Positions 1-64,000 of a DNA stretch of 64,000 bases are shown one piece after another. The notes under the pieces are model-generated. The model worked only from the letters and a program-made list of their open reading frames with translations. It had not been told where the DNA came from and did no database searches. The stretch's first letter is position 1, and every line of letters begins with the position of its first letter. Where the stretch lies: assembly GCA_026396195.1 (NCBI GenBank), contig JAPLXH010000005.1, positions 3,710 through 67,709 on the forward strand. Reading direction: 5' to 3'. The stretch comes from Candidatus Nealsonbacteria bacterium (GTDB lineage Bacteria; Patescibacteriota; Minisyncoccia; Minisyncoccales; JAGGXC01). A program made the translations under genes and the position numbers.

Positions 1-2
1 AT

Positions 3-527
3 ATAATGAGCGGACCAAAAAATATTACTCAGGCTTTCTACATTTTATTGGGCCCGCTTAACTTAATGGTTTTTGCCGATAAAAATGGCGTATCTCAATT
101 TGTTTATAATAAAAAAGGAGTTTTTAATTTGGTAAAAGAAAAATTAATTATTCCGGAAGGAAATTTATATTCTCCGGGCGGACTCAGGAAGGAATGGACA
201 AGTTCTCACAATTCCGTTATTGGTGATTTAGAAAAAGAAGGCTTTAAACTTCGCTATAGCGGTTCATTTGTGCCTGATTTTCATCAAGTATTGATTTATG
301 GCGGTATTTATACTTATCCCGCCTTGATTGATAAACCGAAAGGAAAGCTCAGATTGCTTTTTGAAGTGGGACCCATGGCTTTTATAGCCGAAAAAGCTCA
401 GGGAGCAGCTATTGACGGCAAGAACCGCATTTTGGAAATTATTCCCACCGAGGTTGATCAAAGAACCCCGGTATATATCGGGTCAAAGAAATTAACAGAA
501 AAATTGAAAGAAAAGCTATCATTATAG
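3..527 (+). CDS. fbp: fructose-1,6-bisphosphatase class 1, C-terminal half (5' end outside window)
   Basis: Contains YSGSFVPDFHQVLIYGGIYTYP and GKLRLLFEVGPMAFIAEKAQG, the conserved C-terminal FBPase class 1 blocks. The frame is open to the window edge, so the Met at 6 is probably internal. Confidence 0.85.
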   Translation: MMSGPKNITQAFYILLGPLNLMVFADKNGVSQFVYNKKGVFNLVKEKLIIPEGNLYSPGGLRKEWTSSHNSVIGDLEKEGFKLRYSGSFVPDFHQVLIYGGIYTYPALIDKPKGKLRLLFEVGPMAFIAEKAQGAAIDGKNRILEIIPTEVDQRTPVYIGSKKLTEKLKEKLSL

Positions 528-549
528 CTAAAATATTTTTTAATAAAAA

Positions 550-1794
550 ATGAAAGAAAATATTGAAAAGTTAGTCTATGAATTAGTTTTTGAAAATAAT
601 AAAGAGGCAGCCGAAGAAATCAAAAAAAGAGCCAAGGCCCAAGGAATAAAATTGGCCTCCACTTATAATTTATACAAAGCCAGGGCAAAAAACGAATGGA
701 AGGGCTTTTCTGTTCCGGCTTTTAATATCAGGACTTTGACCTTTGATACCGCTAGGGCGGTCTTCAGGCAAGTTTTAAAGAAAAAAGTAGGAGCTTTCAT
801 TTTTGAAATAGCCCGTTCTGAAATTAGCTATACCGACCAAAAAATGTCGGAATATGTTCCTGTAATATTGGCAGCGGGAATAAAAGAAGGATTTAAGGGA
901 AATTTGTTTTTTCAAGGAGACCATTTTCAAATTAAGGCCGAAAAGTTTTTCGATGATAAGCAAAAACAGGAAGAACTTTCAGTTGTGAAAAAACTCATTA
1001 AAGAATCAATAGAGGCTGGAGCTTATAATATTGACCTTGATTGTTCCACCTTGGTCAAGTTGGACGAAAAAGACCTAAGGGAGCAGCAAAAATATAATTT
1101 TGAGTTGACAGCTCTGCTGACTTCTTATGTCCGGGAAATAGAGCCAAAAAACATTGTAATTTCAATTGGAGGGGAGGTGGGAGAAATTGGAGGAAAAAAC
1201 AGCACTCCAAAAGACCTTAAAGTTTTTGTTGAAGGATACAACGAAGAAATTAAAAAATTCGGCAAAATGAAAGGCTTGATAAAAATAGCAGTCCAAACCG
1301 GAGCAACCCATGGAGGAATTGTCCTGCCCTCGGGAGAGATTAAAAAAGTGGATATTGATTTTGAGACCCTAAATAAACTCTCAAAGGAAGCTCGAAAACA
1401 TGGGATGGGAGGAGCGGTCCAGCACGGAGCATCAACCTTGCCGGAAGAATATTTTGATAAGTTCGTTAAGGCGGAAGCGGTAGAAATTCATTTGGCAACC
1501 GCTTTCCAGAATATAGTTTATGACAGCCCTTATTTTCCGGCTCAATTAAAAGAAAAAATATCCGACTGGTTGAAGAAAGAAGCGGAAGGCGAACGAAAGC
1601 CGGACCAGACGGAAGAGCAATTTTTTTATAAAACCCGGAAAAAAGCCTTGGGACCGTTTAAAAAAGAAATATGGGCCATTCCTCAAAAAGCCAGAGATAA
1701 AATTTCTGAAGAATTAGAAAGTAAATTTGCCCTTATCTTCGATGAATTAGATGTGGAGGGTACCGTAGATTTGGTTGAAAAATATTCTTTTTAA
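550..1794 (+). CDS. fba: class II fructose/ketose-bisphosphate aldolase family protein
   Basis: Blocks LFFQGDHF, SIGGEVGEIGG, QTGATHGG and VQHGAST resemble class II aldolase metal/substrate motifs. Adjacent to fbp. Confidence 0.75.
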   Translation: MKENIEKLVYELVFENNKEAAEEIKKRAKAQGIKLASTYNLYKARAKNEWKGFSVPAFNIRTLTFDTARAVFRQVLKKKVGAFIFEIARSEISYTDQKMSEYVPVILAAGIKEGFKGNLFFQGDHFQIKAEKFFDDKQKQEELSVVKKLIKESIEAGAYNIDLDCSTLVKLDEKDLREQQKYNFELTALLTSYVREIEPKNIVISIGGEVGEIGGKNSTPKDLKVFVEGYNEEIKKFGKMKGLIKIAVQTGATHGGIVLPSGEIKKVDIDFETLNKLSKEARKHGMGGAVQHGASTLPEEYFDKFVKAEAVEIHLATAFQNIVYDSPYFPAQLKEKISDWLKKEAEGERKPDQTEEQFFYKTRKKALGPFKKEIWAIPQKARDKISEELESKFALIFDELDVEGTVDLVEKYSF

Positions 1795-1836
1795 AATTTC
1801 AAAAAACTTTTTATTAAAAATAAAAAAATAAAAAAA

Positions 1837-2307
1837 ATGAAAACCAAAGTCAAAAGCAAAAATGCTTTTAAAATTATTTTATGGATTTTATTATTATTTT
1901 TGACAATCGTTCTTTTTTGGCTGGTTAGAAATTGGATAATTTTGAAAAATTACGAGGCACAAAACGTTGCCATTTCTACCGACAAAGCGAATTATCAGGA
2001 AGAAGAAGCTTTAAGATTAAAAATAAAAAACGAATCCAGGGATACGCTTTGTTTTTCTAATTTTTTTCCTTATTTTTTGGAAAGAAAAGAAGACAGCAGG
2101 TGGTCGCTTTATAAATACGTGCCCTTGCAAAATAAAGATTTAATTGTAAAATGCATGACAGCCGGAGAAATCAAAGCTTTTGAAACAATATTGTTCGGGG
2201 GAAAGGGGATTCATCGCATTGCTATTCCTTTTTGCGCCAATTGTCAGGTTGGAGCGGAGTTTCAAGCCAATAAAATATATCATTCTAACGAATTTACAAT
2301 CGAGTAG
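1837..2307 (+). CDS. hypothetical protein with N-terminal membrane anchor
   Basis: ORF with a hydrophobic N-terminus (IILWILLLFLTIVLFWLV). No recognisable domain. Confidence 0.5.
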   Translation: MKTKVKSKNAFKIILWILLLFLTIVLFWLVRNWIILKNYEAQNVAISTDKANYQEEEALRLKIKNESRDTLCFSNFFPYFLERKEDSRWSLYKYVPLQNKDLIVKCMTAGEIKAFETILFGGKGIHRIAIPFCANCQVGAEFQANKIYHSNEFTIE

Positions 2308-2375
2308 AATGTAAATTCGTTTACGATTAAATAATATAACCAGTTTATATAATTAAGCAGTATAAATCTAAAAAA

Positions 2376-2600
2376 ATGAAAATTATTCAAGAAGAATCAA
2401 AATGTATCGGTTGCGGCACTTGCGCGAGTTTGTGCGCTAAATACTTTGAAATGAGGGATGACGGCAAGGCCCATTTGATAGGGTCAAACTTGATAGACAA
2501 GGAAAGCGAAAAATACGAGAAAACAATAGAAGAGCTTAGTTGCGCCAAAGACGCGGCCGAAGGATGCCCGGTTCAATGCATTGAAATAAAAAATAAATAA
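2376..2600 (+). CDS. small ferredoxin
   Basis: CIGCGTCASLC cluster motif plus a distal C-P (EGCPVQC), 74 aa. Confidence 0.7.
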   Translation: MKIIQEESKCIGCGTCASLCAKYFEMRDDGKAHLIGSNLIDKESEKYEKTIEELSCAKDAAEGCPVQCIEIKNK

Positions 2601-2612
2601 AAAAATAATAAA

Positions 2613-3323
2613 ATGTTAGAAATTAACGCCAATATCAGAAAGGAGGCCGGCAGAAAAACAAAAAAACTCCGAAAAAAAGGAGTTTTGCCTGCCGTTGTAT
2701 ACGGGTCAAAAATGAAACCCGTATCTTTGGAAGTGGAAAGCAAAAGTTTCGGAAAAACGTACAGCAAAGCCAAGGGAAGTTCTCTTGTGTCTTTAAAAAT
2801 AGAAGGAAAAAAAGAAAAATACTTGGTTTTAATTCATGATTTCCAGAAAGACCCTTTAACCGGGAAATTTATTCATGTTGACTTTTATCAGCCTTCCTTG
2901 AAAGAAAAAATTCAAATTAAAATTCCTTTAGTTTTCGAGGGAGAATCGGAAGCAGTAAAGAGCTTGGGAGGTACTTTGATTAAAAACATTGCAGAACTGG
3001 AAGTCAGGGCTTTGCCTGAAAATCTTCCCCATGAAATTAAGGTGAATATAGGAAAAATTAAAACCTTTGAAGACCATATAAAAATTTCAGACTTGGAAAT
3101 TCCGGAAAACGTGGAAATATTAAAAAACCTCGGAGAAATTGTGGCTTCCGTGGTACCGCTGGCAAAAGTGGAGGAAGAACTGGAAAAACCGATAGAAGAA
3201 AAAATAGAAGAAATAGAAAAAGTAGAGAAGAAGAAGGAAACGGAAGAGTTAGAAACAGAAGAAGAGAAAAAAGAGAAAAAAGAAGAGAAAAAAGAAGAAA
3301 AATCTCAAAAAAATAAACAATAA
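2613..3323 (+). CDS. rplY: 50S ribosomal protein L25/Ctc with Glu/Lys-rich C-terminal tail
   Basis: N-terminus RKEAGRKTKKLRKKGVLPAVVYG is typical of bL25. The C-terminus is a low-complexity E/K tail. Confidence 0.85.
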   Translation: MLEINANIRKEAGRKTKKLRKKGVLPAVVYGSKMKPVSLEVESKSFGKTYSKAKGSSLVSLKIEGKKEKYLVLIHDFQKDPLTGKFIHVDFYQPSLKEKIQIKIPLVFEGESEAVKSLGGTLIKNIAELEVRALPENLPHEIKVNIGKIKTFEDHIKISDLEIPENVEILKNLGEIVASVVPLAKVEEELEKPIEEKIEEIEKVEKKKETEELETEEEKKEKKEEKKEEKSQKNKQ

Positions 3324-3328
3324 AAAAT

Positions 3329-4759
3329 ATGAAGCTTAAAATTTTACAAATACTCCTGGTATTTGTTTTGGTTTTGGGCTTTGCTTTGCCGGCTTCCAAG
3401 TTTTTTTTAAAAGCAAACGAAAATTTGGAAGAAATTTGCCAGATAGATAAGCTTGATAAGGACTGTGAAAGTCTTTCGGCGACTGATTGCCGGCAACTTT
3501 TAGAAAAATGCGAAATTTATTTTCAAGAAAAAAGCGATAAAATCGCAGAGGATATCGGCAAAACAGAAGCTGAAAAGAAAACCTTAAAGAACCAGATTTC
3601 TGTTTTATCCGGCAAGATTACAAAGCTGAATTATCAGATTGACCAAAATAATATTATGATAAGAGACTTAGGTCTCCAGATTAACGACACCCAAGGTTCT
3701 ATTGACAAAACTACCCTAAAAATTGAAGAATCAAAAAGCCAGTTGGCTGAGGTTTTAAGAGAGGTTTACGAACAAGACCAAAAATCAACGATAGAAATTT
3801 TAATCGGCAATGAAAAACTTTCTGATTTTTTTGATAACCTGACAGCCTTGGAATCTTTGAATGAAAAAAACCAGCAGCTTTTAGAAGATATTAAAAATTT
3901 AAAAAATTCATTAGAAGATCAAAAGAAGTCTTTAGGGGATGAAGAAGGACAACTAGAGTCAACGGTTAAATTGCAAATTCTTCAGAAAGCAGAGAACGAT
4001 AAAAACAAAAAAGATCAAGAATATTTTTTAAAACTGACCGAAGCTGAATACCAAAAATATTTAAAAGAAAAAACAGAGGTTGAGAAGCAAACAGCGGAAA
4101 TCAGGTCTCGAATTTTTGCGTTAATTGGAGTTGCCAAGGCTCCAAGTTTTGGAGAAGCGGTTGAACTGGCTAAGTATGTTGAAAAAAGTACAGGGGTTAG
4201 GGCTGCTTTTCTTCTAGCTATTATTAGCCAAGAATCAGCCATTGGAAGGAATGTTGGCCAATGTGTGCTTACTGATCTTAAAACAGGAGATGGAAAAAAG
4301 TTATCTAGCGGGGACTTAGCTATTAGGGTAATGAAACCGACCAGAGACGTTTCTCCTTTTTTAGAGTTAACATCATCCTTAGGAAGGGATCCGTATAATA
4401 CCCCAGTTTCTTGTTGGATACCCATGTATTCTAAGGGAAGCCCTTATGGCTGGGGTGGGGCAATGGGTCCTGCTCAATTTATTCCTTCAACATGGAACTT
4501 GTATGCTGATAAATTAAAAACTCTTCTTGGGTTGTTTGCCGACCCCTGGGCAATAAAAGATTCTTTCACGGCAGCAGGGCTATTTTTAGCTGATTTGGGA
4601 GCTTCAGCCCAGACTTCGGCAAAAGAGAGCAGTGCGGCTTCAAGGTATTATGGCGGGTCATCCGGTTACACGGCTGGTGTAAAGGCAAGAGCAACTTGTA
4701 TCCAGAGTTTTATAGACAACGGAACCATGTCTTCAAATTGCCAGGATATGATTTTTTAG
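3329..4759 (+). CDS. secreted coiled-coil protein with C-terminal lytic-transglycosylase-like domain
   Basis: Signal/anchor peptide and a long heptad-like region. The C-terminus carries SQESAIG and GPAQFIPSTW, which resemble the SLT catalytic Glu-Ser and G-x-M/A-Q...TW motifs. Confidence 0.65.
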   Translation: MKLKILQILLVFVLVLGFALPASKFFLKANENLEEICQIDKLDKDCESLSATDCRQLLEKCEIYFQEKSDKIAEDIGKTEAEKKTLKNQISVLSGKITKLNYQIDQNNIMIRDLGLQINDTQGSIDKTTLKIEESKSQLAEVLREVYEQDQKSTIEILIGNEKLSDFFDNLTALESLNEKNQQLLEDIKNLKNSLEDQKKSLGDEEGQLESTVKLQILQKAENDKNKKDQEYFLKLTEAEYQKYLKEKTEVEKQTAEIRSRIFALIGVAKAPSFGEAVELAKYVEKSTGVRAAFLLAIISQESAIGRNVGQCVLTDLKTGDGKKLSSGDLAIRVMKPTRDVSPFLELTSSLGRDPYNTPVSCWIPMYSKGSPYGWGGAMGPAQFIPSTWNLYADKLKTLLGLFADPWAIKDSFTAAGLFLADLGASAQTSAKESSAASRYYGGSSGYTAGVKARATCIQSFIDNGTMSSNCQDMIF

Positions 4760-4776
4760 TTGGATTCGTGTAATAA

Positions 4777-4800
4777 AAAATCTGCCTTTCGGCAGATTTT
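4777..4800. terminator. bidirectional hairpin terminator between convergent genes
   Basis: aaaatctgcc-tttc-ggcagatttt, flanked by A/T runs on both strands. Confidence 0.6.
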
Positions 4801-4816
4801 AATTACCAATTACTCA

Positions 4817-5566
4817 TTACGCGTTACTGTTTTTAAAAGCCTTGACTATTGGCTCTAAATTTCCATCTAAAATTTTTTCCAGATTATGCCAGGATTTTTT
4901 TATTCTATGGTCGGTTATCCGGTCTTGGGGAAAATTATAAGTACGTATTTTCTCTGACCTTTCAGCCGAACCTATCTGATTTTTTCGCTCTCCCGTAATT
5001 TTTTCTTGCTCCAGTTGTTTTTGTCTTTCAAGAAGCCTTGCCGCCAAAATGCTCATTGCGTTTTCTTTATTTTCCAGCTGATTTCTTTCGGTTTGAGAGG
5101 TGACTACCAAGCCGGTTGGCAAATGAGTAATTCTGATGGCTGTTTCTCTTTTATTTACATTCTGTCCGCCCGGTCCCGATGCTCGGTAAACGTCAATTTT
5201 TAAATTTTCCGGCCGGATTTGAATTTCCGTTGGTTTTGGTTTCAATAAAACGGCACAGGTGATAGTTGAAGTATGGACTCGGCCGTTTTTTTCGGTTCTT
5301 GGAATACGTTGAACCCGGTGAACGCCGCCTTCATGTTTTAAGCTATCCCAAGCTCCCTCTCCTTTTAGTTCGAAAATTACATGTTTTAGCCCCCTCAAAG
5401 AAGTAGGATTTATATCCAAGGTTTTTTGCTTCCAACCTCTATATTGAGCGTAATTTGAGTACATTCTGAAAAGGTCTTTGACAAACAAAGCCGCTTCCTC
5501 GCCGCCGGTTCCGGCTCTAATTTCAAAAATAAGGGCCTGGGATTCTTTTTTAACTTCATTTTCCAT
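4817..5566 (-). CDS. prfA: peptide chain release factor 1, lacking N-terminal domain 1
   Basis: GGQ motif (ASGPGGQNVNK), RF1-type recognition region RVQRIPRTEKNGRVHTS, and EIRAGTGGEEAALF close to the N-terminus. Only 249 aa. Confidence 0.8.
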   Translation of the reverse strand: MENEVKKESQALIFEIRAGTGGEEAALFVKDLFRMYSNYAQYRGWKQKTLDINPTSLRGLKHVIFELKGEGAWDSLKHEGGVHRVQRIPRTEKNGRVHTSTITCAVLLKPKPTEIQIRPENLKIDVYRASGPGGQNVNKRETAIRITHLPTGLVVTSQTERNQLENKENAMSILAARLLERQKQLEQEKITGERKNQIGSAERSEKIRTYNFPQDRITDHRIKKSWHNLEKILDGNLEPIVKAFKNSNA

Positions 5567-5568
5567 GC

Positions 5569-5799
5569 TTATTTTTTGCTTTTTTCTTTGGTTTTAGCCT
5601 TAGCCAATCTTTTTTTGAATTTTTCGACTCGTCCCATCTTGTCTAGAATTTTATCTTTTCCGGTATAGAAAGGGTGGCATTTAGAGCAAATTTCAGTTTC
5701 AATGTATTCTTTTGTTGAACCAACCGTAAAAGAGTTGCCGCAGGCGCATTGGACCTTGGCATTGGGGTAGTATTTGGGATGAATTTCTTTTTTTGCCAT
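5569..5799 (-). CDS. rpmE: 50S ribosomal protein L31
   Basis: [11 protein letters not shown]...CxC...[11 protein letters not shown], the zinc-ribbon type L31. Confidence 0.9.
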
Positions 5800-5930
5800 A
5801 AATTTTTATGATACTTTTAAGTATAATTTATAAAGACAATATAATATTCTAATTTAAATTAATAAAAAAATCAAGAAAGGCAAAGGAAAACGACATGTGT
5901 TCCTAAGAGGTCTCTTGATTAATTTTTTAG

Positions 5931-6000
5931 TTTTGATATATTACACTTATATTGATTTTTGATATATTATTATATATTAGTTTTTGATATATTATTATAT
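5931..6000. repeat. three direct copies of ttttgatatatta (two extended to 20 nt, 25-nt period) in the rpmE/rpsB divergent promoter region
   Basis: tttttgatatattattatat occurs at 5956-5975 and 5981-6000. A shorter copy lies at 5931-5943. Confidence 0.6.
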
Positions 6001-6024
6001 GTTTATTATTTTAATAGATTATAT

Positions 6025-6786
6025 ATGGCCATATTAAGAGAAGAAAAAGAAATTTTAGCCCATTCTAAAAACGTCTCGGCAGGAGGCGATTTTCAGATTA
6101 ATGCCGATGAAATGACCAATTGCGGAGTTCATTTCGGTCATCGTACTTCCGGCTCCCATCCCAAGATGAAACCTTATGTTTCCGGGGTAAGAAATAGCGT
6201 AAACATTATTGACTTGGAAAAAACAACCGAACGCCTTGAAGCGGCTCTAAAATTCATTCAGGGCTTAATTTCTCAGAATAAAATTTTAATGATAGTCGGC
6301 ACTAAAATTCAAGTTAAAAGCTTGGTCAAAGAAACGGGCCAAGAACTTGATTTGCCTTATGTTAACGAAAGATGGCTTGGCGGAACCTTCAGTAATTTCA
6401 GCGTCATTAAAAAAAGAATAGACTATTTCAAAGATTTAGAAAGAAAGAAAGCGGAAGGGGAGCTTGAAAAATATACTAAAAAAGAGAGAGCCGATTTTGA
6501 CCAAGAATTAAAAAAATTGGAAATAAAATTCGGCGGTCTTAAAAAAATGGATAAACTGCCCGACGCCGTGCTGCTCTTAGATATGAAAAAAGACTGGGTG
6601 GCTTTGGAAGAGGTGAAACAAAAAAAGATTAAAATAATTGCAATCGCCGATACTAATGTGGACCCTACTTTGGTTGATTTTCCAATCCCAGCCAATGACG
6701 ATGCTTTGTCTTCTGTAAGATATATTTTAGACAAAGTAAAAGAAGTGGTTAAAAAAGCAAAAAAAGAAACGAAAAGCGAGAAATAG
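6025..6786 (+). CDS. rpsB: 30S ribosomal protein S2
   Basis: GVHFGHRTSGSHPKM and ERWLGGTFSNF blocks. The start was moved to ATG 6025, because the 22 upstream codons translate an AT-rich repeat. Confidence 0.9.
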   Translation: MAILREEKEILAHSKNVSAGGDFQINADEMTNCGVHFGHRTSGSHPKMKPYVSGVRNSVNIIDLEKTTERLEAALKFIQGLISQNKILMIVGTKIQVKSLVKETGQELDLPYVNERWLGGTFSNFSVIKKRIDYFKDLERKKAEGELEKYTKKERADFDQELKKLEIKFGGLKKMDKLPDAVLLLDMKKDWVALEEVKQKKIKIIAIADTNVDPTLVDFPIPANDDALSSVRYILDKVKEVVKKAKKETKSEK

Positions 6787-6807
6787 TAAAAAATTATTTT
6801 TTTAAAT

Positions 6808-7392
6808 ATGATTTTAATTGATAAATTAAAACAACTCAGAAAGGAAACTTCCATCTCCATGAGCGATTGTGAAAAGGCCTTGAAAGAAACAAACGGAGAT
6901 ATTGATAAAGCAAAAGAAATTTTAAGAAAATGGGGGAAAGAAGTCTCTTTAAAAAGGGTAAGCCGGGAAACAAAACAGGGAATGGTTGATATTTATTTGC
7001 ATCCCAACAAAAAAGTCGGGGTAATGCTTCAAATCCACTGCGAAACTGATTTTGTGGCAAAATCCGAAGAATTTAAAAAACTAGCGCACGAAATTTCTCT
7101 TCAAATAGCGGCTATGCACCCAATGTTTTTAAAAGAAGAAGAGATACCCGCAGAATTTTTAGACGGTGAAAAAAAGATTTACCAGGAACAGTTTAAAAAC
7201 TCCGGCAAACCTCAAAAAATAGTTGACCAGATAATTGAAGGAAAATTAAAAAAATACAAAGAAGAGGTTTCTCTTTTATCTCAAGTTTGGATAAAAGATG
7301 AAAACAAAACCATAAAGGATTTGATTGATGAGTCTATAGCAAAGATAGGCGAGAATATGGCAATAAAAAAGTTTGTTCGTTACGAAATTTAG
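6808..7392 (+). CDS. tsf: translation elongation factor Ts (short form)
   Basis: N-terminal UBA-like LKQLRKETSISMSDCEKALKETNGDIDKAKEILRKWG. The rpsB-tsf gene order is conserved. Confidence 0.85.
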   Translation: MILIDKLKQLRKETSISMSDCEKALKETNGDIDKAKEILRKWGKEVSLKRVSRETKQGMVDIYLHPNKKVGVMLQIHCETDFVAKSEEFKKLAHEISLQIAAMHPMFLKEEEIPAEFLDGEKKIYQEQFKNSGKPQKIVDQIIEGKLKKYKEEVSLLSQVWIKDENKTIKDLIDESIAKIGENMAIKKFVRYEI

Positions 7393-7398
7393 TTTTTT

Positions 7399-7761
7399 AT
7401 GGAAGAATTAATTGCCAAAATTATATTGGGAACAAGTCTTACCGGAATAGGCGCCATTTTAATCAGAAAAATTCCGCTTTTGAAGGAGCCGGCTTTTCAG
7501 CAGATCGACATTTTAGAAGGAAAAAACATTTTTTTAAAAATAAAAGATAAAATCTTAACTTTTAAAATTTTTTCCTCGCCTGAACTATTCTTGCAGAAAA
7601 TTCTTTCTAAAGTCAGGGTTTTTACTTTAAGATTCGAAAAAAAAATTGAGGACCAGCTTAAAAATTTAAGAGAAAAAGCAAAAGAAAAAAATAATTTAGG
7701 AAAGGATGACTATTGGGACGAGGTTAAAAAAAAGAAAGAAGGCGAAGATAAAAAATTTTGA
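7399..7761 (+). CDS. hypothetical small protein, N-terminal TM segment
   Basis: ORF only. Hydrophobic N-terminus and a charged tail. Confidence 0.4.
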   Translation: MEELIAKIILGTSLTGIGAILIRKIPLLKEPAFQQIDILEGKNIFLKIKDKILTFKIFSSPELFLQKILSKVRVFTLRFEKKIEDQLKNLREKAKEKNNLGKDDYWDEVKKKKEGEDKKF

Positions 7762-7818
7762 AATAATAATTATGAGTTGTCTCCGGGGATAGCTCAATGG
7801 TAGAGCAATCCCGATGTT

Positions 7819-8061
7819 GCCACCTTAGCTCAATTGGTAGAGCAACAGTTTTGTCCCAGAAGTATCTTTCCCGATGAAATCGGGATTAGAACTTCGGGAT
7901 CCCGTAAATCTAAACTCGCCGTCCTAGCTCAATGGTAGAGCAACAGTTTTGTAAACTGTAGGTTGTCGGTTCAAATCCGACGGACGGCTCACGAAATGTA
8001 TGGCGAGTAAGATTTTACTGGGATAAACTGTAGGTTCGCGGTTCGAGCCCGCGAGGTGGCT
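7819..8061 (+). tRNA. split tRNA-Thr(UGU): halves 7819-7854 and 8025-8061 separated by a 170-nt insertion
   Basis: Joining the halves gives GCCACCT TA GCTC AATTGGTA GAGC A ACAGT TTTGT|AA ACTGT AGGTT CGCGG TTCGAGC CCGCG AGGTGGC T, a perfect cloverleaf. The insertion ends pair with each other (CCCAG 7855-7859 with CTGGG 8018-8022). Confidence 0.45.
7918..7989 (+). tRNA. tRNA-Thr(UGU), intact, innermost of the nest
   Basis: GCCGTCC TA GCTC AATGGTA GAGC A ACAGT TTTGTAA ACTGT AGGTT GTCGG TTCAAAT CCGAC GGACGGC T. All stems are Watson-Crick. CCA is not encoded. Confidence 0.9.
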
Positions 8062-8136
8062 TTACGGAATTTTAAGAACATCGGGATAAACTGTAGGTTG
8101 TGGGTTCGAATCCCTCTCCCGGCTTGAATTGCTTGA

Positions 8137-8291
8137 CCCCCCCACTAATTTTACTAATAAATTTTATGCGCAGTGCGTATGCCCAATAGCTCATAAACCT
8201 TTTTTGGCGAAGCGTTGCGCCTCAAGACGGGATGTGGCTATTCGCCACTGGCGCTTCGCAAATAACTCCCGAAGTAAAATTAGTGGGGGGG
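8137..8291. mobile_element. MITE-like element: 19-bp perfect terminal inverted repeats flanked by TTGA on both sides
   Basis: CCCCCCCACTAATTTTACT at 8137-8155 is the exact reverse complement of 8273-8291. TTGA lies at 8133-8136 and 8292-8295. The interior is GC-rich and holds a GCGAAGCG/CGCTTCGC stem. Confidence 0.4.
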
Positions 8292-8319
8292 TTGACAGAG
8301 GTTTTTAAAAAAGTAGTAT
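8292..8319 (+). promoter_or_regulatory. candidate 16S promoter
   Basis: TTGACA (8292-8297), a 16-nt spacer, then TAGTAT (8314-8319), about 75 nt upstream of the 16S 5' end. Confidence 0.3.
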
Positions 8320-8393
8320 TGAATATACAAGAACATTAAAAATTTATTGTTGTTAATTAAGTGTTAGTGTTTTAGAGTCGTTTCGAACTCTAT

Positions 8394-9899
<1,506 letters not shown>

Positions 9900-10046
9900 A
9901 TTTTAAGTGTCGGCTATAATTGAAATCGGAAATTTGGATTTTAATTATAAGGTATTAATCGAACCGCGGAAAATTGTTTTTAACAATTCCGCGCCTGCGT
10001 GAATAGAGAGTATATTCTGCGCGGTACCTTCAAAGATCGATTGCTT

Positions 10047-10073
10047 AGTTCGAAACGACTCTAAGATACTAAC
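10047..10073 (+). other. 3' strand of the pre-16S processing stem (partner 8363-8389)
   Basis: agttcgaaacgactctaa (10047-10064) is the exact complement of ttagagtcgtttcgaact (8372-8389). Pairing extends imperfectly to 8363/10073. Confidence 0.65.
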
Positions 10074-10160
10074 TTAAAAAACAAAAGCCTTTACCCCCCT
10101 CCCTTATTATAAGGGAGGGGGTTTACAGTTTTTGTATTTTTAATTAAAATCATGTTATAA

Positions 10161-10232
10161 GGGCGTGTGGCTCAGTGGTAGAGCGCGTTCCTGATAAGAA
10201 CGAGGTCGAAGGTTCGATTCCTTCCACGCCCA
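10161..10232 (+). tRNA. tRNA-Ile(GAU)
   Basis: GGGCGTG TG GCTC AGTGGTA GAGC G CGTTC CTGATAA GAACG AGGTC GAAGG TTCGATT CCTTC CACGCCC A. Confidence 0.95.
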
Positions 10233-10353
10233 CTTATAAAAGGGCCTATAGCAAAACAGAATTTTGATATATCAAGCTTCAGCTTGCTATAGTTTAATGG
10301 CAGAACACTACATTTGTCCCGATTGGAAATCGAGGATTCCTGATAACTTTGGT

Positions 10354-10428
10354 GGGCCCGTAGTTTAGTGGTAGAACGCCTCATTTGCAATGAGGAGATT
10401 GTGGGTTCGATTCCCGCCGGGTCCACCA
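10354..10428 (+). tRNA. tRNA-Ala(UGC), CCA encoded
   Basis: GGGCCCG TA GTTT AGTGGTA GAAC G CCTCA TTTGCAA TGAGG AGATT GTGGG TTCGATT CCCGC CGGGTCC A CCA. The G3:U70 identity pair is present. Confidence 0.95.
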
Positions 10429-10436
10429 AAGTTATC

Positions 10437-10575
10437 GGAACAAGTAGGGATGGAACAGTTCCCTGCCTGCCGGCAGGCAGGGATTCTGCCTAGGTCCACT
10501 GAAAGTTCGAGTCCCGTAGTCCCCGCCGACAACACCGCTTTTTAATAAGGCGGTTTTTTGGTAGAATAAAAGAAC
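10437..10575 (+). repeat. cassette-array boundary repeat A
   Basis: Contains the 22-nt palindrome ccctgcctgccggcaggcaggg (10461-10482), gttcgagtcccgtagtccccgcc (10505-10527), the hairpin ccgc...ggcgg plus a T-run, and TGGTAGAAT 8 nt before the ATG. Confidence 0.7.
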
Positions 10576-10833
10576 ATGAAAAAAATAAGTAAATTAGCAA
10601 TTCTTAGTTTTATTTTTTCAACTTTTGTTTTTCTTATTCCATTTATTGATAGATATATTCCTTATCCTTTTCCTCGCGAAACTGTTTATAGCCTTTTAGA
10701 TTATGGTGGTAATTTTGCAGCTTTAATATTAGGAGTAATAGCTTTAATTTATGTTAAGAAGAAAGAATTGAAAGGACAGTGGTTTGCGATATTAAGTATT
10801 ATTTTAGCGGCTATTGCTTCTCTCTATGTATAA
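10576..10833 (+). CDS. small multi-TM membrane protein (cassette 1)
   Basis: 85-aa ORF, three hydrophobic segments. Start is 8 nt after a TAGAAT -10 box. Confidence 0.5.
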   Translation: MKKISKLAILSFIFSTFVFLIPFIDRYIPYPFPRETVYSLLDYGGNFAALILGVIALIYVKKKELKGQWFAILSIILAAIASLYV

Positions 10834-11031
10834 CAGGCTCTAACATGGTTCGGTAAGAAAACCTAAATTTATCACAAAAATCCCCATTATTCTCCCTAAT
10901 CCTGGTTCTAACCCTTCGGCAGGCTCAGGACTAAGTCCTTCGGGGGTACTCAGGACTTATGCTACGTCTACAAGTCCCCGCAAACAACAGCCGCTTTTTA
11001 ATGAGGCGGTTTTTTGGTAGAATAGGGGAAT
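10834..11031 (+). repeat. cassette-array repeat B (with extra GC-rich mini-repeat insert)
   Basis: Blocks in order: caggctctaacat, ccccattattctccctaatcctggttctaac, gtctacaagtccccgc (10966-10981), hairpin plus T-run, TGGTAGAAT. Confidence 0.75.
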
Positions 11032-11847
11032 ATGAACAAGAAAATATCTACACCAATAGCCATAGGGATTATTTTAATCCTATCTGTTGCATTAATAATA
11101 TTTACTTATTGGCAGATTGCAGAGATAGAGAAAAATGCGAGCCAAATAATAGAAATTAAGGTTCCAGAGAAAGAAGAAATGGCGACATCAACGATAATAA
11201 CGGTAACTAATTTTGAAGAATGTGTTGCTAATGGATATCAAGTTGATAATGATACTTATTCACATTATCCTTATTCTTCCTTATGTAAGACTCCTGGCGG
11301 AGATGTGTTTATAAAAGGAATTGATAATAATAGAATATACGTTGAAAAAGAGAATGGTAAGATTGTTGCGATTAATGTAGGAGAAAAAGAATTAAAAATA
11401 AATGAGATTATTCCTAACCTTGTTGAGAAGCAGGAAATATCGGCAGGAGTTAAAGAAGAGTTAGAAAGTAAAGCAAAAGAAGACCACAAAGAATGCTCTA
11501 CCGAATATGAGAAATCTTTTATAGTAAAAATTTTTAAGATTGAATTAGATGACAATTTAGAAACAGAAGAATATGTTGTTGACTATTGGTGTGGAGGTCA
11601 GATTGAATTTTCTAATGTTTATAAGAAGATTGGGAATGAATGGAAAACAATTTTAGATGTTGGAGGATGGGTTGATAAGATTGAAAAAACGAAAATAAAC
11701 GGAATGCATAACCTTTTGATATTTGAAGAAATGGGGCTCAACAGCCCTGGAATAGAAACTCGTTATAAATGGAACTCTTTTCTTAACATATATGAAGAAG
11801 ACCAAAAATGGGATGTAATTTGGAATGTTTCAAATTTCACACAGTAA
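11032..11847 (+). CDS. secreted/anchored hypothetical protein (cassette 2)
   Basis: The N-terminus MNKKISTPIAIGIILILSV is identical to that of the 12763 gene. No known domain seen. Confidence 0.6.
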   Translation: MNKKISTPIAIGIILILSVALIIFTYWQIAEIEKNASQIIEIKVPEKEEMATSTIITVTNFEECVANGYQVDNDTYSHYPYSSLCKTPGGDVFIKGIDNNRIYVEKENGKIVAINVGEKELKINEIIPNLVEKQEISAGVKEELESKAKEDHKECSTEYEKSFIVKIFKIELDDNLETEEYVVDYWCGGQIEFSNVYKKIGNEWKTILDVGGWVDKIEKTKINGMHNLLIFEEMGLNSPGIETRYKWNSFLNIYEEDQKWDVIWNVSNFTQ

Positions 11848-11991
11848 AACAGGTTCTAACATCGTCAAATTGTCGCCAAATCTACCATATAGACCCCTCC
11901 ATTCTCCCTAATTCTGGTTCTAATGTCGTCTACGAGTCCCCGCTAAGCAAAACCTTTTTAATAGAGCGGTTTTTTGGTAGAATTAAATAAT
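11848..11991 (+). repeat. cassette-array repeat C
   Basis: aacaggttctaacat, ccattctccctaattctggttctaat, gtctacgagtccccgc (11928-11943), hairpin plus T-run, TGGTAGAAT. Confidence 0.75.
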
Positions 11992-12615
11992 ATGGAAATT
12001 AAAAATACATCAATAATTGAATGGGAAATAACGCCTTCGGAAAAAAGAGAAAGACTACAACAATTTATTTCAAAAACATGGTGGATAATTCTTTCTTTTA
12101 TTATTTTTTCTTTCTTTAGTTTCTATTCAGGATTTTGGTCTACTAAAATTCAACATGGCACTAACGCTGCTTTAAAAGAGCTTTTATTTATTGTAATTGC
12201 AGTAGCTGTAGGTATTTTACTTATATATTTCTTTAATAAGATTAATCCATATCAATTAAGAACTTTTCGTTTAGACAATGCAGGAGTTCAAATTTCTAAA
12301 GGAAAAAAGAAGAAATCTTATTCTTGGAACGAATTTGAATGTTTTTATGTTTACACAACTTACAGGGGCTATACGCCCAATAAAGAAACGGATTTAGGAA
12401 AAATATTTAAAGCAGAAGAACAAATAATGGGTGATATTTTCTATCTTAAGAAAAAACAAACAACTTTTTTGTCTAAATTATATAAAACTTTTATTGTTAT
12501 TTACTCCGAACCCAATAACCTAGGAGATATATTTAGCTTCTTAAAAGATAAACTGCCACAAAAAATAATGACAGCGACCACTGATTTTGGATTAATTTTT
12601 TATGAATTTAAATAA
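11992..12615 (+). CDS. two-TM membrane protein (cassette 3)
   Basis: ATG at 11992 lies 8 nt after TAGAAT. Two adjacent hydrophobic helices are followed by a soluble domain. Confidence 0.55.
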   Translation: MEIKNTSIIEWEITPSEKRERLQQFISKTWWIILSFIIFSFFSFYSGFWSTKIQHGTNAALKELLFIVIAVAVGILLIYFFNKINPYQLRTFRLDNAGVQISKGKKKKSYSWNEFECFYVYTTYRGYTPNKETDLGKIFKAEEQIMGDIFYLKKKQTTFLSKLYKTFIVIYSEPNNLGDIFSFLKDKLPQKIMTATTDFGLIFYEFK

Positions 12616-12762
12616 AGTAGTTCCTAACATAGTTCATTAATGGACTAAATCCATCATAAAAACCCCATTATTTTCCCTAATCCTGGTTCTAACGTTGTCT
12701 ACGAGTCCCCGCAAACAACAACCGCTTTTTAGTAAGGCGGTTTTTTGGTAGAATGAAACAAT
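12616..12762 (+). repeat. cassette-array repeat D
   Basis: agtagttcctaacat, ccccattattttccctaatcctggttctaac, gtctacgagtccccgc (12697-12712), hairpin plus T-run, TGGTAGAAT. Confidence 0.75.
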
Positions 12763-13899
12763 ATGAATAAAAAAATATCTACACCAATAGCAATTGGTAT
12801 TATATTAATCTTATCTGTTCTTTTGGGCGGTTTTACCTTGTGGCAATGTTCAGAGATACAGAAAGAGAAAATTGAACCAACATTATTAGAGAATAAAGAG
12901 CAAACAACAGATTTGAAAGAAACGGCACAAAATCTTTTTAGTGATTATTTAGATAAATATAAAAATACAGATACGACCCTTAATGACAGAATTAAAAGTT
13001 ATATAATTAATGATATTAAAATAGATATGACCGAAGACGATTGTTTTGGATTTACTGTTAATTATTCAGTTGAGACCCTTAAAGACCAAAATAATAATTT
13101 AACTAATTGGGTGGCTGGTAATGGTAAAGAGGATGGCAATTGGGTTAAAAATAAACAAGAATTTGTAGATGCAATTAAAGAAAATGGGAATTATAAAATT
13201 AGAGAAATGGGAACGGGCAGAGGTTCAATAAGTTGTATGGGTGAGCAAGACGAAACCGCTGATTGGAAGACTTATAGTAATGAGGAGTATGGGTTTGAGA
13301 TAAAGTATCCCGAAAAGTGGCCTATAGACGAGGATTATAATAACGAGAATTATTACGCTAATGTTACCATTAGAGAGCAAAATGGTGAAGGTAAAATGGT
13401 TGACTTATATATTTATAATAATCCCAATAATTTATCTCTTACTCAATGGCTTGATTTTTATGACCAAAATATATGCGGTTCCGTTGGAGAAAGAAAACCA
13501 ATTTCAATTGCTGGTGTTGAAGGAATTAAAGGCGCACATTACTGCGGCGATTCTTATTTAGAGGGAATTTTTTTATTAAAGGAAAATAAAGTTTATAATA
13601 TCAATTTTCTGTGGGGTGGGATGGAAGAAACCGTAGGACCTATCAAAGATGAAGAAGGAATTTATAACCAAATGCTTTCTACTTTTAAGTTTATTGAAGA
13701 AACTACTGATAATATGAAAAATTGTGAAATTGATTCAGATTGCGTTGGTTCGGCTTGCTGTCACCCTGATTCATGCATTAATAAAGCATATAGAGGAGTG
13801 TGCAATGTGTTCTGTACTCAAAGTTGTGAAGGACCGTTAGATTGCGAAAAGGGAAATTGTGCGTGTGTTAATAACAAATGTGTAATAATAGCTAAATAA
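12763..13899 (+). CDS. secreted/anchored protein with Cys-rich C-terminus (cassette 4)
   Basis: Same 19-aa N-terminus as the 11032 gene. The C-terminal 60 aa contain 14 Cys (CEIDSDCVGSACCHPDSC...CACVNNKC). Confidence 0.6.
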   Translation: MNKKISTPIAIGIILILSVLLGGFTLWQCSEIQKEKIEPTLLENKEQTTDLKETAQNLFSDYLDKYKNTDTTLNDRIKSYIINDIKIDMTEDDCFGFTVNYSVETLKDQNNNLTNWVAGNGKEDGNWVKNKQEFVDAIKENGNYKIREMGTGRGSISCMGEQDETADWKTYSNEEYGFEIKYPEKWPIDEDYNNENYYANVTIREQNGEGKMVDLYIYNNPNNLSLTQWLDFYDQNICGSVGERKPISIAGVEGIKGAHYCGDSYLEGIFLLKENKVYNINFLWGGMEETVGPIKDEEGIYNQMLSTFKFIEETTDNMKNCEIDSDCVGSACCHPDSCINKAYRGVCNVFCTQSCEGPLDCEKGNCACVNNKCVIIAK

Positions 13900-13990
13900 T
13901 TTTCATAGTTTTTATCAATTTCTACCCACCCAAAGGTTCTAAACGTGTCCCGTAGTCCCCGCAAAAAAATCGCCATTTAGACGGTTTTTT
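13900..13990 (+). repeat. cassette-array boundary repeat E (truncated unit)
   Basis: aaaggttctaaac, then gtcccgtagtccccgc (13947-13962, identical to 10511-10526), then hairpin aatcgccatttagacggtttttt. Confidence 0.7.
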
Positions 13991-14134
13991 GTTTTAAATA
14001 AAGTTATCCACAATCACTTTAAGGCTATTTTTGCTAAAATAACATAAACTTAATAAATTTGATTTTTCCTATTTCATTAGGAAAATATTGAATTATTTTA
14101 AAGGTCGAAGCAAAAAAAATAAAAATTTAAAAAC

Positions 14135-14815
14135 ATGACAAGTTGGTCTATGATTATCCGTGAAAGTTTACAAGGTCTTTTACAAGATTCAATATCTTAT
14201 CTTCCTAAAATCCTTATAGCATTGATTGTTGTAATAATCGGTTGGCTTGTGGCCGTAGGGATTGGAAAGGTAGTAACAGAAATTTTGAGAAGAATAAAAT
14301 TTGACACTCTTTTTGAAAAAGGAGTTTGGAAACACGCTTTACAAAAAGCTGAATGGAAAATCGACCCTTCAGGGTTTATCGGAGCCATAGTTAAATGGGT
14401 TTTATTCGTTTCTTTTTTAATAGCAGCCGTAGAGATTTTAGGGTTTATTCAATTTGCTATTTTTGTCACCAATATAGCTGCTTGGTTGCCGAATATTATA
14501 GTGGCAGCGGCTATTTTTGTGGTAGCGGTAATTGTCGCAGAATACTTGCCAAAAATCATCAGAGCCGGGATTGAAGGATTGGAAATAAAATACGGCAGTT
14601 TATTGGAAACATTGACAAGAGGAGCGATTTGGGTTTTTGCCGTTCTGGCCATCTTAATTCAGCTGGGAATTGCCGAGGAATTAATTATGACTTTGTTTAC
14701 CGGTTTTATAGCATTTTTGGTGATTGCCGGAGGTTTGGCTTTTGGTTTGGGAGGGAAGGATGCTGCCGCAGAATTTTTGGAAGACGTGAAAAAGAAAATG
14801 AAAGAAAAAGAATAA
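14135..14815 (+). CDS. multi-TM membrane protein (conserved TM-helix-repeat type, MscS-associated-like)
   Basis: Repeated hydrophobic helices ending in GLAFGLGGKDAAAEFL. The family assignment is tentative. Confidence 0.5.
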   Translation: MTSWSMIIRESLQGLLQDSISYLPKILIALIVVIIGWLVAVGIGKVVTEILRRIKFDTLFEKGVWKHALQKAEWKIDPSGFIGAIVKWVLFVSFLIAAVEILGFIQFAIFVTNIAAWLPNIIVAAAIFVVAVIVAEYLPKIIRAGIEGLEIKYGSLLETLTRGAIWVFAVLAILIQLGIAEELIMTLFTGFIAFLVIAGGLAFGLGGKDAAAEFLEDVKKKMKEKE

Positions 14816-14871
14816 TTAAACTTTTTTACTTTTTAGCGCTAAGAAGTTATAAAAGTTGAATTTTATTTTCG

Positions 14872-14904
14872 GAATTGAGCCCTTTAAGAGGGCTCAATTC
14901 TTTT
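14872..14904 (+). terminator. intrinsic terminator
   Basis: gaattgagccc-tttaag-agggctcaattc followed by tttt. Confidence 0.7.
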
Positions 14905-14939
14905 GACTTATTGGGCAAATAAAGTAAAATAAAAATAAT

Positions 14940-16397
14940 ATGTTAAACGCGGATATTAGAAAAATTAGATTAGAAAAACTGGAAAAAATAAGAAAATCAG
15001 GCACCAATCCCTATCCCGGAACAACCAAAAGAACCCACCAAATCAGCGAGGTTTTAGCTGATTTTAAAAAATTAGCTTCTTTGAAAAAAGAGGTGATTTT
15101 GGCCGGACGAATTAAATCGCAAAGAGGCCATGGCAGCTTAACTTTTTTAGACATTGAGGATGGTACCGGAAAAATCCAAGGTTTTTTAAAAAAAGACGGC
15201 CTGGGCGAGAAAAGCTATCAATTTTTTACAGATAATTTTGACATCGGTGATTTTGTTGAGCTAAGAGGCATTTTGTTTGAAACGAAAAAAGGGGAGAAAA
15301 CCATCGAGGCCCGGGATTTTAAAATGTTAGCAAAATCCCTTTTACCTTTGCCGGAAAAATGGCACGGGATTCAAGATGTTGAAGAAAGATTAAGAAAAAG
15401 ATATTTGGATATTTTGTTTAACGCGGAAGTAAAAGATATGATTTTGAAGAGGGCTGTTTTCTGGAATTCAATGAGGGAATTTTTGGTAAAAAAAGGATTC
15501 TTGGAAGTTGAAACTCCGGTTTTTGAAGTTACTGCCGGCGGAGCCGATGCAAGGCCTTTTATAACCCACCACAATGCCTTAGATTTGGATGTTTATTTGC
15601 GTATTTCAATGGGCGAACTTTGGCAAAAAAGATTAATGGTTGCCGGTTTTGAAAAAGTTTTCGAACTTGGGCGCCAATTCAGAAACGAAGGAATGGATGC
15701 GGAACACTTGCAAGACTATGCTCAAATGGAATTTTATTGGGCCTACGCTGATTATGAGCAGGGAATGGAGTTGGTTGAAGAAATGTACAAATACGTCGCT
15801 AAAAAAACATTCAGGACCTTAAAGTTTAAGACAAGAGGTTTTGATATTGACCTTTCAAAAAAATGGGAAAAATATGACTACGGTAAAATTATTAGTAAAG
15901 AAACCGGCATAGATATTTTTCAGGCAAGCTTAACTGAAATGGAAACTATTTTAAAAAAACTTGGCATTGATTATGACAAAAAAGGATTTAATAAAAAAAG
16001 AGCAATTGATAATTTATGGAAATATTGTAGAAAAAATATTTCAGGCCCCGGGTTTTTAATCAATATTCCAATTGAAGTGTCTCCTTTGGCAAAAAGAAAA
16101 GAAAAAGATCCAAAAGTGGCCTTAAGATTCCAGGTAATTTTGGCCGGTTCTGAAAACGGCAACGGCTATTCAGAGCTTAATGACCCAATTGATCAGGCGG
16201 AAAGATTCAAGGAACAGCAAAAATTGCGCGACAAAGGCGACCAGGAAGCCCAAATGTTTGACGCTGAATTTGTGGAGGCTTTGGAATACGGGATGCCGCC
16301 AACCTGCGGATTTGGAGTATCTGAGAGGTTGTTTTCATTTTTAATGGATAAACCCATGAGAGAATGTCAGATTTTTCCCTTAATGCGTCCTAAATAA
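14940..16397 (+). CDS. lysS: lysine--tRNA ligase, class II
   Basis: OB-fold N-terminus, then FRNEGMDAEHLQDYAQMEFYWAY and GSENGNGYSELNDP class II motifs. Confidence 0.9.
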   Translation: MLNADIRKIRLEKLEKIRKSGTNPYPGTTKRTHQISEVLADFKKLASLKKEVILAGRIKSQRGHGSLTFLDIEDGTGKIQGFLKKDGLGEKSYQFFTDNFDIGDFVELRGILFETKKGEKTIEARDFKMLAKSLLPLPEKWHGIQDVEERLRKRYLDILFNAEVKDMILKRAVFWNSMREFLVKKGFLEVETPVFEVTAGGADARPFITHHNALDLDVYLRISMGELWQKRLMVAGFEKVFELGRQFRNEGMDAEHLQDYAQMEFYWAYADYEQGMELVEEMYKYVAKKTFRTLKFKTRGFDIDLSKKWEKYDYGKIISKETGIDIFQASLTEMETILKKLGIDYDKKGFNKKRAIDNLWKYCRKNISGPGFLINIPIEVSPLAKRKEKDPKVALRFQVILAGSENGNGYSELNDPIDQAERFKEQQKLRDKGDQEAQMFDAEFVEALEYGMPPTCGFGVSERLFSFLMDKPMRECQIFPLMRPK

Positions 16398-16426
16398 ATT
16401 TAAAAAATAAAATTTAAATAAATATC

Positions 16427-17692
16427 GTGTTAGACATTAAATTTATTCGCGAAAATATTGATAAAGTTAAAGAAGGTTGCCAAAATAAAAAGGCAAAAGT
16501 CGACATTGACCTGCTTTTAAAATTGGACGAAAAAAGAAAAGAAGCTTTAATTAGCCTCGAAGGGTTAAGAGCAAAAAAGAACAAAGCCACCAAAGAGATA
16601 GTCCAAAGTAAAACAAAAACAGAGAAGCAAAAGATTGTTTCTGCAATGAAAAAAATCGACAAAAAAGAAGAAGTTTTGCAGGAAAAATTTAATAAACTTG
16701 AAAATGATTTTAACGATTTAATGTTGAAGGTTCCCAACTTGCCCTCAAAAGAAGTGCCTTTAGGCAATGATCAAACCGGAAACGTTGTTTTAAGAGAAGT
16801 GGGCGAAAAAACTAAATTTGATTTTAAAATAAAAGATTATTTTGAGATAGCGAAAACGTTTGACCTGATTGACACGGAAAGAGCGGCTAAGATTTCCGGA
16901 ACGAGATTCGGCTTTATAAAAAATGAAGCAGTTTTTTTACAGTTCGCTTTGATAAAATTTACTCTGGACATTCTAATTAAAAAAGGTTTTTTACCGATTC
17001 TTCCGCCGGTTATGTTAAGTCCGGAGATGATGAAGGGAACGGGACATCTGTCGGAAAAAGATTCAGAGGAGAAATATTTTATAGAAAAAGACAAACTTTA
17101 CTTAACAGGCTCCGCTGAACAGCCGTTAGTTTCGATGCACAGCGGAGAGGTTTTCCAAGAAAAAGACTTGCCAAAGAGATACGTTGGTTATTCAACTTGT
17201 TTCAGAAGGGAAGCCGGTTCCTATGGGAAAGACACTAAGGGAATTTTCAGAGTTCATCAGTTTGATAAAATTGAGATGTTCAGTTTTTGTCTTCCTGAAA
17301 AATCGGAAGAAGAACATAAAAATCTTTTATCAATTCAAGAAGAATTGATGGGGCTTTTAAAAATTCCCTACCGAGTAGTTCAAATTTGTACCGGAGACTT
17401 GGGTTTTCCGGCAGCAGCTGCCTATGACATCGAAGCTTGGCTGCCCAGCGAAAATCGATACCGTGAAACTCACACCACCTTTAACGACACTGATTTTCAA
17501 GCAAGAAGGCTGAATATCCGTTTTAGGAATTCAAAGAACAACAGGCTTGAAATTGTCCATGCTTTGAATGGCACGGCTTTTGCTTTAGGCAGAATTTTAA
17601 TTGCCATAATTGAGAACAATCAGCAAAAAGATGGAAGCATTAAAGTGCCGGAAGCTCTTTGGGAATATTTAAATTTTAAAGAAATCAGATAA
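16427..17692 (+). CDS. serS: serine--tRNA ligase (GTG start)
   Basis: MLDIKFIREN coiled-coil arm, then TCFRREAGSYGKDTKGIFRVHQFDKIEMF and HALNGTAFALGR. Confidence 0.9.
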   Translation: MLDIKFIRENIDKVKEGCQNKKAKVDIDLLLKLDEKRKEALISLEGLRAKKNKATKEIVQSKTKTEKQKIVSAMKKIDKKEEVLQEKFNKLENDFNDLMLKVPNLPSKEVPLGNDQTGNVVLREVGEKTKFDFKIKDYFEIAKTFDLIDTERAAKISGTRFGFIKNEAVFLQFALIKFTLDILIKKGFLPILPPVMLSPEMMKGTGHLSEKDSEEKYFIEKDKLYLTGSAEQPLVSMHSGEVFQEKDLPKRYVGYSTCFRREAGSYGKDTKGIFRVHQFDKIEMFSFCLPEKSEEEHKNLLSIQEELMGLLKIPYRVVQICTGDLGFPAAAAYDIEAWLPSENRYRETHTTFNDTDFQARRLNIRFRNSKNNRLEIVHALNGTAFALGRILIAIIENNQQKDGSIKVPEALWEYLNFKEIR

Positions 17693-17706
17693 AATTTCTT
17701 TTAAAA

Positions 17707-18429
17707 ATGGAAAATAATCAAAAATCCATTGTTATTCTCCATGGATGGTATAGTTTAAAAGAAAGATGGCAAAAAGTGAAAGAAATAGTTGAAAAAGAAG
17801 GAATAAAAGCCGAAATTCCGGATTTACCCGGTTTTAAAGAAGAAACGAAATTGAATAATCCATGGAGCTTAAATGATTATCTTAATTGGATGGAAAAATT
17901 CATTGAGGACAAAAAAAATTCAGGAGAACTAACTGAACCATTTTTTTTATTAGGTCATTCTTTCGGAGGGAGAATTGCCATTAAATTTGCAATAAAACAT
18001 CCTGAAAAATTAAAGGGTTTAATTCTGTTGTCTGCTGCCGGAATTAAATCTAAAGAAAATTTCATTGCAAATTCTTCATTAATTTTTAAACAATTACATT
18101 TTTTGCCGGGCTATGATTTATTCCGAAAATTTTTTTATAAGTTTATTTTAAGAAAAACTGATTATATAAAATTAGAAGGTATAATGAAAGAGACTTTTAA
18201 AAATGTGATTAACGAAGATTTGAGTGATTTATTAGCTGAGATTAAAGTAAAAACCTTAATTTTATGGGGAGGGAAAGATAATGTAACTCCTCTTTCTGAC
18301 GCTTATTTTATGAAAGAAAAAATCGTAAATTCAAAGCTGGAAATTTTAGAAGGTTTAAATCATACGGCTTATTTTGAAAATCCGGAAATTGTAGGACCTA
18401 AAATTTTAGATTTTATTGAAGAAAAATGA
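17707..18429 (+). CDS. alpha/beta hydrolase
   Basis: Nucleophile elbow GHSFGG. C-terminal H in LNHTAYFE. Confidence 0.7.
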   Translation: MENNQKSIVILHGWYSLKERWQKVKEIVEKEGIKAEIPDLPGFKEETKLNNPWSLNDYLNWMEKFIEDKKNSGELTEPFFLLGHSFGGRIAIKFAIKHPEKLKGLILLSAAGIKSKENFIANSSLIFKQLHFLPGYDLFRKFFYKFILRKTDYIKLEGIMKETFKNVINEDLSDLLAEIKVKTLILWGGKDNVTPLSDAYFMKEKIVNSKLEILEGLNHTAYFENPEIVGPKILDFIEEK

Positions 18430-28471: not shown

Positions 28472-28502
28472 TGAGCTTTTTTTGTTTAAAAATTATGATA
28501 AT

Positions 28503-29129
28503 ATGAAATATATGCAAAACAATAATTATCCTGGAAAATTTATCGTTTTTGAGGGATTAGATGGTTCCGGCCAATCAACTCAAGTCAGTCTTATGAAAGA
28601 ATATTTGGAAAAAAAAGGATTTAAAGTTTTTTCGACCAAAGAACCGACTAAAAATTTAAGCGTTGCCCAAGAAATAAAAGATGTTTTGGAAAAAAAGAAA
28701 GAAACTTCCGCCGAGAATCTCCAAAAATTATTTGTCAAAGACAGAAAAGAGCATTTAGAGAAAGAAATTTTACCGGCCCTGGAAAGAGGGGAAATGGTTA
28801 TTTCTGACCGTTATTTTTTCTCTACTTTTGCTTTCGGCACTGCCGACGGGTTGGACTTAGAATGGCTTATTCAGTTAAACAAAGAATTTTTAATGCCGGA
28901 CGTTACTTTTTTATTAAAAGTGAAGCCCGAAACTTGCCTGGGAAGAATTACCAAAAGAGGAACCGAAAAAACCCTTTTTGAAGTTAAAGAAAAAATGCAT
29001 AGAATTTGGGCGATTTTTGAAAAATTAGTTCCAAGATTCAATAATGTTTTTTTAATTGACGGAGAAAAATCAATTCAAGAGGTTTTTGAAGATTCAAAAA
29101 AAATAATAGAAAATAACCTAAAAATATGA
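28503..29129 (+). CDS. tmk: thymidylate kinase
   Basis: FIVFEGLDGSGQSTQ P-loop and the SDRYFFS (DRY/F) motif. Confidence 0.85.
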   Translation: MKYMQNNNYPGKFIVFEGLDGSGQSTQVSLMKEYLEKKGFKVFSTKEPTKNLSVAQEIKDVLEKKKETSAENLQKLFVKDRKEHLEKEILPALERGEMVISDRYFFSTFAFGTADGLDLEWLIQLNKEFLMPDVTFLLKVKPETCLGRITKRGTEKTLFEVKEKMHRIWAIFEKLVPRFNNVFLIDGEKSIQEVFEDSKKIIENNLKI

Positions 29130-29797
29130 AAAATATCAATCAAATAGCCAAAATTATCGACCAAACCAACATTGATTTAAAAGCAACCATTGAAGATATA
29201 AAGAAAACCTGCCAAGAAGCTAAAGAATACGGATTCAGAGGAGTTTGCATTAATCCCAAATGGACAAAATTGGCAAAAAAAGAATTAAAGGGAAGCAATA
29301 CCAAGGTTATAATCTTAATTGACCCGCCAATGGGGCAAAGCACAACCTTGCAGCGAGTTAGAGCTTGTAAAAAAGCTAAAAAAGACGGAGCCGACGAGAC
29401 AGACGTGGTAATGAATATTATTGATTTAAAATATGAAAGATATGGCAAAGTTTTAAAAGACCTGAAAACGATTTGTAAGATTCTGCCTACTAAAGTGATA
29501 ATCGGTTCGGGGTTTTTGACAGACGGGGAAATTGAGAAAGCTTCAACATTGGTCAAGGAAGCCGGTGCCATTTGCGTGAAAACAGCCACATCAAAAGACC
29601 CGCTTGAAAGCCGGGAAATGGAAGAAAAGGCCAAGCATGTGGCAATTATGAAAAAGTCAGCCCCGGGATTATTGATTAAAGCTTCCGGCCGTGTTTCCAA
29701 CTTAGAGGATTTGAAAAAAATGGTGGAAGCCGGCGCTGATTTAATCGGCACGAGCTACGGCGTTCAGATAATAAAAGAAACGTTTAACCAAAAATAA
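29126..29797 (+). CDS. deoC: deoxyribose-phosphate aldolase family
   Basis: IDQTNIDLKAT, VCINPKW and CVKTATS (Schiff-base lysine context). Confidence 0.7.
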   Translation: MKNINQIAKIIDQTNIDLKATIEDIKKTCQEAKEYGFRGVCINPKWTKLAKKELKGSNTKVIILIDPPMGQSTTLQRVRACKKAKKDGADETDVVMNIIDLKYERYGKVLKDLKTICKILPTKVIIGSGFLTDGEIEKASTLVKEAGAICVKTATSKDPLESREMEEKAKHVAIMKKSAPGLLIKASGRVSNLEDLKKMVEAGADLIGTSYGVQIIKETFNQK

Positions 29798-29802
29798 TTT
29801 AT

Positions 29803-31278
29803 ATGGCGAAATTAAAGCCGGTAATTGGATTGGAGATTCACGTTGAATTGGGGACTAAAACCAAAATGTTTTGTTCTTGCTTGAATGACCCGGACCAAAA
29901 AAGTCCGAATTTTAACGTTTGTCCGGTTTGTATGGGGCACCCCGGAGTTTTACCGGTTGCCAACGAAGAGGCGATTGAAAGGGTTATAAAAACTGGAATT
30001 TCTTTAAATTGTGAAATTTCAGAAGACTCGAAATTTGACCGAAAAAGTTATTTTTATCCCGACCTGCCCAAAGGTTATCAAATCAGCCAGTTTTACATTC
30101 CTTTTTGCAAACAAGGATTTTTAAAAATAAATAATAAAAAAATAAGAATCAGGGAAATTCATTTGGAAGAAGACACGGGCCGGCTGGTTCATCCCGTGGA
30201 CGAAGATTCCAGCTTGGCTGATTTTAACAGGGCGGGGATTCCCTTAATGGAGCTGGTTACCGAGCCCGATATTAATTCAGCCAAAGAGGCCAGGGAATTT
30301 GCCCAAGAACTTCAGCTTATTTTAAGATACTTGGACATTTCAAAGGCTGATATGGAAAAAGGACAAATGAGGGTGGAGGCGAACATTTCAGTCGGGAAAA
30401 ACAATAAACTGGGTACAAAAGTGGAAATAAAAAATATTAATTCTTTCAGGTCCGTAGAAAGGGGAATTGATTATGAAATAAAAAGACAGACGGAACTTTT
30501 AGAATCGGGGGAGCAAATTGTTCAGGAAACCAGGGGCTGGCTGGAAGAAAAGGGCGAAACCCAGAGCCAGAGGACAAAAGAGGAAGCCCATGATTACAGA
30601 TATTTTCCGGAACCGGATTTGCCCGTCTTTAAAACAGGAACCAAAAATTATATTTCAAGAATAAAAAGACAACTTCCCGAGCTTCCCAATCAAAGAAGGG
30701 AAAGATTTAATAAAGAGTATAATTTATCGGAAAGGGAAATTGAAATTTTTGTGCAAAACAAGGATTTGGGCGAATATTTTGAAAAAGTTTATTCGGAGTT
30801 GAAAGATTGGGTTTCTTCGGTTGAAATGAAAAGAAAAATTTCCAAAAAAGAAGAAACAAAGCTGATTAAGCTTTGCACGAATTATCTTTTAACCGACCTA
30901 CAATTTTTAATTAAAGGAAAAGCCTTTGAAAAAGAAAAATTTCCCATAACTCCGGAAAATTTTGGCGAGTTCATCACTTTGATTTATGAAGGAAAAATTT
31001 CTTCAAAAATCGGAAAAATGTTGTTGCCGGAAATGTTTAAAACGGGCGGGGACCCTTCTCAATTAATCAGAGAAAAGGGCTTGTCTCAGATCGATGACCG
31101 TTCTGAAATTGAAACAAAGGCCAAAAAAATAATTTCTGAGAACCAAAAAGCCATTGAAGATTTCAAAAAAGGCAAAGAAACGGCCCTTCAGTTTTTAATT
31201 GGCCAGTTTATGAAGGAGACAAAGGGCAAGGTTAATCCCCAAAAAGCCGCAGAAATTTTAAAGGACCTTTTGAAATAA
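29803..31278 (+). CDS. gatB: Asp/Glu-tRNA amidotransferase subunit B
   Basis: VIGLEIHVEL..KMFCSC, HLEEDTGRL and RVEANISV. Confidence 0.9.
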   Translation: MAKLKPVIGLEIHVELGTKTKMFCSCLNDPDQKSPNFNVCPVCMGHPGVLPVANEEAIERVIKTGISLNCEISEDSKFDRKSYFYPDLPKGYQISQFYIPFCKQGFLKINNKKIRIREIHLEEDTGRLVHPVDEDSSLADFNRAGIPLMELVTEPDINSAKEAREFAQELQLILRYLDISKADMEKGQMRVEANISVGKNNKLGTKVEIKNINSFRSVERGIDYEIKRQTELLESGEQIVQETRGWLEEKGETQSQRTKEEAHDYRYFPEPDLPVFKTGTKNYISRIKRQLPELPNQRRERFNKEYNLSEREIEIFVQNKDLGEYFEKVYSELKDWVSSVEMKRKISKKEETKLIKLCTNYLLTDLQFLIKGKAFEKEKFPITPENFGEFITLIYEGKISSKIGKMLLPEMFKTGGDPSQLIREKGLSQIDDRSEIETKAKKIISENQKAIEDFKKGKETALQFLIGQFMKETKGKVNPQKAAEILKDLLK

Positions 31279-31282
31279 AAGT

Positions 31283-31449
31283 TTGACAAAAGATTTCAAG
31301 AGAGTAAAATAGGCAATACACATACTGAATAAACAGATAAAGTAATAGTAGTTTCAAATGACCGATTTTCAGAATTTTTAAAGGATAAAATCGGAAGCAA
31401 AGGTCGGAGCTACTAACAAAGATTAAAAGATTGTTAAATCAAGGAAAAC
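31283..31449 (+). promoter_or_regulatory. promoter plus ~130-nt structured leader of the KH-protein/trmD unit
   Basis: TTGACA (31283-31288), 16 nt, TAAAAT (31305-31310). Nested stems TAGTAG/CTACTA (31346-31351 with 31410-31415) and CCGATTTT/AAAATCGG (31362-31369 with 31387-31394). Confidence 0.45.
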
Positions 31450-31779
31450 ATGACAAAAGATACCAAAGATAAGGACTTTCTTGAGTTTATTATAAAAAAC
31501 TTGGTTGACCATCCTGACGATGTCAAAATCGACCGAAAAGTAGACGAAATGGGAGTTTTACTTTCTTTGACAGTAAACCTCGAAGACATGGGACAGATTA
31601 TCGGTCGTCAAGGAGAAACAGCCAGAGCAATTCGAAATTTAGTTCGAATTGTCGGTCTTAAAAATCACGCCAGAGTGAATTTAAAGATCGAAGAGCCGGA
31701 AGGCTCTACCAGGCCTGCCAGGTCTGACTCAGGTCCAAGGAGAGGATCTGAAAGAGATTTGGGGGATTTAAATTTGTAA
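31450..31779 (+). CDS. KH-domain RNA-binding protein (YlqC/UPF0109-like) with Arg/Ser-rich tail
   Basis: IGRQGETARAIRNLV GxxG loop. Located upstream of trmD, as in rpsP-ylqC-rimM-trmD operons. Confidence 0.75.
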   Translation: MTKDTKDKDFLEFIIKNLVDHPDDVKIDRKVDEMGVLLSLTVNLEDMGQIIGRQGETARAIRNLVRIVGLKNHARVNLKIEEPEGSTRPARSDSGPRRGSERDLGDLNL

Positions 31780-31861
31780 ATTCAAAGTTTACAGAAAACA
31801 GAAAACCGTGCTATCATTTTAATGAAAGCACGGTTTTCGTTTAACCGTAGTTTTTTACCAT

Positions 31862-32533
31862 ATGATTCAGTTTGATATTATTACCATTTTCCCTCATATT
31901 TTTGATTCTTATTTAAAAGAATCTCTTATTCAAAGGGCCGTTAAATCCGGTTTAATTAAGGTTAAAGTTCATAATTTAAGAGATTTTGCCCCTGATTCCA
32001 GAAAAACGGTTGATGACCGGCCTTTTGGCGGAGGAATCGGCATGGTGATGAAAGTGGAGCCGATTTTTAAAGCAGTTAATAAGATTAAATCCGCCAGTGG
32101 GCGAACAAAGGTTATTCTTTTTACTCCTCGGGGTAAAAAATTTGATCAAGAGTTAGCTTACCAATTTTCAAAGCTTAAAAAAATAATTTTAATTTGCGGC
32201 CGTTACGAGGGAGTGGACGAAAGAGTGGCAAAAAATATTGCCGATATCGAACTTTCAATCGGGGAATACGTTTTAATGGGAGGGGAGTTGCCGGCGGAAA
32301 TTTTGATTGAAACAATCTCCAGACTGATTCCCGGGGTTTTGGGGAACCCCCAATTATTAAAAGAAAGAATTCCTTCAAAAGCTGGCAGGGGAGGCAGGGG
32401 ATTTATTGAATATCCTCAATATACCCGTCCCGAAATTTTTAATAAATGGAAAGTTCCTAAATTGTTGTTATCGGGAAATCACAAAAAAATTCAGGAATGG
32501 CGAAAGCAAAACGGAAAGATTGTTTCGTCCTAA
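31862..32533 (+). CDS. trmD: tRNA (guanine37-N1)-methyltransferase
   Basis: FDIITIFP, DDRPFGGGIGMVM and CGRYEGVDERV. Confidence 0.9.
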   Translation: MIQFDIITIFPHIFDSYLKESLIQRAVKSGLIKVKVHNLRDFAPDSRKTVDDRPFGGGIGMVMKVEPIFKAVNKIKSASGRTKVILFTPRGKKFDQELAYQFSKLKKIILICGRYEGVDERVAKNIADIELSIGEYVLMGGELPAEILIETISRLIPGVLGNPQLLKERIPSKAGRGGRGFIEYPQYTRPEIFNKWKVPKLLLSGNHKKIQEWRKQNGKIVSS

Positions 32534-32655
32534 GTGGTTCGATAAACTCAATATAAATTCCGCCGAAGGATCGAAGGATTTATCCTGAGCGAAGCCGAAG
32601 GATTGAAAAATAGATTTTAATATAGTATAATTTTTGTGTATCAAAGGTAATAAAG

Positions 32656-32740
32656 GGGTAGGTTGCAGAGTAGCTAATGCACCAGTCTGTAAAACTGGCG
32701 CCTTCGGGCTTCGGGGGTGCAAGTCCCTCCCTACCCACCA
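32656..32740 (+). tRNA. tRNA-Tyr(GUA), long variable arm, CCA encoded
   Basis: GGGTAGG...CCAGT CTGTAAA ACTGG, variable arm C-GCC-TTCG-GGC-TTC, T arm GGGGG TGCAAGT CCCTC, then CCTACCC A CCA. The T loop has G where U55 is normally invariant. Confidence 0.85.
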
Positions 32741-32832
32741 CGTAAAGAAAATTTTAAAAAAAATTTTCCACGTGGTAGGCGCGTGATGAAATTTTATATA
32801 AATTTCATTTTACGCGCCACCATGTAGAACAT

Positions 32833-33090
32833 ATGTTTTATACTTATCTTTTGGAGAGTAATATCGATAAAAGTTGGTACATTGGTTATACAAAAGATTT
32901 AAGAGAAAGATTTCTAAGTCACAATAAAGGAGAAAACATAGCAACAAAGAATAAAAAACCATGGAGATTAATTTATTATGAAGCATATATAAATATAATT
33001 GATGCCAAGAAAAGAGAAAAATTTTTAAAATCAGGTTCAGGAAGAAAATTTCTTAAACGGCAAATTAGTAATTATTTAATAAAAACCTAA
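32833..33090 (+). CDS. stand-alone GIY-YIG nuclease-domain protein
   Basis: FYTYLLES...WYIGYTKDLRERFLSHN matches the GIY...YIG...R...N pattern. 85 aa. Confidence 0.8.
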   Translation: MFYTYLLESNIDKSWYIGYTKDLRERFLSHNKGENIATKNKKPWRLIYYEAYINIIDAKKREKFLKSGSGRKFLKRQISNYLIKT

Positions 33091-33097
33091 TTAAATT

Positions 33098-33169
33098 GCC
33101 GATGTAGCTCAGTGGTAGAGCAACTCCATGGTAAGGAGTAGGTCGCCAGTTCAAGTCTGGCCATCGGCT
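33098..33169 (+). tRNA. tRNA-Thr(GGU)
   Basis: GCCGATG TA GCTC AGTGGTA GAGC A ACTCC ATGGTAA GGAGT AGGTC GCCAG TTCAAGT CTGGC CATCGGC T. Confidence 0.95.
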
Positions 33170-33193
33170 CTCGAAATTAATAACAAAAAAAAT

Positions 33194-33358
33194 ATGGCAA
33201 AAAAGAAAAGACCGTTTGTAAAACTTCAGTGCCAAACCTGCAAAAGAGTTAATTATCATGTTAATAAATCCAAGGCTTCGCGCGAGAAAAAACTGGAATT
33301 GAAAAAATTTTGCAATTGGTGCAAAAAACATACGCCTCATAAAGAAAGCAAGCGTTAG
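33194..33358 (+). CDS. rpmG: 50S ribosomal protein L33
   Basis: MAKKKRPFVKLQCQTCKRVNY...CNWCKKHTPHKE zinc-ribbon L33. The ORF-track start at 33128 overlaps the tRNA. Confidence 0.85.
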   Translation: MAKKKRPFVKLQCQTCKRVNYHVNKSKASREKKLELKKFCNWCKKHTPHKESKR

Positions 33359-33523
33359 GCACCTACTATCTTTTTGAATGGGAAGAGATAATAAATCTAA
33401 AAGAACTAACCGCTGTTTAATATGGCGGTTTTTCTTATAACGTAGATTTTGAGACTCCTCTATTTTTGTCTAAATTTAACCTAATTAAATAGTCGTACAA
33501 GGCGAATTTAACAGGTTTTAAAT

Positions 33524-33550
33524 AAAAAAGCCGGACGGATTCCGTCCGGC
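33524..33550 (-). terminator. intrinsic terminator of the 33585-33875 gene
   Basis: The minus strand reads gccggacgg-aatc-cgtccggc followed by tttttt. Confidence 0.75.
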
Positions 33551-33584
33551 AAATTGCATCCGATTCAAGGTAAATCAGTACATC

Positions 33585-33875
33585 TCATCCATTTATCTTA
33601 TTATATACTTTTTCGTCAACCCAGTAGTATGGTCCTTTTGGATATCCCGGATGACTCTTGAGGTCTGTAATACCAAACTTGGCAAACAGTCTGCTCCTAA
33701 TTTGGTCCCGCGGAAGACTTGATAACTCTTGGATTTCGGCCTCGGTCAGTTTAACAGAACCAATCTCAGTTTCCTCGCTATGGTTTTCCCGGGAAAGTGC
33801 AATAGTTTTATCAAGATGTCTTACTCCGTCTCTTTCTCCATCTGCGTTTTCTTTCTCGAATAAATACAATTTCAT
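33585..33875 (-). CDS. hypothetical 96-aa protein
   Basis: ORF with GGAGG 7 nt upstream of the ATG and its own GC-rich terminator. Confidence 0.55.
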   Translation of the reverse strand: MKLYLFEKENADGERDGVRHLDKTIALSRENHSEETEIGSVKLTEAEIQELSSLPRDQIRSRLFAKFGITDLKSHPGYPKGPYYWVDEKVYNKING

Positions 33876-34033
33876 TTTCTTGCCTCCTTTTTTAATAAGC
33901 CATTTCCACCCTACCTCTATTTTCGCTTAATTTCAAATAAAAAATCGCCCTATAAGCGATGAACGTATAATTTGCAATCTATATTTTGCACGACATATTG
34001 CATAAAGAATCGCCATTTAGGCGGTTTTTTGGT

Positions 34034-34080
34034 TTGACAAATTAGTGATTTAGAGTAAAAAGATAGAGGAGGTTGAAATA
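34034..34080 (+). promoter_or_regulatory. conserved promoter/SD module (TTGACA-16-TAAAAA-GATAGAGGAGG)
   Basis: TTGACA 34034-34039, TAAAAA 34056-34061, AGGAGG 34067-34072, TTG start 34081. Near-identical modules occur at 36738-36786 and 62376-62424. Confidence 0.6.
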
Positions 34081-35022
34081 TTGAAAGGAATAAAGATTTT
34101 TTCAGGAAAGTCTCATCGGAAATTAGCAAAAAGAATTTGTCGGCAATTAGAGGTTCCGTTAAGCCCTTTGAAAATTGAGGAATATGGTAATGGATGTTCT
34201 GAAGTAATTTTAGAGAAATATGTTCGCAACAAAATCGTCTTCTTGATTCAGACATCTTCACCCAAAAATTTATCTAAACATCTATTGCAGCTTTTACTGA
34301 TGACTGAAACTGTTTCAGAATGTGGTGCTAAAAAAATAATCGTAATAATGCCTTATGTTTCCTATTCTCGTTCCGACAAGAAGCACAAGAAGTGTCGTAA
34401 TAAAATGATTATCGCTGGAAAGTGGTTAATAAGGGCTTTGGAGAAAAACGGAATGAATAAATTCATCGGAATTGATTTTCATTCAAAGAGGTTCGAGAAG
34501 TTTTTCTCCCCAGAAACAGAAGTTCATCATCTTTCCGCTTTGCCTTTAATTGTTAAAGCTCTGGAAAAAAAGAACCTTAACCCTGAAAGTACTATCATAT
34601 TAGCTCCCGATAAAGGAGCTTGTAAAAAGACTTCCCATTTGGCAAAAGAACTAAAAATACCGTTTGGTTGGGTTGAGAAAAAAAGAATAAGCGATACTAA
34701 GGTTGAAATAGAGAAGATACACGGTGAAGTCGCTGGCAAAGATGTCATTGTTTTAGATGACGAGATTTCTACTGGAGGCACCATTAAAACTTTAGCCGAT
34801 AAACTTACAAAACTGAAAGCGAGAAGTTTAACTATTGCAGTTACTCATGGCCTTTTCTTAGGAAAAGCACTCAAGAATTTTCAAAAGATTAAAATACTAA
34901 AAAAAATCATAGTTACTGATACTGTTCCCATTTCAAAAAAAGTCAAACGCCATTTGCCATTGGAGATTCTGCCTATAGACGAACTTTTAGCTGAAAAAAT
35001 AAAAGAAATTTGTAAAAATTAG
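34081..35022 (+). CDS. prs: ribose-phosphate pyrophosphokinase-like (divergent PRPP synthetase)
   Basis: IKIFSGKSHRKLAKRIC, PYVSYSRSDKK (compare PYxGYARQDRK) and VIVLDDEISTGGTIKT (PRPP loop). TTG start. Confidence 0.65.
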   Translation: MKGIKIFSGKSHRKLAKRICRQLEVPLSPLKIEEYGNGCSEVILEKYVRNKIVFLIQTSSPKNLSKHLLQLLLMTETVSECGAKKIIVIMPYVSYSRSDKKHKKCRNKMIIAGKWLIRALEKNGMNKFIGIDFHSKRFEKFFSPETEVHHLSALPLIVKALEKKNLNPESTIILAPDKGACKKTSHLAKELKIPFGWVEKKRISDTKVEIEKIHGEVAGKDVIVLDDEISTGGTIKTLADKLTKLKARSLTIAVTHGLFLGKALKNFQKIKILKKIIVTDTVPISKKVKRHLPLEILPIDELLAEKIKEICKN

Positions 35023-35113
35023 AGGGGATATTTTTTAAACATCCTCTTTTTTATTTTAAATTATTGTTTGACTTTTTAACCTATATTTTATAAATTTAAT
35101 AAAGAAAAACGAT

Positions 35114-35184
35114 GGGGGCATAGTTCAACGGTAGAATAATGGTCTCCAAAACCATTGATCTCTGTTCGAATCAGAGTGCCCCCG
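35114..35184 (+). tRNA. tRNA-Trp(CCA)
   Basis: GGGGGCA TA GTTC AACGGTA GAAT A ATGGT CTCCAAA ACCAT TGAT CTCTG TTCGAAT CAGAG TGCCCCC G. Confidence 0.95.
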
Positions 35185-35324
35185 CCTTCGCTTCGCCGAA
35201 GCTTTAGCGTAGGCGAGCTTCGTCTCAGCTACGGCGAGGCAAGCCCGCCAACAAAAATATCCGAAATTTTTTCGGGTTTTTTGTTATTATGCTATAATAA
35301 ATAAAAATAATTTACAAAAATTTT

Positions 35325-36731
35325 ATGTCATTTGTCTATACGGGAATCGGCGTTTCCCAAAAAGATAATTTAATAGAAGCTGCCAAAGAAGCAGCCGAAC
35401 AAGCAAAAAAAGAATTGGGAGAAGGAAAAATCCCAAAGCTTTTAATGTTTTTTTGTATTTTTACCTATCCTATAAAAGAATATAAAAAAGCAATAGAAAC
35501 CGTGTATGGCGTTTTCGGCGATAAAGAGGTCCCTTTAGTCGGAGGCAGTGTTATAGGTTTTTTTGCCAAGGATAAATATTATTTCGACGTAAAAATGGTT
35601 GGCAGGATTGTCGGTTCTATGATACAAGGATTGGGCAAAGTTTTTAAACCGTTTAAATTTAACGGAGTTGGTGTGGTGGCTTTGTCTTCAGATTATTTAA
35701 GCATAGGAACAGGAATAGGTTTGGATGTAGATAAAAACCCTGAAAAAGCCGGTAAAGATTCAATTACTCAGGCCTTAGATAATTTGCAATATAATCCCTC
35801 GGTTGCTTATCTGGCAATGTTAAAAAAAGGCGCTCGGGACCTTACCAAATTTCGGCCAATAAATGGATTTTTGCTGACTCCCGGGTTTTTTCCGAAGGGT
35901 AAAGCCAATACTCTCTTTGATAATCAAATTCTTTCCGGAATAACTTCAATAACCAAGAGAAATGTCAGGTTGGCTGGCGGAGGATTGTGCTCCGAATTTG
36001 TGGTTGATCCAAATCATGTTTTAATATCTCCTGGAAGTGTTTTTTTTAACCACGAAGTTTATCAAAACGCCGTGACATCTATTGTTTTCGGTTCTGATTT
36101 AGAAATCGGATACGGAACCGCTGCCGGAGCTAATCCTTTGGGAGTATCCGTGGTTATTACCAAAGGGGAAGGGTATGTAATTGAAGAATTAAATGGAAAA
36201 CCGGCCGTGTCTTTTTTGGCAGAGATAGTCGGAAAATATACTGATATTAAAAAAGAAACTTTTTTAAACAATCCTTGGATTTTAGCTTTCAAAGGAATTT
36301 ATATGGCTCTTCCCGAGCCTTTAGGGGACTTTTATTGGCCCGTAGTTATAGCCGGCCGGGATGGAGAGAAGATAAAAACAGTTGTCCCTATTAGAAATGG
36401 ATTAGCTTTAAATTTGATAAAAACAGCAGGTAAGTCTGCCGAAGAAGCGCCAAGCCAAGCTACTAAAATGATGATTGAAGACGCTCAGTCTGAAAATTTT
36501 GAATTTGTTTTATTTTCTTCTTGCGCTGGCCGGGGTTCTGTTTTAGGCAAGAAATATTTCCAAGAGATAGAAGGAATTAAAAAAGTTTTAAATAATAAAG
36601 AAACTCCGATTTTCGGCCTTTGTTCTTGCGGGGAACAGGCTTTTTATAAATTAGGACAGGTAGTTGGCACGGCCGGTATTTTTACTTTAATGGGCATTTC
36701 CAATCGTCTTGTTTCTGAAACTAAAGAATAA
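35325..36731 (+). CDS. FIST-domain (FIST_N + FIST_C) sensory protein
   Basis: N-terminal pattern GVSQKDN...PKLLMFFC...PLVGGSV. C-terminal FVLFSSCAGRG...PIFGLCSCGEQ is typical of FIST_C. Confidence 0.6.
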   Translation: MSFVYTGIGVSQKDNLIEAAKEAAEQAKKELGEGKIPKLLMFFCIFTYPIKEYKKAIETVYGVFGDKEVPLVGGSVIGFFAKDKYYFDVKMVGRIVGSMIQGLGKVFKPFKFNGVGVVALSSDYLSIGTGIGLDVDKNPEKAGKDSITQALDNLQYNPSVAYLAMLKKGARDLTKFRPINGFLLTPGFFPKGKANTLFDNQILSGITSITKRNVRLAGGGLCSEFVVDPNHVLISPGSVFFNHEVYQNAVTSIVFGSDLEIGYGTAAGANPLGVSVVITKGEGYVIEELNGKPAVSFLAEIVGKYTDIKKETFLNNPWILAFKGIYMALPEPLGDFYWPVVIAGRDGEKIKTVVPIRNGLALNLIKTAGKSAEEAPSQATKMMIEDAQSENFEFVLFSSCAGRGSVLGKKYFQEIEGIKKVLNNKETPIFGLCSCGEQAFYKLGQVVGTAGIFTLMGISNRLVSETKE

Positions 36732-36783
36732 ATTTTATTGACTAAATTATTAATTTAGAATAAAAAGATGGAGGAGGGTTGAA

Positions 36784-37104
36784 ATGAGTCCTTTAAAAGA
36801 TGAAAATACTGATAAATCCCAAAAGCTAAAAGCAGAAGATTATTGCGTTGAATTTAGAATCCTGGCAAAAATTTACGAATACACAGAAATCAAGAAAAAA
36901 CCAATTTGGTTTTCAAGGTTGGTTTATTGTTTCAGGGGAAAGATTTTTAGAAACGAAATATCTAAAGCAGAAGACAGATTATATCATTGGGGCATAATTG
37001 ATAAAAAGTATAAAGACGCAGAGGGTTTGTGGACGTGTTGTTATCTTATTGAAGACGAAGCAGTGGATTTTGCAAGAATGCTTTACGAGAAAATAAATTT
37101 ATGA
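36784..37104 (+). CDS. hypothetical 106-aa protein, possibly winged-helix-like
   Basis: ORF with a strong SD (GGAGGAGGG). The wHTH guess is based only on length and charge pattern. Confidence 0.4.
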   Translation: MSPLKDENTDKSQKLKAEDYCVEFRILAKIYEYTEIKKKPIWFSRLVYCFRGKIFRNEISKAEDRLYHWGIIDKKYKDAEGLWTCCYLIEDEAVDFARMLYEKINL

Positions 37105-37234
37105 AAATTTTCTCGTTTTTTTATTGACAAATAATGTTTTTTAGAGATAATTAAAAAAGGAGGAAAACTCTTTTTTTAATTGGAGTTAGTACTTTTAAAT
37201 AAAAAAAACATGGAAAGAAAAGGAAGGTGAAAAA

Positions 37235-38056
37235 ATGAGTGGAAAAATGAACGCGAAAGATAGGCTGATTTTAGCTTTAGACCCCAATAGAGAAGAAATA
37301 AAAAAATGGATGAGAACGGAGCCGACAAATAAGGTTAAAGAAAAAATAAGAGAAAAAGTAGTTTCTATTCTGGACGAGCTGGAAGGAGAAGTTGGTTTTG
37401 TGAAGGTAAACTATGTTTCCAGCATGGTTCCTGATATTATTGATATCATTCAGCAAAGGAAAATTGGTGTTTGGCTGGACGGAAAATACAAAGACATTCC
37501 AGGAACTGTTGAAGGATGGACAATGGGTGCAATTCTGAACAACGTAGATAAAATAACAATTCACGCTGACGGTGGATTAAAAATGATTCAGTACGCAACA
37601 GAAATAGCAAAAATAACGAAAGAAATAAAACAGTTTCGAGACATTGAAATTTTTGCAATCAGCGTTTTAACCAGCATTGGCCCTGAAGTTCTTAGTAACG
37701 AACTGAAAATACCCGGAAATCTTATGAATAAAGTTATGGTATATGCCAAATTAGCTGAAAAAGGAGGAGTGGATGGAGTTGTGGCCTCTGCTATGGAATC
37801 GCCCGTTTTAGCAAGAAAATTAAAATCAGGAATGCACATTATTACACCAGCGATAACACCAAACTGGGCAATAAAAAGGGATGATCAAAATAAATCTAGA
37901 ATTACTACTCCTTACCAAGCAATAATCAGCGGATCAACTAAAATTGTAGTAGGCAGCGCCATTATTGATGCTGAAACATACGGAAAAACGAGAATTGAAG
38001 CAGCTCAAGCCATTGTAGCTGAAATTGATCAAGCCTTGACCAGCAGGAATTTCTAG
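37235..38056 (+). CDS. pyrF: orotidine-5'-phosphate decarboxylase family
   Basis: LILALDP, WLDGKYKDIPGTV (D-x-K-x-x-D-I) and DDQNKSRITTPYQAIISGSTKIVVGSAI (DQxR...TP...G). Confidence 0.75.
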   Translation: MSGKMNAKDRLILALDPNREEIKKWMRTEPTNKVKEKIREKVVSILDELEGEVGFVKVNYVSSMVPDIIDIIQQRKIGVWLDGKYKDIPGTVEGWTMGAILNNVDKITIHADGGLKMIQYATEIAKITKEIKQFRDIEIFAISVLTSIGPEVLSNELKIPGNLMNKVMVYAKLAEKGGVDGVVASAMESPVLARKLKSGMHIITPAITPNWAIKRDDQNKSRITTPYQAIISGSTKIVVGSAIIDAETYGKTRIEAAQAIVAEIDQALTSRNF

Positions 38057-38069
38057 GGAGGAATTTTTG

Positions 38070-38741
38070 ATGACACCAGTCACCAATAGTGAAGATAAAA
38101 TTTTAGAACCTTTTAAAAAATATGATGCTATCTGGTTGCACGACGGTAATTCTAAAAATCCTCACGCCGAATTGACCACAGGAAAATGCAGTAACGCTTA
38201 CTTTAATTGTCGTAGAGTTCTAAAAGATCCATTCGCCAATTTTAATTTAGCCAGAGAACTGGTTCTGCAATTAAAGCAAAAAGGAATAGAAAACATTGAT
38301 TGGGTTATAGGCTCTCCGATGTCGGCAATAACTTTTTCTTACGAAGTAGCTAAGGGGTTTGAAGCTTTTCACGGTTTTACCGAGAAAGATCCTCTTGATC
38401 CCAAGAAAATGGTTTGGAAAAGTGAAACCATCCCAGAGGGTTCTAATGTTCTACAGATTGAAGAATTAATTACAACGAGTCATACTTTCAAAGAAGTTCG
38501 TCGGGCTATCCTAGAAGGAAACCTAGAAAAAATCAATCTTCTGCCAATAATCGGAACTATTATTCATCGTCCGCCAAAACTCCCCGTGGAATACGAAATC
38601 AATGGTCAGAAAATTGAAATCGTGGCTTTGTTTGAAAAAGAAGTTTGGGCAATAGATCCTTTAGAATGTCCTTTATGCAAGCTTGGTTCTGTCCCTTATC
38701 CTCCGAAAAGTCATTGGAAAGAGTTAATCGGAAAAAAATAA
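38070..38741 (+). CDS. pyrE: orotate phosphoribosyltransferase-like type I PRTase
   Basis: HAELTTGKCSNAYFNC (compare HFxLSSGxHSxxY), VLQIEELITTSHT PRPP-binding loop. Directly follows pyrF, with GGGAGG overlapping its stop codon. Confidence 0.65.
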   Translation: MTPVTNSEDKILEPFKKYDAIWLHDGNSKNPHAELTTGKCSNAYFNCRRVLKDPFANFNLARELVLQLKQKGIENIDWVIGSPMSAITFSYEVAKGFEAFHGFTEKDPLDPKKMVWKSETIPEGSNVLQIEELITTSHTFKEVRRAILEGNLEKINLLPIIGTIIHRPPKLPVEYEINGQKIEIVALFEKEVWAIDPLECPLCKLGSVPYPPKSHWKELIGKK

Positions 38742-38752
38742 CCAAAATATAA

Positions 38753-38782
38753 CCCACTGGAACTATTTCAGTGGGATTTTTT
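38753..38782 (+). terminator. intrinsic terminator after pyrF-pyrE
   Basis: cccactg-gaactattt-cagtggg followed by atttttt. Confidence 0.7.
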
Positions 38783-38846
38783 ATTATTCGTGATTTGCTT
38801 GACTTTTTATATTTAGATGTTAAAATATTAAAAGGAGGTTAGTACA

Positions 38847-39608
38847 TTGTCAAATATAAATGATAAAACTTTAAATCAGAACGATACAGAAAATAATTTT
38901 AGAAAAAGATTGATCACTTTCGCTGTTTTATTAATCCCAATAGGATTTCTTTTTTTGATTATTATTCCGTCTTTTTTTTCAAAATATTTTCCTTTTTTAA
39001 CGAGTTTTGCTTTAATTTTTTTAGCTTGGCAATGCGTTAAAGAAATTGGGAAAATAGAAAAAGGCAGAAATCAAGAAAAGTTATCCTTGCTGTCAATTTT
39101 TTTCGCGATATATATATTTATCGCCCTAGGCATGTATTCCTATTTGATATTCAGCGAGAACGGGTTTTTGTGGCTTATAGTTGCAATTATTGGCGTCGCT
39201 TTTTTTGATTCGTTCTCTTATCTGATAGGAAAAACTGTGCGATTTTTTATGAATTTTTTATTCCTGAAAAAATTTATTAAAAAACAAATAAAAATTCATA
39301 AAATGGTTCCGACTATTTCTCCCAAGAAAACTTGGGAAGGAGCAGTAGGAGGCTTTATCGCTTGCTTAATAGCCGTTGGCATATCGGGGAAATTACTTCT
39401 TTTATTGGATTTTTGGCAGATAATAATTACAGGAACTTTTATCGCCGTGCTTGCTTTTCTAGGCGATTTATTCGAATCGTTTTATAAAAGAAAAATGGAA
39501 ATAAAAGATTCGGGAAGTGTTTTACCGGGCCACGGTGGTTTACTCGACAGAATCGACAGCGCCTTATTGGTTATTTTTGGGATCATTCTTTTAAAGCTGA
39601 TTTTCTGA
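38847..39608 (+). CDS. cdsA: phosphatidate cytidylyltransferase family (CdsA-like)
   Basis: SPKKTWEGAVGG, FESFYKRKMEIKDSG and PGHGGLLDRIDS signature blocks. TTG start after AAAGGAGG. Confidence 0.8.
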   Translation: MSNINDKTLNQNDTENNFRKRLITFAVLLIPIGFLFLIIIPSFFSKYFPFLTSFALIFLAWQCVKEIGKIEKGRNQEKLSLLSIFFAIYIFIALGMYSYLIFSENGFLWLIVAIIGVAFFDSFSYLIGKTVRFFMNFLFLKKFIKKQIKIHKMVPTISPKKTWEGAVGGFIACLIAVGISGKLLLLLDFWQIIITGTFIAVLAFLGDLFESFYKRKMEIKDSGSVLPGHGGLLDRIDSALLVIFGIILLKLIF

Positions 39609-39733
39609 TCTTTCTAAAAATGGGCAGGTAATTTATATTTGCCCATCTTTTTATTTACTTGACATCTGTCTTAATATGAGTTATTATGTAATCAGCAATT
39701 TCAAAGGTAAATAATTGCAGAGAGGTAATAGAA

Positions 39734-39949
39734 ATGAAATTTGTTAATGAAAAATTGACCGAACATCAAAAGCTAGGGATAAAACTGCTAGGAATTTCAG
39801 CGATATTAGGAATACTTTCGGTAGGGGCATTTCTTTTAGGAGCAGGAGAAGTGATTTATGAAGCACTTTTTGGTTGTTTTGCTTTATCTTTTAGCACAGG
39901 CATGATTTCGGCGACATGGGAAACGATAGGAGTAAACATTTATTATTAA
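39734..39949 (+). CDS. small two-TM protein
   Basis: 71-aa ORF downstream of TTGACA-17-TATTAT (39658-39686). Confidence 0.45.
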   Translation: MKFVNEKLTEHQKLGIKLLGISAILGILSVGAFLLGAGEVIYEALFGCFALSFSTGMISATWETIGVNIYY

Positions 39950-40026
39950 TTAAAATTAAGAAATGATTTTTATCTCATTTCTTTTTTTTATTCAAAAATA
40001 ATGGTAATATTAATTAATATACTTTT

Positions 40027-40380
40027 ATGCCCCAAGCTTTAAATAAGGAAAAAAGTAAAAGCGCCTTTGACGAAGAAGTTTATAAAAAACTGGGAATAAA
40101 TGAATTGATTTTGTTTTGTGTTTACTCGGTGAATAACTCTCAAGAAAATTGCACAATTGAAAGATTGGTAAAAGAATGTTTTACGCTGTTTCCCAAAGCT
40201 TTTAGCTTTAATAATTTTCCCCAATGGCCCGATTCCAGGAAATTAGACCGCCCGCTTCGCGCCTTAAGAAACAAAAAACTGATTAAAGGGGACCCTAAAA
40301 GTAAATTTTCCTTAACCGACCTCGGAAAAAAAACAATTAAAGACACTGCCAAATTTTTAACCCAAAAAAAATTATGGTAA
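40027..40380 (+). CDS. hypothetical 117-aa protein
   Basis: ORF only. Confidence 0.45.
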   Translation: MPQALNKEKSKSAFDEEVYKKLGINELILFCVYSVNNSQENCTIERLVKECFTLFPKAFSFNNFPQWPDSRKLDRPLRALRNKKLIKGDPKSKFSLTDLGKKTIKDTAKFLTQKKLW

Positions 40381-40397
40381 AATAAATTATATCAAAT

Positions 40398-40481
40398 ATG
40401 AGGCCTTACGAAGTTATTCTTACAATCATCGCTTTTATCGCAACCATTTTAATTTTGCTGACTATTTTTAAAACGTTATGA
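40398..40481 (+). CDS. candidate 27-aa hydrophobic peptide
   Basis: MRPYEVILTIIAFIATILILLTIFKTL*. Paralogous N-terminus to the next ORF, with an ATGA overlap. Confidence 0.35.
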   Translation: MRPYEVILTIIAFIATILILLTIFKTL

Positions 40482-40612
40482 AACCTTACGAAATTCCGCT
40501 TGTAATTATTAGTTTTATTTTAGGCATTTTTCTTCTTTCAGTTGCCCTTTCAAGTACAGCTCCTAATTGGTTGGCTTTTGTGGGAGGTTTTATTAAAACA
40601 ATAGTAAAATAA
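40478..40612 (+). CDS. candidate 44-aa hydrophobic peptide
   Basis: MKPYEIPLVIISFILGIFLLSVALSSTAPNWLAFVGGFIKTIVK*. Ends 6 nt before the SdpI-like gene. Confidence 0.35.
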   Translation: MKPYEIPLVIISFILGIFLLSVALSSTAPNWLAFVGGFIKTIVK

Positions 40613-40618
40613 AAAAAG

Positions 40619-41284
40619 ATGAAAAAAAATATTTTAGTTAAAATAACGATTTTATTTATAATATTCGTGTCTTTCGGGATGAGCGCTTTTTTTTATCCCG
40701 TACTTCCCGATAAAATGGCTTCCCATTGGAACATTAAGGGAGAGATAGACGGTTATCTGTCTAAAACTTGGGCTTTATTTTTGATGCCCGCAATTTCCTT
40801 GATATTATTTTTATTTTTCATTTTAATTCCCAGAATAGACCCCTTAAGGGAAAATATCGAAAAATTTATAAAATATTATTACGGGTTTATTATAGTTTTA
40901 ATTTTATTTTTATATTATATTTACTACATTACTCTTATTTTAAATATCGGATTTAAATTTAATATTATCCAATTATTAATTCCCGCTTTTGCCGGCCTTT
41001 TTTATTATCTGGGCATTCTAACGGAAAACTTAAAAAGAAACTGGTTTATCGGCATTAGAACTCCCTGGACATTGAGCAGTGACAATGTTTGGTTAAAAAC
41101 CCATAAAACCGGAGGGAAACTTTATAAAACTTGCGGAGCGATTACGCTTTTGGGGATATCTTTTCCTGATTTTGCCATTTTTTTAGTTATTTTACCTATA
41201 ATTTTATTTTCTTTAGGCTTGATTGTTTTCTCTTATTTTGAATATAAAAAAGAGGAAAAAAAATCCAAAAGAAGAAAAAAATAA
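40619..41284 (+). CDS. SdpI/YhfL-family (DUF1648-type) membrane protein
   Basis: N-terminal LPDKMASHWNIKGEIDGYLSK pattern plus a C-terminal multi-TM SdpI-like region. Confidence 0.6.
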   Translation: MKKNILVKITILFIIFVSFGMSAFFYPVLPDKMASHWNIKGEIDGYLSKTWALFLMPAISLILFLFFILIPRIDPLRENIEKFIKYYYGFIIVLILFLYYIYYITLILNIGFKFNIIQLLIPAFAGLFYYLGILTENLKRNWFIGIRTPWTLSSDNVWLKTHKTGGKLYKTCGAITLLGISFPDFAIFLVILPIILFSLGLIVFSYFEYKKEEKKSKRRKK

Positions 41285-41398
41285 ATAATTTTTTTTGGTA
41301 TTTTTTAAATAAAAAAAGGCTTGATGCCTTTTTTAACGGAAATTAATCTCCAATAAGTTAAAATAAAATCTATGTTTTTAAACTTAAATATCGCGTTT

Positions 41399-43015
41399 AT
41401 GAAAAAAAAGCCGATTATTTTAATTATTATAGTTTTAATTTTAATTTTGTTGGGAAGTTATAAGTTTTTTTTTGGTGTAAAAAAAGAAGTTTATAATTTT
41501 GATACGGCAAAAATTGGAAACGTTGTTCAGGAGGTATCTGCTGTTGGCCGAGTTCAGAAAGGAGAGCTGATAAATTTAGGCCTTAAAGATGTCGGTAAGA
41601 TTGATAAAATTTATATTAAGGTTGGAGACGATGTTAAATCCGGAGAAAAATTATTAAAAATTGAAACAACCCAGCTTTCAATTCAGCTCGTTGAAGCTAA
41701 AGCTGCTTTAGATTTGGCAAACTCAGAATTAAACAAGTTATTAGTCGGTGAAACTCCGGAAAAAATTAAAGTTATTCAGACAGGGGTTGATAATGCCAAA
41801 ATTACTTATGAAAATGCAAAACAATCATTGACCGATATTACTAATTCAGCCGAAGAAAATTTAAATTCATCTTATGAGGATGCTTTAATTATTTTGGAAG
41901 ATTCTTATTTGAAAGCTTACAACGCTTTCAATTCCGCGGATTTAATCAAAAGAACGTATTTTACCTATAATGACCAGGAAAGCATAAATTTTAAAGAGAA
42001 AAAAGAAATAATAGAAAATTTAAAAAACCAGATTAAATACTATTTGGATTTGGCAAAAGCAGACCCAAAAAGCCAAAATATTGATATTGCCTTAACCAAA
42101 ATAAAAGACAATTTAGATGATATTTACGATGCTTTAAGCGTGATTCGAAATCTTTGCGAAGGAAATTACCGGGACATTGTTTCTTCGACTGATAAAACTT
42201 ATTTAGACACCCATAAAACAAACATTAATACCGTTTTAGCCAGCATTGTTAGCGCTGAACAATCTATTTCTTCAACAAAATTAACCAATAATTACAATAT
42301 AAATACCGCTAAAGCTTCGGTTCTTTCAACGGAAGGGGCTTTTAAAAAAGCACAAGACGAAATGTCTCTGATGTTGGCCGGTCCCCGGCAAGAAGATATT
42401 GATTTATACCGGGCTAAAAAAAATCAGGCTGGAGCAAGGCTTAATATTTTGGAAAATCAAATCGCAGAAGCTGTTTTAAAAAGTCCTGTGGATGGAAAAA
42501 TAACAAAGATAAATAAAGAAATAGGTGAGCAAGTATTGATGGGCGAGGCGGTTATTTCTTTAATCCCGGCAAAACCATTTCAAGTTGAAACGGATGTTTC
42601 CGAATCGGATATCGGAAAAATTAAAATTGGAAATTACATCAAAATTATTTTAGATGCTTTTCCGGAAGAAGAATTTTCAGGGAAGGTGATTGAAATTGAC
42701 CCTGCCGAAACCGTAATTGCCGGCGTAATTTATTATAAAATCAAAGCCAGCCTTGAATCTGAAGATGAAAGAATCAAACCTGGGATGACGGCAAATCTTA
42801 CCGTTATTATTGACTCGAAAGAAAACGCCTTGGTTATTCCCCAAAGAGCGGTTATTGAAAAAAATGGCAAGAAATTTACAAGAATCTTAAAAAACAAGGA
42901 TAATTTTGAAGAAATAGAAATACAGACCGGTTTAAGGGGAAGCAGCGGTGTAATTGAAATTTTATCCGGCCTGAAAGAAGGAGATAAGGTTATTACTTCA
43001 ATAAAAGAGAAATAA
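41399..43015 (+). CDS. HlyD/MacA-type periplasmic adaptor
   Basis: TM anchor, lipoyl-like VKSGEKLLKIE, a long coiled coil, a second lipoyl half SPVDGKITKIN and a beta-barrel tail. Confidence 0.75.
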   Translation: MKKKPIILIIIVLILILLGSYKFFFGVKKEVYNFDTAKIGNVVQEVSAVGRVQKGELINLGLKDVGKIDKIYIKVGDDVKSGEKLLKIETTQLSIQLVEAKAALDLANSELNKLLVGETPEKIKVIQTGVDNAKITYENAKQSLTDITNSAEENLNSSYEDALIILEDSYLKAYNAFNSADLIKRTYFTYNDQESINFKEKKEIIENLKNQIKYYLDLAKADPKSQNIDIALTKIKDNLDDIYDALSVIRNLCEGNYRDIVSSTDKTYLDTHKTNINTVLASIVSAEQSISSTKLTNNYNINTAKASVLSTEGAFKKAQDEMSLMLAGPRQEDIDLYRAKKNQAGARLNILENQIAEAVLKSPVDGKITKINKEIGEQVLMGEAVISLIPAKPFQVETDVSESDIGKIKIGNYIKIILDAFPEEEFSGKVIEIDPAETVIAGVIYYKIKASLESEDERIKPGMTANLTVIIDSKENALVIPQRAVIEKNGKKFTRILKNKDNFEEIEIQTGLRGSSGVIEILSGLKEGDKVITSIKEK

Positions 43016-43722
43016 TGATAGAGGTTAGGAATATTAAAAAAACTTATAATGGCATTGTCCCCACCAAAGCTCTTGATGGGGTTTCTTTTGATATTGCAGA
43101 AGGAGAGTTTGTGGCCATTATGGGACCATCTGGTTGCGGTAAATCAACCTTAATGCATATTATGGGTTTTTTAGATAAGCCGAGCTCCGGAACTTATAAA
43201 TTAAAAGGAAGAAGTATGGATGATTTTAATGATGACGAACTGGCGAGAATAAGAAACAAAGAAATGGGTTTTGTTTTCCAAAGTTTTAATTTACTTGCGA
43301 GAACCTCTGTTTTGGAAAACGTTAAACTTCCTTTGACTTATAGCGGGCTATCTTCTGAAATGGAGGATAAACTGGCAATAAAGGCCTTGGAAGCAGTCGA
43401 CCTTTCCAAGAGGGCTCCTTATTTATCAAATCAATTATCCGGCGGAGAACAGCAAAGAGTGGCGATAGCTCGAGCAATAGTAAATCATCCTTCGGTTATT
43501 TTTGCCGACGAACCAACGGGAAATCTGGACAGCAAGTCCGGCCAGCAAATAATGGATATTTTGCAGAAAATTAATGATGAAGGGCGTACGATAATTTTGG
43601 TTACTCACGAAAAATACACCTCGGAAATGGCCAAACGTCTTATTCAGCTGAAAGACGGAAAAATAGTCAGCGATGAAAAAATTGCCTATAGAAGGCTCGC
43701 CAAAGACGGTTTGATCAAATAA
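43015..43722 (+). CDS. ABC transporter ATP-binding protein (MacB/LolD-type)
   Basis: GPSGCGKST (Walker A), LSGGEQQRVAIARA (signature) and VIFADEPTGNLD (Walker B). Confidence 0.9.
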   Translation: MIEVRNIKKTYNGIVPTKALDGVSFDIAEGEFVAIMGPSGCGKSTLMHIMGFLDKPSSGTYKLKGRSMDDFNDDELARIRNKEMGFVFQSFNLLARTSVLENVKLPLTYSGLSSEMEDKLAIKALEAVDLSKRAPYLSNQLSGGEQQRVAIARAIVNHPSVIFADEPTGNLDSKSGQQIMDILQKINDEGRTIILVTHEKYTSEMAKRLIQLKDGKIVSDEKIAYRRLAKDGLIK

Positions 43723-43863
43723 ATTTTATGAACCCCGTTAGAAGTCCTAGACATAAAAAATTTAAGTTAAATTTTTTATGTTTATTGCTAGCGGGGTATA
43801 AAAAAAATAAAAGTTCGTCAAAAATCAACAACCTGTTGCTTTATAAGACGAACTTCTAACTGG

Positions 43864-45120
43864 GTGAAACTATTATATTCTTTTAAAACAGCTGTTATCG
43901 GCTTAAAAACGCACAAAGTTCGTTCCTTTTTAACCATGCTTGGAATTATTATCGGAATTGCGGCTGTAGTGGGAATGATGTCTTTGGGAGCCGGAGCTCA
44001 AAACTTGATAGTGGGCCAAGTGATGTCTTTAGGTTCCAATAATGTTTTTATTGAGCCGGGATCTTTTGACCCTAAAAAAACTTCAATGATGGAAGCGATG
44101 ATGGAGCAGATGGAAATAAAAACCTTAAAAATCAGCGATTGCGAAGCGATAACAAAATTGAATAACGTAGAATCGGCATCTCCGATAGTTATGGGAATGG
44201 GAAGGGTTGTATATAAGGGTATTGATAAAAAAATAAGTTTTCTTGGCACCAATGAAAGTGCTCAAAAAGTTTTAGAAAATAAAATTGTTTTGGGCCGGGA
44301 AATGACGGAAACGGATATTAAATCCCGGGCCGCTGTTGCTATTTTGGGTTATAAAATTAAACAGGATTTATTTGGCGATGAAGATCCGATAGGTTCGACG
44401 ATAAGAATTAAAAATGTAAATTTTAAAGTAATAGGGGCGGCGGAAGAAGTGGGAAGTCAGATGTTTCTTTCGATTGATGAATATATATTTGTTCCGGTTA
44501 CCGCCGCTCAGAAGCTTTTGTTGGGAACGGATCATTTAAATAATATTATAATGAGAATAAAGGACGAAAAAAAATTAGATGAAACGATAGAAGATGTGCG
44601 CTTTCTCTTGAGGGAAAGGCATAATATTTACAATCCCGAGAATGATTTAAGTAAGGATGATTTTAGGATAATGAGCCAAGAAGAAGCCGCCAGCACCTTA
44701 ACTTCAATTACCGGAATCTTTACTTTATTTCTTTCAAGCGTCGGCGCTATTGCATTGGTCGTGGGGGGCATTGGAATAATGAATATTATGTTAGTTTCCG
44801 TGACTGAAAGAACAAGAGAAATCGGTTTAAGAAAAGCTGTAGGAGCTCGGAAAAAAGATATTTTGTTACAGTTTTTATTGGAAGCCATCGTGCTTACCAT
44901 TATAGGAGGAATTATAGGCATTATTTTGGGGATTATTTTTTCTTTTATCGGGGGCATAGCCATTAGTAATATTTTAAGCGTAGGATGGAAATTTTTTATT
45001 TCCTTGAAAGCCATAGCATTGGGTTTTGGCTTTTCGGCTATGACCGGACTGGTTTTTGGAATTTATCCGGCTCGTAAAGCCGCTAAATTAAATCCAATTG
45101 AAGCTCTTCGTTACGAATAA
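43864..45120 (+). CDS. ABC transporter permease, MacB/FtsX type (GTG start)
   Basis: N-terminal TM, large periplasmic domain, then a C-terminal FtsX 3-TM block with REIGLRKAVGA. Confidence 0.85.
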   Translation: MKLLYSFKTAVIGLKTHKVRSFLTMLGIIIGIAAVVGMMSLGAGAQNLIVGQVMSLGSNNVFIEPGSFDPKKTSMMEAMMEQMEIKTLKISDCEAITKLNNVESASPIVMGMGRVVYKGIDKKISFLGTNESAQKVLENKIVLGREMTETDIKSRAAVAILGYKIKQDLFGDEDPIGSTIRIKNVNFKVIGAAEEVGSQMFLSIDEYIFVPVTAAQKLLLGTDHLNNIIMRIKDEKKLDETIEDVRFLLRERHNIYNPENDLSKDDFRIMSQEEAASTLTSITGIFTLFLSSVGAIALVVGGIGIMNIMLVSVTERTREIGLRKAVGARKKDILLQFLLEAIVLTIIGGIIGIILGIIFSFIGGIAISNILSVGWKFFISLKAIALGFGFSAMTGLVFGIYPARKAAKLNPIEALRYE

Positions 45121-45122
45121 TT

Positions 45123-45782
45123 ATGGCAAATTTAGTTGATTCTTTAATAAAAGAGGGGTGGCTAAAGACTCCCGAAATAATTGAAGCTTTCAGAAAAATA
45201 AAAAGAATAGATTTTTTGCCAAAAGACCTTAAAGATTTAGCCGGACTGAATCAGGCTCTGCCTATTGGTTTTGAGCAAACTATTTCCCAGCCATTGGTAG
45301 TGGCTTTTATGTTGGAAAAATTGGAACCTAAAAAAGGAGATAAAATTTTAGATATAGGTTCGGGTTCCGGTTGGACAACCGCCTTGCTTTCGGAAATTGT
45401 CGGGAAGGAAGGAAAGGTGATTGCCATTGAATTGGTTCCCGAATTGGCGGAGTTTGGCAAGAGAAATGCAGAAAAATATAATTTCGTGAAAGCGGGAAGA
45501 GCCTCTTTTATTTACGCCGATGGCTCAAAGGGATATCCCAACATAACCTCTTGTCCTGAGCTTGCCGAAGGATTTGATAAGATTTTATGTTCAGCTTCAG
45601 TTCACAAAAAAATTCCTTCTGCCTGGAAAGACCAGTTAAAAATAGGAGGCAGAATTGTGACTCCCATTGATTCTTCGATTTGGTTATTGATTAAAAATCC
45701 GCCGACTGGCGGAGCAAAGAGTGATAAATTTGAAGAAATTGAGTTTCCCGGGTTTTCTTTCGTGCCCTTAATCGTTAAATAG
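45123..45782 (+). CDS. pcm: protein-L-isoaspartate O-methyltransferase
   Basis: TISQPLVVAFMLE, ILDIGSGSGWTTALL and ADGSKGYP. Confidence 0.85.
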   Translation: MANLVDSLIKEGWLKTPEIIEAFRKIKRIDFLPKDLKDLAGLNQALPIGFEQTISQPLVVAFMLEKLEPKKGDKILDIGSGSGWTTALLSEIVGKEGKVIAIELVPELAEFGKRNAEKYNFVKAGRASFIYADGSKGYPNITSCPELAEGFDKILCSASVHKKIPSAWKDQLKIGGRIVTPIDSSIWLLIKNPPTGGAKSDKFEEIEFPGFSFVPLIVK

Positions 45783-45910
45783 ATAAAAAATTTATTAATA
45801 TTTTTTATTTTAGATTGAAAATTATCCCTGCCTTTCACGCGTAATTTCGGATTTGAAAGTATTTCAGCTTCGTTGTATCCTAGATATAATGTAAGTAATA
45901 TTTTTAAAAC

Positions 45911-46108
45911 ATGGAGGAAAAAAATTATTATTTAAGAAATTTCGTGCCGGTAATTATGGGCTGGTTTCTTTTGTGCGGTCTTTTTGGTTTTTTCTTTATT
46001 TTGGCCCGAGCCAGTTTTACGACAACCGACAAGGAAAAAGTTTTTATCATTAGTTGGTTTCTATTGGTGGTAATAATCCAAATTTATACTTTTTTATTCA
46101 GCGGATGA
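45911..46108 (+). CDS. two-TM ORF ending at an in-frame TGA (possible 5' part of a longer gene)
   Basis: 65-aa ORF. Same frame as 46361-46951, and the 84 codons between them contain no stop. Confidence 0.45.
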   Translation: MEEKNYYLRNFVPVIMGWFLLCGLFGFFFILARASFTTTDKEKVFIISWFLLVVIIQIYTFLFSG

Positions 46109-46360
46109 TTAAAATTAATCGGAATTAATTTTGAAAACAGAGATTCTTTTTTAGTCAACAAGCATATTTTAAACAATAAAATTAATCCTGAAATCTCCGA
46201 TAAAGATTTAAAAGACCTTTTTTACGCTTTAAAAAAAGAACCGTTTATTATTTTAAAAAGAACCTTTATTTACGGATTAATCGGCGCTATTTTTTTTGCC
46301 GTTATAATATACGTATATAAAATTTCATTTTTAGACATACTCACGATTTTAAACGGCGGC

Positions 46361-46951
46361 TTGATTTCTTTGATAGTTTTGACTCTTTTTTTGATATTTT
46401 TCGTGGAAAGATTTTTTAGCGGTTTCTTAAGAGAGTGCAGAAAAATTCTGAAAGAAAGGGGAATTTATCCGGGCGAAGAAGAATGGTTGTCGACCCTTAA
46501 AAGCAGGTTCAATTATTTTATTATTCTTCTTTTTTTGGTGGTTGTTATCGTGGTAAGCTTTGTTTCGATTTTTAATCTTTATTTGCTGGCCATTATCGCC
46601 CTGGGCCTTTTAATTTCGATCATGATAAGCAAGGAATTGTTCGCCTCCGTTTATTTGGTTTTTGAAGAAGTTAAAAATTTCAGCACCGAACTTTCTCAGA
46701 AAGAAAAAGCGGAATATTTCACAGGCAGTTCTTATAAAGAAGTTTTTAATTTATCCAAAGATTTAAATAAAAGCGCTCAAGATATTTATACTGCCAGAGA
46801 CAAAGAAAGAAAAGCCAAAAAAGAATTGCAGGAAAAATTGGATGAACTGGATAAATGGTACAGGTTTTCAGTCGGCCGTGAGTTAAAAATGGTGGAGTTA
46901 AAAAAAGAGATATCAAAACTCAAAGAGGAAAAAGACGATTCTGATAAATAA
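46361..46951 (+). CDS. membrane coiled-coil protein with C-terminal LDKWYR-VGRELKM-ELK module (true start uncertain)
   Basis: The ORF-track TTG start lies in the middle of a TM helix. The upstream frame is open back to the TGA at 46106. Confidence 0.55.
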   Translation: MISLIVLTLFLIFFVERFFSGFLRECRKILKERGIYPGEEEWLSTLKSRFNYFIILLFLVVVIVVSFVSIFNLYLLAIIALGLLISIMISKELFASVYLVFEEVKNFSTELSQKEKAEYFTGSSYKEVFNLSKDLNKSAQDIYTARDKERKAKKELQEKLDELDKWYRFSVGRELKMVELKKEISKLKEEKDDSDK

Positions 46952-46978
46952 AATAAAAGACAATAAGCAAGTTTTTTT

Positions 46979-47689
46979 ATGGAAAAATTAGCGATAGAAG
47001 AATCATTGTTTTTATATAAAAATATTTTCGATAAAATAATCGAACCGGTGGTTATTTTTGACCCAAATGGAAATATCAACTATGTCAACGAAACATTGAT
47101 TAAAATAGGAGAATACGGCTTAAAAGAAATTCAATCAAAGCCGATTATTTTTTTGCTTCCCGACCGGGAAAAAAATCGTATCGAGAGTTTAATCCGAGAG
47201 GTTTTAAAAGAAGGCAAGACTTACCGAGATTTTAACACTTTTTTCCAGACAAAAAATAAAAAGGAGATACCCATTGCTCTTACTTTAATTCCGTTATTGG
47301 AAGGAAAAAAAATAATCGGAGGATTTGCCATTATTGTTGATATAAGACAATTGGAGGGTTTGCTTGAAGGTTTAAATCGGGCCAGGTCGGAATTAGAGCA
47401 AAGAGTAAAAGAAAGAACCCGTGATTTGGAACAAAAAACATCAGAACTGGAAAAAGCGAAGATGGCCATTGAGGAAGCAAAAAACATTCTTGAAGTTAAA
47501 GTGGCCGCCAGAACCCGCGAGTTGAAAGAGCTTAATGAAAAACTGGAAGAAAAAGTCGGGCAAAGGACTAAAGAGCTTCAAGAAAAATTAAATGAACTTG
47601 ATAAATGGTACAGATTAACGGTTGGCCGGGAGTTAAAAATGATAGAATTAAAGGAAGAAATAAATAAATTTAAAAAAAGAATGTTGTGA
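46979..47689 (+). CDS. PAS-domain protein with coiled coil and the same C-terminal module
   Basis: PAS-like FDKIIEPVVIFDPNGNINYVNETL...G. The C-terminus is ELQEKLNELDKWYRLTVGRELKMIELKEEINKFK. Confidence 0.65.
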   Translation: MEKLAIEESLFLYKNIFDKIIEPVVIFDPNGNINYVNETLIKIGEYGLKEIQSKPIIFLLPDREKNRIESLIREVLKEGKTYRDFNTFFQTKNKKEIPIALTLIPLLEGKKIIGGFAIIVDIRQLEGLLEGLNRARSELEQRVKERTRDLEQKTSELEKAKMAIEEAKNILEVKVAARTRELKELNEKLEEKVGQRTKELQEKLNELDKWYRLTVGRELKMIELKEEINKFKKRML

Positions 47690-48237
47690 TTGCAATTGAA
47701 AAAAAAATAGAAAACAGAAAAATAGCCATTGTTATTTCTTTCAGGGATTTTAGGGATGAGGAGTATTTTATTTCAAAAGAAATTTTAGAAAAAGCCGGAG
47801 CTAAAATATTTACCGTAAGCGACTTGCCGGGCAAGGCTTTCGGAAAAGAGGGAGGGGAAGCGGAAGTAGATTTATTATTGGAAAAATTAAATCCGGAAGA
47901 ATTTGATGCCGTAGTTTTCATGGGAGGGCCGGGAGCGTTGAAGCATTTGGATAATCCGCTTTCTTATAATATAGCGAAAGAAACTGTTTTGAAAGAGAAA
48001 ATATTAGCCGCAATTTGTATCTCACCCGTTATTTTAGCTAAATCAGGCGTTTTAAGGAATAAAACGGCTACGGTTTGGACGGGAACCTTTGATAAGAGCG
48101 CTTTAAAGTTTTTTAAGGAAAATTGGGTAAATTACCAAGATGGAGAGGTGGTGATAGAGGAAAAAATAATTACTGCCAGAGATTCCGAAGCAGTTCAAAA
48201 ATTTGCCGGAGCCATAATTACGGCATTGACTCTTTAG
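47686..48237 (+). CDS. DJ-1/PfpI family protein (GTG start)
   Basis: AAICISP nucleophile-elbow Cys and VFMGGPGA. Confidence 0.75.
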   Translation: MIAIEKKIENRKIAIVISFRDFRDEEYFISKEILEKAGAKIFTVSDLPGKAFGKEGGEAEVDLLLEKLNPEEFDAVVFMGGPGALKHLDNPLSYNIAKETVLKEKILAAICISPVILAKSGVLRNKTATVWTGTFDKSALKFFKENWVNYQDGEVVIEEKIITARDSEAVQKFAGAIITALTL

Positions 48238-48268
48238 TGGCCCCGATTTATCGGGACTACTACGGGGG

Positions 48269-48421
48269 TTGACAAGTTAATATAGTTTTATATATAATGG
48301 CATTATCCCGTAGACAGCAGGCTCTGCGACAAGCTCATAAGACCTGCCGAGGAAAAAGAATATATGTTTTTATTCTATTTTTCGTCTGCGGAGAGCAGAC
48401 TTTTTGATTTATAAAAAAAAC
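48269..48421 (+). promoter_or_regulatory. rplJL promoter and leader with terminator-like hairpin (putative L10 autoregulatory leader)
   Basis: TTGACA (48269-48274), 16 nt, TATAAT (48291-48296). The leader has CAGCAGG/CCTGC pairing and GTCTGC-ggaga-GCAGAC+TTTTT (48384-48405), just before the ATG at 48422. Confidence 0.45.
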
Positions 48422-48940
48422 ATGCCAATCACAAAAAAACAAAAACAAGAAATTATTGAGGACTTAAAAGAAAAAATCAAACAGCAAAAAACGATTATTT
48501 TTGTTGATTTTAAGGGACTGAAAGTAAAAGATGTTTTTGATTTCAGGAAAAAGTTAAGAAAAGTGAATTCTTTATTTAAGGTATCTAAAAAGACCTTATT
48601 TAGAATAGCCCTTAAAGACCTGGACTCGGCTTTGTCCGAGAAGGTTGAGAAGTTGGAAGGACAAATAGGGCTTATTTTCGGCTTTAAAGATGAAATTTCA
48701 GCGGCAAAAGTTGCTTATAATTTTGCCAAAGAAAAAGAAAATCTTAAAATATTGGGAGGTTTTTTTGAAGGAAAAATTATTGATAAGGAAACGATTGCGG
48801 AATTAGCTAAAATTCCGGGCAAAGAAGAGTTGTTGGGCAGGTTGGTCGGAGCTATTGCAGCTCCCATTACTAATTTTGCTTGTGTTTTACAAGGAAACAT
48901 TAAAGGTCTGATTTGCGTGTTAAGCGCAATTAAAAAATAA
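48422..48940 (+). CDS. rplJ: 50S ribosomal protein L10
   Basis: [35 protein letters not shown]. Followed by rplL. Confidence 0.9.
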
Positions 48941-48951
48941 TTAAAAAAAAT

Positions 48952-49407
48952 ATGACAGAAGAAAAAAAATCCGCCCCCGCTGAAGCTACGGCGGAAAAGG
49001 AAGAAAAAATAAATGTTCCCGAAAAGTTTAAAAGCTTGGTAAAAGAGATAGAAACTCTTTCGGTTTTGGACTTGGCGGAACTGGTAAAAGTTTTAGAGAA
49101 AAAATTTGGCGTTTCAGCAGCTCCTCAGATTATAGCTGCCCAGCCAACAGCTGCCGGAAGTGCAGAATCCTCAGGCGCATCAGAAAAATCAATTTTTACC
49201 ATAGAGTTGAAAGAAGTGGGAGTAAAAAAGATAGAAGTGATTAAAGCAATCAGAGATATTACCCAGAAAGGATTGAAAGAAGCCAAAGACTTGGTTGATG
49301 CCGCCGAAAAAGCAGCTCAGGTGGTGAAAGAAAACGTCAAGAAAGAAGAAGCCGAAGAAATTAAGAAAAAATTAGAAACTGCCGGAGCAAAAGTTGAACT
49401 TAAATAA
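48952..49407 (+). CDS. rplL: 50S ribosomal protein L7/L12 with ~25-aa N-terminal extension
   Basis: [19 protein letters not shown] and [24 protein letters not shown]. Confidence 0.9.
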
Positions 49408-49409
49408 AA

Positions 49410-50090
49410 GTGAAAATAGATTTTCACATCCATACTAATTTTTCTTGCGATGCCCTAAATTCTCCCGAAGAGGTGGTTTTGAGCGCCATTTCAAAAGGTT
49501 TTGATTGTATTTGCATTGTTGACCATGGAACAACGGAAGGAGCTTCAAAAGCTCTTTCTTTCGCTTCTAAAAAGCCGATTTTAGTGATTCCTTGCATTGA
49601 AATCAACAGCAAAGAAGGGGATATCATCGGATTCAACATCAAAGAAAATATTGCGAACGGCTTTACGGCAAGGGATACAATAAAAAAGATAAACCTGCTG
49701 GGGGGAATCGCAATAATCGCTCATCCCTTTGCTTGGCCTAAAAACTTTAAGGGTAATTTAGAGAAATTTGTAATTGAAAACAAAGATCTATTTTTCGCAG
49801 TAGAAGTTTTAAACGCCAGCGCTCAAGATTGGGCTAATAAAAAGGCCCTTGGGCTTGTTAAAAAATTTAACCTGCCATTTACGGCAGGTTCTGATGCTCA
49901 CGAAGCAAGTTTTATAGGCAAGGCTTTTTTGGAAATTTCAAAAGATTGTTTTTCTGCCGGAGAAATTTTAGAAGAAATAAAAAAAAGAAACGCCTTGCCA
50001 AGGGGAGAAAAAGTAAGCTTTCTTCTGAGAATGAAAAATCTTTTTTCAACGAACATCAGGAAATTAAAAAAAGGAAAAACAAGGGCGTGA
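49410..50090 (+). CDS. PHP-domain phosphoesterase (GTG start)
   Basis: KIDFHIHTNFSCDA, IVDHG, AHP and GSDAH metal-ligand blocks. Confidence 0.75.
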   Translation: MKIDFHIHTNFSCDALNSPEEVVLSAISKGFDCICIVDHGTTEGASKALSFASKKPILVIPCIEINSKEGDIIGFNIKENIANGFTARDTIKKINLLGGIAIIAHPFAWPKNFKGNLEKFVIENKDLFFAVEVLNASAQDWANKKALGLVKKFNLPFTAGSDAHEASFIGKAFLEISKDCFSAGEILEEIKKRNALPRGEKVSFLLRMKNLFSTNIRKLKKGKTRA

Positions 50091-50095
50091 TTTTT

Positions 50096-52162
50096 TTAAA
50101 GTTTAAACTCAAGAACTTTTAAGCCGTTTATCAAATAAGCGGTTTTTTCGTCTTTAGAAATAATAAAATCCTTGATATCATTTAAATCATCAAATTTGTA
50201 TTGCTTTAAAAGCACTCCTTTTTTATCTAAAACAACGATTCGGTTTTGAGCTTGGGTCAAAATATAAAGATAAGAAAACTCGGCTTGGGTGAAAATTTTA
50301 GCCGGTTTTTCTATATAAGGGAAAAAATCCAAATTAATATCTTCCTGCGCTTCTCCTTTATAATATTTTGAAATAGTTTGATTTTCGTTTAAAAGCCAGA
50401 GAGAACCGTCGATTGCCATTGAAAGGGGAGCGTTCGCCGGTTTTTTTGTTTCGGGGCTCAGCCAAGCTTCTCCGGAAATTTTATTTTCCGATTCTTTGAA
50501 GCTGAACTTTATAATTTCTTTTTTGTTTGATTCTAAGAAATATAAATTAGAGCCGAAAATCGCAAAATCAATAAAATTAAAATCAGGATAGGGGTTCTCA
50601 ATGGTTTGCGGAGCAATTTTTTCTTTTTTGTTTAAATAAATTAATTTATTGTTATTTGACAATAAAATTGGAAAGTCCTTCAAAATCGCCCCGAGTTTTA
50701 CGGTTTCCGGAATTTCGACAAAATCATTGCTTTTTTGTTTTAGATTAAAACTGTAAACCTTATTTGATGAGTTATTTATAAAATAGAGATTCAAGCCTGC
50801 TAAAAGTATTTTTTGGGGAGAGAAGTTTTTGCCCTCAAAGTCAAAAACAGGATTTAAATTCGGGTTTTGGATTGTTTTGTTTAAAGCAAAAAGCTCTTTT
50901 TCTATTGAATTTTTTACTTCAAAAAATTCTTTTTCAAGAGGATTTTTTGACGAAAGATAACCGGATATCTCTTTCCAGGCTTCTTGGTAAAGCAGGTTCG
51001 ATTTTTTTTCGTCCCGGTAGATTAAGGCGTTTTCCGCCTCACTTGCTTTTTGTTTGATTTGTTCCAGTATTCCTTGGAATTTTATTATCTCTTTTTGTTT
51101 GTTTTTTTCGGACAAATACATTCCAGAACCCGCCATCAATATTAAAATAAAAATTATTAACAATATTTTTTTGGAACTGAAAACCCTTAAAAAGGATATT
51201 TTTTCGGGAAGCTTAATCCTGATTTTAGGACGGATATTTTTTATTTTTTCTTTTAAATAAATCCCGACAGATTTTATTCTTTTTAAATCCAACGTTTTCT
51301 TTAAATCGAAGATTTTTTTTAAGTAAAAAAATAATTTTTCTAAAATATTTTTAGTTCTTCCTGATAATTCTTTTATGTTTTTTACTTTTATCAAATCCCC
51401 GAAAGCGGGCAGCTTAAAATCAATTTTCTTTTTTGAAACAACGGGTTCCCTTACGTTAACTGTTACATTCTGAGCGGAATCCAAGGATATTAAAATAAAA
51501 ACGCCGGAAATCTCAGACAATAACCCTCTTTTTTTGTTTAAAACCTTTTTTATTTCTTCTTCTATCGCTTTTTGGGGCAGATTTTTTTCAAAAACCAATA
51601 TAATTTCCGAGAAAAAATCTTCTTTTGAGAAAAGTTCATAAGCCTCTTTAGTTAAAATTATTATTTTATCTTGCTGAGCCAGTTTCCCCGAAATAATTTT
51701 AGAAAATATTTTTAAAGGATAAGATTCCGAAAAACTTCTTTCCAGTTCTTTCCCGATATCCATTATTTTCCGTTCCCGGCATAAAATTACCTTAATATCC
51801 CCAACTTTAGTGAAGTTTAAATTAAAATCCTTTAAGCTTATCTGGGCAAAATTTAAATTTCCCAGCCAGTCAACGTTTCCATTTTTTTCCTGGTTTTCCA
51901 GAAACTTATTGGCTTCTTTCAAACTGTTTCTTAAAGAAGATTCAGCCGCTGATTTCGCTGAGATGTGGTAAAAACTGTTTTTTATCGTTAAAGCCAGATT
52001 GCTTAAAAATTGATAATTCTGGGGAAGAGCATTGGTGAGTTCTCCTACCATATAAAGATTTCCCAGTTTTTGTTCGTAAATATTTTCCGGTTCGTAAACA
52101 AAACTGTCAAAGACTAGGCCTTCTTTCTTTTTGGGGTTAAAATGAAATTCGAAAATTTGCAT
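50096..52162 (-). CDS. large hypothetical protein with a central TM helix
   Basis: 688-aa ORF. One hydrophobic segment (LLIIFILILMAGSGMYL) separates two soluble halves. No confident domain call. Confidence 0.55.
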   Translation of the reverse strand: MQIFEFHFNPKKKEGLVFDSFVYEPENIYEQKLGNLYMVGELTNALPQNYQFLSNLALTIKNSFYHISAKSAAESSLRNSLKEANKFLENQEKNGNVDWLGNLNFAQISLKDFNLNFTKVGDIKVILCRERKIMDIGKELERSFSESYPLKIFSKIISGKLAQQDKIIILTKEAYELFSKEDFFSEIILVFEKNLPQKAIEEEIKKVLNKKRGLLSEISGVFILISLDSAQNVTVNVREPVVSKKKIDFKLPAFGDLIKVKNIKELSGRTKNILEKLFFYLKKIFDLKKTLDLKRIKSVGIYLKEKIKNIRPKIRIKLPEKISFLRVFSSKKILLIIFILILMAGSGMYLSEKNKQKEIIKFQGILEQIKQKASEAENALIYRDEKKSNLLYQEAWKEISGYLSSKNPLEKEFFEVKNSIEKELFALNKTIQNPNLNPVFDFEGKNFSPQKILLAGLNLYFINNSSNKVYSFNLKQKSNDFVEIPETVKLGAILKDFPILLSNNNKLIYLNKKEKIAPQTIENPYPDFNFIDFAIFGSNLYFLESNKKEIIKFSFKESENKISGEAWLSPETKKPANAPLSMAIDGSLWLLNENQTISKYYKGEAQEDINLDFFPYIEKPAKIFTQAEFSYLYILTQAQNRIVVLDKKGVLLKQYKFDDLNDIKDFIISKDEKTAYLINGLKVLEFKL

Positions 52163-52293
52163 GGTTTATTATATCGTTCTTTTTCTATTATAACGGACTG
52201 CGTCCGGTATATCAAATTTAATAAAAGCCATTGACGAATTTTTAATTTTTAGTATAAATAAATTAGTTCCAAAGATAAAAAGGAGGTGAGAAT

Positions 52294-52539
52294 TTGCCGA
52301 TAGGCTTTGTTTTATTAACAGTGAGACTTGGTCAAGAAAAAGAAATATTTAAAAAGCTTGTAAAGATTCCGGAAATTTTGGAGACGAATCCCGTTTTGGG
52401 AGAGTGCGACTTTTTACTGAAAATTAAAGGAAAAAACCGTAAAGAAATGTCAAAAATGATTATGGAAAAGATTAAATCCATAAAGGGCACCAGGTTAGCC
52501 GAATTTTTGCCTAGCAAAAAATATCGAGAAGGGAAATAA
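52294..52539 (+). CDS. small Lrp/AsnC-ligand-binding-domain-like protein (TTG start)
   Basis: 81 aa. The pattern GFVLLTV...E..F.KL.KIPEILETNPVLGECDFLLKI resembles stand-alone AsnC-type RAM domains. AAAGGAGG lies 7 nt upstream. Confidence 0.5.
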   Translation: MPIGFVLLTVRLGQEKEIFKKLVKIPEILETNPVLGECDFLLKIKGKNRKEMSKMIMEKIKSIKGTRLAEFLPSKKYREGK

Positions 52540-52584
52540 AAAAATCCCTTCTTTTTTCTTTTTAAAATGATAAACTAAAAAATC

Positions 52585-52656
52585 GGGCACTTAGCTCAGC
52601 GGCAGAGCGCTTCGTTCACATCGAAGAGGTCGTAGGTTCAAATCCTGCAGTGCCCA
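52585..52656 (+). tRNA. tRNA-Val(CAC)
   Basis: GGGCACT TA GCTC AGCGGCA GAGC G CTTCG TTCACAT CGAAG AGGTC GTAGG TTCAAAT CCTGC AGTGCCC A. Confidence 0.95.
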
Positions 52657-52751
52657 CTTTTTACAAGGAATAGCGATTTTAAAGCCATTGGGCTTGTTTT
52701 TTTTTATGTTTGTGTTAAAATATGATTATAAAAAATTAGGAGGCATAAAAG

Positions 52752-53639
52752 TTGTTTAAAAAATTAAAAGAAATAGCTGAAGGAAGAACCGATTTGTTAA
52801 CCATCAGATGTTCAAATGCTTGGCTGGAAAGAAATCCGGAACCTACTATTTTCGTGGAATTAAACGACGAGATGGAAGTTTTAATATCCTCTCGAGATCG
52901 AAGAGAGCATTTCAAAACCGCTTCCCCTTGGTTGGCTGAACAGCTTGAGAAGTGGAGGAACTCTGACGTCCAAAAAATAACAGTAGCTACCAAAGAATAT
53001 CCCCTTGAGATCTTTGCCGGCGACACCGCTTTAATTTTGGTAATCGAAGGCAAAAGATATCTTTACAGCGCCCATAGAGATATTTACCCGAAAGGCTGGT
53101 TGCTTCCCGGCGGTTGTTCCAGGTCCAGAGAAGAGTTATTGAATCCGAGAATCCTTATGTCCCGGGAATGCGCCGAAGAGGTGTTGATTACAGATCAGGA
53201 AGGAAAAATCTATAATTTTTCCAATTCAATCAACGAAATGATGGAAAACGTTAAGGCCTGGCAGAAAGAGGGATCATTAACTCCGGGAAATATGATTCCG
53301 TTATCAGTCAAAGAGTTGTCACTGGCCAAAGGCGATGTCCGCAATATAGTAATAAGATTAAACGGGCAAGAATCAAAAATAGAAAACATTGCAGTGACGA
53401 TTGATGCTAAAATAGCCGAGGTGAGTACCTGTATTTATTTGGAAGCAGTTCTTCCCATCAAACTTAACGAATTAAGACTTTTCGATGGTGAGAAATTGCC
53501 CGACAAGACTCTTTTGAATCGGCCCATAAAGCTGACTGATGAACAAGGTGATTGTCCGGCTCTGTTTTCGCGGGGAAACAATCTTTTTATCTCTGGCTGG
53601 GTTACTCCGGCAACAGCAGAAAAAGCATTTGTTTTCTGA
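52752..53639 (+). CDS. hypothetical protein with a weak Nudix-box-like segment (TTG start)
   Basis: LPGGCSRSREELLNPRILMSRECAEEVLI loosely fits Gx5Ex7REUxEExGU, with a 3-residue insertion. Strong SD (TAGGAGG). Confidence 0.45.
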   Translation: MFKKLKEIAEGRTDLLTIRCSNAWLERNPEPTIFVELNDEMEVLISSRDRREHFKTASPWLAEQLEKWRNSDVQKITVATKEYPLEIFAGDTALILVIEGKRYLYSAHRDIYPKGWLLPGGCSRSREELLNPRILMSRECAEEVLITDQEGKIYNFSNSINEMMENVKAWQKEGSLTPGNMIPLSVKELSLAKGDVRNIVIRLNGQESKIENIAVTIDAKIAEVSTCIYLEAVLPIKLNELRLFDGEKLPDKTLLNRPIKLTDEQGDCPALFSRGNNLFISGWVTPATAEKAFVF

Positions 53640-53718
53640 CATAAATAATAAAAAACAAGAGAGGTGGTTCAATTAAAATCATCTCTTTTTCTTTTATATT
53701 AATAAACATGTATCTCTA

Positions 53719-54038
53719 TTGACAAATTATATTTGAAATGTTATAATCAAGACGTCTTGTGATTGTTAAAACTTCACAGGATAAGCCTTAGGTCGATGCA
53801 GGCCCTGTGCCAAAGTCGACCGAAACAGGCTTTTCTTTCATTCAATAAACAATTTTTTTGTTGGTTGAAAGAAGAGTCAGCAGTTCCTTTAAATAATAAA
53901 AAGAGAAGGAATAGTAGAAGAGAAACGGGGTTTTTCTTCTTTGGAAAACAACGATTCGGGCGGAATTAAAAGGCCTACCCGATGAGGCGAAAAAAAGTGA
54001 ATTTTTAGAAAGAACGAAAAGAAAAGGAGCGCGAAAGA
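53719..54038 (+). promoter_or_regulatory. consensus promoter plus ~285-nt structured leader
   Basis: TTGACA (53719-53724), 17 nt, TATAAT (53742-53747). Leader stems: AAGCCT/AGGCTT (53783-53788 with 53827-53832), GGTCGA/TCGACC (53791-53796 with 53816-53821), TTCCTT/AAGGAA (53884-53889 with 53906-53911). Confidence 0.5.
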
Positions 54039-55244
54039 ATGAATGGATTAGACAACGAAAGTGTTATCGTAGGGACGCACACAAATCCGGATTTGGATGC
54101 CGATGCGGGGATCTGGTTTTTTTTCGAAGCCAATCCACAAATTAAAAACAAACATCAGGTGATGTTTTTAAAGGGTGGAGACGAGAAGTTGGATAAACTG
54201 GGAAACGTGGTTTTAATCGACCGCGGACAAGGAGAACTAGACCATCATCAGTTAAGGTTCCAAGAAACTGCCGCCAGCATGGTAGCTAAGAAGTTCGGTC
54301 TTGATAAAGACCCGATCAATCAGAAATTTCTGGAAATAGTCAAAGCGAATGATCTTCGGGGAGAAACTAAAATTCTTTCCATAGGCGATATCATAAAAAG
54401 ATTAGCGCACAATAATAGCCTTGCCGATGAAGAAAAACTAAAAATAGGGCTTAGACTAATCGATGATGCAATGGAATTTCAGAGAAAAAACTTGGCCAGA
54501 GACCATCAGTTTGCAAAAGAATTGTATCAAGACTTTAAAAGATACGATTTCCTCGGTTATGAGGTAAGACGGTATTTCGAGCGACAAAACGAAAAGTTCC
54601 AACGACCTTTTGATCTGGTAGAAATTTTGACTGCTGAAAAGGCAATCAGAGGTAAAGAAGAAGCCGTAAAGTTCGCCAAAGAATTGATTCACTTAATCTC
54701 AAAAAGTGAAAGTGACTTCCAGAAAGCGCTGCAGGAACTTGAAAGGGCTTGGATTATCTTCCTTGGTAAAAAAGATTTTTTTATCGCGGGAGAATCTGAT
54801 AATCCGGCTTTTAATAAAGCAGCCAGATCCAAAGGAGCAATACTCGCTATCCAGAAAAGCGAAGAAGGATGTCAAATATACTTTGATTTCAGAAAGGTCT
54901 CGCCGGAAGAAGCTGATATGATCATGGCAATTATCCGTCTGCTGGAACAGGTTTATCAAAAGAAAAAGATTTTAATAACCGACTTTTTCGTCCTGAGCGA
55001 GCGGGGAAAACTCAAGGAAATACCGGAATGGTATTACTTTGTCTCTAATGATAAAAATGGCGGAAGATTTATTCTTAATAAATCTCTTACCGCTACCGAC
55101 TCAGAAGAGATACCTGAGACAAAAATTCCACTGGAAAAAATAGTGGAAGTCGTGAAACTGGTATTGACCCTCGGTGAGAATTTCAGCTTCAAAGTATTCG
55201 TCCATAAAACGCTTCTAGGATATTCGTCCCTAAAGAATCAATAA
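54039..55244 (+). CDS. DHH-family-like phosphoesterase
   Basis: VGTHTNPDLDADAG (motif I-like DxD) and IDRGQGELDHHQL (DHH). The rest is unassigned. Confidence 0.45.
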   Translation: MNGLDNESVIVGTHTNPDLDADAGIWFFFEANPQIKNKHQVMFLKGGDEKLDKLGNVVLIDRGQGELDHHQLRFQETAASMVAKKFGLDKDPINQKFLEIVKANDLRGETKILSIGDIIKRLAHNNSLADEEKLKIGLRLIDDAMEFQRKNLARDHQFAKELYQDFKRYDFLGYEVRRYFERQNEKFQRPFDLVEILTAEKAIRGKEEAVKFAKELIHLISKSESDFQKALQELERAWIIFLGKKDFFIAGESDNPAFNKAARSKGAILAIQKSEEGCQIYFDFRKVSPEEADMIMAIIRLLEQVYQKKKILITDFFVLSERGKLKEIPEWYYFVSNDKNGGRFILNKSLTATDSEEIPETKIPLEKIVEVVKLVLTLGENFSFKVFVHKTLLGYSSLKNQ

Positions 55245-55338
55245 ACGTCTCTCAATAAAACTCTCTATCCTTCTCTTTTTTCTTTTTTTAAAAACAAAAC
55301 CTATAAGGTTTTTTTTGTTTTTTAAACGTACCGTTTAA

Positions 55339-55365
55339 TTAGCACTCTTGACAAGCGAGTGATAA
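55339..55365 (+). promoter_or_regulatory. CIRCE operator (HrcA binding site) overlapping the hrcA promoter
   Basis: TTAGCACTC-ttgacaagc-GAGTGATAA has one mismatch to TTAGCACTC-N9-GAGTGCTAA. The spacer contains TTGACA. Confidence 0.85.
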
Positions 55366-55383
55366 TCTATAAAATGGAGATAT

Positions 55384-56109
55384 ATGAAAATGACCAAGCG
55401 CCAGGAAAAAATTTTAAACGGCATAATTAAGGAATACATCCATTTAGCTGTCCCTGTCAGCTCGCAGGTTTTAGACGAGAAGTATAATTTTAATCTTTCT
55501 ACAGCTACCCTTAGAAACGAGATGCAGGCCTTAAGTGATTTGGGATATCTTTTACAGCCCCACACTTCAGCCGGCCGGATTCCGACCGACAAGGGTTACA
55601 GATTTTTTGTTAACCAAATTTTTGAAAAAGGGCTTCCCGAATTTGACGAAAAAAAGAAAATGGATATTGAGAGGGAGTGCAAAGGAAAAAAAGACAACTC
55701 TTTTAGGTTCGTCCAGAAAGCGACAAAAATAATGGCTGACAACTCTTCAAATCTGGCCCTAAGTTATATTTTAAACGAAGATTTTTTTTGGAAAGAGGGC
55801 TGGGACGATGTTTTTGCGGAACCGGAATTTAAGGAAACCGATTTTGTGCTGAGGTTTACCAAAATAATAGATTCTTTTGAGAGAAACATTGAAGGCATAA
55901 CTTCTAACTTTTCCGATGAATTGGGTGTTTTTATCGGAAGAGAAACGCCTTTTTTGAAAAATGATGATTTCAGCATCGTGGTTTCTGGGTTTCGGTTCCC
56001 TGACTCAAAAAACAAGGGAATATTCGCCATTGTTGGCCCCAAACGGATGAATTATAATAAAAACATTTCCATTATTAATTTAGTTAACCAAATTTTTAAG
56101 GAATTATAA
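55384..56109 (+). CDS. hrcA: heat-inducible transcription repressor HrcA (short, 241 aa)
   Basis: LTKRQEKILNGIIKEYI...VSSQVL...STATLRNEMQALSDLGYLLQPHTSAGRIPTDKGYRFFV. Confidence 0.85.
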   Translation: MKMTKRQEKILNGIIKEYIHLAVPVSSQVLDEKYNFNLSTATLRNEMQALSDLGYLLQPHTSAGRIPTDKGYRFFVNQIFEKGLPEFDEKKKMDIERECKGKKDNSFRFVQKATKIMADNSSNLALSYILNEDFFWKEGWDDVFAEPEFKETDFVLRFTKIIDSFERNIEGITSNFSDELGVFIGRETPFLKNDDFSIVVSGFRFPDSKNKGIFAIVGPKRMNYNKNISIINLVNQIFKEL

Positions 56110-56113
56110 AAAT

Positions 56114-56671
56114 ATGGATAAACAAAGAAACAAAAAGTTAGTTTTTGGTGAAAGTAAAACGGAGGAGCCCTCCTTCGCTAAAGCTACGGCGGGCGAGGAA
56201 AAAAAAGATTCTGAGGATTTAAAGAAACAGATGGAAGAATGCGAGAAAAAAAGAGACGATTATTTGAAGGGCTGGCAGCGCTCTCAGGCTGATTTCATAA
56301 ACTATAAGAAAGAGGAAATCGCCAGAATGAAAGAAATTTTAAAATACGGCGGCGCGGAACTGATTTTGACTTTTCTTCCGATATTGGACAACTTTGAGAA
56401 AGCGGAAAAAGAAACACCTAAAGACTTTCAGGATAACCAGTATTTTAAGGGCCTTTTACAGATAAAAAAACAAATACAGGACTTTTTGAAAAATCAGGGA
56501 ATAAAAGAAATAGAATCAGTCGGAAAGAAAGTGGACCTGAACCTTCATGAAATCGTAGGCGAGGTGGAAATGAAAGACAAGGAATCAGGCACTATAATAG
56601 AAGAAACGCAAAAAGGTTATTTATTCGAAGATAAATTATTGCGAGTCGCTAAGGTCAAAACAATCAAATAA
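56114..56671 (+). CDS. grpE: nucleotide exchange factor GrpE
   Basis: YLKGWQRSQADFINYKKE and the C-terminal beta domain GYLFEDKLLRVAKV. Confidence 0.9.
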   Translation: MDKQRNKKLVFGESKTEEPSFAKATAGEEKKDSEDLKKQMEECEKKRDDYLKGWQRSQADFINYKKEEIARMKEILKYGGAELILTFLPILDNFEKAEKETPKDFQDNQYFKGLLQIKKQIQDFLKNQGIKEIESVGKKVDLNLHEIVGEVEMKDKESGTIIEETQKGYLFEDKLLRVAKVKTIK

Positions 56672-56703
56672 TATAATATAAATAAATCTAATTAAACAAA
56701 ACC

Positions 56704-58572
56704 ATGCCAAAAATAATAGGTATCGATCTGGGAACAACTTATTCGGCCGTGGCCGCGATAGAAAATGGCGAGCCGAAAATCATTGAAAATCACGAAGGCG
56801 CCAGAACAACCCCTTCGGTGGTTTCAATTGCTAAAAACGGCGAAAGACTGGTCGGAGTGACTGCCAAACGCCAGCAAATTACAAATCCCAGAAACACGAT
56901 TTATTCAATTAAGAGATTAATCGGCCGAAAGTATTCAGACCCTGAAGTTCAACGGGACAAAAAACTCCTGCCTTATGAAATCAGGAAATCAACTGACGAC
57001 GAAGGAGTAGATGTAAAAATGGGAGACAAGTGGTACAAACCCGCCGAGATTTCAGCGATGATTTTACAAAAAATAAAAAGAGACGCCGAAGAAAAATTGG
57101 GAGACAAAGTTGAGGAAGCCATCATTACCTGTCCGGCTTATTTTGACGATTCCCAGAGAAAAGCCACTAAAGTGGCCGGAGAAATCGCCGGATTTAAAGT
57201 CAGACGGGTTATCAACGAACCGACAGCCGCTGCTTTGGCTTACGGTTTAAGCAAAAAGAAAAACGAACAGATAGTGGTTTATGATTTTGGCGGAGGTACT
57301 TTTGATATTTCCATTTTGAACGTGGGCGGAGACACGATAGAAGTTATCGCCACCGGCGGAGACACTCATTTGGGCGGAGACGACTTTGACCAGAAAATAA
57401 TGGACTGGCTGGTTGACCAATTTAAAAAAGACAACGGCATTGACTTATCTAAAGATGAACTGGCCTTGCAGAGATTAAAAGAAGCTTCCGAGAAAGCCAA
57501 AATAGAATTGTCTACTACCATGGAAACGGAAATTAATCTTCCTTTCGTTACTTCTGATGCTGCCGGCCCCAAACACCTTTATTACAAAATGACCAGAGCT
57601 CAGCTTGAAAACTTGGTTAAAAATTATATTGATAGGTCAATTGAGTTAATGACAAGAACTCTTATTGAGGAAGCAAAAATGAAAACCTCGGAAATAGAAG
57701 AAATAGTTTTAGTGGGTGGCCAGACCAGAATGCCGAAAATCAGGGAAGAAGTAAAGAAATTTTTCGGAAAAGAACCCTATATAGACATTAACCCCGATGA
57801 AGTCGTGGCAGTTGGCGCTGCCGTGGAAGCTGGAATTTTGCAGGGCGAGGTGAGAGATGTTTTGCTTTTGGACGTTACTCCTTTATCTTTGGGAATTGAA
57901 ACTTTGGGAAGCGTGAACACGGTTTTAATTCAAAAAAACACCACTGTTCCCACCGCTAAAACTCAGACTTTTTCCACCGCTGCCGATAACCAGACCTCGG
58001 TTGAAATTCATGTTTTACAGGGCGAACGGCCAATGGCAAAAGATAACAAAACTCTTGGCAGGTTTATGCTGGACGGCATTCCGCCTTCACCAAGAGGACT
58101 TCCTCAGATTGAGGTTGTTTTTGACATTGATGCCAACGGCATTTTAAACGTTTCTGCTAAAGACAAAGCCACCGGCAAGGCCCAATCAATCAGGATTGAA
58201 AGTTCAATTGGCATCTCAAAAGATGAAATTGAAAAAATGAAAAGAGAAGCGGAATTGCACGCTGAAGAAGACAAAAAGAAACAGGAATTAATCGGGTTGA
58301 AAAACCAGGCCGATAATATAATTTATGTTTCTGAAAAAACCTTAAGGGAAAATAAAGACAAGGTTTCTTCCGAGATAGCCAAAGAAATTCAGGAAAAAGT
58401 TGATGACTTGAAAAAAATTAAAGACGGAGAGGACGCCGCTGCAATAAATGATAAAATTTCAAATTTATCCCAGGCCATTCAGAAAATCGGCGCTGAAATG
58501 TATAAAAAAGCTCCGGACCAAAAACCCGAAGAGAAAAAAGGACCTGAAGAGGGACAGTATAAAGAAAAATAG
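56704..58572 (+). CDS. dnaK: molecular chaperone DnaK
   Basis: [22 protein letters not shown] and [10 protein letters not shown]. Confidence 0.97.
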
Positions 58573-58780
58573 AGTGTTCGGAAATTAATTTTTATGGACA
58601 CGCTCGTTCGCTAATACTCGCTAACGAAATCTTAAAGCATCGATTCTCAAAATCCCAGCGAGATTTTGGAATCTGCGTTCTCGTCTCGCTACCGCGTTTG
58701 ACGCGGACCATGCTGGCGAGACTCCGAAAGCTGCTTTAAGATTTATTAGCTCGCCTTTTTTACTCAGGAGAACAAAAAAT

Positions 58781-59245
58781 ATGAAAAAACTTTTAACTCT
58801 CTGTATAGTTCATCAAGAGCCCAAAGTATTACTTGGAATGAAAAAGATTGGTTTTGGGCAAGGAAGATGGAATGGGTTTGGTGGAAAAGTTGAAAAAGGG
58901 GAATCTATTGAAGAAGCCGCTAAGCGGGAATTATTGGAAGAAGTCGGCCTTACCGCTAAAAACATTCAACAATTGGGAATACTCGATTTTATTTGGGACA
59001 AAAAAGAAGATGATTTAGAGGTGCATATTTTTAAAGCCAGTGATTTTTTAGGCGAACCCGTTGAAAGCAATGAAATGATTCCTCAATGGTTTAATACTAA
59101 TGAAATTCCTTTTAACAAAATGTGGCAGGATGATAAACATTGGATGCCGTTATTTTTGAAAGGAAAAAAATTTCACGGCAAATTTATTTTTGACGACTTG
59201 GACAATATTTTAAATTTTTCGTTGGATGAAGTGGAAGAGGTGTAA
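58781..59245 (+). CDS. Nudix hydrolase (MutT/MTH1-like)
   Basis: GGKVEKGESIEEAAKRELLEEVGL is a canonical Nudix box. Confidence 0.8.
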   Translation: MKKLLTLCIVHQEPKVLLGMKKIGFGQGRWNGFGGKVEKGESIEEAAKRELLEEVGLTAKNIQQLGILDFIWDKKEDDLEVHIFKASDFLGEPVESNEMIPQWFNTNEIPFNKMWQDDKHWMPLFLKGKKFHGKFIFDDLDNILNFSLDEVEEV

Positions 59246-59304
59246 AAACGTTTCGGAAAATAAAAAAGTGTCTCGTAGAGAGACACACATTGATTGATAG
59301 ATAA

Positions 59305-59544
59305 TTATTTTTTGGGAACGAACAATGCATGATAAGCATGGTCTTCGCAGAGCTCGATATCAAAAATAGTCTTCGAAACGTTATTTGGGGACAACATTTC
59401 ACAAACCCAGCAATAATTCTCTTCTGATAAAACTGGGTGGTTAGTGATAAGTTCAATAGCACGACTTATTTCTTTTTCAGTCAGTTCTTCGCCGTTTGAT
59501 TTTTTTTCAAAGAGCTGTTGAAGTTCAGACTTTTCGGGTTTCAA
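59305..59544 (-). CDS. hypothetical 79-aa protein (TTG start)
   Basis: The minus strand reads GGAGGaagtaatcTTG. ORF only. Confidence 0.45.
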   Translation of the reverse strand: MKPEKSELQQLFEKKSNGEELTEKEISRAIELITNHPVLSEENYCWVCEMLSPNNVSKTIFDIELCEDHAYHALFVPKK

Positions 59545-59625
59545 GATTACTTCCTCCTTTTATGATATTATTATAGTAGTTTAAGAAAATATTTAAAGCA
59601 AGTCAATTATCATTGATTAAAAAAT

Positions 59626-60777
59626 ATGAAAGATTATTACAAAATTTTGGGCGTTGAGAGAAGCGCCAATGACAAAGATATTAAAAGCGCTTTTTACAAG
59701 TTGGCTCACAAACATCATCCTGATAAAGGCGGAGACGAAAATAAATTCAAAGAAATAAACGAGGCCTATCAGGTGCTTTCCGATAAGCAAAAAAGAGCTC
59801 AGTATGACCAGTTTGGCCAAACCTTTGACCAAGGAGGTCCTCAGGGGGGCCCAGGCGGCGGTTTTAACGGTTTTGATTTTTCTCAATGGCAACAGCAGCA
59901 ACAAGGTTTTGATGGCGGAGGAGAGCAAGGATTTAATTTTGAATTTGGAGATTTTGGTGATATTTTTGAGCAGTTTTTTGGCGGAGGATTTGGCGGTGGC
60001 GGCGGAAGCCGGAAAGATTTGAATCGCGGCCGGGACTTCCAAGTTGAATTGGAAATTAATTTGGAAGACACCTTGCAAGAAACGGAAAAAGAAATTATTT
60101 TGGAAAAAAACACAATTTGTTCCCGTTGCGCAGGCAAGGGAGCGGAACCCGGTTCCAAAGTTAATGAATGTTTCTCCTGCAGGGGAACGGGCCAAGTCCA
60201 GCAGATAAGAAGAACGATTCTAGGCACCATTGCCCAGGATATTGTTTGCCCTGAATGCAAGGGAGCCGGTTCCAAGCCCGACAAGCCCTGTAATGTTTGC
60301 CAAGGCGAGGGCAGGATTTTTGAAAGGGAAAAAATTAAAGTTTCGATTCCGGCCGGGGTTGATACCAATCAGCAGCTTAAGGTCAGAGGCAAGGGAGACG
60401 CCGGCAAACGGGGAGCAAAAGCAGGAGATTTATATATCCGGATTTTAGTCAAAAAACACCCGGTTTTTAAAAGAAAAGAAGATGATTTATACGTTTCCCA
60501 GTCTATTTCCTTTTCCCAGGCAGCCTTGGGAGCTGAAGTTGAGGTTCCCACTTTGGATGGTTCGACAGGCTCACCACAAGGGGGAAAGAAGATTTTGTTA
60601 AGAGTGCCCGAAGGAACGGAAACCGGAAAAGTTTTTAAAATTTCAGGCAAGGGGATTCCTCATTTTTCAGGTTACGGCCGGGGAAATTTATACATAACTC
60701 TCGCAATTAAAACCCCGAAAAGATTATCCAAAAAACAAAAAGAATTGCTGGAGAAATTGAAGGAAGAGGGAATGTAA
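59626..60777 (+). CDS. dnaJ: molecular chaperone DnaJ
   Basis: J domain with HPD (KHHPDKGG), a G/F region, and four CxxCxGxG repeats. Confidence 0.95.
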   Translation: MKDYYKILGVERSANDKDIKSAFYKLAHKHHPDKGGDENKFKEINEAYQVLSDKQKRAQYDQFGQTFDQGGPQGGPGGGFNGFDFSQWQQQQQGFDGGGEQGFNFEFGDFGDIFEQFFGGGFGGGGGSRKDLNRGRDFQVELEINLEDTLQETEKEIILEKNTICSRCAGKGAEPGSKVNECFSCRGTGQVQQIRRTILGTIAQDIVCPECKGAGSKPDKPCNVCQGEGRIFEREKIKVSIPAGVDTNQQLKVRGKGDAGKRGAKAGDLYIRILVKKHPVFKRKEDDLYVSQSISFSQAALGAEVEVPTLDGSTGSPQGGKKILLRVPEGTETGKVFKISGKGIPHFSGYGRGNLYITLAIKTPKRLSKKQKELLEKLKEEGM

Positions 60778-60932
60778 AAAATTTCACCCTTCGATGGGCT
60801 CAGGGTGACACCGAGAGAAGCCGAAGTGGTAAAATGTAAATTGTAGATTGTAAATTGAAAAACCGGCCAGAGGGACGGTTTTTTGTTTGACAAAATATTA
60901 ATTTAGATTAGAAATAAATAGGAGGTATATAA

Positions 60933-61451
60933 TTGAAAGGAAGAATAGAAGCAAGAAAGTTTTTTAGTACCTTAATAATAATTGTTTTGGTAATTATGAC
61001 GACCGGTTGTACAGAAAAAAAGACAGAAACTACCGGAACAGAAGTTATTAGCGACCTTTTTAATGATCCATGGAATGCTACTATAGAATTTACTTATGTG
61101 CCACCTATTAGCTCTGAATACAATCCGAATCCTCAAAGTTATAACTATCTTCGAGGTCGAGTTTCTCATGTTAATCCAGCTGATTGGCGAGTAGCAGTTT
61201 ATATCTATGTAAACTTCGGATGGCGGACAAAGCCTTATTTGGACAACACTACAACAATTATTTTGCCTAATGGAACTTGGGCTTGTGATATTACTACCGG
61301 AGGAATAGACTACGCCGCAACAGAAATAGCAGCTTTCCTTATACAGTCTTGTTATTATCCACCGCTTATGGAAGGAAAATATAATGTACCATTACCATAC
61401 AATTTATATAAATTTTCTGTAGCGCATGTAAATACAACACGCTCTCTTTAA
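60933..61451 (+). CDS. putative lipoprotein (TTG start)
   Basis: Signal peptide ending VIMTTGC (lipobox-like). TAGGAGG SD. Confidence 0.5.
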   Translation: MKGRIEARKFFSTLIIIVLVIMTTGCTEKKTETTGTEVISDLFNDPWNATIEFTYVPPISSEYNPNPQSYNYLRGRVSHVNPADWRVAVYIYVNFGWRTKPYLDNTTTIILPNGTWACDITTGGIDYAATEIAAFLIQSCYYPPLMEGKYNVPLPYNLYKFSVAHVNTTRSL

Positions 61452-61644
61452 AAAATTTACGGTGTAATTTATTTTGCACCGTTTTTTTATTATCAGTAAA
61501 ATTTTTCTAAACATTACAACATAAAGTATACGAATAAAACAACCGCCAATCAGGCTCCTCTTCACTAAAGTTACAGACGGACAAAGGGTTTTTTAGTTTG
61601 ATAAATTATAAATTATTATGTTATGGTATAAATGGTGATAGATT

Positions 61645-62316
61645 ATGGAAGATCAATATGTTGAAGGAAAAGAAATTATAGTCGGTTTCAGCGGTTTGTT
61701 GGAAAAGGTAGTATTAAAAGGAGGGCCCTCTGTAGTTAAACAGTATGTCCGATTGGCAGAGAAAGCAGCAGAAATGTTAAACGTACCTTTAAAAGATTTA
61801 ACAGGAAACTCGAAAATAGGAATTGCTTCCTTGGAGAGAGATGCATATCCTGTTTTTACGATGAGAGACAGAGTTCGTTTTAAAGGTAAATCTTTTTCTG
61901 AAGTGAAAGAGAGATTAGAAAAAATGATGAAATATATGTCGTCATCTGATCCGGTAGTTCTTATGGGAGACTATCTCAACGCAGAAGCAACCTTCAAGAA
62001 CGAAAAAGAATTAGCAAATGTACAAGAAGCAGCGTTAGAGCTAAAAGAAAAGTATAGTCTCGCCACTTCATATTTAGCATCCTTTTACGACGCGACGGAC
62101 TTACTTGAAGATACTTACAGAACAGGAAGGATTGATCCGAAAGAAGGTTTCGTAAAGGTTACCACTATTCATTTTTGGCTTCCCCCTTTTAAAAGAGGTT
62201 TCCTGAAGGAGATAATCGTTGAATGGTCAGTATCTTTACACTGCAAAGTAAATAGAAAAAAGATTGAAACACCTTTTTACTTGCCATGCAATGAACCTAA
62301 AAGGCTTATTTTTTAA
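61645..62316 (+). CDS. hypothetical protein
   Basis: 223-aa ORF with no recognised motif. Confidence 0.5.
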   Translation: MEDQYVEGKEIIVGFSGLLEKVVLKGGPSVVKQYVRLAEKAAEMLNVPLKDLTGNSKIGIASLERDAYPVFTMRDRVRFKGKSFSEVKERLEKMMKYMSSSDPVVLMGDYLNAEATFKNEKELANVQEAALELKEKYSLATSYLASFYDATDLLEDTYRTGRIDPKEGFVKVTTIHFWLPPFKRGFLKEIIVEWSVSLHCKVNRKKIETPFYLPCNEPKRLIF

Positions 62317-62421
62317 AGCCTTTTTTTATTTCCAAAATCTCCATCCCAAAATCGCCTAAAGAGCGATTTTTTTGATTGACAAATTAATTATTTAAAGTAA
62401 AAAGATGAAGGAGGGTAAAAA

Positions 62422-62811
62422 ATGGTCGAGGTTAAGATTCTAAAAGAAGAAGATGATTTTATAGAGCTTGATATAGGATTTACAGGAGATAGCCGCATCA
62501 CTCAATGGGAAGCAGCGAAGAGAGCATTGTTTAAGAACAAAAAAGTGTTTTACACTTTTAATGATGAGAGAATCAGAATAACTCCGCAAGAAGCTAGGGC
62601 TTATATTTATCCGGATATAGTGAGAGGAAAAACATCTGATTTAGAAAAAAAAGAAGGAATGTTGATAAAAGAACTTCTAAAAATAAGAGAAAAAAGAGTT
62701 GCTTTGGGAGAAAAAGAAGAAGGACGCTTTGAAAAACTTCTAGAAACAAGAAAAGAAATAAAGGAAATGAAGAGAATCATGAAGTTCTTAAAAAAAGATT
62801 TAAAAGAATAG
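62422..62811 (+). CDS. hypothetical protein with charged C-terminal helix
   Basis: 129-aa ORF behind the conserved promoter/SD module (62376-62421). Confidence 0.5.
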   Translation: MVEVKILKEEDDFIELDIGFTGDSRITQWEAAKRALFKNKKVFYTFNDERIRITPQEARAYIYPDIVRGKTSDLEKKEGMLIKELLKIREKRVALGEKEEGRFEKLLETRKEIKEMKRIMKFLKKDLKE

Positions 62812-62934
62812 CCCGAAATAATATTTTCTGGGCTTTTTTTATTTTTGGAATCTCCATACCAAAATCGCCTAAAGAGCGATTTTTTAGTAGAATTAAAGAA
62901 AGTTAAAATTTATTTATCTTAATTTATTATTTTT

Positions 62935-63435
62935 ATGCCAGAAGATCTGTTTATTGATATAGTTGACGAAAACGACAGTGTTATCGGTCGTATAAAAGAA
63001 GAAGAAGCGCTTTCAATGCCGGACAAGAGAACGAGAGCCATTTCAATTTTTCTTTTTAATTCTAAGAGAGAATTGTTACTTCAGAGAAGGTCTAAAAATA
63101 AAATAAGATATCCTTTGCATTGGGATTGTTCAGCTTCGGGATTTGTTAATTCTGGAGAGGATTATGAAACTACAGCAGTCCGAGAGTTAAAAGAAGAATT
63201 AGGGGTAATCAAAAAAACTTCAGAATTAGAATTTATCTTAAAAAGGGTTGTAGAAACTGACCGAACTGAATTCGTTAAGTTATATAAATTGGAATACGAT
63301 GGTCCTATTAAGGTTAACGATAATGAGGTAGAATCTGGAAAATTTTTTTCAATTAATGAAATAAAAGAGATGATAGATTCTGGTGAAAAGCTTAGTCCGT
63401 TCTTTGTTATATTATTTAATTCAGTTTACAAATAA
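62935..63435 (+). CDS. Nudix hydrolase (Idi-like subgroup)
   Basis: SGFVNSGEDYETTAVRELKEELGV Nudix box, preceded by RAISIFLFNS...LLLQRRS. Confidence 0.8.
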   Translation: MPEDLFIDIVDENDSVIGRIKEEEALSMPDKRTRAISIFLFNSKRELLLQRRSKNKIRYPLHWDCSASGFVNSGEDYETTAVRELKEELGVIKKTSELEFILKRVVETDRTEFVKLYKLEYDGPIKVNDNEVESGKFFSINEIKEMIDSGEKLSPFFVILFNSVYK

Positions 63436-63515
63436 ATATTTTCAGAAAGTTATACTAAACTTTTTTGAATTCCGTCGAAATTTCCATCCCATCCCGATTG
63501 CATCGGGATTTTAAT

Positions 63516-63641
63516 TTGACAGAAGAAACAATTTACGATAAATTATATTTTGCCAGGGAGAGGTTTTTAAGGAGATAGTTGTTTGCCTTCGTTATTTATA
63601 TCCCCCTCCTCTCTGGCGGAATTTAAAGGAGGTCTTTAAAA
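63516..63641 (+). promoter_or_regulatory. promoter plus leader with anti-SD / anti-anti-SD arrangement
   Basis: TTGACA (63516-63521), 17 nt, TAAATT (63539-63544). GCCAGGGAGAGG is at 63552-63563, CCCCCTCCTCTCTGGC at 63602-63617, and the SD AGGAGG at 63627-63632. Confidence 0.45.
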
Positions 63642-63998
63642 ATGAAAAAAGATGATCAAGAAATATTGAGAGACATAGAAGATCTATGCAGGCTTGAAGG
63701 AATAATATCTAATTTAATAAAATCAAAGAATACATTGCGTTTGATGAGTAACACAAGAATTGACATAGTAGCAAACTGGTTAAAAACACACAGCGATGAA
63801 GAGATAAAAGATCTTTTATCTAATGAGTGGAAAATAATGGAAGAAATTCTAGGGGTAGCCAAGCAGTTCTCTGATCTTAAAAAACTGGAAACTATAACAC
63901 AGGACTTATTATCAAACATACCCGAAATGGATCAAAAAACAGTAAACAAGATAAAAAAAATACTTGATAAAAAAGATCAGGTTAAAAGCAGAAAATAA
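63642..63998 (+). CDS. hypothetical protein
   Basis: 118-aa ORF ending at TAA 63996-63998, just inside the window. Confidence 0.5.
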   Translation: MKKDDQEILRDIEDLCRLEGIISNLIKSKNTLRLMSNTRIDIVANWLKTHSDEEIKDLLSNEWKIMEEILGVAKQFSDLKKLETITQDLLSNIPEMDQKTVNKIKKILDKKDQVKSRK

Positions 63999-64000
63999 AA

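What the first reader, a model, noticed from the sequence alone, without database searches (positions are those of the whole stretch)
4817..5566. Release factor 1 without its N-terminal domain
The only ORF for this RF is 249 aa and begins about 10 residues before the EIRAGTGGEEAALF block. That block sits around residue 105 in E. coli RF1. The stop codon of rpmE lies 2 nt upstream of the ATG (TAA-GC-ATG on the minus strand), so there is no room for domain 1. Domains 2-4 look intact, with the PxT-like PRT motif and GGQ. Domain 1 contacts the L11 stalk and RF3. A naturally domain-1-less class I release factor would be an interesting minimal termination system.
Basis: partly seen in the sequence, partly recalled or inferred. 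Interest (0 to 1): 0.55.

Follow-up and report, generated by a model that had tools for sequence, protein, structure and literature searches.

The report
Release factor 1 naturally lacking domain 1
This ultra-small (CPR/Patescibacteria) bacterium, like many of its relatives, makes its stop-codon reader RF1 without the N-terminal domain that other bacteria use to dock on the ribosomal stalk and to be recycled by RF3, so nature has repeated a deletion previously known only from engineered E. coli RF1.

Summary
Window 4817-5566 (-) encodes a 249-aa RF1 that starts 2 nt after the rpmE stop codon. Only 9 codons are open upstream. It aligns to RF1 from about residue 100-110 onward. Domains 2-4, the PxT motif (PRT) and GGQ are intact; domain 1 is absent.

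It is not an artefact or a PrfH/ArfB-like paralogue:
- The same rpmE-prfA arrangement holds truncated and full-length RF1 genes across Patescibacteria.
- The closest truncated orthologue, on an 804-kb contig, gives dN/dS 0.07.
- 69 of the 120 nearest protein clusters are equally short, as are 10 of 27 GTDB species loci.

Short forms are interleaved with full-length ones, so domain 1 was probably lost several times. TAG, which only RF1 reads, ends rpsB, tsf and dnaK in the window, so RF1 activity is needed. TGA stops are also used, so an RF2 must exist, but I could not find it for this genome.

Two new points: loss of domain 1 correlates with Lys/Arg at the x position of PxT, and many Patescibacteria RF2 genes lack half of their domain 1.

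Likely mechanism (inferred): ordinary UAA/UAG release without stalk or RF3 contacts. I found no published description. Not excluded: a second prfA elsewhere in the genome.

The parts
4817..5566 (-). prfA orthologue encoding a 249-aa RF1 made of domains 2, 3 and 4 only (no domain 1)
   Evidence: ORF. Pfam PCRF 96-193/194 plus full RF-1. NCBIfam prfA aligned from profile position 101. PDB RF1 alignments start at residues 85-111. Structure model matches RF1 1rq0 with TM 0.83. dN/dS 0.07 against L001.
5495..5524 (-). EIRAGTGGEE block (residues 15-24), the start of domain 2 with the conserved helix-tip residues that read the first stop-codon base in RF1
   Evidence: Coordinates checked by translation. 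Residues invariant across 120 relatives. Their role is taken from established RF1-ribosome structures, not tested here.
5294..5302 (-). PxT 'tripeptide anticodon', here Pro-Arg-Thr (residues 89-91)
   Evidence: P89 and T91 are invariant. x is Lys/Arg in 59 of 69 truncated relatives against 2 of 32 full-length relatives.
5162..5170 (-). GGQ peptidyl-tRNA hydrolysis motif (residues 133-135)
   Evidence: Invariant across relatives.
5567..5568 (-). 2-nt spacer (GC) between the rpmE stop TAA and the prfA ATG. No Shine-Dalgarno-like motif upstream. Expression is probably by termination-reinitiation coupling (inferred).
   Evidence: The same 2-nt spacer is in L001/L002 and a 1-nt spacer in L083.
5569..5799 (-). 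rpmE (ribosomal protein L31, 76 aa), first gene of the rpmE-prfA pair
   Evidence: Pfam Ribosomal_L31, E 7e-29, covering 2-64/65. Found upstream of prfA in 25 of 27 Patescibacteria loci.
4771..4800 (-). Terminator-like hairpin (10-bp stem AAAAUCUGCC/GGCAGAUUUU with a GAAA loop) followed by U-rich sequence, 17 nt after the prfA stop
   Evidence: RNA fold -18.3 kcal/mol, z = -5.2, 0 of 200 shuffles as stable. The simple consensus scan did not list it.
5846..5874 (-). Promoter-like hexamers (TTGATT-17-TAGAAT) upstream of rpmE, in the AT-rich region shared with divergent rpsB. Weak evidence.
   Evidence: 9 of 12 matches, but the number of such sites in the region is no greater than in shuffles.

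Best explanation
This is the organism's housekeeping RF1 (the prfA orthologue). An in-situ 5' deletion removed the roughly 100-residue N-terminal helical domain 1. The decoding superdomain (domains 2/4, PxT = PRT) and the catalytic domain 3 (GGQ) are left intact.

**Expression.** It is co-transcribed with rpmE and probably translated by coupling to it (stop, 2 nt, start). A hairpin terminator follows the gene.

**Mechanism (inferred).** It binds the A site at UAA and UAG, opens from the compact to the extended form, and hydrolyses peptidyl-tRNA like any RF1. It lacks the domain-1 contacts with the L11 stalk and with RF3, so it must arrive and leave unaided. This is what E. coli RF1 lacking domain 1 does in vitro and, more slowly, in vivo.

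**Distribution.** The state is common in the Parcubacteria/Paceibacteria part of the Patescibacteria (CPR) and seems to have arisen several times. It tends to come with a Lys/Arg at the middle position of PxT and a more basic core, possibly to compensate for lost binding energy (speculative).
For: **Shown**
- Domain 1 is absent and cannot be encoded upstream.
- The fold equals RF1 domains 2-4.
- All 56 invariant columns of 120 relatives are retained, including the G/E helix tip, P..T, H-T-S-T, GGQ and RTYNFPQ.
- dN/dS is 0.07 at dS 0.77 against the 804-kb-contig orthologue.
- rpmE is directly upstream of both truncated and full-length RF1 in 25 of 27 GTDB-species loci.
- The wider synteny is shared by the window, L001 and L083 (truncated) and L085 (full length, 83% identical to L083's protein).
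- 69 of the 120 nearest 90%-identity clusters and 10 of 27 GTDB species loci have fewer than 20 residues before EIRAG. Several sit on contigs of 146-957 kb.
- In the window TAG ends rpsB, tsf, prs and dnaK, so RF1 activity is needed. TGA ends 12 of 72 ORFs, and tRNA-Trp is CCA only, so the code is standard.
- There is no RF paralogue and no stand-alone domain 1 in the 64 kb.

**From the literature**
- Domain 1 is dispensable for codon-specific release in vitro, and truncated RF1 works in vivo.
- Domain 1 is needed to stimulate RF3.
- prfC is missing from small genomes. All three points are from Mora et al. 2003 as summarised in PMC1586002.
- PKT is a working RF1 anticodon motif in human mtRF1a, which reads UAA and UAG (PMC1976341).
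Against: - The whole genome was not available, so a second full-length prfA, a trans-encoded domain 1, and the status of prfB, prfC, rplK and prmC in this organism are untested.
- No biochemical data exist for any of these proteins.
- The protein fails NCBI's prfA equivalog cut-off, though only because about 100 profile positions are missing.
- 'Several independent losses' rests on neighbour-joining trees of a 238-column alignment: 13 changes, bootstrap range 10-14. Three clear nearest-neighbour cases support it.
- The PxT Lys/Arg association (7 of 13 independent pairs against 0) depends on those same trees.
Confidence: 0.85

Rival explanations
1. It is an accessory paralogue (a PrfH- or ArfB-like rescue or specialised factor), and a canonical full-length prfA exists elsewhere in the genome.
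For: - Known domain-1-less class I RF relatives (PrfH, ArfB/ICT1) are accessory factors.
- Only 64 kb of the genome could be inspected.
Against: - It scores 363 bits as prfA against 93 as PrfH and 43 as ArfB.
- It is 60-70% identical to full-length Patescibacteria RF1 over the shared region.
- It occupies the same rpmE-prfA slot as the full-length genes, not the rtcB-prfH arrangement.
- No assembly in the genome scan gave two RF1-level hits, though that scan is not exhaustive.
- CPR genomes are about 0.6-1 Mb and rarely keep paralogues (general knowledge).
Confidence: 0.05
2. The gene is split: domain 1 is encoded by a separate small ORF elsewhere and joins the core in trans.
For: Nothing direct. 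Domain 1 is a flexibly attached module (PMC1586002), so a split is conceivable.
Against: - 31 domain-1 queries gave no tblastn hit better than E 0.047.
- A domain-1 HMM gave no hit better than E 0.56 in the six-frame translation of the window.
- None is annotated in the 20 kb around the orthologue in L001.
- Partial-deletion forms (P0120, P0321) and several different N-terminal boundaries point to erosion rather than a tidy split.
Confidence: 0.03
3. Artefact: a mis-called start, an assembly error, a pseudogene, or an L31-RF1 fusion made by frameshifting or readthrough at the 2-nt junction.
For: - Many 'short RF1' entries in the 50%-identity representative library are artefacts, with an internal Met start and frameshifted C-termini.
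- The rpmE stop sits in an A-rich run.
Against: - The same architecture appears in independent assemblies from JGI, Logan, ENA and NCBI.
- There is an in-frame stop 9 codons upstream.
- dN/dS is 0.07.
- The rpmE-to-prfA distance varies from -26 to +97 nt among truncated loci, with no conserved frame relation, so a fusion is not conserved.
- L31 is complete on its own.
Confidence: 0.02
4. The truncated RF1, with its basic PxT (PKT/PRT), has broadened specificity and is the only class I release factor of the cell.
For: - The RF2 of this genome, or of the 804-kb relative, did not appear among the best 120 hits of two RF2 searches.
- TGA stops are nevertheless used.
- The PxT middle residue changes together with the truncation.
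Against: - RF2 genes are common in Patescibacteria, including MAGs labelled Nealsonbacteria from the same submission batch (P0204 = MCX6759969.1; L031).
- PKT in mtRF1a reads only UAA and UAG.
- The failed linkage is easily explained by showing 120 of 8000 hits.
- All RF1-specific decoding residues are unchanged.
Confidence: 0.03

Closest known systems
Canonical bacterial RF1 (prfA; TIGR00019 / NF001859; structures 1RQ0, 4V63)
   Same: - 50-53% identity to Thermotoga and Thermus RF1 over domains 2-4.
- PxT, GGQ, the helix-tip G/E residues and the switch-loop region are present.
- The compact fold is the same (TM 0.83).
- The rpmE-prfA gene position matches full-length Patescibacteria RF1.
   Different: - The whole N-terminal helical domain 1 (about 100 aa) is missing.
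- The score falls below the NCBIfam equivalog cut-offs.
- The middle PxT residue is Arg/Lys rather than Ala/Val/Glu.
Engineered E. coli RF1 and RF2 lacking domain 1 (Mora, Zavialov, Ehrenberg & Buckingham 2003, as summarised in PMC1586002)
   Same: - Same architecture (domains 2-4 only).
- These constructs keep codon-specific release in vitro, function in vivo, and lose stimulation of RF3.
- This is the direct mechanistic precedent.
   Different: - Those are laboratory deletions in a bacterium that has RF3.
- Here the deletion is natural, fixed, under purifying selection, and spread over many lineages.
PrfH (RFH; TIGR03072)
   Same: A class I RF homologue that naturally lacks domain 1 and is translationally coupled to its upstream gene.
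   Different: - PrfH has altered decoding residues, is paired with an RtcB-like gene, and is an accessory or rescue factor.
- The window protein scores 93 bits against a cut-off of 167 for PrfH.
- It keeps RF1 decoding residues and sits behind rpmE.
ArfB / ICT1 / C12orf65 (GGQ-only rescue factors)
   Same: Share the GGQ domain (residues 114-147 match ArfB).
   Different: Those factors lack the codon-reading domains 2/4 and act independently of stop codons. The window protein keeps the full decoding domain.
Human mitochondrial mtRF1a
   Same: An RF1-type factor with a basic PxT (PKT) that reads UAA and UAG (PMC1976341). It works in a system without an RF3 homologue (my own knowledge, not checked).
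   Different: mtRF1a keeps an N-terminal domain: the alignment to 7nqh_BL starts at residue 108 of 362.

Membership tests
RF1 (prfA) | PCRF plus RF-1 Pfam domains | tested here: met
   PCRF E 8e-42, but only profile positions 96-193/194. RF-1 E 6e-40, full length.
RF1 (prfA) | NCBIfam equivalog score at or above the cut-off (NF001859 at 400; TIGR00019 at 423) | tested here: not met
   363.3 and 353.4 bits. The shortfall matches the roughly 100 missing profile positions. NCBI therefore names it only 'PCRF domain-containing protein'.
RF1 (prfA) | PxT tripeptide at the decoding loop (as opposed to SPF in RF2) | tested here: met
   PRT at residues 89-91. P and T are invariant in 120 relatives.
RF1 (prfA) | GGQ catalytic motif | tested here: met
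   Residues 133-135, invariant.
RF1 (prfA) | N-terminal helical domain 1 (L11-stalk and RF3 contact) | tested here: not met
   Alignments begin at RF1 residues 85-111. Only 9 codons are open upstream. There is no domain-1-like ORF in the window.
RF1 (prfA) | Orthology by gene position with accepted prfA genes | tested here: met
   The rpmE-prfA pair is found in 25 of 27 Patescibacteria loci of both length classes. The wider synteny is shared by truncated L001/L083 and full-length L085.
RF1 (prfA) | UAA/UAG-dependent peptidyl-tRNA hydrolysis on the ribosome | not testable with these tools
   Only indirect support: TAG stops end essential genes in the window, and the gene is under purifying selection.
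RF1 (prfA) | It is the only RF1-type gene of the genome | tested here: inconclusive
   No second RF gene in the 64-kb window or within 10 kb of any RF1 locus.
PrfH | TIGR03072 score at or above 166.65, and pairing with an upstream RtcB-like gene | tested here: not met
   92.6 bits. The upstream gene is rpmE.
RF2 (prfB) | SPF motif; TIGR00020 score at or above 370 | tested here: not met
   229.7 bits. The motif is PRT, not SPF.
ArfB | GGQ domain plus a C-terminal tail, no decoding domain; NF006718 score at or above 100 | tested here: not met
   42.5 bits, covering residues 114-147 only.

The most novel reading that the evidence does not exclude
Patescibacteria of the Parcubacteria/Paceibacteria group have repeatedly remodelled translation termination so that class I factors work without the stalk/RF3 module. 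Three observations would fit together:
- RF1 lost domain 1 completely in many independent lineages.
- Each loss tends to come with a compensating basic residue in the PxT anticodon motif and a more basic core.
- RF2 in a large sister set of genomes lost its frameshift autoregulation and half of its domain 1.

If so, this would be a naturally evolved, RF3-independent and L11-contact-free termination cycle on an already reduced CPR ribosome.
Probability: 0.35. Interest if true: 0.72.

Novelty: new variant of a known kind. Interest (0 to 1): 0.6.

Why it matters
- **A natural test of domain 1.** Domain 1 of class I release factors is present in essentially all characterised bacterial RF1 and RF2. 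Its role (L11-stalk docking, RF3-driven recycling) has been debated since the domain-deletion experiments of 2003. A large natural group in which the housekeeping RF1 has dispensed with it, apparently many times, shows that the domain is truly optional in vivo.
- **What compensates.** The group provides dozens of natural 'experiments' for asking what makes up for the loss. Candidates are a basic PxT, a more basic core, changes in the stalk, and absence of RF3.
- **CPR translation.** It adds a translation-factor example to the known reductions of the CPR ribosome.
- **Annotation.** These proteins are currently labelled only 'PCRF domain-containing protein', so genome surveys may wrongly score RF1 as absent in these lineages.
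- **Engineering.** It offers compact RF1 scaffolds for in vitro translation and genetic-code engineering.

Tried and rejected
1. **Linking RF2 to the same genome by contig length.** I searched two canonical Nealsonbacteria-type RF2 queries (L031's product and P0204). I looked for hits whose longest contig is 104,380 or 804,028 nt. None appeared among the best 120 of 8000 in either search, so the RF2 of this organism remains unidentified.
2. **Linking by NCBI accession proximity.** P0001 is MCX6764280 and the Nealsonbacteria RF2 P0204 is MCX6759969. They are 4311 accessions apart, so they come from a different MAG of the same batch.
3. **Looking up the window's own contig.** The look-up of encoding contigs for P0001 found nothing on record, so the remaining roughly 40 kb of the 104-kb contig could not be read.
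4. **L31-RF1 fusion by frameshift.** Rejected because the spacing and frame vary among relatives.
5. **Stand-alone domain 1 in the window.** No hit.
6. **L11 in the window.** Absent. One truncated-RF1 locus (L013) does carry a full-length L11 with its N-terminal domain, so loss of L11 is not a general correlate.
7. **Consensus terminator scan.** It missed the hairpin after prfA. Folding shows the hairpin.
8. **Short RF1s outside CPR.** The 50%-identity representative library was searched for N-terminally short RF1. The non-CPR cases inspected are artefacts.
9. **Literature.** Six searches and the papers read for this question gave no description of a natural domain-1-less RF1 or of shortened RF2 in CPR. 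The library covers only open-access papers and preprints.
10. **RF3 (prfC).** Its presence or absence in these genomes was not tested, because no suitable query or whole genome was available.

Full report
**1. The observation**

The ORF at window 4817..5566 (-) is 249 aa. The 76-aa ORF directly upstream, 5569..5799 (-), is ribosomal protein L31. Its Pfam match (E 7e-29) covers profile positions 2-64 of 65. The junction reads ...AAA TAA GC ATG GAA..., so 2 nt separate the rpmE stop from the ATG. In the RF frame an in-frame stop lies only 9 codons upstream of the ATG, so no alternative start could add a domain.

The profile and structure comparisons agree on what is missing:
- Pfam finds the RF-1 domain in full but only positions 96-193 of the 194-position PCRF profile.
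- The NCBIfam prfA equivalogs align from profile positions 101 and 110. They score 363 and 353 bits, under their cut-offs of 400 and 423.
- Against solved structures the protein aligns to T. maritima RF1 85-318, T. thermophilus RF1 105-342 and E. coli RF1 111-342.
- EIRAGTGGEE starts at residue 15, PRT is at 89-91 and GGQ at 133-135.
- An AlphaFold2 model built from 120 homologues has pLDDT 83 and pTM 0.80, with residues 1-8 disordered. It matches the compact free form of T. maritima RF1 (1rq0) with TM 0.83 and rmsd 2.1 A.

**2. It is real, and it is the prfA orthologue**

The identical protein is in NCBI as MCX6764280.1, 'PCRF domain-containing protein [Candidatus Nealsonbacteria bacterium]', on a 104-kb contig. 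A 91%-identical 249-aa protein lies on an independent 804-kb JGI contig, with the same rpmE, 2-nt spacer, prfA arrangement and the same neighbours (tsf-rpsB divergent; SLT-type lytic enzyme, L25, ferredoxin and FBP aldolase convergent). Codon comparison of the two genes gives dS 0.77, dN 0.057 and dN/dS 0.07. That is a gene under strong purifying selection, not a decaying remnant.

One scan of GTDB species genomes returned 27 Patescibacteria RF1 loci (51-65% identity).
- 10 encode RF1 of 241-250 aa (one of 301 aa with a C-terminal extension), with 6-17 residues before EIRAG.
- The rest are full length (one is 325 aa, with 91 residues before EIRAG).
- rpmE lies immediately upstream in 25 of the 27, in both length classes. 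The two exceptions have too little upstream sequence to tell.

A second truncated lineage shows the same pattern. P0109 (250 aa, seen on contigs up to 146 kb) and its nearest relative P0094 (full length, 347 aa, 83% identical in the shared region) have the same wider synteny. The short genes are therefore in-situ deletion derivatives of prfA.

The rpmE-prfA spacing in truncated loci ranges from -26 to +97 nt with no fixed frame. This rules out a conserved L31-RF1 fusion.

**3. How common it is, and how often it arose**

Among the 120 closest 90%-identity clusters, 69 have fewer than 20 residues before EIRAG and 32 are full length. The rest are partial genes or intermediate forms. Two intermediates, P0120 (291 aa) and P0321 (269 aa), keep the first helix start (M-x-D-I-x-x-I-K-K-E-Y-K) and then jump to domain 2.

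Evidence that the loss happened more than once:
- Neighbour-joining trees of the shared 238 columns need 13 changes between the truncated and full-length states (bootstrap range 10-14). A random trait needs about 28, and a single loss would need 1.
- In three cases a truncated protein is clearly closer to a full-length one than to any other truncated one: P0109 (83% against 79%), P0059 (80% against 76%) and P0118 (84% against 76%).
- The N-terminal boundary is clade-specific (6, 8-9, 11-16 or 22-43 residues).

I read this as several independent losses. The exact number is uncertain because the trees are weak.

In the 50%-identity representative library, full-length RF1 dominates the best 150 hits. 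The N-terminally short non-CPR entries I inspected are artefacts: they start at an internal Met and have frameshifted C-termini. The state therefore looks specific to this CPR group.

**4. Is RF1 activity needed here, and is it the only factor?**

Of 72 non-overlapping ORFs in the window, 47 end in TAA, 13 in TAG and 12 in TGA. TAG ends rpsB, tsf, prs and dnaK. The only tRNA-Trp has anticodon CCA. The code is therefore standard, RF1-type activity is required for essential genes, and RF2-type activity is required too.

What could and could not be found:
- No RF paralogue exists in the window, and none within 10 kb of any RF1 locus.
- No stand-alone domain-1 ORF exists in the window.
- I could not find the RF2 of this genome.
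- RF2 proteins from MAGs labelled Nealsonbacteria or Staskawiczbacteria are canonical. They have the CTTTGA frameshift site and a full domain 1.
- A second prfA elsewhere in the genome is unlikely but not excluded.

**5. Mechanism**

The experiments of Mora et al. (2003), as summarised in PMC1586002, show three things. E. coli RF1 without domain 1 keeps codon-specific release in vitro. It works in vivo. It cannot stimulate RF3. The same source notes that prfC is missing from small genomes.

All decoding and catalytic residues are invariant in the truncated proteins. The most likely mechanism is therefore ordinary RF1 action at UAA and UAG without stalk or RF3 contacts, followed by unaided dissociation. 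This is inferred, not shown.

Expression is probably from an rpmE-prfA bicistron:
- There is no SD-like motif before the ATG, and the spacer is 2 nt.
- A stable hairpin plus U-tract follows the stop codon (-18.3 kcal/mol, z = -5.2).
- The promoter-like hexamers upstream of rpmE are weak evidence.

One truncated-RF1 genome (L013) keeps a full uL11, so loss of L11 is not a general correlate.

**6. A new correlate**

The alignment column that best separates truncated from full-length RF1 is the middle residue of PxT. It is Lys/Arg in 59 of 69 truncated proteins and in 2 of 32 full-length ones, where Glu is the commonest residue. In the separate set of GTDB loci the counts are 9 of 12 against 0 of 16.

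The trees were then rebuilt without that column, and 13 phylogenetically independent truncated/full-length pairs were compared. Lys/Arg is present only in the truncated partner in 7 pairs, and only in the full-length partner in none.

The shared region is also more basic in truncated proteins (+15.2 against +11.8; p = 1e-4, not corrected for phylogeny). PKT is a functional RF1 motif in human mtRF1a, which reads UAA and UAG (PMC1976341). A compensating gain in binding energy is a plausible but speculative reading, and shared ancestry hidden by poor trees is the alternative.

**7. RF2 in the same phylum**

Of the 53 Patescibacteria RF2 loci returned by the same scan, about 37 encode proteins of 287-312 aa. 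These have no CTTTGA frameshift site and only 47-59 residues before the domain-2 block. For example, L075 residues 4-41 align to RF2 of 9fy1 (B. subtilis) residues 27-64, and residues 29-288 align to 102-359. These proteins lack the pre-frameshift peptide and about 40-50 residues of the middle of domain 1. Shrinkage of domain 1 is thus a broader trend in CPR class I factors. Whether short RF2 and short RF1 occur in the same genomes could not be determined.

**8. Comparison with what is known, and novelty**

The protein works like RF1 and is the orthologue of RF1 by gene position and sequence. It fails one defining structural feature (domain 1) and the NCBIfam equivalog score. It is not PrfH (93 bits against a cut-off of 167; not paired with rtcB), not ArfB and not RF2.

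The closest precedent is the engineered E. coli deletion. The closest natural analogue in architecture is PrfH, which is an accessory factor with changed decoding residues.

Six literature searches and the papers read for this question turned up no description of natural domain-1-less housekeeping RF1, or of shortened RF2, in CPR. The library covers open-access papers and preprints only.

I rate this a new variant of a known kind, with interest about 0.6. A termination specialist would find it noteworthy and testable, but it fits what the deletion experiments predicted.

Noticed in passing
window 9860-9899 (3' end of 16S rRNA, 8395-9899 +); also L001 minus strand, starting about 14.6 kb into its reverse complement: The 16S rRNA ends ...GGGGAACCUGGGGAUGGAUCAAUUAUUUA. 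The canonical anti-Shine-Dalgarno CCUCC is replaced by AUUAU. The related 804-kb contig has the same 3' end. Only 18 of 60 window genes have any SD-like 4-mer upstream. This lineage seems to initiate without SD pairing, which also bears on SD-dependent prfB frameshifting.
   Followed up: partly
window 8395-10428: The 16S rRNA is followed by tRNA-Ile(GAT) and tRNA-Ala(TGC), but there is no 23S rRNA in the following 53 kb. The rRNA genes appear to be unlinked.
   Followed up: no
loci L033, L035-L037, L039, L042, L044, L046, L048-L054, L056, L057, L059, L061, L062, L064-L070, L072-L076, L078-L082: About 37 of 53 Patescibacteria RF2 genes are short (287-312 aa). They have no CTTTGA programmed-frameshift site and lack the pre-frameshift peptide plus about 40-50 aa of the middle of domain 1. 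About 13 others (including L031 Nealsonbacteria and L045) are canonical, with the frameshift site.
   Followed up: partly
proteins P0120 (291 aa) and P0321 (269 aa), relatives of the window RF1: These are intermediate RF1 forms. They keep the first dozen or more residues of domain 1 (M-x-D-I-x-x-I-K-K-E-Y-K...) and then join directly to domain 2. They are internal in-frame deletions of a different extent, which suggests stepwise or independent erosion of domain 1.
   Followed up: partly
window 5294-5302 (PRT) and the alignment A1 column for residue 90: The middle residue of the PxT motif is Lys/Arg in 86% of truncated RF1 but in 6% of full-length relatives. The shared core of truncated proteins carries about 3.5 more net positive charges.
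   Followed up: yes
window 48290-48414 and 48404-49407: An L10 leader RNA (Rfam RF00557, 51.9 bits) precedes rplJ-rplL, but rplK-rplA are not upstream. A DJ-1/PfpI-like ORF is there instead, identified only by eye from its N-terminal sequence. The L11 gene is elsewhere in the genome.
   Followed up: no
proteins P0336, P0367, P0347, P0411, P0444, P0400, P0408, P0468 (50%-identity representative library): These apparent 'N-terminally short RF1 with long C-terminal extension' entries are artefacts. They start at or near the conserved (LL)P(K/R)DPND linker, at an internal Met or mid-gene, and end in frameshifted, Arg/Pro/Gly-rich translation. Length surveys of RF1 in such libraries need filtering.
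   Followed up: yes
locus L023 (JBAZJI010000001.1, 957-kb scaffold), 9971-10876: This RF1 lacks domain 1 (17 residues before EIRAG) but is 301 aa because of a C-terminal extension of about 50 aa of unknown nature.
   Followed up: no

Follow-up and report, generated by a model that had tools for sequence, protein, structure and literature searches.

Nested tRNA-Thr(UGU) genes in a Candidatus Nealsonbacteria genome point to a selfish, tRNA-carrying cassette of CPR bacteria

Introduction

How do three genes for the same tRNA come to lie one inside the other? In a metagenome-assembled genome of Candidatus Nealsonbacteria, positions 7783-8124 of the 64,000-nt stretch of DNA analyzed here (hereafter the window) hold an intact tRNA-Thr(UGU) within a split but perfect tRNA-Thr(UGU), which itself lies within a decayed tRNA-Thr(UGU). 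The first-pass annotation of this DNA attributed the pattern to serial insertion of a tiny element that targets the anticodon loop and brings a replacement tRNA, named a split tRNA that is excised and religated as the alternative, and knew of no described bacterial element of this kind. Our full-text literature searches likewise turned up no account of nested tRNA genes or tRNA-carrying GIY-YIG cassettes, and a cassette that nests tRNA genes in this manner seems to be previously undescribed. It turns out to be of a kind that is widespread in ultra-small (CPR) bacteria.

Results

Anatomy of the nested locus

The three concentric tRNA-Thr-like genes seen in the first pass are borne out by ARAGORN, Rfam, in silico joining and half-tRNA HMMs, and the concentric helices reappear in the minimum-energy fold of 7775-8130 (z-score -4.5; 0 of 100 shuffles fold as well). 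The surrounding genes are RF, L31, S2, EF-Ts and ORF120. From left to right the locus consists of two shells, two cassettes (each with a P2 helix, the younger also with a hairpin P1) and the inner cargo:

7783..7808, + strand: outer shell 5' fragment; native tRNA-Thr(UGU) positions 1-26 with two acceptor substitutions; CAGTTTTG lost
7809..7818, + strand: older cassette, truncated P2 left strand; TCCCGATG followed by TT; partner CATCGGGA at 8079-8086
7819..7853, + strand: middle shell 5' exon; positions 1-35, the last being G35; HMM E 5e-8
7854..7899, + strand: younger cassette, P1 hairpin, ORF-less; TCCCAGAAGT...ACTTCGGGA, 46 nt; from folding
7900..7917, + strand: younger cassette, P2 left strand; TCCCGTAAATCTAAACTC; partner 8003-8023
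7918..7990 (3' end 7989/90), + strand: inner cargo, intact tRNA-Thr(UGU); ARAGORN; Rfam 74.8 bits
7990..8023, + strand: younger cassette, right flank; P2 right strand, terminating in CTGGGA
8024..8061, + strand: middle shell 3' exon; positions 36-73, the first being U36; HMM E 1e-6
8062..8086, + strand: older cassette, right flank; TTACGGAATTTTAAGAACATCGGGA; fits the family consensus GCAAAATTT(N6-9)ATCGGGA
8087..8124, + strand: outer shell, 3' exon of the native tRNA-Thr(UGU); identical to L003 3418-3455; HMM E 5e-11

The inner gene, annotated from the start as an intact tRNA-Thr(UGU) at 7918-7989 and called as such by both programs, is the sole intact tRNA-Thr(UGU) of the window and presumably the only working copy. 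Its acceptor strand reads GCCGTCC. Around it, 7819-7853 joined in silico to 8024-8061 yields a clean and perfect tRNA-Thr(UGU), in which the acceptor strand AGGTGGC of the 3' exon pairs with GCCACCT. The flawless join had thus been read correctly, but the break, placed between U36 and A37 in the first pass, falls at G35|U36: the T belongs to the 3' exon because other members of the family read TTTTG|CTCCGA at the left junction. ARAGORN in intron mode (introns of up to 300 nt) did not call the split genes, and these were joined by hand. The middle-shell tRNA is the former cargo of the older cassette.

What had been described as a single 63-nt left arm is in fact two modules, the hairpin P1 (7854-7899) and the P2 left strand (7900-7917), with P1 in the position and of the size found for the P1 of L015, L025, L045 and others (loci are numbered L001 onward). 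Without its tRNA the younger insert measures 98 nt. The ends of the older cassette, TCCCGAT...ATCGGGA, are also present in L011, and the right-flank consensus is exemplified by L045 (GGCAAAATTTTGAACATCGGGA).

The outer 5' fragment, matched by a half-tRNA HMM at 7787-7808 (E 4e-5), is orthologous to an intact tRNA that follows ORF120 at this very place in L003 (3384-3455) and in L005/L006. The outer copy is indeed degraded, as shown by the loss of CAGTTTTG, but two further signs of decay put forward earlier do not hold: the U-U mismatch of the T stem is native, being found also in the intact orthologue of L003/L005 and in the functional inner tRNA of L001, and the 5' acceptor strand differs from that of the orthologue by two substitutions (GCCGGGA to CCGGGGA) and no shift of register. 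A separate MITE-like element with a TTGA target-site duplication is located at 8137-8291, 13 bp from the locus.

A locus of this kind could be thought to arise from the collapse or chimeric joining of repeats in a tandem array of tRNA-Thr genes during assembly. The 12-mer AAACTGTAGGTT is found three times within it, and short-read assemblies break here, those of L002, L004 and L007-10 all terminating inside the locus. However, the independent Logan assembly L002 (SRR20698647), whose contig stops at a k-mer present three times in the locus, is 100% identical to window 7740-7962, and at least the left half is therefore not mis-assembled; this part of the assembly check came out in favor of the locus, over 7740-7962. 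Moreover, the same layout recurs in over 20 contigs assembled with different programs in different projects, and in each shell the two acceptor strands pair with one another over the insert. We consider an assembly artefact hardly credible.

Insertion history and decay of the shells

The gene order RF/L31/S2/EF-Ts/ORF120, tRNA-Thr, 16S is shared between the window and L003, L005 and L006, where the Thr site is empty. The search for empty sites at syntenic loci, suggested along with the first-pass annotation, thus revealed one intact tRNA in L003 and L005/L006, not three tandem genes; this tRNA corresponds to the outer shell of the window and is the ancestor of that shell. Another relative (L011/L012) has a one-level nest at the same locus, and in the closest relative (L007-10) the tRNA is likewise interrupted after GAGCAA. 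Filled alleles (window, L007-10, L011/12) and empty alleles of one site, a mark of homing elements, are hence both found for Thr, and the Ile site offers the reverse case, being filled in L003 and empty in the window. Together with four-level nests elsewhere, the empty, one-level and two-level states confirm the serial insertion of a tiny element that targets the anticodon loop and carries a replacement tRNA. The locus in the window is the result of two successive insertions of a small cassette, each between G35 and U36 of the tRNA-Thr(UGU) gene that was functional at the time.

When the shells of the family are joined in silico, 4 of 16 form a clean cloverleaf, every one of these being an innermost shell and one being the middle tRNA of the window. 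The deletion GGTAGAG|TCCC recurs in L011, L027, L030, L044 and L045, and hairpin insertions are present in T and D loops of shells. The outer shells are decaying pseudogenes. Some shells are also chimeric: in L022 and L033 the 5' anticodon strand GCGCT stands opposite the 3' strand ACAGT, which equals that of the cargo, and in L027 an odd T arm (GTCGGTCCGAATCCGAC) is common to all three layers while the acceptors differ. These features would fit co-conversion of the flanking exon. Such copying of the donor exon is not universal, as shell 1 of L045 retains its own 3' anticodon strand, and the metagenome search pattern, in which the opening 13 nt of the 3' exon were fixed, biases the comparison. 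Between the shells of L033 and L053 a single acceptor pair has changed in a compensated way, which could mean that the pairing of shell ends still matters.

A cassette family across CPR bacteria

One genome scan and one metagenome scan yielded L001 and about 20-22 further true nested tRNA-Thr loci in CPR bacteria; the metagenome pattern demanded T[CG]GGGAT, so that the CTGGGAT end of the younger cassette in the window falls outside it and its close copies are not covered. The family has a common layout: 5' exon ending in TTTTG, P1, P2 left strand, intact cargo tRNA, P2 right strand ending in ...ATCGGGA, and 3' exon starting with TAAAC. Inserts measure 124-280 bp across loci, with a non-tRNA part of 50-100 nt, and an intact cargo tRNA lies inside the nest at nearly every locus examined. 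The deepest nests have four levels and occur in unrelated CPR contigs, compared with two levels in the window. Over 15 elements, including the P2 of a tRNA-Ala nest in the window, the outer helix of P2 comprises 11 pairs, 7 of which show compensatory changes. The window has 15 copies of the motif TCGGGAT where 7.4 are expected, a count that one shuffle in 100 attains, but the motif is not diagnostic because it turns up outside the nests too, in a helix of the 16S and a terminator-like hairpin.

The same layout is seen with other cargos, namely Ala (window), Ile (L003), Trp (L014) and Ser (L054), and the identity of the cargo equals that of the shell in all cases. The Ala nest of the window, represented in L003 by its right flank and the 3' portion of its shell, reads as follows:

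10288..10527, + strand: second nest, tRNA-Ala; read from sequence
End at 10316, + strand: shell 5' exon, terminating in ...CTACATTTG
10317-10336, + strand: P1
10337-10353, + strand: P2 left strand
10354-10428, + strand: cargo, intact tRNA-Ala(UGC)
10429-10440, + strand: P2 right strand, AAGTTATCGGAA
10441-10527, + strand: decayed shell 3' part

Cargo and shell sequences can exchange roles between loci. GCCAGCG belongs to the cargo in L033 and to the shell in L025, and conversely GCCGCCC belongs to the shell in L033 and to the cargo in L025, which we take as signs of horizontal movement of tRNA genes. L033 and L053 are ~92% identical and their cargos nonetheless differ by three compensated pairs. 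A search for the right junction in viral contigs, with phage carriage in mind, gave no matches.

A GIY-YIG nuclease associated with the cassettes

In three loci (L033, L053 and L054-57) the loop of P1 holds an ORF of 81-82 aa that matches the Pfam GIY-YIG family (E 1e-16 to 1e-15); an endonuclease ORF inside or beside the insert, another mark of homing elements, is thus present. The cassettes of the window have no ORF of their own, and a related gene lies 25 kb from the Thr nest:

32833..33090, + strand: stand-alone GIY-YIG nuclease gene, 85 aa, between tRNA-Tyr and tRNA-Thr(GGU)

Its protein is 43% identical to the P1-borne ORF of L033, and its best solved structure is 1ZG2, a UPF0213 protein. 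These proteins are bare catalytic domains of 81-88 aa with no recognisable DNA-binding domain. The family has more than 1100 relatives at E<=1e-8, and all eight of its contexts examined adjoin tRNA or tmRNA genes. By the position of its genes the nuclease appears to be associated with the cassettes, and the product of 32833-33090 is a candidate for the trans-acting nuclease of this element family.

Intron and ribozyme signatures

[quoted passage not shown] An Rfam cmscan gave no match to RF00028 in window 7600-8400 (E<=10) or in L033/L053/L054 (E<=1), and permissive Rfam scans of the locus and of its ORF-bearing relatives returned tRNA matches only. A group I intron was rejected on the junctions, the 5' exon ending in G35 (TTTTG|) and the insert in ...GGGA in nearly all copies, and a group II intron on the lack of a match to RF00029 or related models, an insert that starts with TCCC or CTCC and a sole ORF of the GIY-YIG type. 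Neither inspection nor folding reveals the bulges of a bulge-helix-bulge intron; the insert ends pair, or P1 and P2 start, at the junctions, and the host is bacterial by its 16S. An extended anticodon helix with staggered, RNase III-like cleavage was discarded as well, since the family shows P1 and P2 to begin exactly at the junctions. G-U asymmetry, considered as a sign of a helix acting at the RNA level, was absent.

Discussion

A model for the cassette

We regard it as probable, if well short of certain, that a nuclease-associated selfish cassette breaks an essential tRNA gene and carries a rescue copy for it, with homing as its most likely way of spreading. The cassette consists of the hairpin P1, the long helix P2 and an intact tRNA-Thr(UGU) between the P2 strands. 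Its insertion would destroy the resident tRNA gene, whose function the cargo takes over; the cargo bears the same anticodon-loop target and would therefore be the next victim, hence the nesting. Repeated invasion would build up a nest in which the innermost tRNA works and the shells decay from the outside in. Autonomous copies would carry a small stand-alone GIY-YIG gene in the loop of P1, and ORF-less copies such as both Thr cassettes of the window would depend on a nuclease made elsewhere, for which 32833-33090 is the candidate. In the homing process envisaged here, the nuclease would cut an intact target and recombinational repair would proceed from a cassette-bearing copy, sometimes copying the 3' exon of the donor shell as well. 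P2 probably also acts in the transcript, as a processing stalk that would pair the leader of the cargo with its trailer and prevent the cargo from pairing wrongly with halves of the shell. Three parts of this model we infer from the data: the nuclease as the agent of the break, homologous repair as the mode of copying and the role of P2. Homing as such has no need of conserved, compensated helices adjoining both junctions, and these speak against it, as do the bare catalytic domain of the nuclease and, for the window, the distance of 25 kb and the identity of only 43% of its GIY-YIG gene.

In a special form of this model, the cassette would be a natural cleave-and-rescue drive, in which the minimal GIY-YIG nuclease cuts the resident tRNA allele and the rescue allele is immune by virtue of different acceptor and T stems. 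Cargo and shell differ only in these two stems. We put this forward tentatively, as a possibility with the odds against it. If it were true, every layer would stand for a single round in which nuclease specificity and tRNA stem sequence race against each other, and unusually fast compensated evolution of tRNA stems would result in CPR bacteria.

Alternative explanations

Transposition offers a different account, in which P1 and P2 are miniature inverted-repeat units (TCC...GGA) put into DNA hairpin loops by a transposase or by the GIY-YIG protein, and in which the tRNA is a passenger between inverted repeats, with survivors only where the broken gene and the passenger match. Each module is indeed bounded by the same inverted motif (TCCCGA...TCGGGA), two modules stand in tandem, and the helices are made of ordinary Watson-Crick pairs, G-U being no more frequent on the sense strand (14 vs 15). 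In addition, cargo-less pairs of P1 and P2 occupy another site, TTC|GAA, in the T loops of the L033 and L053 shells and therefore fit a self-inserting hairpin-loop element; further hairpins are inserted in D loops (L023), the insertion points TTG|TAA, TTG|CAA and TTC|GAA are loop centres, and the MITE-like element with its target-site duplication lies close by. Of the features of MITE/DDE elements the inverted ends TCCCGA...TCGGGA are present and duplications at the tRNA junctions are absent, and of those of IS200/IS605 elements the duplication-free insertion after TTTG and the tandem modules at one site fit, but TnpA/TnpB were not seen in the loci read and the ends pair mutually, with no separate subterminal hairpins. 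Nor was a transposase gene seen at any locus, the sole protein gene found in the element belonging to a homing-endonuclease superfamily. Cargo and target are always of the same tRNA species and agree in orientation and nucleotide, and shells made chimeric by a donor 3' exon (L022, L033, L027) are a prediction of recombinational copying and not of transposition. On balance we find transposition rather unlikely.

Less likely still, the inserts might be true RNA introns cut by cellular enzymes (RNase P/Z, RNase III; RtcB-type ligase), in which case the middle and inner tRNAs would both be functional. Such an origin would agree with junctions that are exact in every copy, with helices abutting the splice points, with an ORF housed, as it is in structured introns, by the loop of a peripheral hairpin and with sites that are always loops (anticodon, T, D). 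The middle tRNA of the window and three other innermost shells are flawless, one acceptor pair is compensated between the L033 and L053 shells, and self-splicing introns do occur in tRNA anticodon loops of Patescibacteria, including at 35/36 (PMC13011429). However, neither a group I/II core nor a known ribozyme is present, G and not U is the last base of the 5' exon, the insert is without a terminal G, a bulge-helix-bulge cannot be drawn at the junctions and the RNA-specific G-U signal is absent. The same-species spare tRNA, intact at nearly every locus, would be unnecessary if the shells were spliced, and 12 of 16 shells are without a clean cloverleaf, with chimeric anticodon stems in L022, L033 and L053. 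The earlier alternative of a split tRNA that is excised and religated is not supported either, given the shells that form no clean cloverleaf, the chimeric shells, the lack of a group I/II or ribozyme signature and the intact cargo. A very improbable origin, finally, is that of remnants of tRNA-targeting integrative elements, i.e., tyrosine-recombinase islands in the anticodon loop that leave pieces of tRNA behind. Anticodon and T loops of tRNA genes are frequent attachment sites of integrases, whose elements bring along a replacement part of the tRNA, and the intact tRNA does have repeated 3' halves downstream. But only the attP part would then be duplicated, giving tandem and not concentric fragments, whereas here matching 5' halves stand upstream in mirror order and the insert brings a whole tRNA; inserts span 124-280 bp, and the regions read around the loci showed no integrase gene. 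Such an element is at odds already with how the locus is built.

Implications

If the nuclease-associated rescue cassette is real, it would represent a fourth lifestyle of homing-endonuclease genes besides introns, inteins and free-standing genes: an endonuclease gene in an unspliced insert of an essential RNA gene, which pays for its place with a complete spare gene. The elements would carry tRNA genes between lineages, and the nests, as dated series of broken tRNA genes, would make the origin of split and intron-bearing tRNA genes directly testable. Should the cleave-and-rescue form hold, it would be the first natural counterpart of the engineered drives. For annotation, standard tRNA finders detect the inner gene only, and shells may be miscounted or taken for introns or split tRNAs. 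For assembly, the tRNA and rRNA regions of CPR bacteria assemble poorly and many contigs end within a nest. The nuclease family, moreover, is large and unstudied.

Comparison with known systems

Group I introns with or without homing-endonuclease genes are known from bacterial tRNA anticodon loops, including position 35/36 in Patescibacteria (PMC13011429; bioRxiv 10.1101/2020.01.27.920355). The cassette resembles them in host phylum, in the anticodon-loop target down to 35/36, in the optional endonuclease ORF within a peripheral hairpin, in the predominance of ORF-less copies and in a spread that is presumably by homing. Unlike them, it has no ribozyme core, no U at -1 and no terminal G, its non-tRNA part is of 50-100 nt, and the broken gene is replaced by a complete internal spare instead of being spliced, giving recursive nests with decaying shells. 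Phage T4 SegB is a free-standing GIY-YIG nuclease among tRNA genes that cleaves the tRNA region of a rival and is inherited with flanking tRNA DNA via recombinational repair ("intron-less homing"; PMC2330249). The GIY-YIG gene described here is likewise situated among tRNA genes, but SegB is larger, intergenic and splits no tRNA gene, in contrast to the bare UPF0213-type proteins of 81-88 aa.

The rRNA genes of CPR bacteria contain non-intron insertions with GIY-YIG ORFs, short ORF-less insertions and intervening sequences processed by RNase III, with the GIY-YIG ORFs confined to inserts that belong to neither the group I nor the group II introns (PMC11270868). These, too, are hairpin-like, lie in loops of structural RNAs and come from the same phylum. 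Since rRNA tolerates fragmentation, no spare gene is needed there, whereas an insert in a tRNA would be lethal unless a rescue copy comes along.

Like tRNA-targeting integrative elements, the cassette hits an essential tRNA gene and supplies a restoring sequence, and serial integration leaves arrays of fragments in both. Integrative elements, however, bring the 3' part only, encode an integrase, span kilobases and leave tandem 3' fragments, whereas the cassette, at about 125-170 bp, brings a whole tRNA and leaves concentric ones. Archaeal split or intron-bearing tRNAs share tRNA halves around an insert with pairing ends, and twintrons share the element nested within an element, but the nests described here are free of bulge-helix-bulge motifs, occur in a bacterial host, enclose a whole gene of the same kind and have shells that decay.

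Synthetic cleave-and-rescue and home-and-rescue drives, all Cas9-based, have reportedly been built in animals (Oberhofer, Ivy and Hay in 2019; Kandul et al. in 2021). There a nuclease destroys an essential gene that the element itself rescues, and the parallel with the cassette is one that we draw here. Because such a drive carries the rescue copy, its carriers are favored and the element is hard to lose.

Anatomy of the tRNA-Thr(UGU) nest

Both ARAGORN and Rfam call a single tRNA-Thr(UGU) at this locus (7918-7990, 74.8 bits). Half-gene profile HMMs, each trained on one half (5' or 3') of intact tRNA-Thr(UGU) genes, recovered three 5' and three 3' pieces in mirror order, the minimum-energy fold of 7775-8130 returned concentric helices (z-score -4.5), and an independent Logan assembly (L002), which ends at a 12-mer present three times in the locus, is identical to the window over 7740-7962. 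The nested architecture reported in the first-pass annotation is thus real, and so is the pristine state ascribed to the middle copy, whose halves (7819-7853 and 8024-8061) give a flawless tRNA-Thr(UGU) when joined in silico. We refer to the enclosed intact tRNA as cargo, to an interrupted tRNA around it as a shell, and to the proposed mobile insert, consisting of a hairpin (P1) and a helix (P2) around the cargo, as a cassette.

Features of the window tRNA-Thr(UGU) nest (tRNA pieces from the half-gene HMMs)
7787-7808: outer tRNA-Thr, 5' piece
7809-7818: older cassette, remnant of left strand
7819-7853: middle tRNA-Thr, 5' piece
7854-7899: younger cassette, P1
7900-7917 and 7990-8023: younger cassette, P2
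7918-7951: inner tRNA-Thr, 5' piece
7952-7989: inner tRNA-Thr, 3' piece
8024-8061: middle tRNA-Thr, 3' piece
8062-8086: older cassette, right flank, kept and near consensus
8087-8124: outer tRNA-Thr, 3' piece

A family of tRNA-bearing cassettes

A one-genome-per-species scan for the right junction identified one locus, a multi-level tRNA-Thr(UGU) nest of Ca. Buchananbacteria (L001) located between tRNA-Tyr and L33/tRNA-Trp, while a degenerate form of the pattern gave 32 loci in a metagenome collection, about 22 of them nested tRNA-Thr from many projects and the remainder chance matches within coding DNA. The deepest nest has four levels (L045). On alignment, the cassette flanks fall into one common layout, which the younger window cassette matches; in the older one P1 is missing and the left strand is truncated.

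Common layout of the cassettes
5' exon: last bases TTTTG (G35)
P1: hairpin of ~45 nt, start (C)TCCGA or TCCCGA, end TCGAGAG or TCGGGA
P2 left strand: TCC(N)CGAT...AAAATTTT
Cargo: intact tRNA between the P2 strands
P2 right strand: GCAAAATTT(N6-9)ATCGGGA, ~26 nt
3' exon: first bases TAAAC (U36)

Junctions on the left side, TTTTG|CTCCGA among them, put the break at 35/36 and not, as first annotated, at 36/37 (TTTGT|AA). Across 15 elements, compensatory changes occur in 7 of the 11 pairs of the outer P2 helix.

The cargo is not restricted to tRNA-Thr(UGU). In the window, the tRNA-Ala(UGC) in the spacer downstream of the 16S gene (10354-10428) lies within a decayed tRNA-Ala shell (region 10242-10527) with the same P1/P2 layout, the shell exon ending ...CTACATTTG at 10316 and the break falling again after G35 (TTTG|...|CAA); this nest is not mentioned in the first-pass annotation. 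A nested tRNA-Ile(GAU) is found in L003 (5314-5560), its shell having the same sequence as the cargo, a break after G34 and a hairpin insert in the T loop; tRNA-Trp(CCA) is nested in L014 (2539-2690, flanks TCCGCCACAATTTT / TGGAAATTTGGGCGGA) and tRNA-Ser(GGA) in L054-57. Cargo and shell specify the same amino acid throughout and are of one tRNA species at all loci but L014 and L036, where tRNA-Thr(CGU) is followed by the family right flank and a shell 3' half. Nest presence varies among close relatives in both directions, as the window tRNA-Ile is un-nested and the Thr site of L003 is empty.

History of the locus in relatives

NCBI annotates ORF120 (7399-7761) as a protein from a Candidatus Nealsonbacteria MAG. 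Relatives were compared by common gene order (release factor, L31, S2, EF-Ts, ORF120, tRNA-Thr, 16S). L003 (an 804-kb contig), L005 and L006, with ORF120 80% identical to that of the window, carry one intact tRNA at an empty site (GCCGGGATAGCTCAATGGTAGAGCAACAGTTTTGTAAACTGTAGGTTGTGGGTTCGAATCCCTCTCCCGGCT); L011/L012 (77%) carry a one-level nest, a decayed shell around TCCCGAT-TTAT-[intact tRNA]-CC-ATCGGGA; and in the closest relative (L007-10, 89%) the tRNA is also broken after GAGCAA. The 3' part of the outer window shell (8087-8124) is identical to the intact tRNA of L003/L005/L006, and its 5' part differs from that gene by two acceptor substitutions and the absence of CAGTTTTG. By sequence, the outer shell is this native gene; the U-U mismatch in the T stem, first listed as degradation, already belongs to the native sequence. 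The empty-site, one-level and two-level states bear out serial insertion and indicate that the native gene was invaded first and its cargo, the present middle tRNA, next.

The -35 box of the 16S promoter is the exact position of a 155-bp MITE-like element (8137-8291; 19-bp terminal inverted repeats CCCCCCCACTAATTTTACT / AGTAAAATTAGTGGGGGGG; 4-bp TTGA duplication at 8133-8136 and 8292-8295); this element is lacking in L003 and L005, where TTGACAGAGG is continuous, and only its right end (AAAATTAGCGGGGGGGTTGACA) occurs in L011. The rRNA operon (8395-10560) comprises 16S, tRNA-Ile, tRNA-Ala and a terminator-like hairpin (10530-10552); no 23S rRNA is found in the 64-kb window, which leaves 16S unlinked to 23S in this genome region. 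A GC-rich perfect palindrome, CCCTGCCTGCCGGCAGGCAGGG (10461-10482; also L023, L030 and L003 5677-5720), recurs within dead shells on CPR contigs that are not related to one another; it is possibly a miniature palindromic insert in its own right. The cassette end motif recurs as a terminator-like hairpin 3' of a gene (ATCCCGATTGCATCGGGATTTT, 63488-63512) and as a 16S rRNA helix (AATCCCGATTTATCGGGATGA, 8838-8855) conserved in L003, L011 and L013, which may be coincidence or a common structural theme. Between tRNA-Tyr and the nest of L033 (866-929), Rfam gives a sub-threshold match to BjrC68, an sRNA family (E 4e-6; 34.4 bits, the gathering score being 39).

Decay of the shells

Joined in silico, 4 of 16 shells yield a clean tRNA-Thr(UGU) (window middle, L025, L027 shell 1, L045 shell 1), all of them innermost. 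One deletion, GGTAGAG|TCCC, recurs; it takes out P1 along with the 5' anticodon strand and probably arose via AGAG microhomology with the P1 end. Other damage includes hairpins inserted in the T loop (GGTTC|...|GAATCC) or the D loop and, in some shells, chimeric anticodon stems. An intact cargo tRNA lies inside the nest at nearly all loci examined, and no tRNA-Thr(UGU) was found 5' of the right flank in L021/L043. Rfam gave no group I/II intron or ribozyme signal, and a G-U excess on the sense strand is absent from the P1/P2 helices. Given the broken joins, the intact cargo and the lack of both signals, the shells are best read as pseudogenes decaying outside-in, the window middle gene being flawless because the second insertion is recent.

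A GIY-YIG nuclease associated with the cassettes

The P1 loop of L033 contains an 81-aa ORF, which recurs in P1 of L053 (NCBI GCA_030691885.1, 90% identity) and of L054-57 (64% identity, Ser cargo). Pfam identifies these ORFs as GIY-YIG domains (E about 1e-16), and a homologue of 85 aa and 43% identity is encoded in the window at 32833-33090. The family has more than 1100 relatives at E<=1e-8, nearly all of 83-100 aa; its nearest solved structure is 1ZG2, a UPF0213 protein, and the match to endonucleases of group I introns, over their catalytic part, is only faint. In all contexts examined the gene adjoins a tRNA-like gene.

tRNA-like neighbours of the GIY-YIG gene
Window: tRNA-Tyr and tRNA-Thr(GGU), gene between them
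L027: Tyr
L014: Thr(GGU), ORF between 5' fragment and intact gene
L037: Trp
L046-48: Phe
L051/52: tmRNA

Upstream of the window gene (region 32741-33097) are a hairpin (GGCGCGTGATGAAATTT...AAATTTCATTTTACGCGCC, 32778-32818) and a second CCACCA, which resembles a duplicate of a tRNA 3' end; the tmRNA gene of L051 is followed by a hairpin of similar kind (CGCGTAAAATC...GATTTTACGCG) and by repeated ...TCCACC pieces. This arrangement may represent a second element type, aimed at tRNA 3' ends. In L027 (1-400), an intact tRNA-Tyr and the ORF are followed by a duplicated tRNA-Tyr 3' fragment with a two-hairpin insert in its T loop (GGGGGTTC|TGCGCC...GGCGAG|GAATCC), the duplication being partial and not concentric, and in L014 (1670-2120) the 5' tRNA-Thr(GGU) fragment carries a D-loop hairpin insert.

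Probable mode of movement of the cassette

Three observations suggest that the cassette is copied from a donor bearing it, by recombinational repair. The shell 3' anticodon strand of L022 and L033 is that of the cargo and has ceased to pair with the 5' strand of its own shell; an unusual T arm is common to three layers of L027 that have different acceptors; and one tRNA type is cargo at one locus and shell at another. Taken with the nuclease gene that lies within the element, they form a homing pattern, in which repair would copy the cassette from the donor and co-conversion would extend into the 3' exon, suggesting that the break lies 3' to the site of insertion. Co-conversion was not seen in L045, and part of the exon comparison is biased by the right-junction search pattern.

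The conserved helices are not required by homing. In the transcript, P2 could serve as a stalk for processing; alternatively, a structure-specific DNA reaction may account for the helices, a rival kept in play by cargo-free P1+P2 pairs in shell T loops, the same pair occurring in L033 and L053. These two loci (975-1560 and 157-745) are ~92% identical throughout, their cargos differing by three fully compensated stem pairs and their shells by one compensated acceptor pair.

Comparison with known systems

GIY-YIG ORFs have been described within non-intron inserts of CPR rRNA genes (PMC11270868), and T4 SegB is located among tRNA genes (PMC2330249). A literature search found no description of tRNA-in-tRNA nests or rescue-carrying cassettes. 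The cassette probably works like a homing-endonuclease element. Its target site is also that of group I introns, of which a recent description exists for tRNAs of Patescibacteria (PMC13011429); on each of the tests that define an intron, however, the cassette fails. That it constitutes a distinct class, a natural cleave-and-rescue drive, is a tentative and rather doubtful proposal. The cassette has the logic of bringing the replacement in common with tRNA-targeting integrative elements but, unlike these, bears the whole gene in ~125-170 bp.

Follow-up and report, generated by a model that had tools for sequence, protein, structure and literature searches.

The 16S rRNA gene described here raises the question whether the ribosome it serves has no canonical anti-Shine-Dalgarno (anti-SD) sequence or whether its mature 3' end is formed in an unusual way, the two possibilities that the initial annotation had left standing side by side, and what role may be played by the long structured trailer that follows the gene. 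The gene lies on a stretch of 64,000 nt, which as a whole is referred to as the window. The organism belongs to the Parcubacteria: the prs protein (34081-35022) has a 100% identical counterpart in a Candidatus Nealsonbacteria MAG, and an identical prs gene is present in SRR20698647; a lineage lookup places the Nealsonbacteria in the Parcubacteria group of the CPR, and the 16S genes most similar to this one come from Paceibacterota MAGs. Loss of the anti-SD is among the rarest changes of bacterial ribosomes, and the Parcubacteria are the largest group showing such a loss. What has been published on the anti-SD of this group amounts, in the available parts of the source, to a motif count (Tsurumaki, 2022; PMC9297842). 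The present locus together with about 80 relatives shows a stepwise degradation of the anti-SD. The features of the locus are collected in Table 1.

Table 1. Features of the 16S rRNA locus and of other regions of the window; positions are counted from the first nucleotide of the window.
Feature	Position	Strand	Basis or remark
Sigma-70-like promoter TTGACA-16-TAGTAT	8292-8319	+	Consensus scan, 10/12 matches, pattern match alone
Processing stem, 5' strand	8363-8389	+	Inverted repeat, 27 nt, 93% Watson-Crick
16S rRNA gene	8395-9899	+	Rfam RF00177, 1366.6 bits (gathering score 50), model 1-1533
GUCGAC, loop of shortened helix h26	9217-9222	+	Invariant in the clade, self-complementary, equals trailer box consensus
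A/U-only tail, decayed remnant of CCUCCUUU...	9892-9906	+	Decay series in relatives
Trailer box GUGUCGGC	9907-9914	+	Clade consensus (A/U)GUGUCGAC
Hairpin P1	9915-9949	+	MFE and centroid fold
Pseudoknot stem A, 5' strand AAGGUA	9949-9954	+	Pairs with 10025-10030; covariation
Pseudoknot stem B, 5' strand UAAUCGA	9956-9962	+	Pairs with 10037-10043; covariation
62-nt insertion, junction loop (H1 9965-9993, H2 9995-10024)	9963-10024	+	Fold
Pseudoknot stem A, 3' strand UACCUU	10025-10030	+	Covariation
Pseudoknot stem B, 3' strand UCGAUUG	10037-10043	+	3 nt ahead of the processing stem
Processing stem, 3' strand	10047-10073	+	Inverted repeat partner of 8363-8389
Perfect G+C-rich hairpin (10094-10121) followed by UUUACAGUUUUUG, terminator-like	10094-10134	+	Sequence
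tRNA-Ile(GAT)	10161-10233	+	ARAGORN
tRNA-Ala(TGC)	10354-10428	+	ARAGORN
SD-led genes	prs 34081, cdsA 38847, pyrF 37235, pyrE-like 38067		
SD-led small unknown ORFs	33585(-), 36784, 52752, 60933, 62422, 63642		
L10 leader (RF00557) and rplJ-rplL	48290-49407		Rfam / gene order

Alignment of the 3' end to RF00177 left GGAUCA (9886-9891) and helix 45 intact and placed AUUAUUUA (9892-9899) at the anti-SD positions, where the model has CCUCCUUu; the stretch GGAUcACCUCCUUu of the model thereby stands opposite GGAUCAAUUAUUUA of the window. Where bacteria normally read GGAUCA-CCUCCUUA, this gene reads GGAUCA-AUUAUUUA, and the single-stranded anti-SD tail of the RF00177 type, GAUCACCUCCUUA, is absent from the gene, though GGAUCA is present. 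A search for CCTCC between 8300 and 10500 found a single occurrence, at 10098, and none earlier, which bears out the initial observation that no such sequence precedes the 3' strand of the processing stem. The gene encodes a small-subunit RNA without a canonical anti-SD. An rRNA intervening sequence or intron was considered and rejected, as the Rfam model stops at 9899 and the rest of the stretch enclosed by the stem contains neither 16S-like nor CCUCC-like sequence.

The state of this tail was compared with that of relatives from two sets of loci. An exact-pattern scan of species-representative genomes yielded 120 16S loci, and metagenome contigs scanned with a clade-specific 16S word yielded 120 further loci, the nearest of which (L168) is merely 85.6% identical to the window in 16S. 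In the species-representative scan Campylobacterota and many CPR phyla retain GGAUCACCUCCUU, and CACCTCCTT is retained in CPR outside the Paceibacterota as well as in Campylobacterota; CCUCC-less tails are common among loci titled Paceibacterota, Patescibacteria or similar. Among 78 distinct related trailers, 77 have no CCUCC in the tail. The tails can be arranged in a series that begins with CCUCCUUU (L181, L153 and L012), continues with UCUCCUUU (L165, L166, L159 and L056) and the later states CUACAUUU, CCACAUUU and CUCAAUUU, and ends in AUUAUUU and UUUAUUU. Judged from these tails, a graded series of this kind is expected where selection is relaxed and A+T pressure acts. The CCUCC of the present gene was lost through mutational decay, as in most of the clade.

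An earlier survey, in its available parts, reported that the CCTCCT motif was detected in only 48% of Parcubacteria 16S sequences, that the lineages without anti-SD overlap the group lacking uL1, and that helix h26, a contact site of the SD helix, shows unusual conservation in Parcubacteria (Tsurumaki, 2022; RNA 28:1041; PMC9297842). The loss itself was thus already known from that source, and the present gene adds a new member to a group for which this trait is established. The published loss, the intermediate decay states and the A-rich, G-poor leaders of most window genes (see below) all speak for the first of the two possibilities, a ribosome without canonical anti-SD. In the window, rplJ-rplL (48404-49407) is preceded by PAS and DJ-1/PfpI genes and not by rplK-rplA within the 64 kb visible, a context that fits the uL1-lacking Parcubacteria and is no proof of membership.

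Two further features of 16S 3' regions were observed among the relatives. In another anti-SD-less group of Parcubacteria (L005, L006, L010, L011, L026, L035, L039, L055 and others), the hairpin that normally masks the anti-SD, CUCCUUUCUAGGGAG, is replaced by UUCAAUUUGAA, UCCAAUUGGA, CUCAAAUUGAG or GUCAAGUGAC; compensatory changes there keep the hairpin while the CCUCC sequence disappears. In addition, many relatives (L203, L210, L216, L134, L184, L219, L152, L139, L156, L238, L223 and L012) carry an insertion ending ...AGAUAUAGUCCAUGC...CAUG right before AACAAGG (around 16S position 1506), of which the window has none. Its motif resembles the P7/P3 core of group I introns.

For most genes of the window the composition of the leaders (50% A, 13.5% G) fits SD-independent initiation. 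The paradox of the locus is that a subset of genes carries AGGAGGU boxes though the visible 16S cannot pair with them. Counted on both strands of the whole window, 8 of 25 AGGAGG hexamers lie 5-18 nt before one of the 61 gene starts, where 0.11 would be expected (p ~4e-13). Perfect AGGAGG(U) boxes are found on about 15% of the window genes. Some ten genes in the regions 33585-39608 and 52752-63998 have such a box 6-9 nt before the start, several of them with TTG starts, and neighbouring housekeeping genes are without it. Genomic islands found no support as the source of these genes: the GC content is uniform across the window, prs, cdsA and pyrF are interspersed with hrcA-grpE-dnaK-dnaJ, and the closest prs homologues come from CPR. 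The prs orthologues examined in other CPR also carry a G-rich box. A separate observation concerns three consecutive ORFs at 11032-13899 (271, 213 and 378 aa), which share the motif GGCGGTTTTTTGGTAGAAT 8-9 nt before the ATG; two of them have no Pfam match and the third has a weak PsbP-like match.

Taken over all anti-SD-less loci, 82 SD-like sequences occurred at a spacing of 4-10 nt as compared to 55 and 49 at control spacings. Around the 16S loci of CCUCC-bearing CPR, too, strong SD signals were all but absent, and three crude comparisons of SD usage between anti-SD-bearing and anti-SD-less loci gave no discrimination; the tests that proved informative were the positional ones within the window and the profile of spacings. 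Literature searches found no paper on SD usage in Patescibacteria. In view of the AGGAGG hexamers placed before gene starts and of the G-rich box of the prs orthologues, SD recognition may persist in part. The enrichment of AGGAGG(U) before some genes, together with the fact that the visible part of the genome comprises 64 kb, could be accommodated by a canonical anti-SD from another source, either a second rrs copy ending in CCUCC or an intervening sequence whose removal would bring GGAUCA together with a CCUCC downstream. We regard this as very improbable. CPR genomes usually have one rRNA copy, and the near-absence of CCUCC from the tails of the related trailers would have to be explained as well. 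The initial annotation had also considered an unusual formation of the mature 3' end; one that restores CCUCC found no support, as nothing 16S-like resumes past the trailer, and CCTCC downstream of the stem is not conserved, being present in just 5 of 76 relatives and there within terminator stems of unrelated sequence. The weak SD signal, moreover, is the same in other anti-SD-less relatives. The preferred reading therefore remains that of a ribosome whose 16S gene has no canonical anti-SD.

What follows the decayed tail is enclosed by a long leader-trailer duplex. The inverted repeat proposed initially was recovered at the same position and forms a stem of 27 bp with 25 Watson-Crick and 2 G-U pairs. 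Of the spacings attributed to it, the 3' trailer of about 150 nt holds, as about 147 nt (9900-10046) separate the 16S gene from the 3' strand of the stem; the 5' leader was put at about 10 nt, and only 5 nt (8390-8394) separate the 5' strand from the start of the Rfam 16S match. A long, near-perfect duplex bracketing the 16S in this manner is of the RNase III type, and it is kept in the 36 relatives for which the leader was available; a gene for RNase III was found in a related CPR contig (L241). In the distinct related trailers, the 5' strand ends at a median of 15 nt ahead of AGAGUUUGAUC. The core UUAGAGU(C/U)G of the 5' strand and the consensus CAACUCUAAGAAAC of the 3' strand are conserved in relatives, so that both strands, GUUUCUUAGAGUUG... 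and ...CAACUCUAAGAAAC, are kept in sequence beyond what pairing demands, which suggests that the stem may be recognized in a sequence-specific way.

The promoter-like site lies about 45 nt upstream of the stem. Downstream, the G+C-rich hairpin and its tail UUUACAGUUUUUG resemble a terminator; a strict terminator scan made no call there, and a T-run occurs within 170 nt after the stem in 68 of 78 relatives. The classic tRNAs of the 16S-23S spacer, tRNA-Ile and tRNA-Ala, follow the 16S gene without a 23S gene: no LSU rRNA was found in the window by Rfam, and protein genes begin at 11032. The terminator-like hairpin and a promoter-like site at 10122-10150 lie between the 16S gene and the tRNAs, and the operon is hence unlinked. 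By its sequence signals, the 16S gene appears to be a stand-alone transcription unit with its own promoter-like site and terminator-like hairpin.

The trailer itself folds at -41 kcal/mol as compared to -31.7 +/- 3.8 kcal/mol in shuffles (z = -2.4). The initial annotation had treated it as one structured stretch of about 150 nt, and a conserved module and a 62-nt insertion went unrecognized there; the trailer hairpin that it named, CGCGGAAAATTGTT...AACAATTCCGCG, is present and corresponds to H1 of the insertion. The junction between the 5' strand of stem B and the 3' strand of stem A measures 0-3 nt in relatives and 62 nt in the window. One relative (L199) has a smaller hairpin at the insertion site and the nearest relative (L168) has none. 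The insertion is, as far as these sequences tell, lineage-specific, and it is the reason why the trailer is about 150 nt long here and about 95 nt in relatives.

Two observations on recurring sequences were made in passing. The inserted hairpin CGCGGAAAAUU...AAUUCCGCG (9965-9993) has a near look-alike at 4139-4161 of L096, which also lies in a 16S trailer but before the pseudoknot; the idea that H1 is a repeated mobile element was dropped, as the window contains it just once and, apart from the L096 look-alike, the other 245 loci do not have it. In L165 the same 37-nt pseudoknot sequence occurs at 8732-8768 and at 10110-10146, and the 1.38 kb from one copy to the other contain coding-like sequence. 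This repeat may have arisen by an insertion into the trailer with target duplication.

Comparison by eye of 14 relatives gave a constant order of elements, in which the A/U tail and the box are followed by hairpin P1, then by an H-type pseudoknot and finally by the 3' strand of the processing stem, with the pseudoknot laid out as A5'(AGGUG)-UU-B5'-N-A3'(UACCU)-UAAAG-B3'. A covariance model was built for stem B only, from four seed sequences of equal geometry, and extended to ten. It found 62 matches in 100 metagenome loci outside the training set; at the corresponding place in anti-SD-bearing CPR phyla or Campylobacterota it found none. Covariation was then determined on 54 distinct sequences, none of which had been used in model building. 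Paired cells amounted to 85% as compared to 69% in shuffles, and 12 of the 14 pairs of the pseudoknot alignment showed double changes. The covariation score was 0.516 as compared to 0.218 in shuffles, a value reached by none of 500 shuffles, and controls with a slid partner scored 0.06-0.20. Stem A, which was outside the search model, had changes on both sides in 5 of 6 pairs, with exchanges of GC to AU and of UA to CG or AU among the relatives, and stem B had double changes in 7 of 8 pairs. With the order A5'-B5'-A3'-B3' and compensatory changes in both stems, the structure is an H-type pseudoknot. The conservation, covariation and geometry of the module are thus direct observations.

The geometry is kept across the clade. 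In the 78 distinct trailers the pseudoknot starts at a median of 58 nt after GGAUCA, and in 54 of them the box lies 38-40 nt upstream of it. The hairpin equivalent to P1 has a median of 13 bp and folds at -5 kcal/mol or lower in 70 of 78 relatives. The processing stem begins 0-5 nt past stem B in relatives, and since the two helices adjoin they can stack. Both the GG/CC core of stem A, present in 45-48 of 54 sequences, and the pseudoknot loops GUU and UAAAG are conserved in sequence beyond the needs of pairing, which hints that the module may have a specific partner. Since generic pseudoknot finding suffers from a high background when the DNA is AT-rich, it was used with shuffle controls only. 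In half of the other anti-SD-less Parcubacteria a pseudoknot-like fold at the corresponding place beat the shuffles (p <= 0.05), as compared to 11% of the CCUCC-bearing CPR and 17% of Campylobacterota; the order of elements, judged by eye, was identical in these other anti-SD-less Parcubacteria. The module thus appears to be widespread in Parcubacteria. Rfam gave no family for the trailer, only sub-threshold chance matches for the window and for the insertion-free L094 trailer, and literature searches found no paper on a Parcubacteria rRNA pseudoknot; going by Rfam and the searchable literature, the box-hairpin-pseudoknot element appears to be undescribed.

These results also bear on the two anti-SD-like strings that had been pointed out near the stem. 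The string ACCTTC does lie at 10026-10031, as described; an anti-SD-like role for it does not hold, as it belongs to the 3' strand of stem A, and this strand varies together with its partner (GGGC/GCCC, AGACG/CGUCU, AGGA/UCCU and AAGU/ACUU in relatives). Covariation of this kind marks the strand as part of a structure, with no fixed sequence to be recognized. The second string, CCTCCC, is indeed located in the hairpin 10094-10121 outside the stem (CCTCC at 10098-10102), and here, too, the anti-SD role was rejected: the hairpin is a terminator-like stem whose sequences are unrelated among relatives. It may still be asked whether the ACCU(U/C) strand of stem A (10025-10030) is a relocated, masked anti-SD that is freed for AGGAGGU boxes. 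ACCUUC can pair with GGAGGU through five Watson-Crick pairs and one G-U pair, the GG/CC core is well kept, and a minority of the window genes still has canonical SD boxes. We nevertheless give this proposal hardly any credence, as the strand changes with its partner instead of being fixed, has just 4 nt in common clade-wide, and lies 134 nt past GGAUCA in the window, and as one relative (L012) possesses a true anti-SD in addition to the pseudoknot.

This relative is informative for the role of the module as a whole. L012 has the canonical tail GGAUCACCUCCUUUC together with box, P1 and pseudoknot; the module must therefore predate the loss of the anti-SD, and in L012 at least it should lie beyond the free 3' end. 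The module, furthermore, adjoins the long stem, and both mature ends are close by. On these comparisons we consider it probable, as the most economical explanation, that the module serves as an element of pre-rRNA processing or assembly and is discarded on maturation. According to this proposal, the module would fold the trailer into a fixed shape beside the long stem, and the folded module might help to position or time nucleases, e.g., RNase III acting on the stem and an endonuclease making the last 3' cut, or an assembly factor; it would then be lost together with the trailer. Organisms of this kind are mostly without Era, according to a review. What counts against the discard of the module is that a stable pseudoknot would be an odd feature of an RNA bound for degradation, and that the stem A core and the loops keep their sequence more strictly than pairing demands. 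An element at the exact site of 16S 3'-end formation would offer a handle on rRNA maturation in small genomes.

Conservation and covariation as seen here are typical of functional RNAs, the loop sequences are conserved, and a pseudoknot would withstand exonucleases. All this would suit a separate functional RNA cut from the precursor, either one that binds a protein or ligand or an sRNA similar to those from a 3'ETS. This explanation appears quite improbable to us, as the element is always found in one place, flush with the processing stem, matches no Rfam family and occurs in a context that points to no target or ligand.

A further possibility is that the module stays on the mature 30S subunit and extends its 16S rRNA at the 3' end, by about 150 nt here and by about 95 nt in relatives, with the box pairing with the loop of h26 and replacing the SD/anti-SD helix. 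The box and the h26 loop share AGUGUCGAC; AGUGUCG(A/G)C is common to the regions 9217-9222 and 9907-9914, and as the GUCGAC core is palindromic the two could pair. Most box variants are wobble-compatible with GUCGAC (C3U, A5G and C6U, about 34 cases, as compared to 5 disrupting transitions). Position 1 of the loop and position 6 of the box are associated (Fisher p = 4e-5, uncorrected for phylogeny): with A in the loop, the box has U in 20 and C in 5 sequences, and with G in the loop, U in 12 and C in 31. Such an association would fit a contact beside the SD cleft, be it in the precursor or in a retained extension, and the unusual conservation of h26 and its contact with the SD helix, reported in the available parts of the survey mentioned above (Tsurumaki, 2022; PMC9297842), point in the same direction. 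However, the association may merely reflect two clades and hence shared ancestry, the box also occurs in L012 and in the anti-SD-bearing CPR L021, L024 and L031, which are expected to have a free CCUCC end, and the long stem and terminator resemble an ordinary RNase III precursor. Retention of the module is therefore unlikely in our view, albeit with some real chance of being right. It is likewise an unlikely proposition, derived from the same sequence comparisons, that a retained module with its box-h26 pairing would be an rRNA-encoded stand-in for the SD/anti-SD helix, in which ACCU might serve the genes that kept AGGAGGU (roughly 15%) as a masked mini-anti-SD. Retention on the ribosome would make the module an rRNA extension of a new kind, located at the mRNA-binding platform.

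With a processing or assembly element as the preferred reading, the locus can be set beside several known systems. It resembles the anti-SD-less Parcubacteria of the earlier survey in that CCUCCU is missing from an otherwise normal 16S, in its Parcubacteria lineage, here Nealsonbacteria, and in the conserved h26; the available parts of that survey differ in reporting only the detection rate of the motif (48%) and the overlap with uL1 loss, and contain no description of trailer, pseudoknot, decay series or persistent SD boxes (Tsurumaki, 2022; PMC9297842). The A-rich, G-poor leaders on most genes and the restriction of SD boxes to a minority are shared with Bacteroidota, in which, however, CCUCC is encoded and masked by protein, whereas the present gene does not encode it. 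Eukaryotic 18S rRNA (ending ...GGAUCAUUA) and mitochondrial 12S rRNA likewise keep GGAUCA and have no CCUCC, and a structured ITS1 or trailer takes part in the formation of their 3' ends. The likeness to these RNAs is one of analogy only, as the structures downstream are not homologous, and in eukaryotes the nuclease is Nob1. As in the pre-16S rRNA of Escherichia coli and Bacillus subtilis, a long leader-trailer duplex brackets the 16S and a promoter, here a promoter-like site, lies upstream. The RNase III cuts in E. coli leave about 115 nt on the 5' side and 33 nt on the 3' side; here, in contrast, the stem encloses about 5 nt of leader and 95-150 nt of trailer. The unit described here further differs from both systems in the conserved pseudoknot on its 3' side, and it ends in a terminator-like hairpin with the 23S gene unlinked.

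Follow-up and report, generated by a model that had tools for sequence, protein, structure and literature searches.

The segment from 10527 to 13982 of the 64,000-nucleotide stretch of DNA analysed here (hereafter the window), from the ultra-small CPR bacterium Candidatus Nealsonbacteria, is probably an additive flexible island of self-expressing single-gene cassettes that are gained and lost at a short core sequence through a recombinase acting in trans. As judged from the sequence, four independent cassettes appear to sit as a block at a pseudo-tRNA-Asp 3′-end site just after tRNA-Ala (Table 1). A composite repeat occurs five times between 10505 and 13982 and bounds four genes on the plus strand; such a repeat-flanked four-gene array had been described in a sequence-only reading of the locus and is confirmed, and the repeat is enriched relative to shuffled sequences.

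Table 1. Features of the array and its surroundings (window coordinates)
Feature	Position	Strand	Details and basis
16S rRNA gene	8395-9899	+	Rfam RF00177, 1366 bits; sequence read
tRNA-Ile(GAT)	10161-10233	+	ARAGORN, Rfam
tRNA-Ala(TGC)	10354-10428	+	Terminates the 16S operon; ARAGORN, Rfam
Left flank, B arm	10437-10504	+	GC-rich palindrome CCCTGCCTGCCGGCAGGCAGGG, then GGGATTCTGCCTAGGTCCACTGAAAG; aligned to L016 9688-9774
attL-like core	10505-10527	+	GTTCGAGTCCCGTAGTCCCCGCC (T-loop, T-stem 3′ strand, acceptor 3′ strand, G73, CC of tRNA-Asp); L005 tRNA-Asp match, L016 comparison
IG0, P′ module	10528-10575	+	A-rich tract; terminator 10534-10554; T6; extended −10 TGGTAGAAT 10559-10567; 8 nt; ATG
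g1	10576-10833	+	85 aa; GC 0.27
IG1	10834-11031	+	Degenerate site A CAGGCTCTAACAT immediately 3′ of stop; block CCCCATTATTCTCCCTAATCCTGGTTCTAAC 10882-10912; tandem insert 10913-10965; core GTCTACAAGTCCCCGC 10966-10981; terminator 10989-11011; −10 11015-11023; sequence comparison
g2	11032-11847	+	271 aa; N-terminal signal-anchor MNKKISTPIAIGIILILSV; GC 0.31
IG2	11848-11991	+	Site A 11851-11885 (AGGTTCTAACATCGTC...); site B and core 11894-11943; terminator stem degenerate; −10 11975-11983
g3	11992-12615	+	207 aa; two TM segments; ATG 11992 fits the repeat register
IG3	12616-12762	+	Site A 12619-12640; site B and core 12663-12712; terminator 12720-12742; −10 12746-12754
g4	12763-13899	+	378 aa; N-terminal anchor of the g2 type
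IG4, attR-like	13900-13982	+	P arm and core CTACCCACCCAAAGGTTCTAAACGTGTCCCGTAGTCCCCGC, core end 13962
Right flank, conserved	begins 13983	+	..TTTTAAATAAAGTTATCCACAAT..; in common with relatives
MscS-like gene	14135-14815	+	Syntenic anchor present in all relatives; region 13983-14815

The 16-mer GTCCCGTAGTCCCCGC is found exactly at 10511-10526 and 13947-13962, as had been reported, and inner copies of the core begin at 10966, 11928 and 12697 and read GTCTACGAGTCCCCGC, with a variant in the first of them (Table 1). Inside the array, three matches to the 16-mer were observed where shuffles led us to expect 0.03, three matches to block TTCTCCCTAATCCTGGTTCTAAC against an expectation of 0.00, and four to block GGTTTTTTGGTAGAAT against 0.30; the only repeat-block match outside the array carries two mismatches (at 62878). 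The spacers, which are mutually 75-94% identical, consist of direct repeats, not imperfect palindromes. Terminator-like hairpins are present in IG0, IG1 and IG3, and TGGTAGAAT lies 8 nt upstream of the ATG in all four cassettes and upstream of no other gene in the window, while the distance between site and −10 element varies from 29 to 38 nt. Within the 64 kb the 5′ blocks of the repeat occur only in the array; the part comprising hairpin, T-run and promoter (ATCGCC..GGCGG plus T6), on the other hand, recurs weakly at 34005-34033 and 62859-62902, so that array specificity is confined to the 5′ blocks. What had been taken for a variable hairpin in IG1 is a tandem insert of two 25-nt units. A consensus RNA structure was not obtained across 11 sites, and the folds of the spacers (z from +0.78 to −2.7 versus shuffles) reflect the terminator and the palindrome of IG0. 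Obvious inverted core-binding repeats were not seen in the core.

The direct repeats that flank the insert, i.e., the two 16-mer copies, derive from a tRNA 3′ end. The core had been likened to the T-loop, T-stem and acceptor (AGTCCCC) of a tRNA, and precisely this register is seen when it is aligned with the 3′ end of tRNA-Asp(GTC) from L005, a contig from another CPR genome: 20 of 22 positions agree, and the next best among 33 tRNAs reaches 16/22, which identifies the core as specifically the 3′ end of tRNA-Asp. Neither ARAGORN nor Rfam detects a tRNA at this 23-nt fragment, a matching 5′ half is absent, and the intact tRNA adjoining the array is tRNA-Ala, not tRNA-Asp.

The four cassette proteins are consistently membrane-anchored or secreted. 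The product of g1 contains hydrophobic segments that would fit roughly three membrane spans and matches DUF4190 weakly, no known domain was found in g2 and g3, and g4 combines a weak match to a PsbP-like domain (Pfam PF18933) with a Cys-rich C-terminus containing 17 cysteines. In an all-against-all BLASTP comparison of the four proteins, residues 1-60 of g2 and g4 were the only related segment (57%, E about 1e-12), all other pairs having E > 0.005; the notion of a locally amplified surface-protein family is therefore not borne out, because apart from this N-terminus the proteins are unrelated. The first 19 residues are indeed common to g2 and g4, with seven synonymous and no non-synonymous nucleotide differences instead of the eight originally counted. 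GC3 is 0.13-0.25 in the cassette genes versus 0.33-0.36 in their neighbours. The g3 protein is 100% identical to NTU58_01110, encoded on a 104-kb contig of a Candidatus Nealsonbacteria MAG at NCBI, and homologs in other CPR genomes are encoded directly 3′ of tRNA-Leu genes. The promoter and the 5′ 60% of g4 share 86% nucleotide identity with a gene on L029 over 575 nt, and beyond this point there is none.

Exchange at the core is supported by relatives, in which the suggested comparison of cassette content was carried out. L016, whose 16S rRNA gene is 99.0% identical to that of the window, and the independent assembly L017 carry an empty site in which tRNA-Ala is followed by the same flank including the B arm, one core (9775-9796 in L016), a terminator and the MscS-like gene. 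Window and L016 cease to be identical exactly after ...CCCCGC, and on both sides of the array the window shows synteny with an 804-kb contig. A clean right junction is provided by the closest relative, L045, with 95% identity of the MscS-like protein: its last 45 nt before the junction are identical to window IG4, including the 39-nt P arm and the core, and run directly into the post-core sequence of the empty site (78/94 to L016). In L018 this position is taken by another, uncharacterised ORF with GTTCTAACGTCGTCTACGAGTCCCCGC behind it, and yet other genes are present in L019, L022/L024 and L025/L027. Window and relatives thus appear to form a series of attB, attL, attR and P-O-P′ arrangements in which all junctions fall at the 3′ end of AGTCCCCGC. 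The core had been proposed to be an att site, and since it behaves as one in close relatives, the description of the locus as an island-like cassette system stands. The terminator between core and right flank differs among relatives, and in the window the terminator after the second core (AAAAAAATCGCCATTTAGACGG plus a T-run, with no TGGTAGAAT) is unlike that of the empty site; the right junction of the window is therefore not clean, and one or more additional replacements must be assumed. IG4 itself is 93% identical to L005 8414-8457.

The same syntax is encountered in other CPR genomes, where modules are near-uniform within one genome and different between genomes; these distant loci were also found with a pattern requiring terminator and −10 element, and the resemblance is accordingly subject to ascertainment bias. 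A run of modules lies immediately 3′ of an intact tRNA-Asp in L005, three modules follow tRNA-Ala(GGC) in L009, and modules are found after tRNA-Arg/His in L029. In both L009 and L029, a homologous small insert is flanked by an exactly duplicated 20-nt tRNA 3′ end. The terminal part of this insert resembles the B arm of the window, and L029 also contains the L009 site in uninterrupted form.

A candidate enzyme was sought at the locus. Pfam scans of window ORFs of at least 120 aa, PF00589 included, returned no recombinase, integrase or transposase family match, in agreement with what had been read from the 64 kb beforehand; a recombinase domain is absent from all four cargo proteins, and no integrase, resolvase or transposase was found among the annotated genes of L016, L028 and L029, L005 and L009 having been read as ORF lists. 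A MITE or IS element was rejected, as the units are not seen to be bordered by terminal inverted repeats and the scans returned no transposase.

We propose that A-rich sequence followed by an intrinsic terminator opens each cassette and would insulate it against read-through from the rRNA/tRNA genes or from the preceding cassette. The extended −10 promoter predicted at TGGTAGAAT, only 8 nt from the ATG, would then give rise to a leaderless or near-leaderless mRNA; the host 16S rRNA ends in GGATCAATTATTT and, by sequence reading, lacks the anti-Shine-Dalgarno CCUCC. The cassette body would be a single ORF whose small product is secreted or anchored in the membrane, followed immediately 3′ of the stop codon by a putative linear site of about 35 nt, TAA..CWGGTTCTAAC-NNN-GTCNNNNAG-TCCCCGC, whose 3′ half corresponds to the tRNA-Asp acceptor end. 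Cassettes may be gained and lost when the 3′ end of the invariant AGTCCCCGC recombines, and the expected products would be attL (IG0), attP-like internal junctions (IG1-3) and attR (IG4). The junctions suggest that recombination is site-specific, and the enzyme would most likely be a tyrosine-type recombinase that works in trans from a gene located elsewhere.

It is rather unlikely that the same island turns over by homologous recombination following DNA uptake, with exchange through the conserved flanks and the conserved spacers of about 100 nt. The spacers would then be homology that travels with the cassettes, and the tRNA-like core no more than a relic. CPR bacteria possess competence and pilus genes, and such a process would agree with the negative outcome of the recombinase scans, with mosaic genes that have sharp identity breakpoints within coding regions, with modules homogenised inside each genome and with a core-to-right-flank terminator that varies among relatives as if replaced. 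However, both the left junction, seen between window and L016, and the right junction, seen between L045 and L016, coincide exactly with the end of an identity of 16-23 bp, over which RecA could not exchange strands efficiently. Each junction has one side without any homology, and duplicating exactly 20 nt of a tRNA end, as in L009 and L029, is the mark of integrases and not of homologous recombination. Our preferred reading, exchange of cassettes at the core, is itself weakened by the fact that near-uniform modules within a genome could also result from local duplication or gene conversion, and homologous recombination, too, acts at the locus, as indicated by the 5′ module shared by g2 and g4 and by the comparison of g4 with L029. 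We regard it as improbable that the spacers serve a surface-protein regulon solely as cis-regulatory or RNA elements, comprising a common 3′-UTR site bound by protein or RNA, a terminator and a promoter, the array having arisen without dedicated mobility through tandem duplication of an expression unit whose ORFs diverged or were replaced. The recurrence of terminator and −10 element elsewhere in the genome, the position of the site always within the transcribed 3′ UTR, the uniform nature of the cargo and the purely synonymous divergence of the g2/g4 anchor, which points to selection on function, would fit such a regulon, but it leaves unexplained why the four ORFs are unrelated while the spacers are so similar, why the entire block is missing in a relative with 99% 16S identity that retains a single core, and why promoterless sites occur in IG4, L016, L018 and L045. 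Nor do a site without conserved RNA structure and with variable spacing to the −10 element speak for it.

A classical integron remnant, i.e., an attC cluster without integrase (CALIN), is very improbable. Integron arrays and the array described here have much in common, namely co-oriented cassettes of one ORF each, short conserved sequences that begin at or beside every stop codon, a recombinase outside the cassette, content that varies between relatives, and repeats that are homogeneous within a genome and different between genomes, as are the VCRs in Vibrio. An integron attC, however, is a folded palindrome, whereas the site in the window is a linear direct repeat from a tRNA end without R″/L″-L′/R′ symmetry, for which no consensus structure is predicted and whose spacers, terminator excepted, fold no better than shuffles. 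Integron cassettes are generally promoterless and rely on Pc, while each cassette here has its own terminator and promoter-like element, and neither intI nor attI is present. In the strict sense, the label integron-like consequently had to be dropped. It is very improbable, finally, that a chimeric contig joining repeats from different strains simulates the array. Short-read assemblies do break at repeats, Logan contig L001 stops 1 nt before the core end, and the contigs of many relatives end at the locus, but L001 is 100% identical to window 12676-13961, g3 has its identical counterpart in the deposited MAG, the architecture recurs in the independent assemblies L005, L009 and L029, and the synteny with the 804-kb contig extends to both flanks.

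Among known systems, tRNA-linked additive islands are one of the closest, as described for the islands and tycheposons of Prochlorococcus (Hackl et al., bioRxiv 10.1101/2020.12.28.424599) and the additive fGIs of Alteromonas (PMC4898812). They share with the array a tRNA-adjacent hot spot, units separated by partial copies of a tRNA 3′ end, outward displacement of older units by successive integrations, empty or differently filled sites in close relatives and an atypical composition of the cargo; integrase-less remnants are common among them, too. Their units, however, are multi-gene elements that target an intact tRNA, whereas those of the array are single genes of 0.4-1.3 kb at a tRNA-Asp 3′ fragment, lack an integrase or replication module, and have in common a very regular set of terminator, predicted leaderless promoter and 3′ site, so that the sequence between cargo ORFs is essentially conserved recombination and expression sequence. 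The hallmark of tycheposons, a module for integration and replication with a tyrosine or large serine recombinase plus primase/helicase (bioRxiv 10.1101/2020.12.28.424599), was not found, and only the partial-tRNA array is shared with them. An unoccupied attB with a single repeat (L016, L017) and a P-O-B′ junction (L045) are features of a tRNA-targeting integrative island, but a regenerated functional tRNA is not seen at the array (the equivalent array in L005 follows an intact tRNA-Asp), and the integrase that such islands carry next to the att site was found neither in the array nor in the rest of the window.

Small cargo modules without a recombinase of their own, bounded by short specific sites and capable of forming tandem arrays, also link the array to IMEX at dif and to the pdif modules of Acinetobacter plasmids. 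These recombinase-less elements use a host enzyme in trans. Unlike them, the array lies in a co-oriented gene run by the rRNA operon and not at the terminus, its sites are tRNA-derived, and a 28-bp dif-like site with XerC/XerD arms was not seen; in site alignment A2, inspection revealed no inverted 11-bp arms of a 28-31-bp dif-like site.

The array had also been thought to occupy the place where the 23S rRNA gene should follow. Neither 23S nor 5S lies within the 64 kb, but tRNA-Ala is not followed by a 23S gene in the empty-site relative L016 either, and a separate 23S-5S operon is carried by L028, which is a contig from another CPR bacterium; the array has therefore displaced nothing and sits at the end of a 16S operon that was already devoid of 23S. 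Between tRNA-Ile and tRNA-Ala of the 16S operon lies a fragment that resembles the 5′ half of tRNA-Ala.

The four genes downstream of tRNA-Ala (g1 to g4) do form a repeat-separated array, as a sequence-only reading of this DNA had claimed: all four ORFs share one orientation, and the five spacers around them (IG0 to IG4, 5' to 3') align as copies of a single composite repeat (alignment A1), the blocks of which occur three, three and four times inside the array where shuffles gave expectations of 0.03, 0.00 and 0.30. The 16-mer GTCCCGTAGTCCCCGC, reported to bracket the array, was recovered at exactly 10511-10526 and 13947-13962. When the 64 kb were searched with a profile built from 19 modules, the only strong matches were the five array copies (E 1e-10 to 1e-24); two weak matches, at 34005-34033 and 62859-62902, span the terminator and promoter part alone. 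The 5' site is thus peculiar to the array, and the ATCGCC..GGCGG-T6 terminator has a wider distribution.

Coordinates of the array and its repeat blocks in the window
Feature	Position	Strand	Remarks
16S gene	8395-9899		
tRNA-Ile	10161-10233		
tRNA-Ala(TGC)	10354-10428		
g1	10576-10833	+	Downstream of tRNA-Ala
g2	11032-11847	+	
g3	11992-12615	+	
g4	12763-13899	+	
AGTCCCCGC	10518, 10973, 11935, 12704, 13954		Invariant 9-mer, first block of the composite repeat
A-rich tract			Second block, 3' of AGTCCCCGC
Terminator-like hairpin + T6 run	10534-10554, 10989-11011, 12720-12742		
Extended -10 motif TGGTAGAAT	IG0-IG3		ATG exactly 8 nt downstream
CCCCATTATTCTCCCTAATCCTGGTTCTAAC	IG1-IG3		Additional element
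Degenerate (C)AGGTTCTAACAT copy	IG1-IG3		Directly 3' of stop codon

Rfam returned no family for the repeats, either across the whole window at the gathering threshold or for 7800-14200 at E<=10, and RNA structure prediction for the spacers and the site yielded nothing beyond the terminators. At about 34005-34040 and 62855-62893 an AATCGCC-loop-GGCGGTTTTTT terminator is joined to what looks like a promoter (TTGACA at 34030, AGTAGAAT at 62886). Reuse of this terminator sequence seems to extend over the genome and to other CPR lineages. The site in IG1 contains a tandem pair of the ~25-nt unit CTTCGGCAGGCTCAGGACTAAGT (10913-10965).

The cassette genes are atypical in composition (GC3 0.13-0.25 versus 0.33-0.36 in their neighbours) and mutually unrelated, except for the N-termini of g2 and g4. 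The anchor shared by these two had been described as identical over 19 residues despite eight nucleotide differences; the 19 residues are indeed identical, and the synonymous changes number seven. The g3 protein is 100% identical to NTU58_01110 from a 104-kb contig of a Candidatus Nealsonbacteria MAG, and g3 homologs of 49-50% identity lie directly downstream of tRNA-Leu genes in other CPR genomes.

Each spacer contains a core that resembles the 3' end of tRNA-Asp. The key to this assignment was L005, a locus reached by scanning public genomes and metagenomes with a pattern, which carries an intact tRNA-Asp(GTC) with the 3' end GTTCGAGTCTCGTCGTCCCCGCCA. Compared with 33 tRNAs, the IG0 core (GTTCGAGTCCCGTAGTCCCCGCC, 10505-10527) matches tRNA-Asp best, at 20/22 positions, the runner-up reaching 16/22, and it can be read in register as G53, T-loop TTCGAGT, T-stem CCCGT, acceptor strand AGTCCCC, G73 and CC. 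Bacterial tRNA-Asp typically has G73 and a T-arm of this type. A matching tRNA 5' half is absent at the core, and no tRNA is called there by ARAGORN or by Rfam; the core is a tRNA-end relic. An alternative assignment of AGTCCCCGC to the T-loop and T-stem of tRNA-Ala(GGC), prompted by another distant array, L009, was dropped because the tRNA-Asp of L005 matches over all 22-23 nt, T-loop included; the tRNA-Ala-end duplication in L009 is separate and genuine. TTTTTTGGTAGAAT was considered as a tRNA D-arm (family D8) and is too short for interpretation. The module element TTTTTTGGTAGAA (10553-10566, 11009, 11969, 12740) resembles the D-arm GTTTAGTGGTAGAA of tRNA-Ala (10363-10376) at 12 of 14 positions (family D8), which may be coincidence or may mean that the whole spacer descended from a tRNA-tRNA intergenic region.

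Homology to the MscS-like gene downstream of the array (14135-14815) led to close relatives, which, with MscS-like proteins 87-95% identical, are close species rather than strains. The 804-kb contig L016, with a 16S gene 99.0% identical to that of the window and synteny on both flanks, presents tRNA-Ala, the same flank, a single GTTCGAGTCCCGTAGTCCCCGC, a terminator, AAATAAAGTTATCCACAAT and the MscS-like gene in this order, and between tRNA-Ala and the MscS-like gene it has neither cassettes nor 23S. An independent assembly, L017, shows the same empty arrangement. Identity between the window and L016 ends exactly after ...CCCCGC and picks up again at 13983. In the closest relative, L045 (MscS-like protein 95% identical), the end of a PsbP-like ORF is followed by ACCCACCCAAAGGTTCTAAACGTGTCCCGTAGTCCCCGC, identical to IG4 of the window, and directly 3' of it by what follows the core in the empty site (78/94 to L016). 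Further relatives carry other cargo at the same spot: L018 a different uncharacterised ORF ending in GTTCTAACGTCGTCTACGAGTCCCCGC and an L016-type terminator, L019 another ORF, L022/L024 a 111-aa ORF with paired CxxC motifs, and L025/L027 a pilin-like gene. Empty site, junctions and exchanged cargo together identify L016/L017 as attB, IG0 as attL, and L045 and IG4 as attR, the terminator of IG4 being replaced, with IG1 to IG3 resembling P-O-P'. The proposal that the bracketing repeat is an att site was therefore right, given the tRNA-Asp 3'-end core, the single-copy empty site and the clean right junction in L045. The array is a strain- or species-variable cassette island. The sole public contig with an exact g4, L001 (corresponding to 12676-13961), starts in the repeated block and stops 1 nt short of the core end, as would be expected of an assembly-graph branch at the recombination point; the array accounts for assembly breaks beside rRNA and tRNA genes in these organisms. 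An exact g4 is also present in the sample SRR20698647. A single copy of ACTTCGGCAAGCTCAGCGCAAGT, related to the tandem unit in IG1, directly follows the core in L016 (9797-9819) and L045 (151-175) and is missing there in L018. Between tRNA-Ala and the core, the window has a perfect GC-rich palindrome, CCCTGCCTGCCGGCAGGCAGGG (10461-10482), duplicated in L016 (9707-9750), that may serve the rRNA operon as a processing or termination hairpin or else belong to an old P arm.

The notion that the array occupies the place of the 23S gene had to be given up. Neither 23S nor 5S is present in the 64-kb window; the empty-site relative L016 likewise lacks 23S after tRNA-Ala, and L028, a contig from another CPR bacterium, has a separate 23S-5S operon without 16S (10927-14919). 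The locus shows that the 23S-less 16S operon here is ancestral and not an artefact. Unlinked 16S and 23S genes have been reported as common in Patescibacteria (10.1101/705046). The 23S-5S operon of L028 lies directly downstream of three genes with an MNKKISTPxAIGIIL anchor, and the 5' UTR of one of these has a tandem ~45-nt repeat also found in L005 (10190-10330).

The same grammar recurs in distant CPR genomes. These loci were found by a pattern demanding AGTCCCCGC, a T-run and GGTAGA, so that common possession of those parts is to some extent built in; outside the pattern lay the GGTTCNAAC..GTC..AG half of the site and its position after the stop codon. In L005 the genes downstream of the intact tRNA-Asp, at 5386, 6716, 7709 and 8508, each have ..AAACCGCTTTCTGATAAGGCGGTTTTTTGGTAGAAT 6-9 nt upstream of the ATG, and gene ends carry sites such as CCTGGTTCTAAAATCGTCCGCTATTCCCCGCC and CCACCCAAAGGTTATAAACGTATCCCGTAGTCCCCGCC. 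L009 has three modules after tRNA-Ala(GGC), with ACAGATTCTAACATTGTCCATTAGGGGGAGCCGCC or ACAGGTTCTAACATCGTCCATCAGG just 3' of stop codons, and in L029, a further distant array, ACAGGTTCGAACATCGTCCACTAGGGGACCTGCC lies on one side of a g4 homolog and a second copy on the other. Alignment A2, which comprises 11 sites, gave the consensus TAA..CWGGTTCNAAC-NNN-GTCNNNNAG-(TCCCCGC or GC-rich variant), followed by an A-rich tract and terminator; no common RNA structure was predicted over these 11 sites. Modules are near-uniform inside one genome and different from genome to genome. Chromosomal integron attC sites are likewise uniform within genomes and different between them. Synteny between L005 and the window, guessed from ORF lengths, proved wrong, the 414-aa ORF of the window being an aldolase. 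Phage and plasmid collections gave no match; viral contigs gave none with the module pattern and seven with the site pattern, mostly within coding regions and probably due to chance. One IMG/VR 'viral' contig, L038 (GC 0.47), has phage capsid-like and endonuclease VII-like genes and ends (4760-4982) in a CPR-type module (..ATCGCCTAGCAGGCGGTTTTTTGGTAGAAT) with a homolog of the L005 gene at 8508; it looks chimeric, may be either a chimera or a genuine phage/host junction, and carries no weight in the conclusions.

Integration at tRNA ends does occur in these genomes. Homologous ORF-less inserts of ~125-145 nt, ending in ..GGAATGCCTTCGGGCAACTC, lie in tRNA-Ala(GGC) in L009 (130-275) and in tRNA-Arg(TCT) in L029, each bounded by an exact 20-nt duplication of its own tRNA 3' end from the T-loop TTCGA onward, and L029 also holds the uninterrupted form of the L009 tRNA-Ala(GGC) site (L029 positions concerned: 8458-8600 and 13297-13400). 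Window positions 10480-10505 resemble the end of these inserts.

Judged from its sequence, each cassette is most likely a self-contained expression unit. The predicted terminator would block read-through from the rRNA/tRNA operon or the preceding cassette, the predicted promoter TGGTAGAAT would start a leaderless or near-leaderless mRNA, the ORF would yield a small membrane-anchored or secreted protein, and the 3' site would hold the recombination point. Hydrophobic stretches in g1 are consistent with about three membrane spans, g2 and g4 have an N-terminal anchor, and g3 has two TM segments. The 16S 3' end reads GGATCAATTATTT in place of GGATCACCTCCTT both in the window (9885-9899) and in L016 (9101-9115), so that the anti-Shine-Dalgarno CCUCC is absent, which fits such a start. 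Window genes have no obvious SD, and the four cassette genes look leaderless by sequence prediction. Cargo function was sought in PHROGs, PADLOC and PDB, and the proteins matched no phage, defence or structural entry.

As to movement, in both types of junction the breakpoint coincides with the end of 16-23 bp of identity, one side being non-homologous, which favours site-specific recombination, putatively by an enzyme acting in trans. None of the window's ORFs of 120 aa or longer matched a recombinase family (the unannotated ones not even at E<=0.5), in line with what had been noted before, and precomputed Pfam annotation of the genes called in L016, L028 and L029 shows none either, L005 and L009 being represented by ORF lists only. 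The main rival is turnover by homologous recombination through the conserved spacers, since the promoter and 5' 60% of g4 are 86% identical to L029 and divergent beyond, and the terminator 3' of the window's second core has been replaced; homologous recombination is clearly also active at the array. Building on recombination in trans, we tentatively consider, as a possibility we hold to be rather unlikely, that CPR/Patescibacteria possess a cassette-capture system of their own, parallel to integrons and differently built. Single-gene cassettes, each with its own insulating terminator and leaderless promoter, would recombine by way of a linear site of ~35 nt that descends from the tRNA-Asp 3' end (or that of another tRNA). 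Their targets would be the ends of tRNAs or relics of such ends, and the recombinase would be encoded elsewhere. If so, these ultra-small episymbionts would gain a rapidly exchangeable repertoire of surface proteins.

The cassettes had been called integron-like or island-like, and it is the island that stands: although alike in outline, the array lacks the attC hairpins, intI and promoterless cassettes that define integrons. The closest known kind are tRNA-linked additive islands with partial-tRNA repeats, such as the tycheposon arrays of Prochlorococcus (10.1101/2020.12.28.424599) and the additive fGIs of Alteromonas (PMC4898812). Unlike these, the window array consists of single-gene units, keeps a uniform terminator/promoter/site grammar throughout, has no integrase or replication module, and targets a tRNA-end relic rather than a live tRNA. 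A literature search found no account of such cassettes in CPR. For these host-dependent bacteria with their tiny genomes, little is understood of the ways in which surface and membrane proteins are renewed; the locus offers a concrete, sequence-defined mechanism of gene turnover with identifiable attB, attL and attR, and its grammar of site, terminator, leaderless promoter and ORF is searchable across thousands of MAGs. Discovery of a dedicated recombinase would place next to integrons a second cassette-array system of independent evolutionary origin, which would also be a source of compact, self-insulated expression units.

Further tRNA debris surrounds the 16S operon. A tRNA-Ala 5'-half-like fragment lies between tRNA-Ile and tRNA-Ala in the window (10240-10350), and L016 has a tRNA-Ile 5' fragment upstream of tRNA-Ile and an interrupted 3' fragment downstream (9340-9600). 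An intact tRNA-Thr(TGT) (7918-7990) is followed by two tandem tRNA-Thr(TGT) pseudo-fragments (7991-8123), at about 8021-8061 and 8083-8123, in which GGGAT is joined to AAACTGTAGGTT, T-arm and acceptor end. L016 has no such fragments, and its single tRNA-Thr agrees in its 3' part exactly with the second of the two; as the acceptor stem of the live tRNA-Thr in the window differs (GCCGTCC), the tRNA was replaced and not merely extended.
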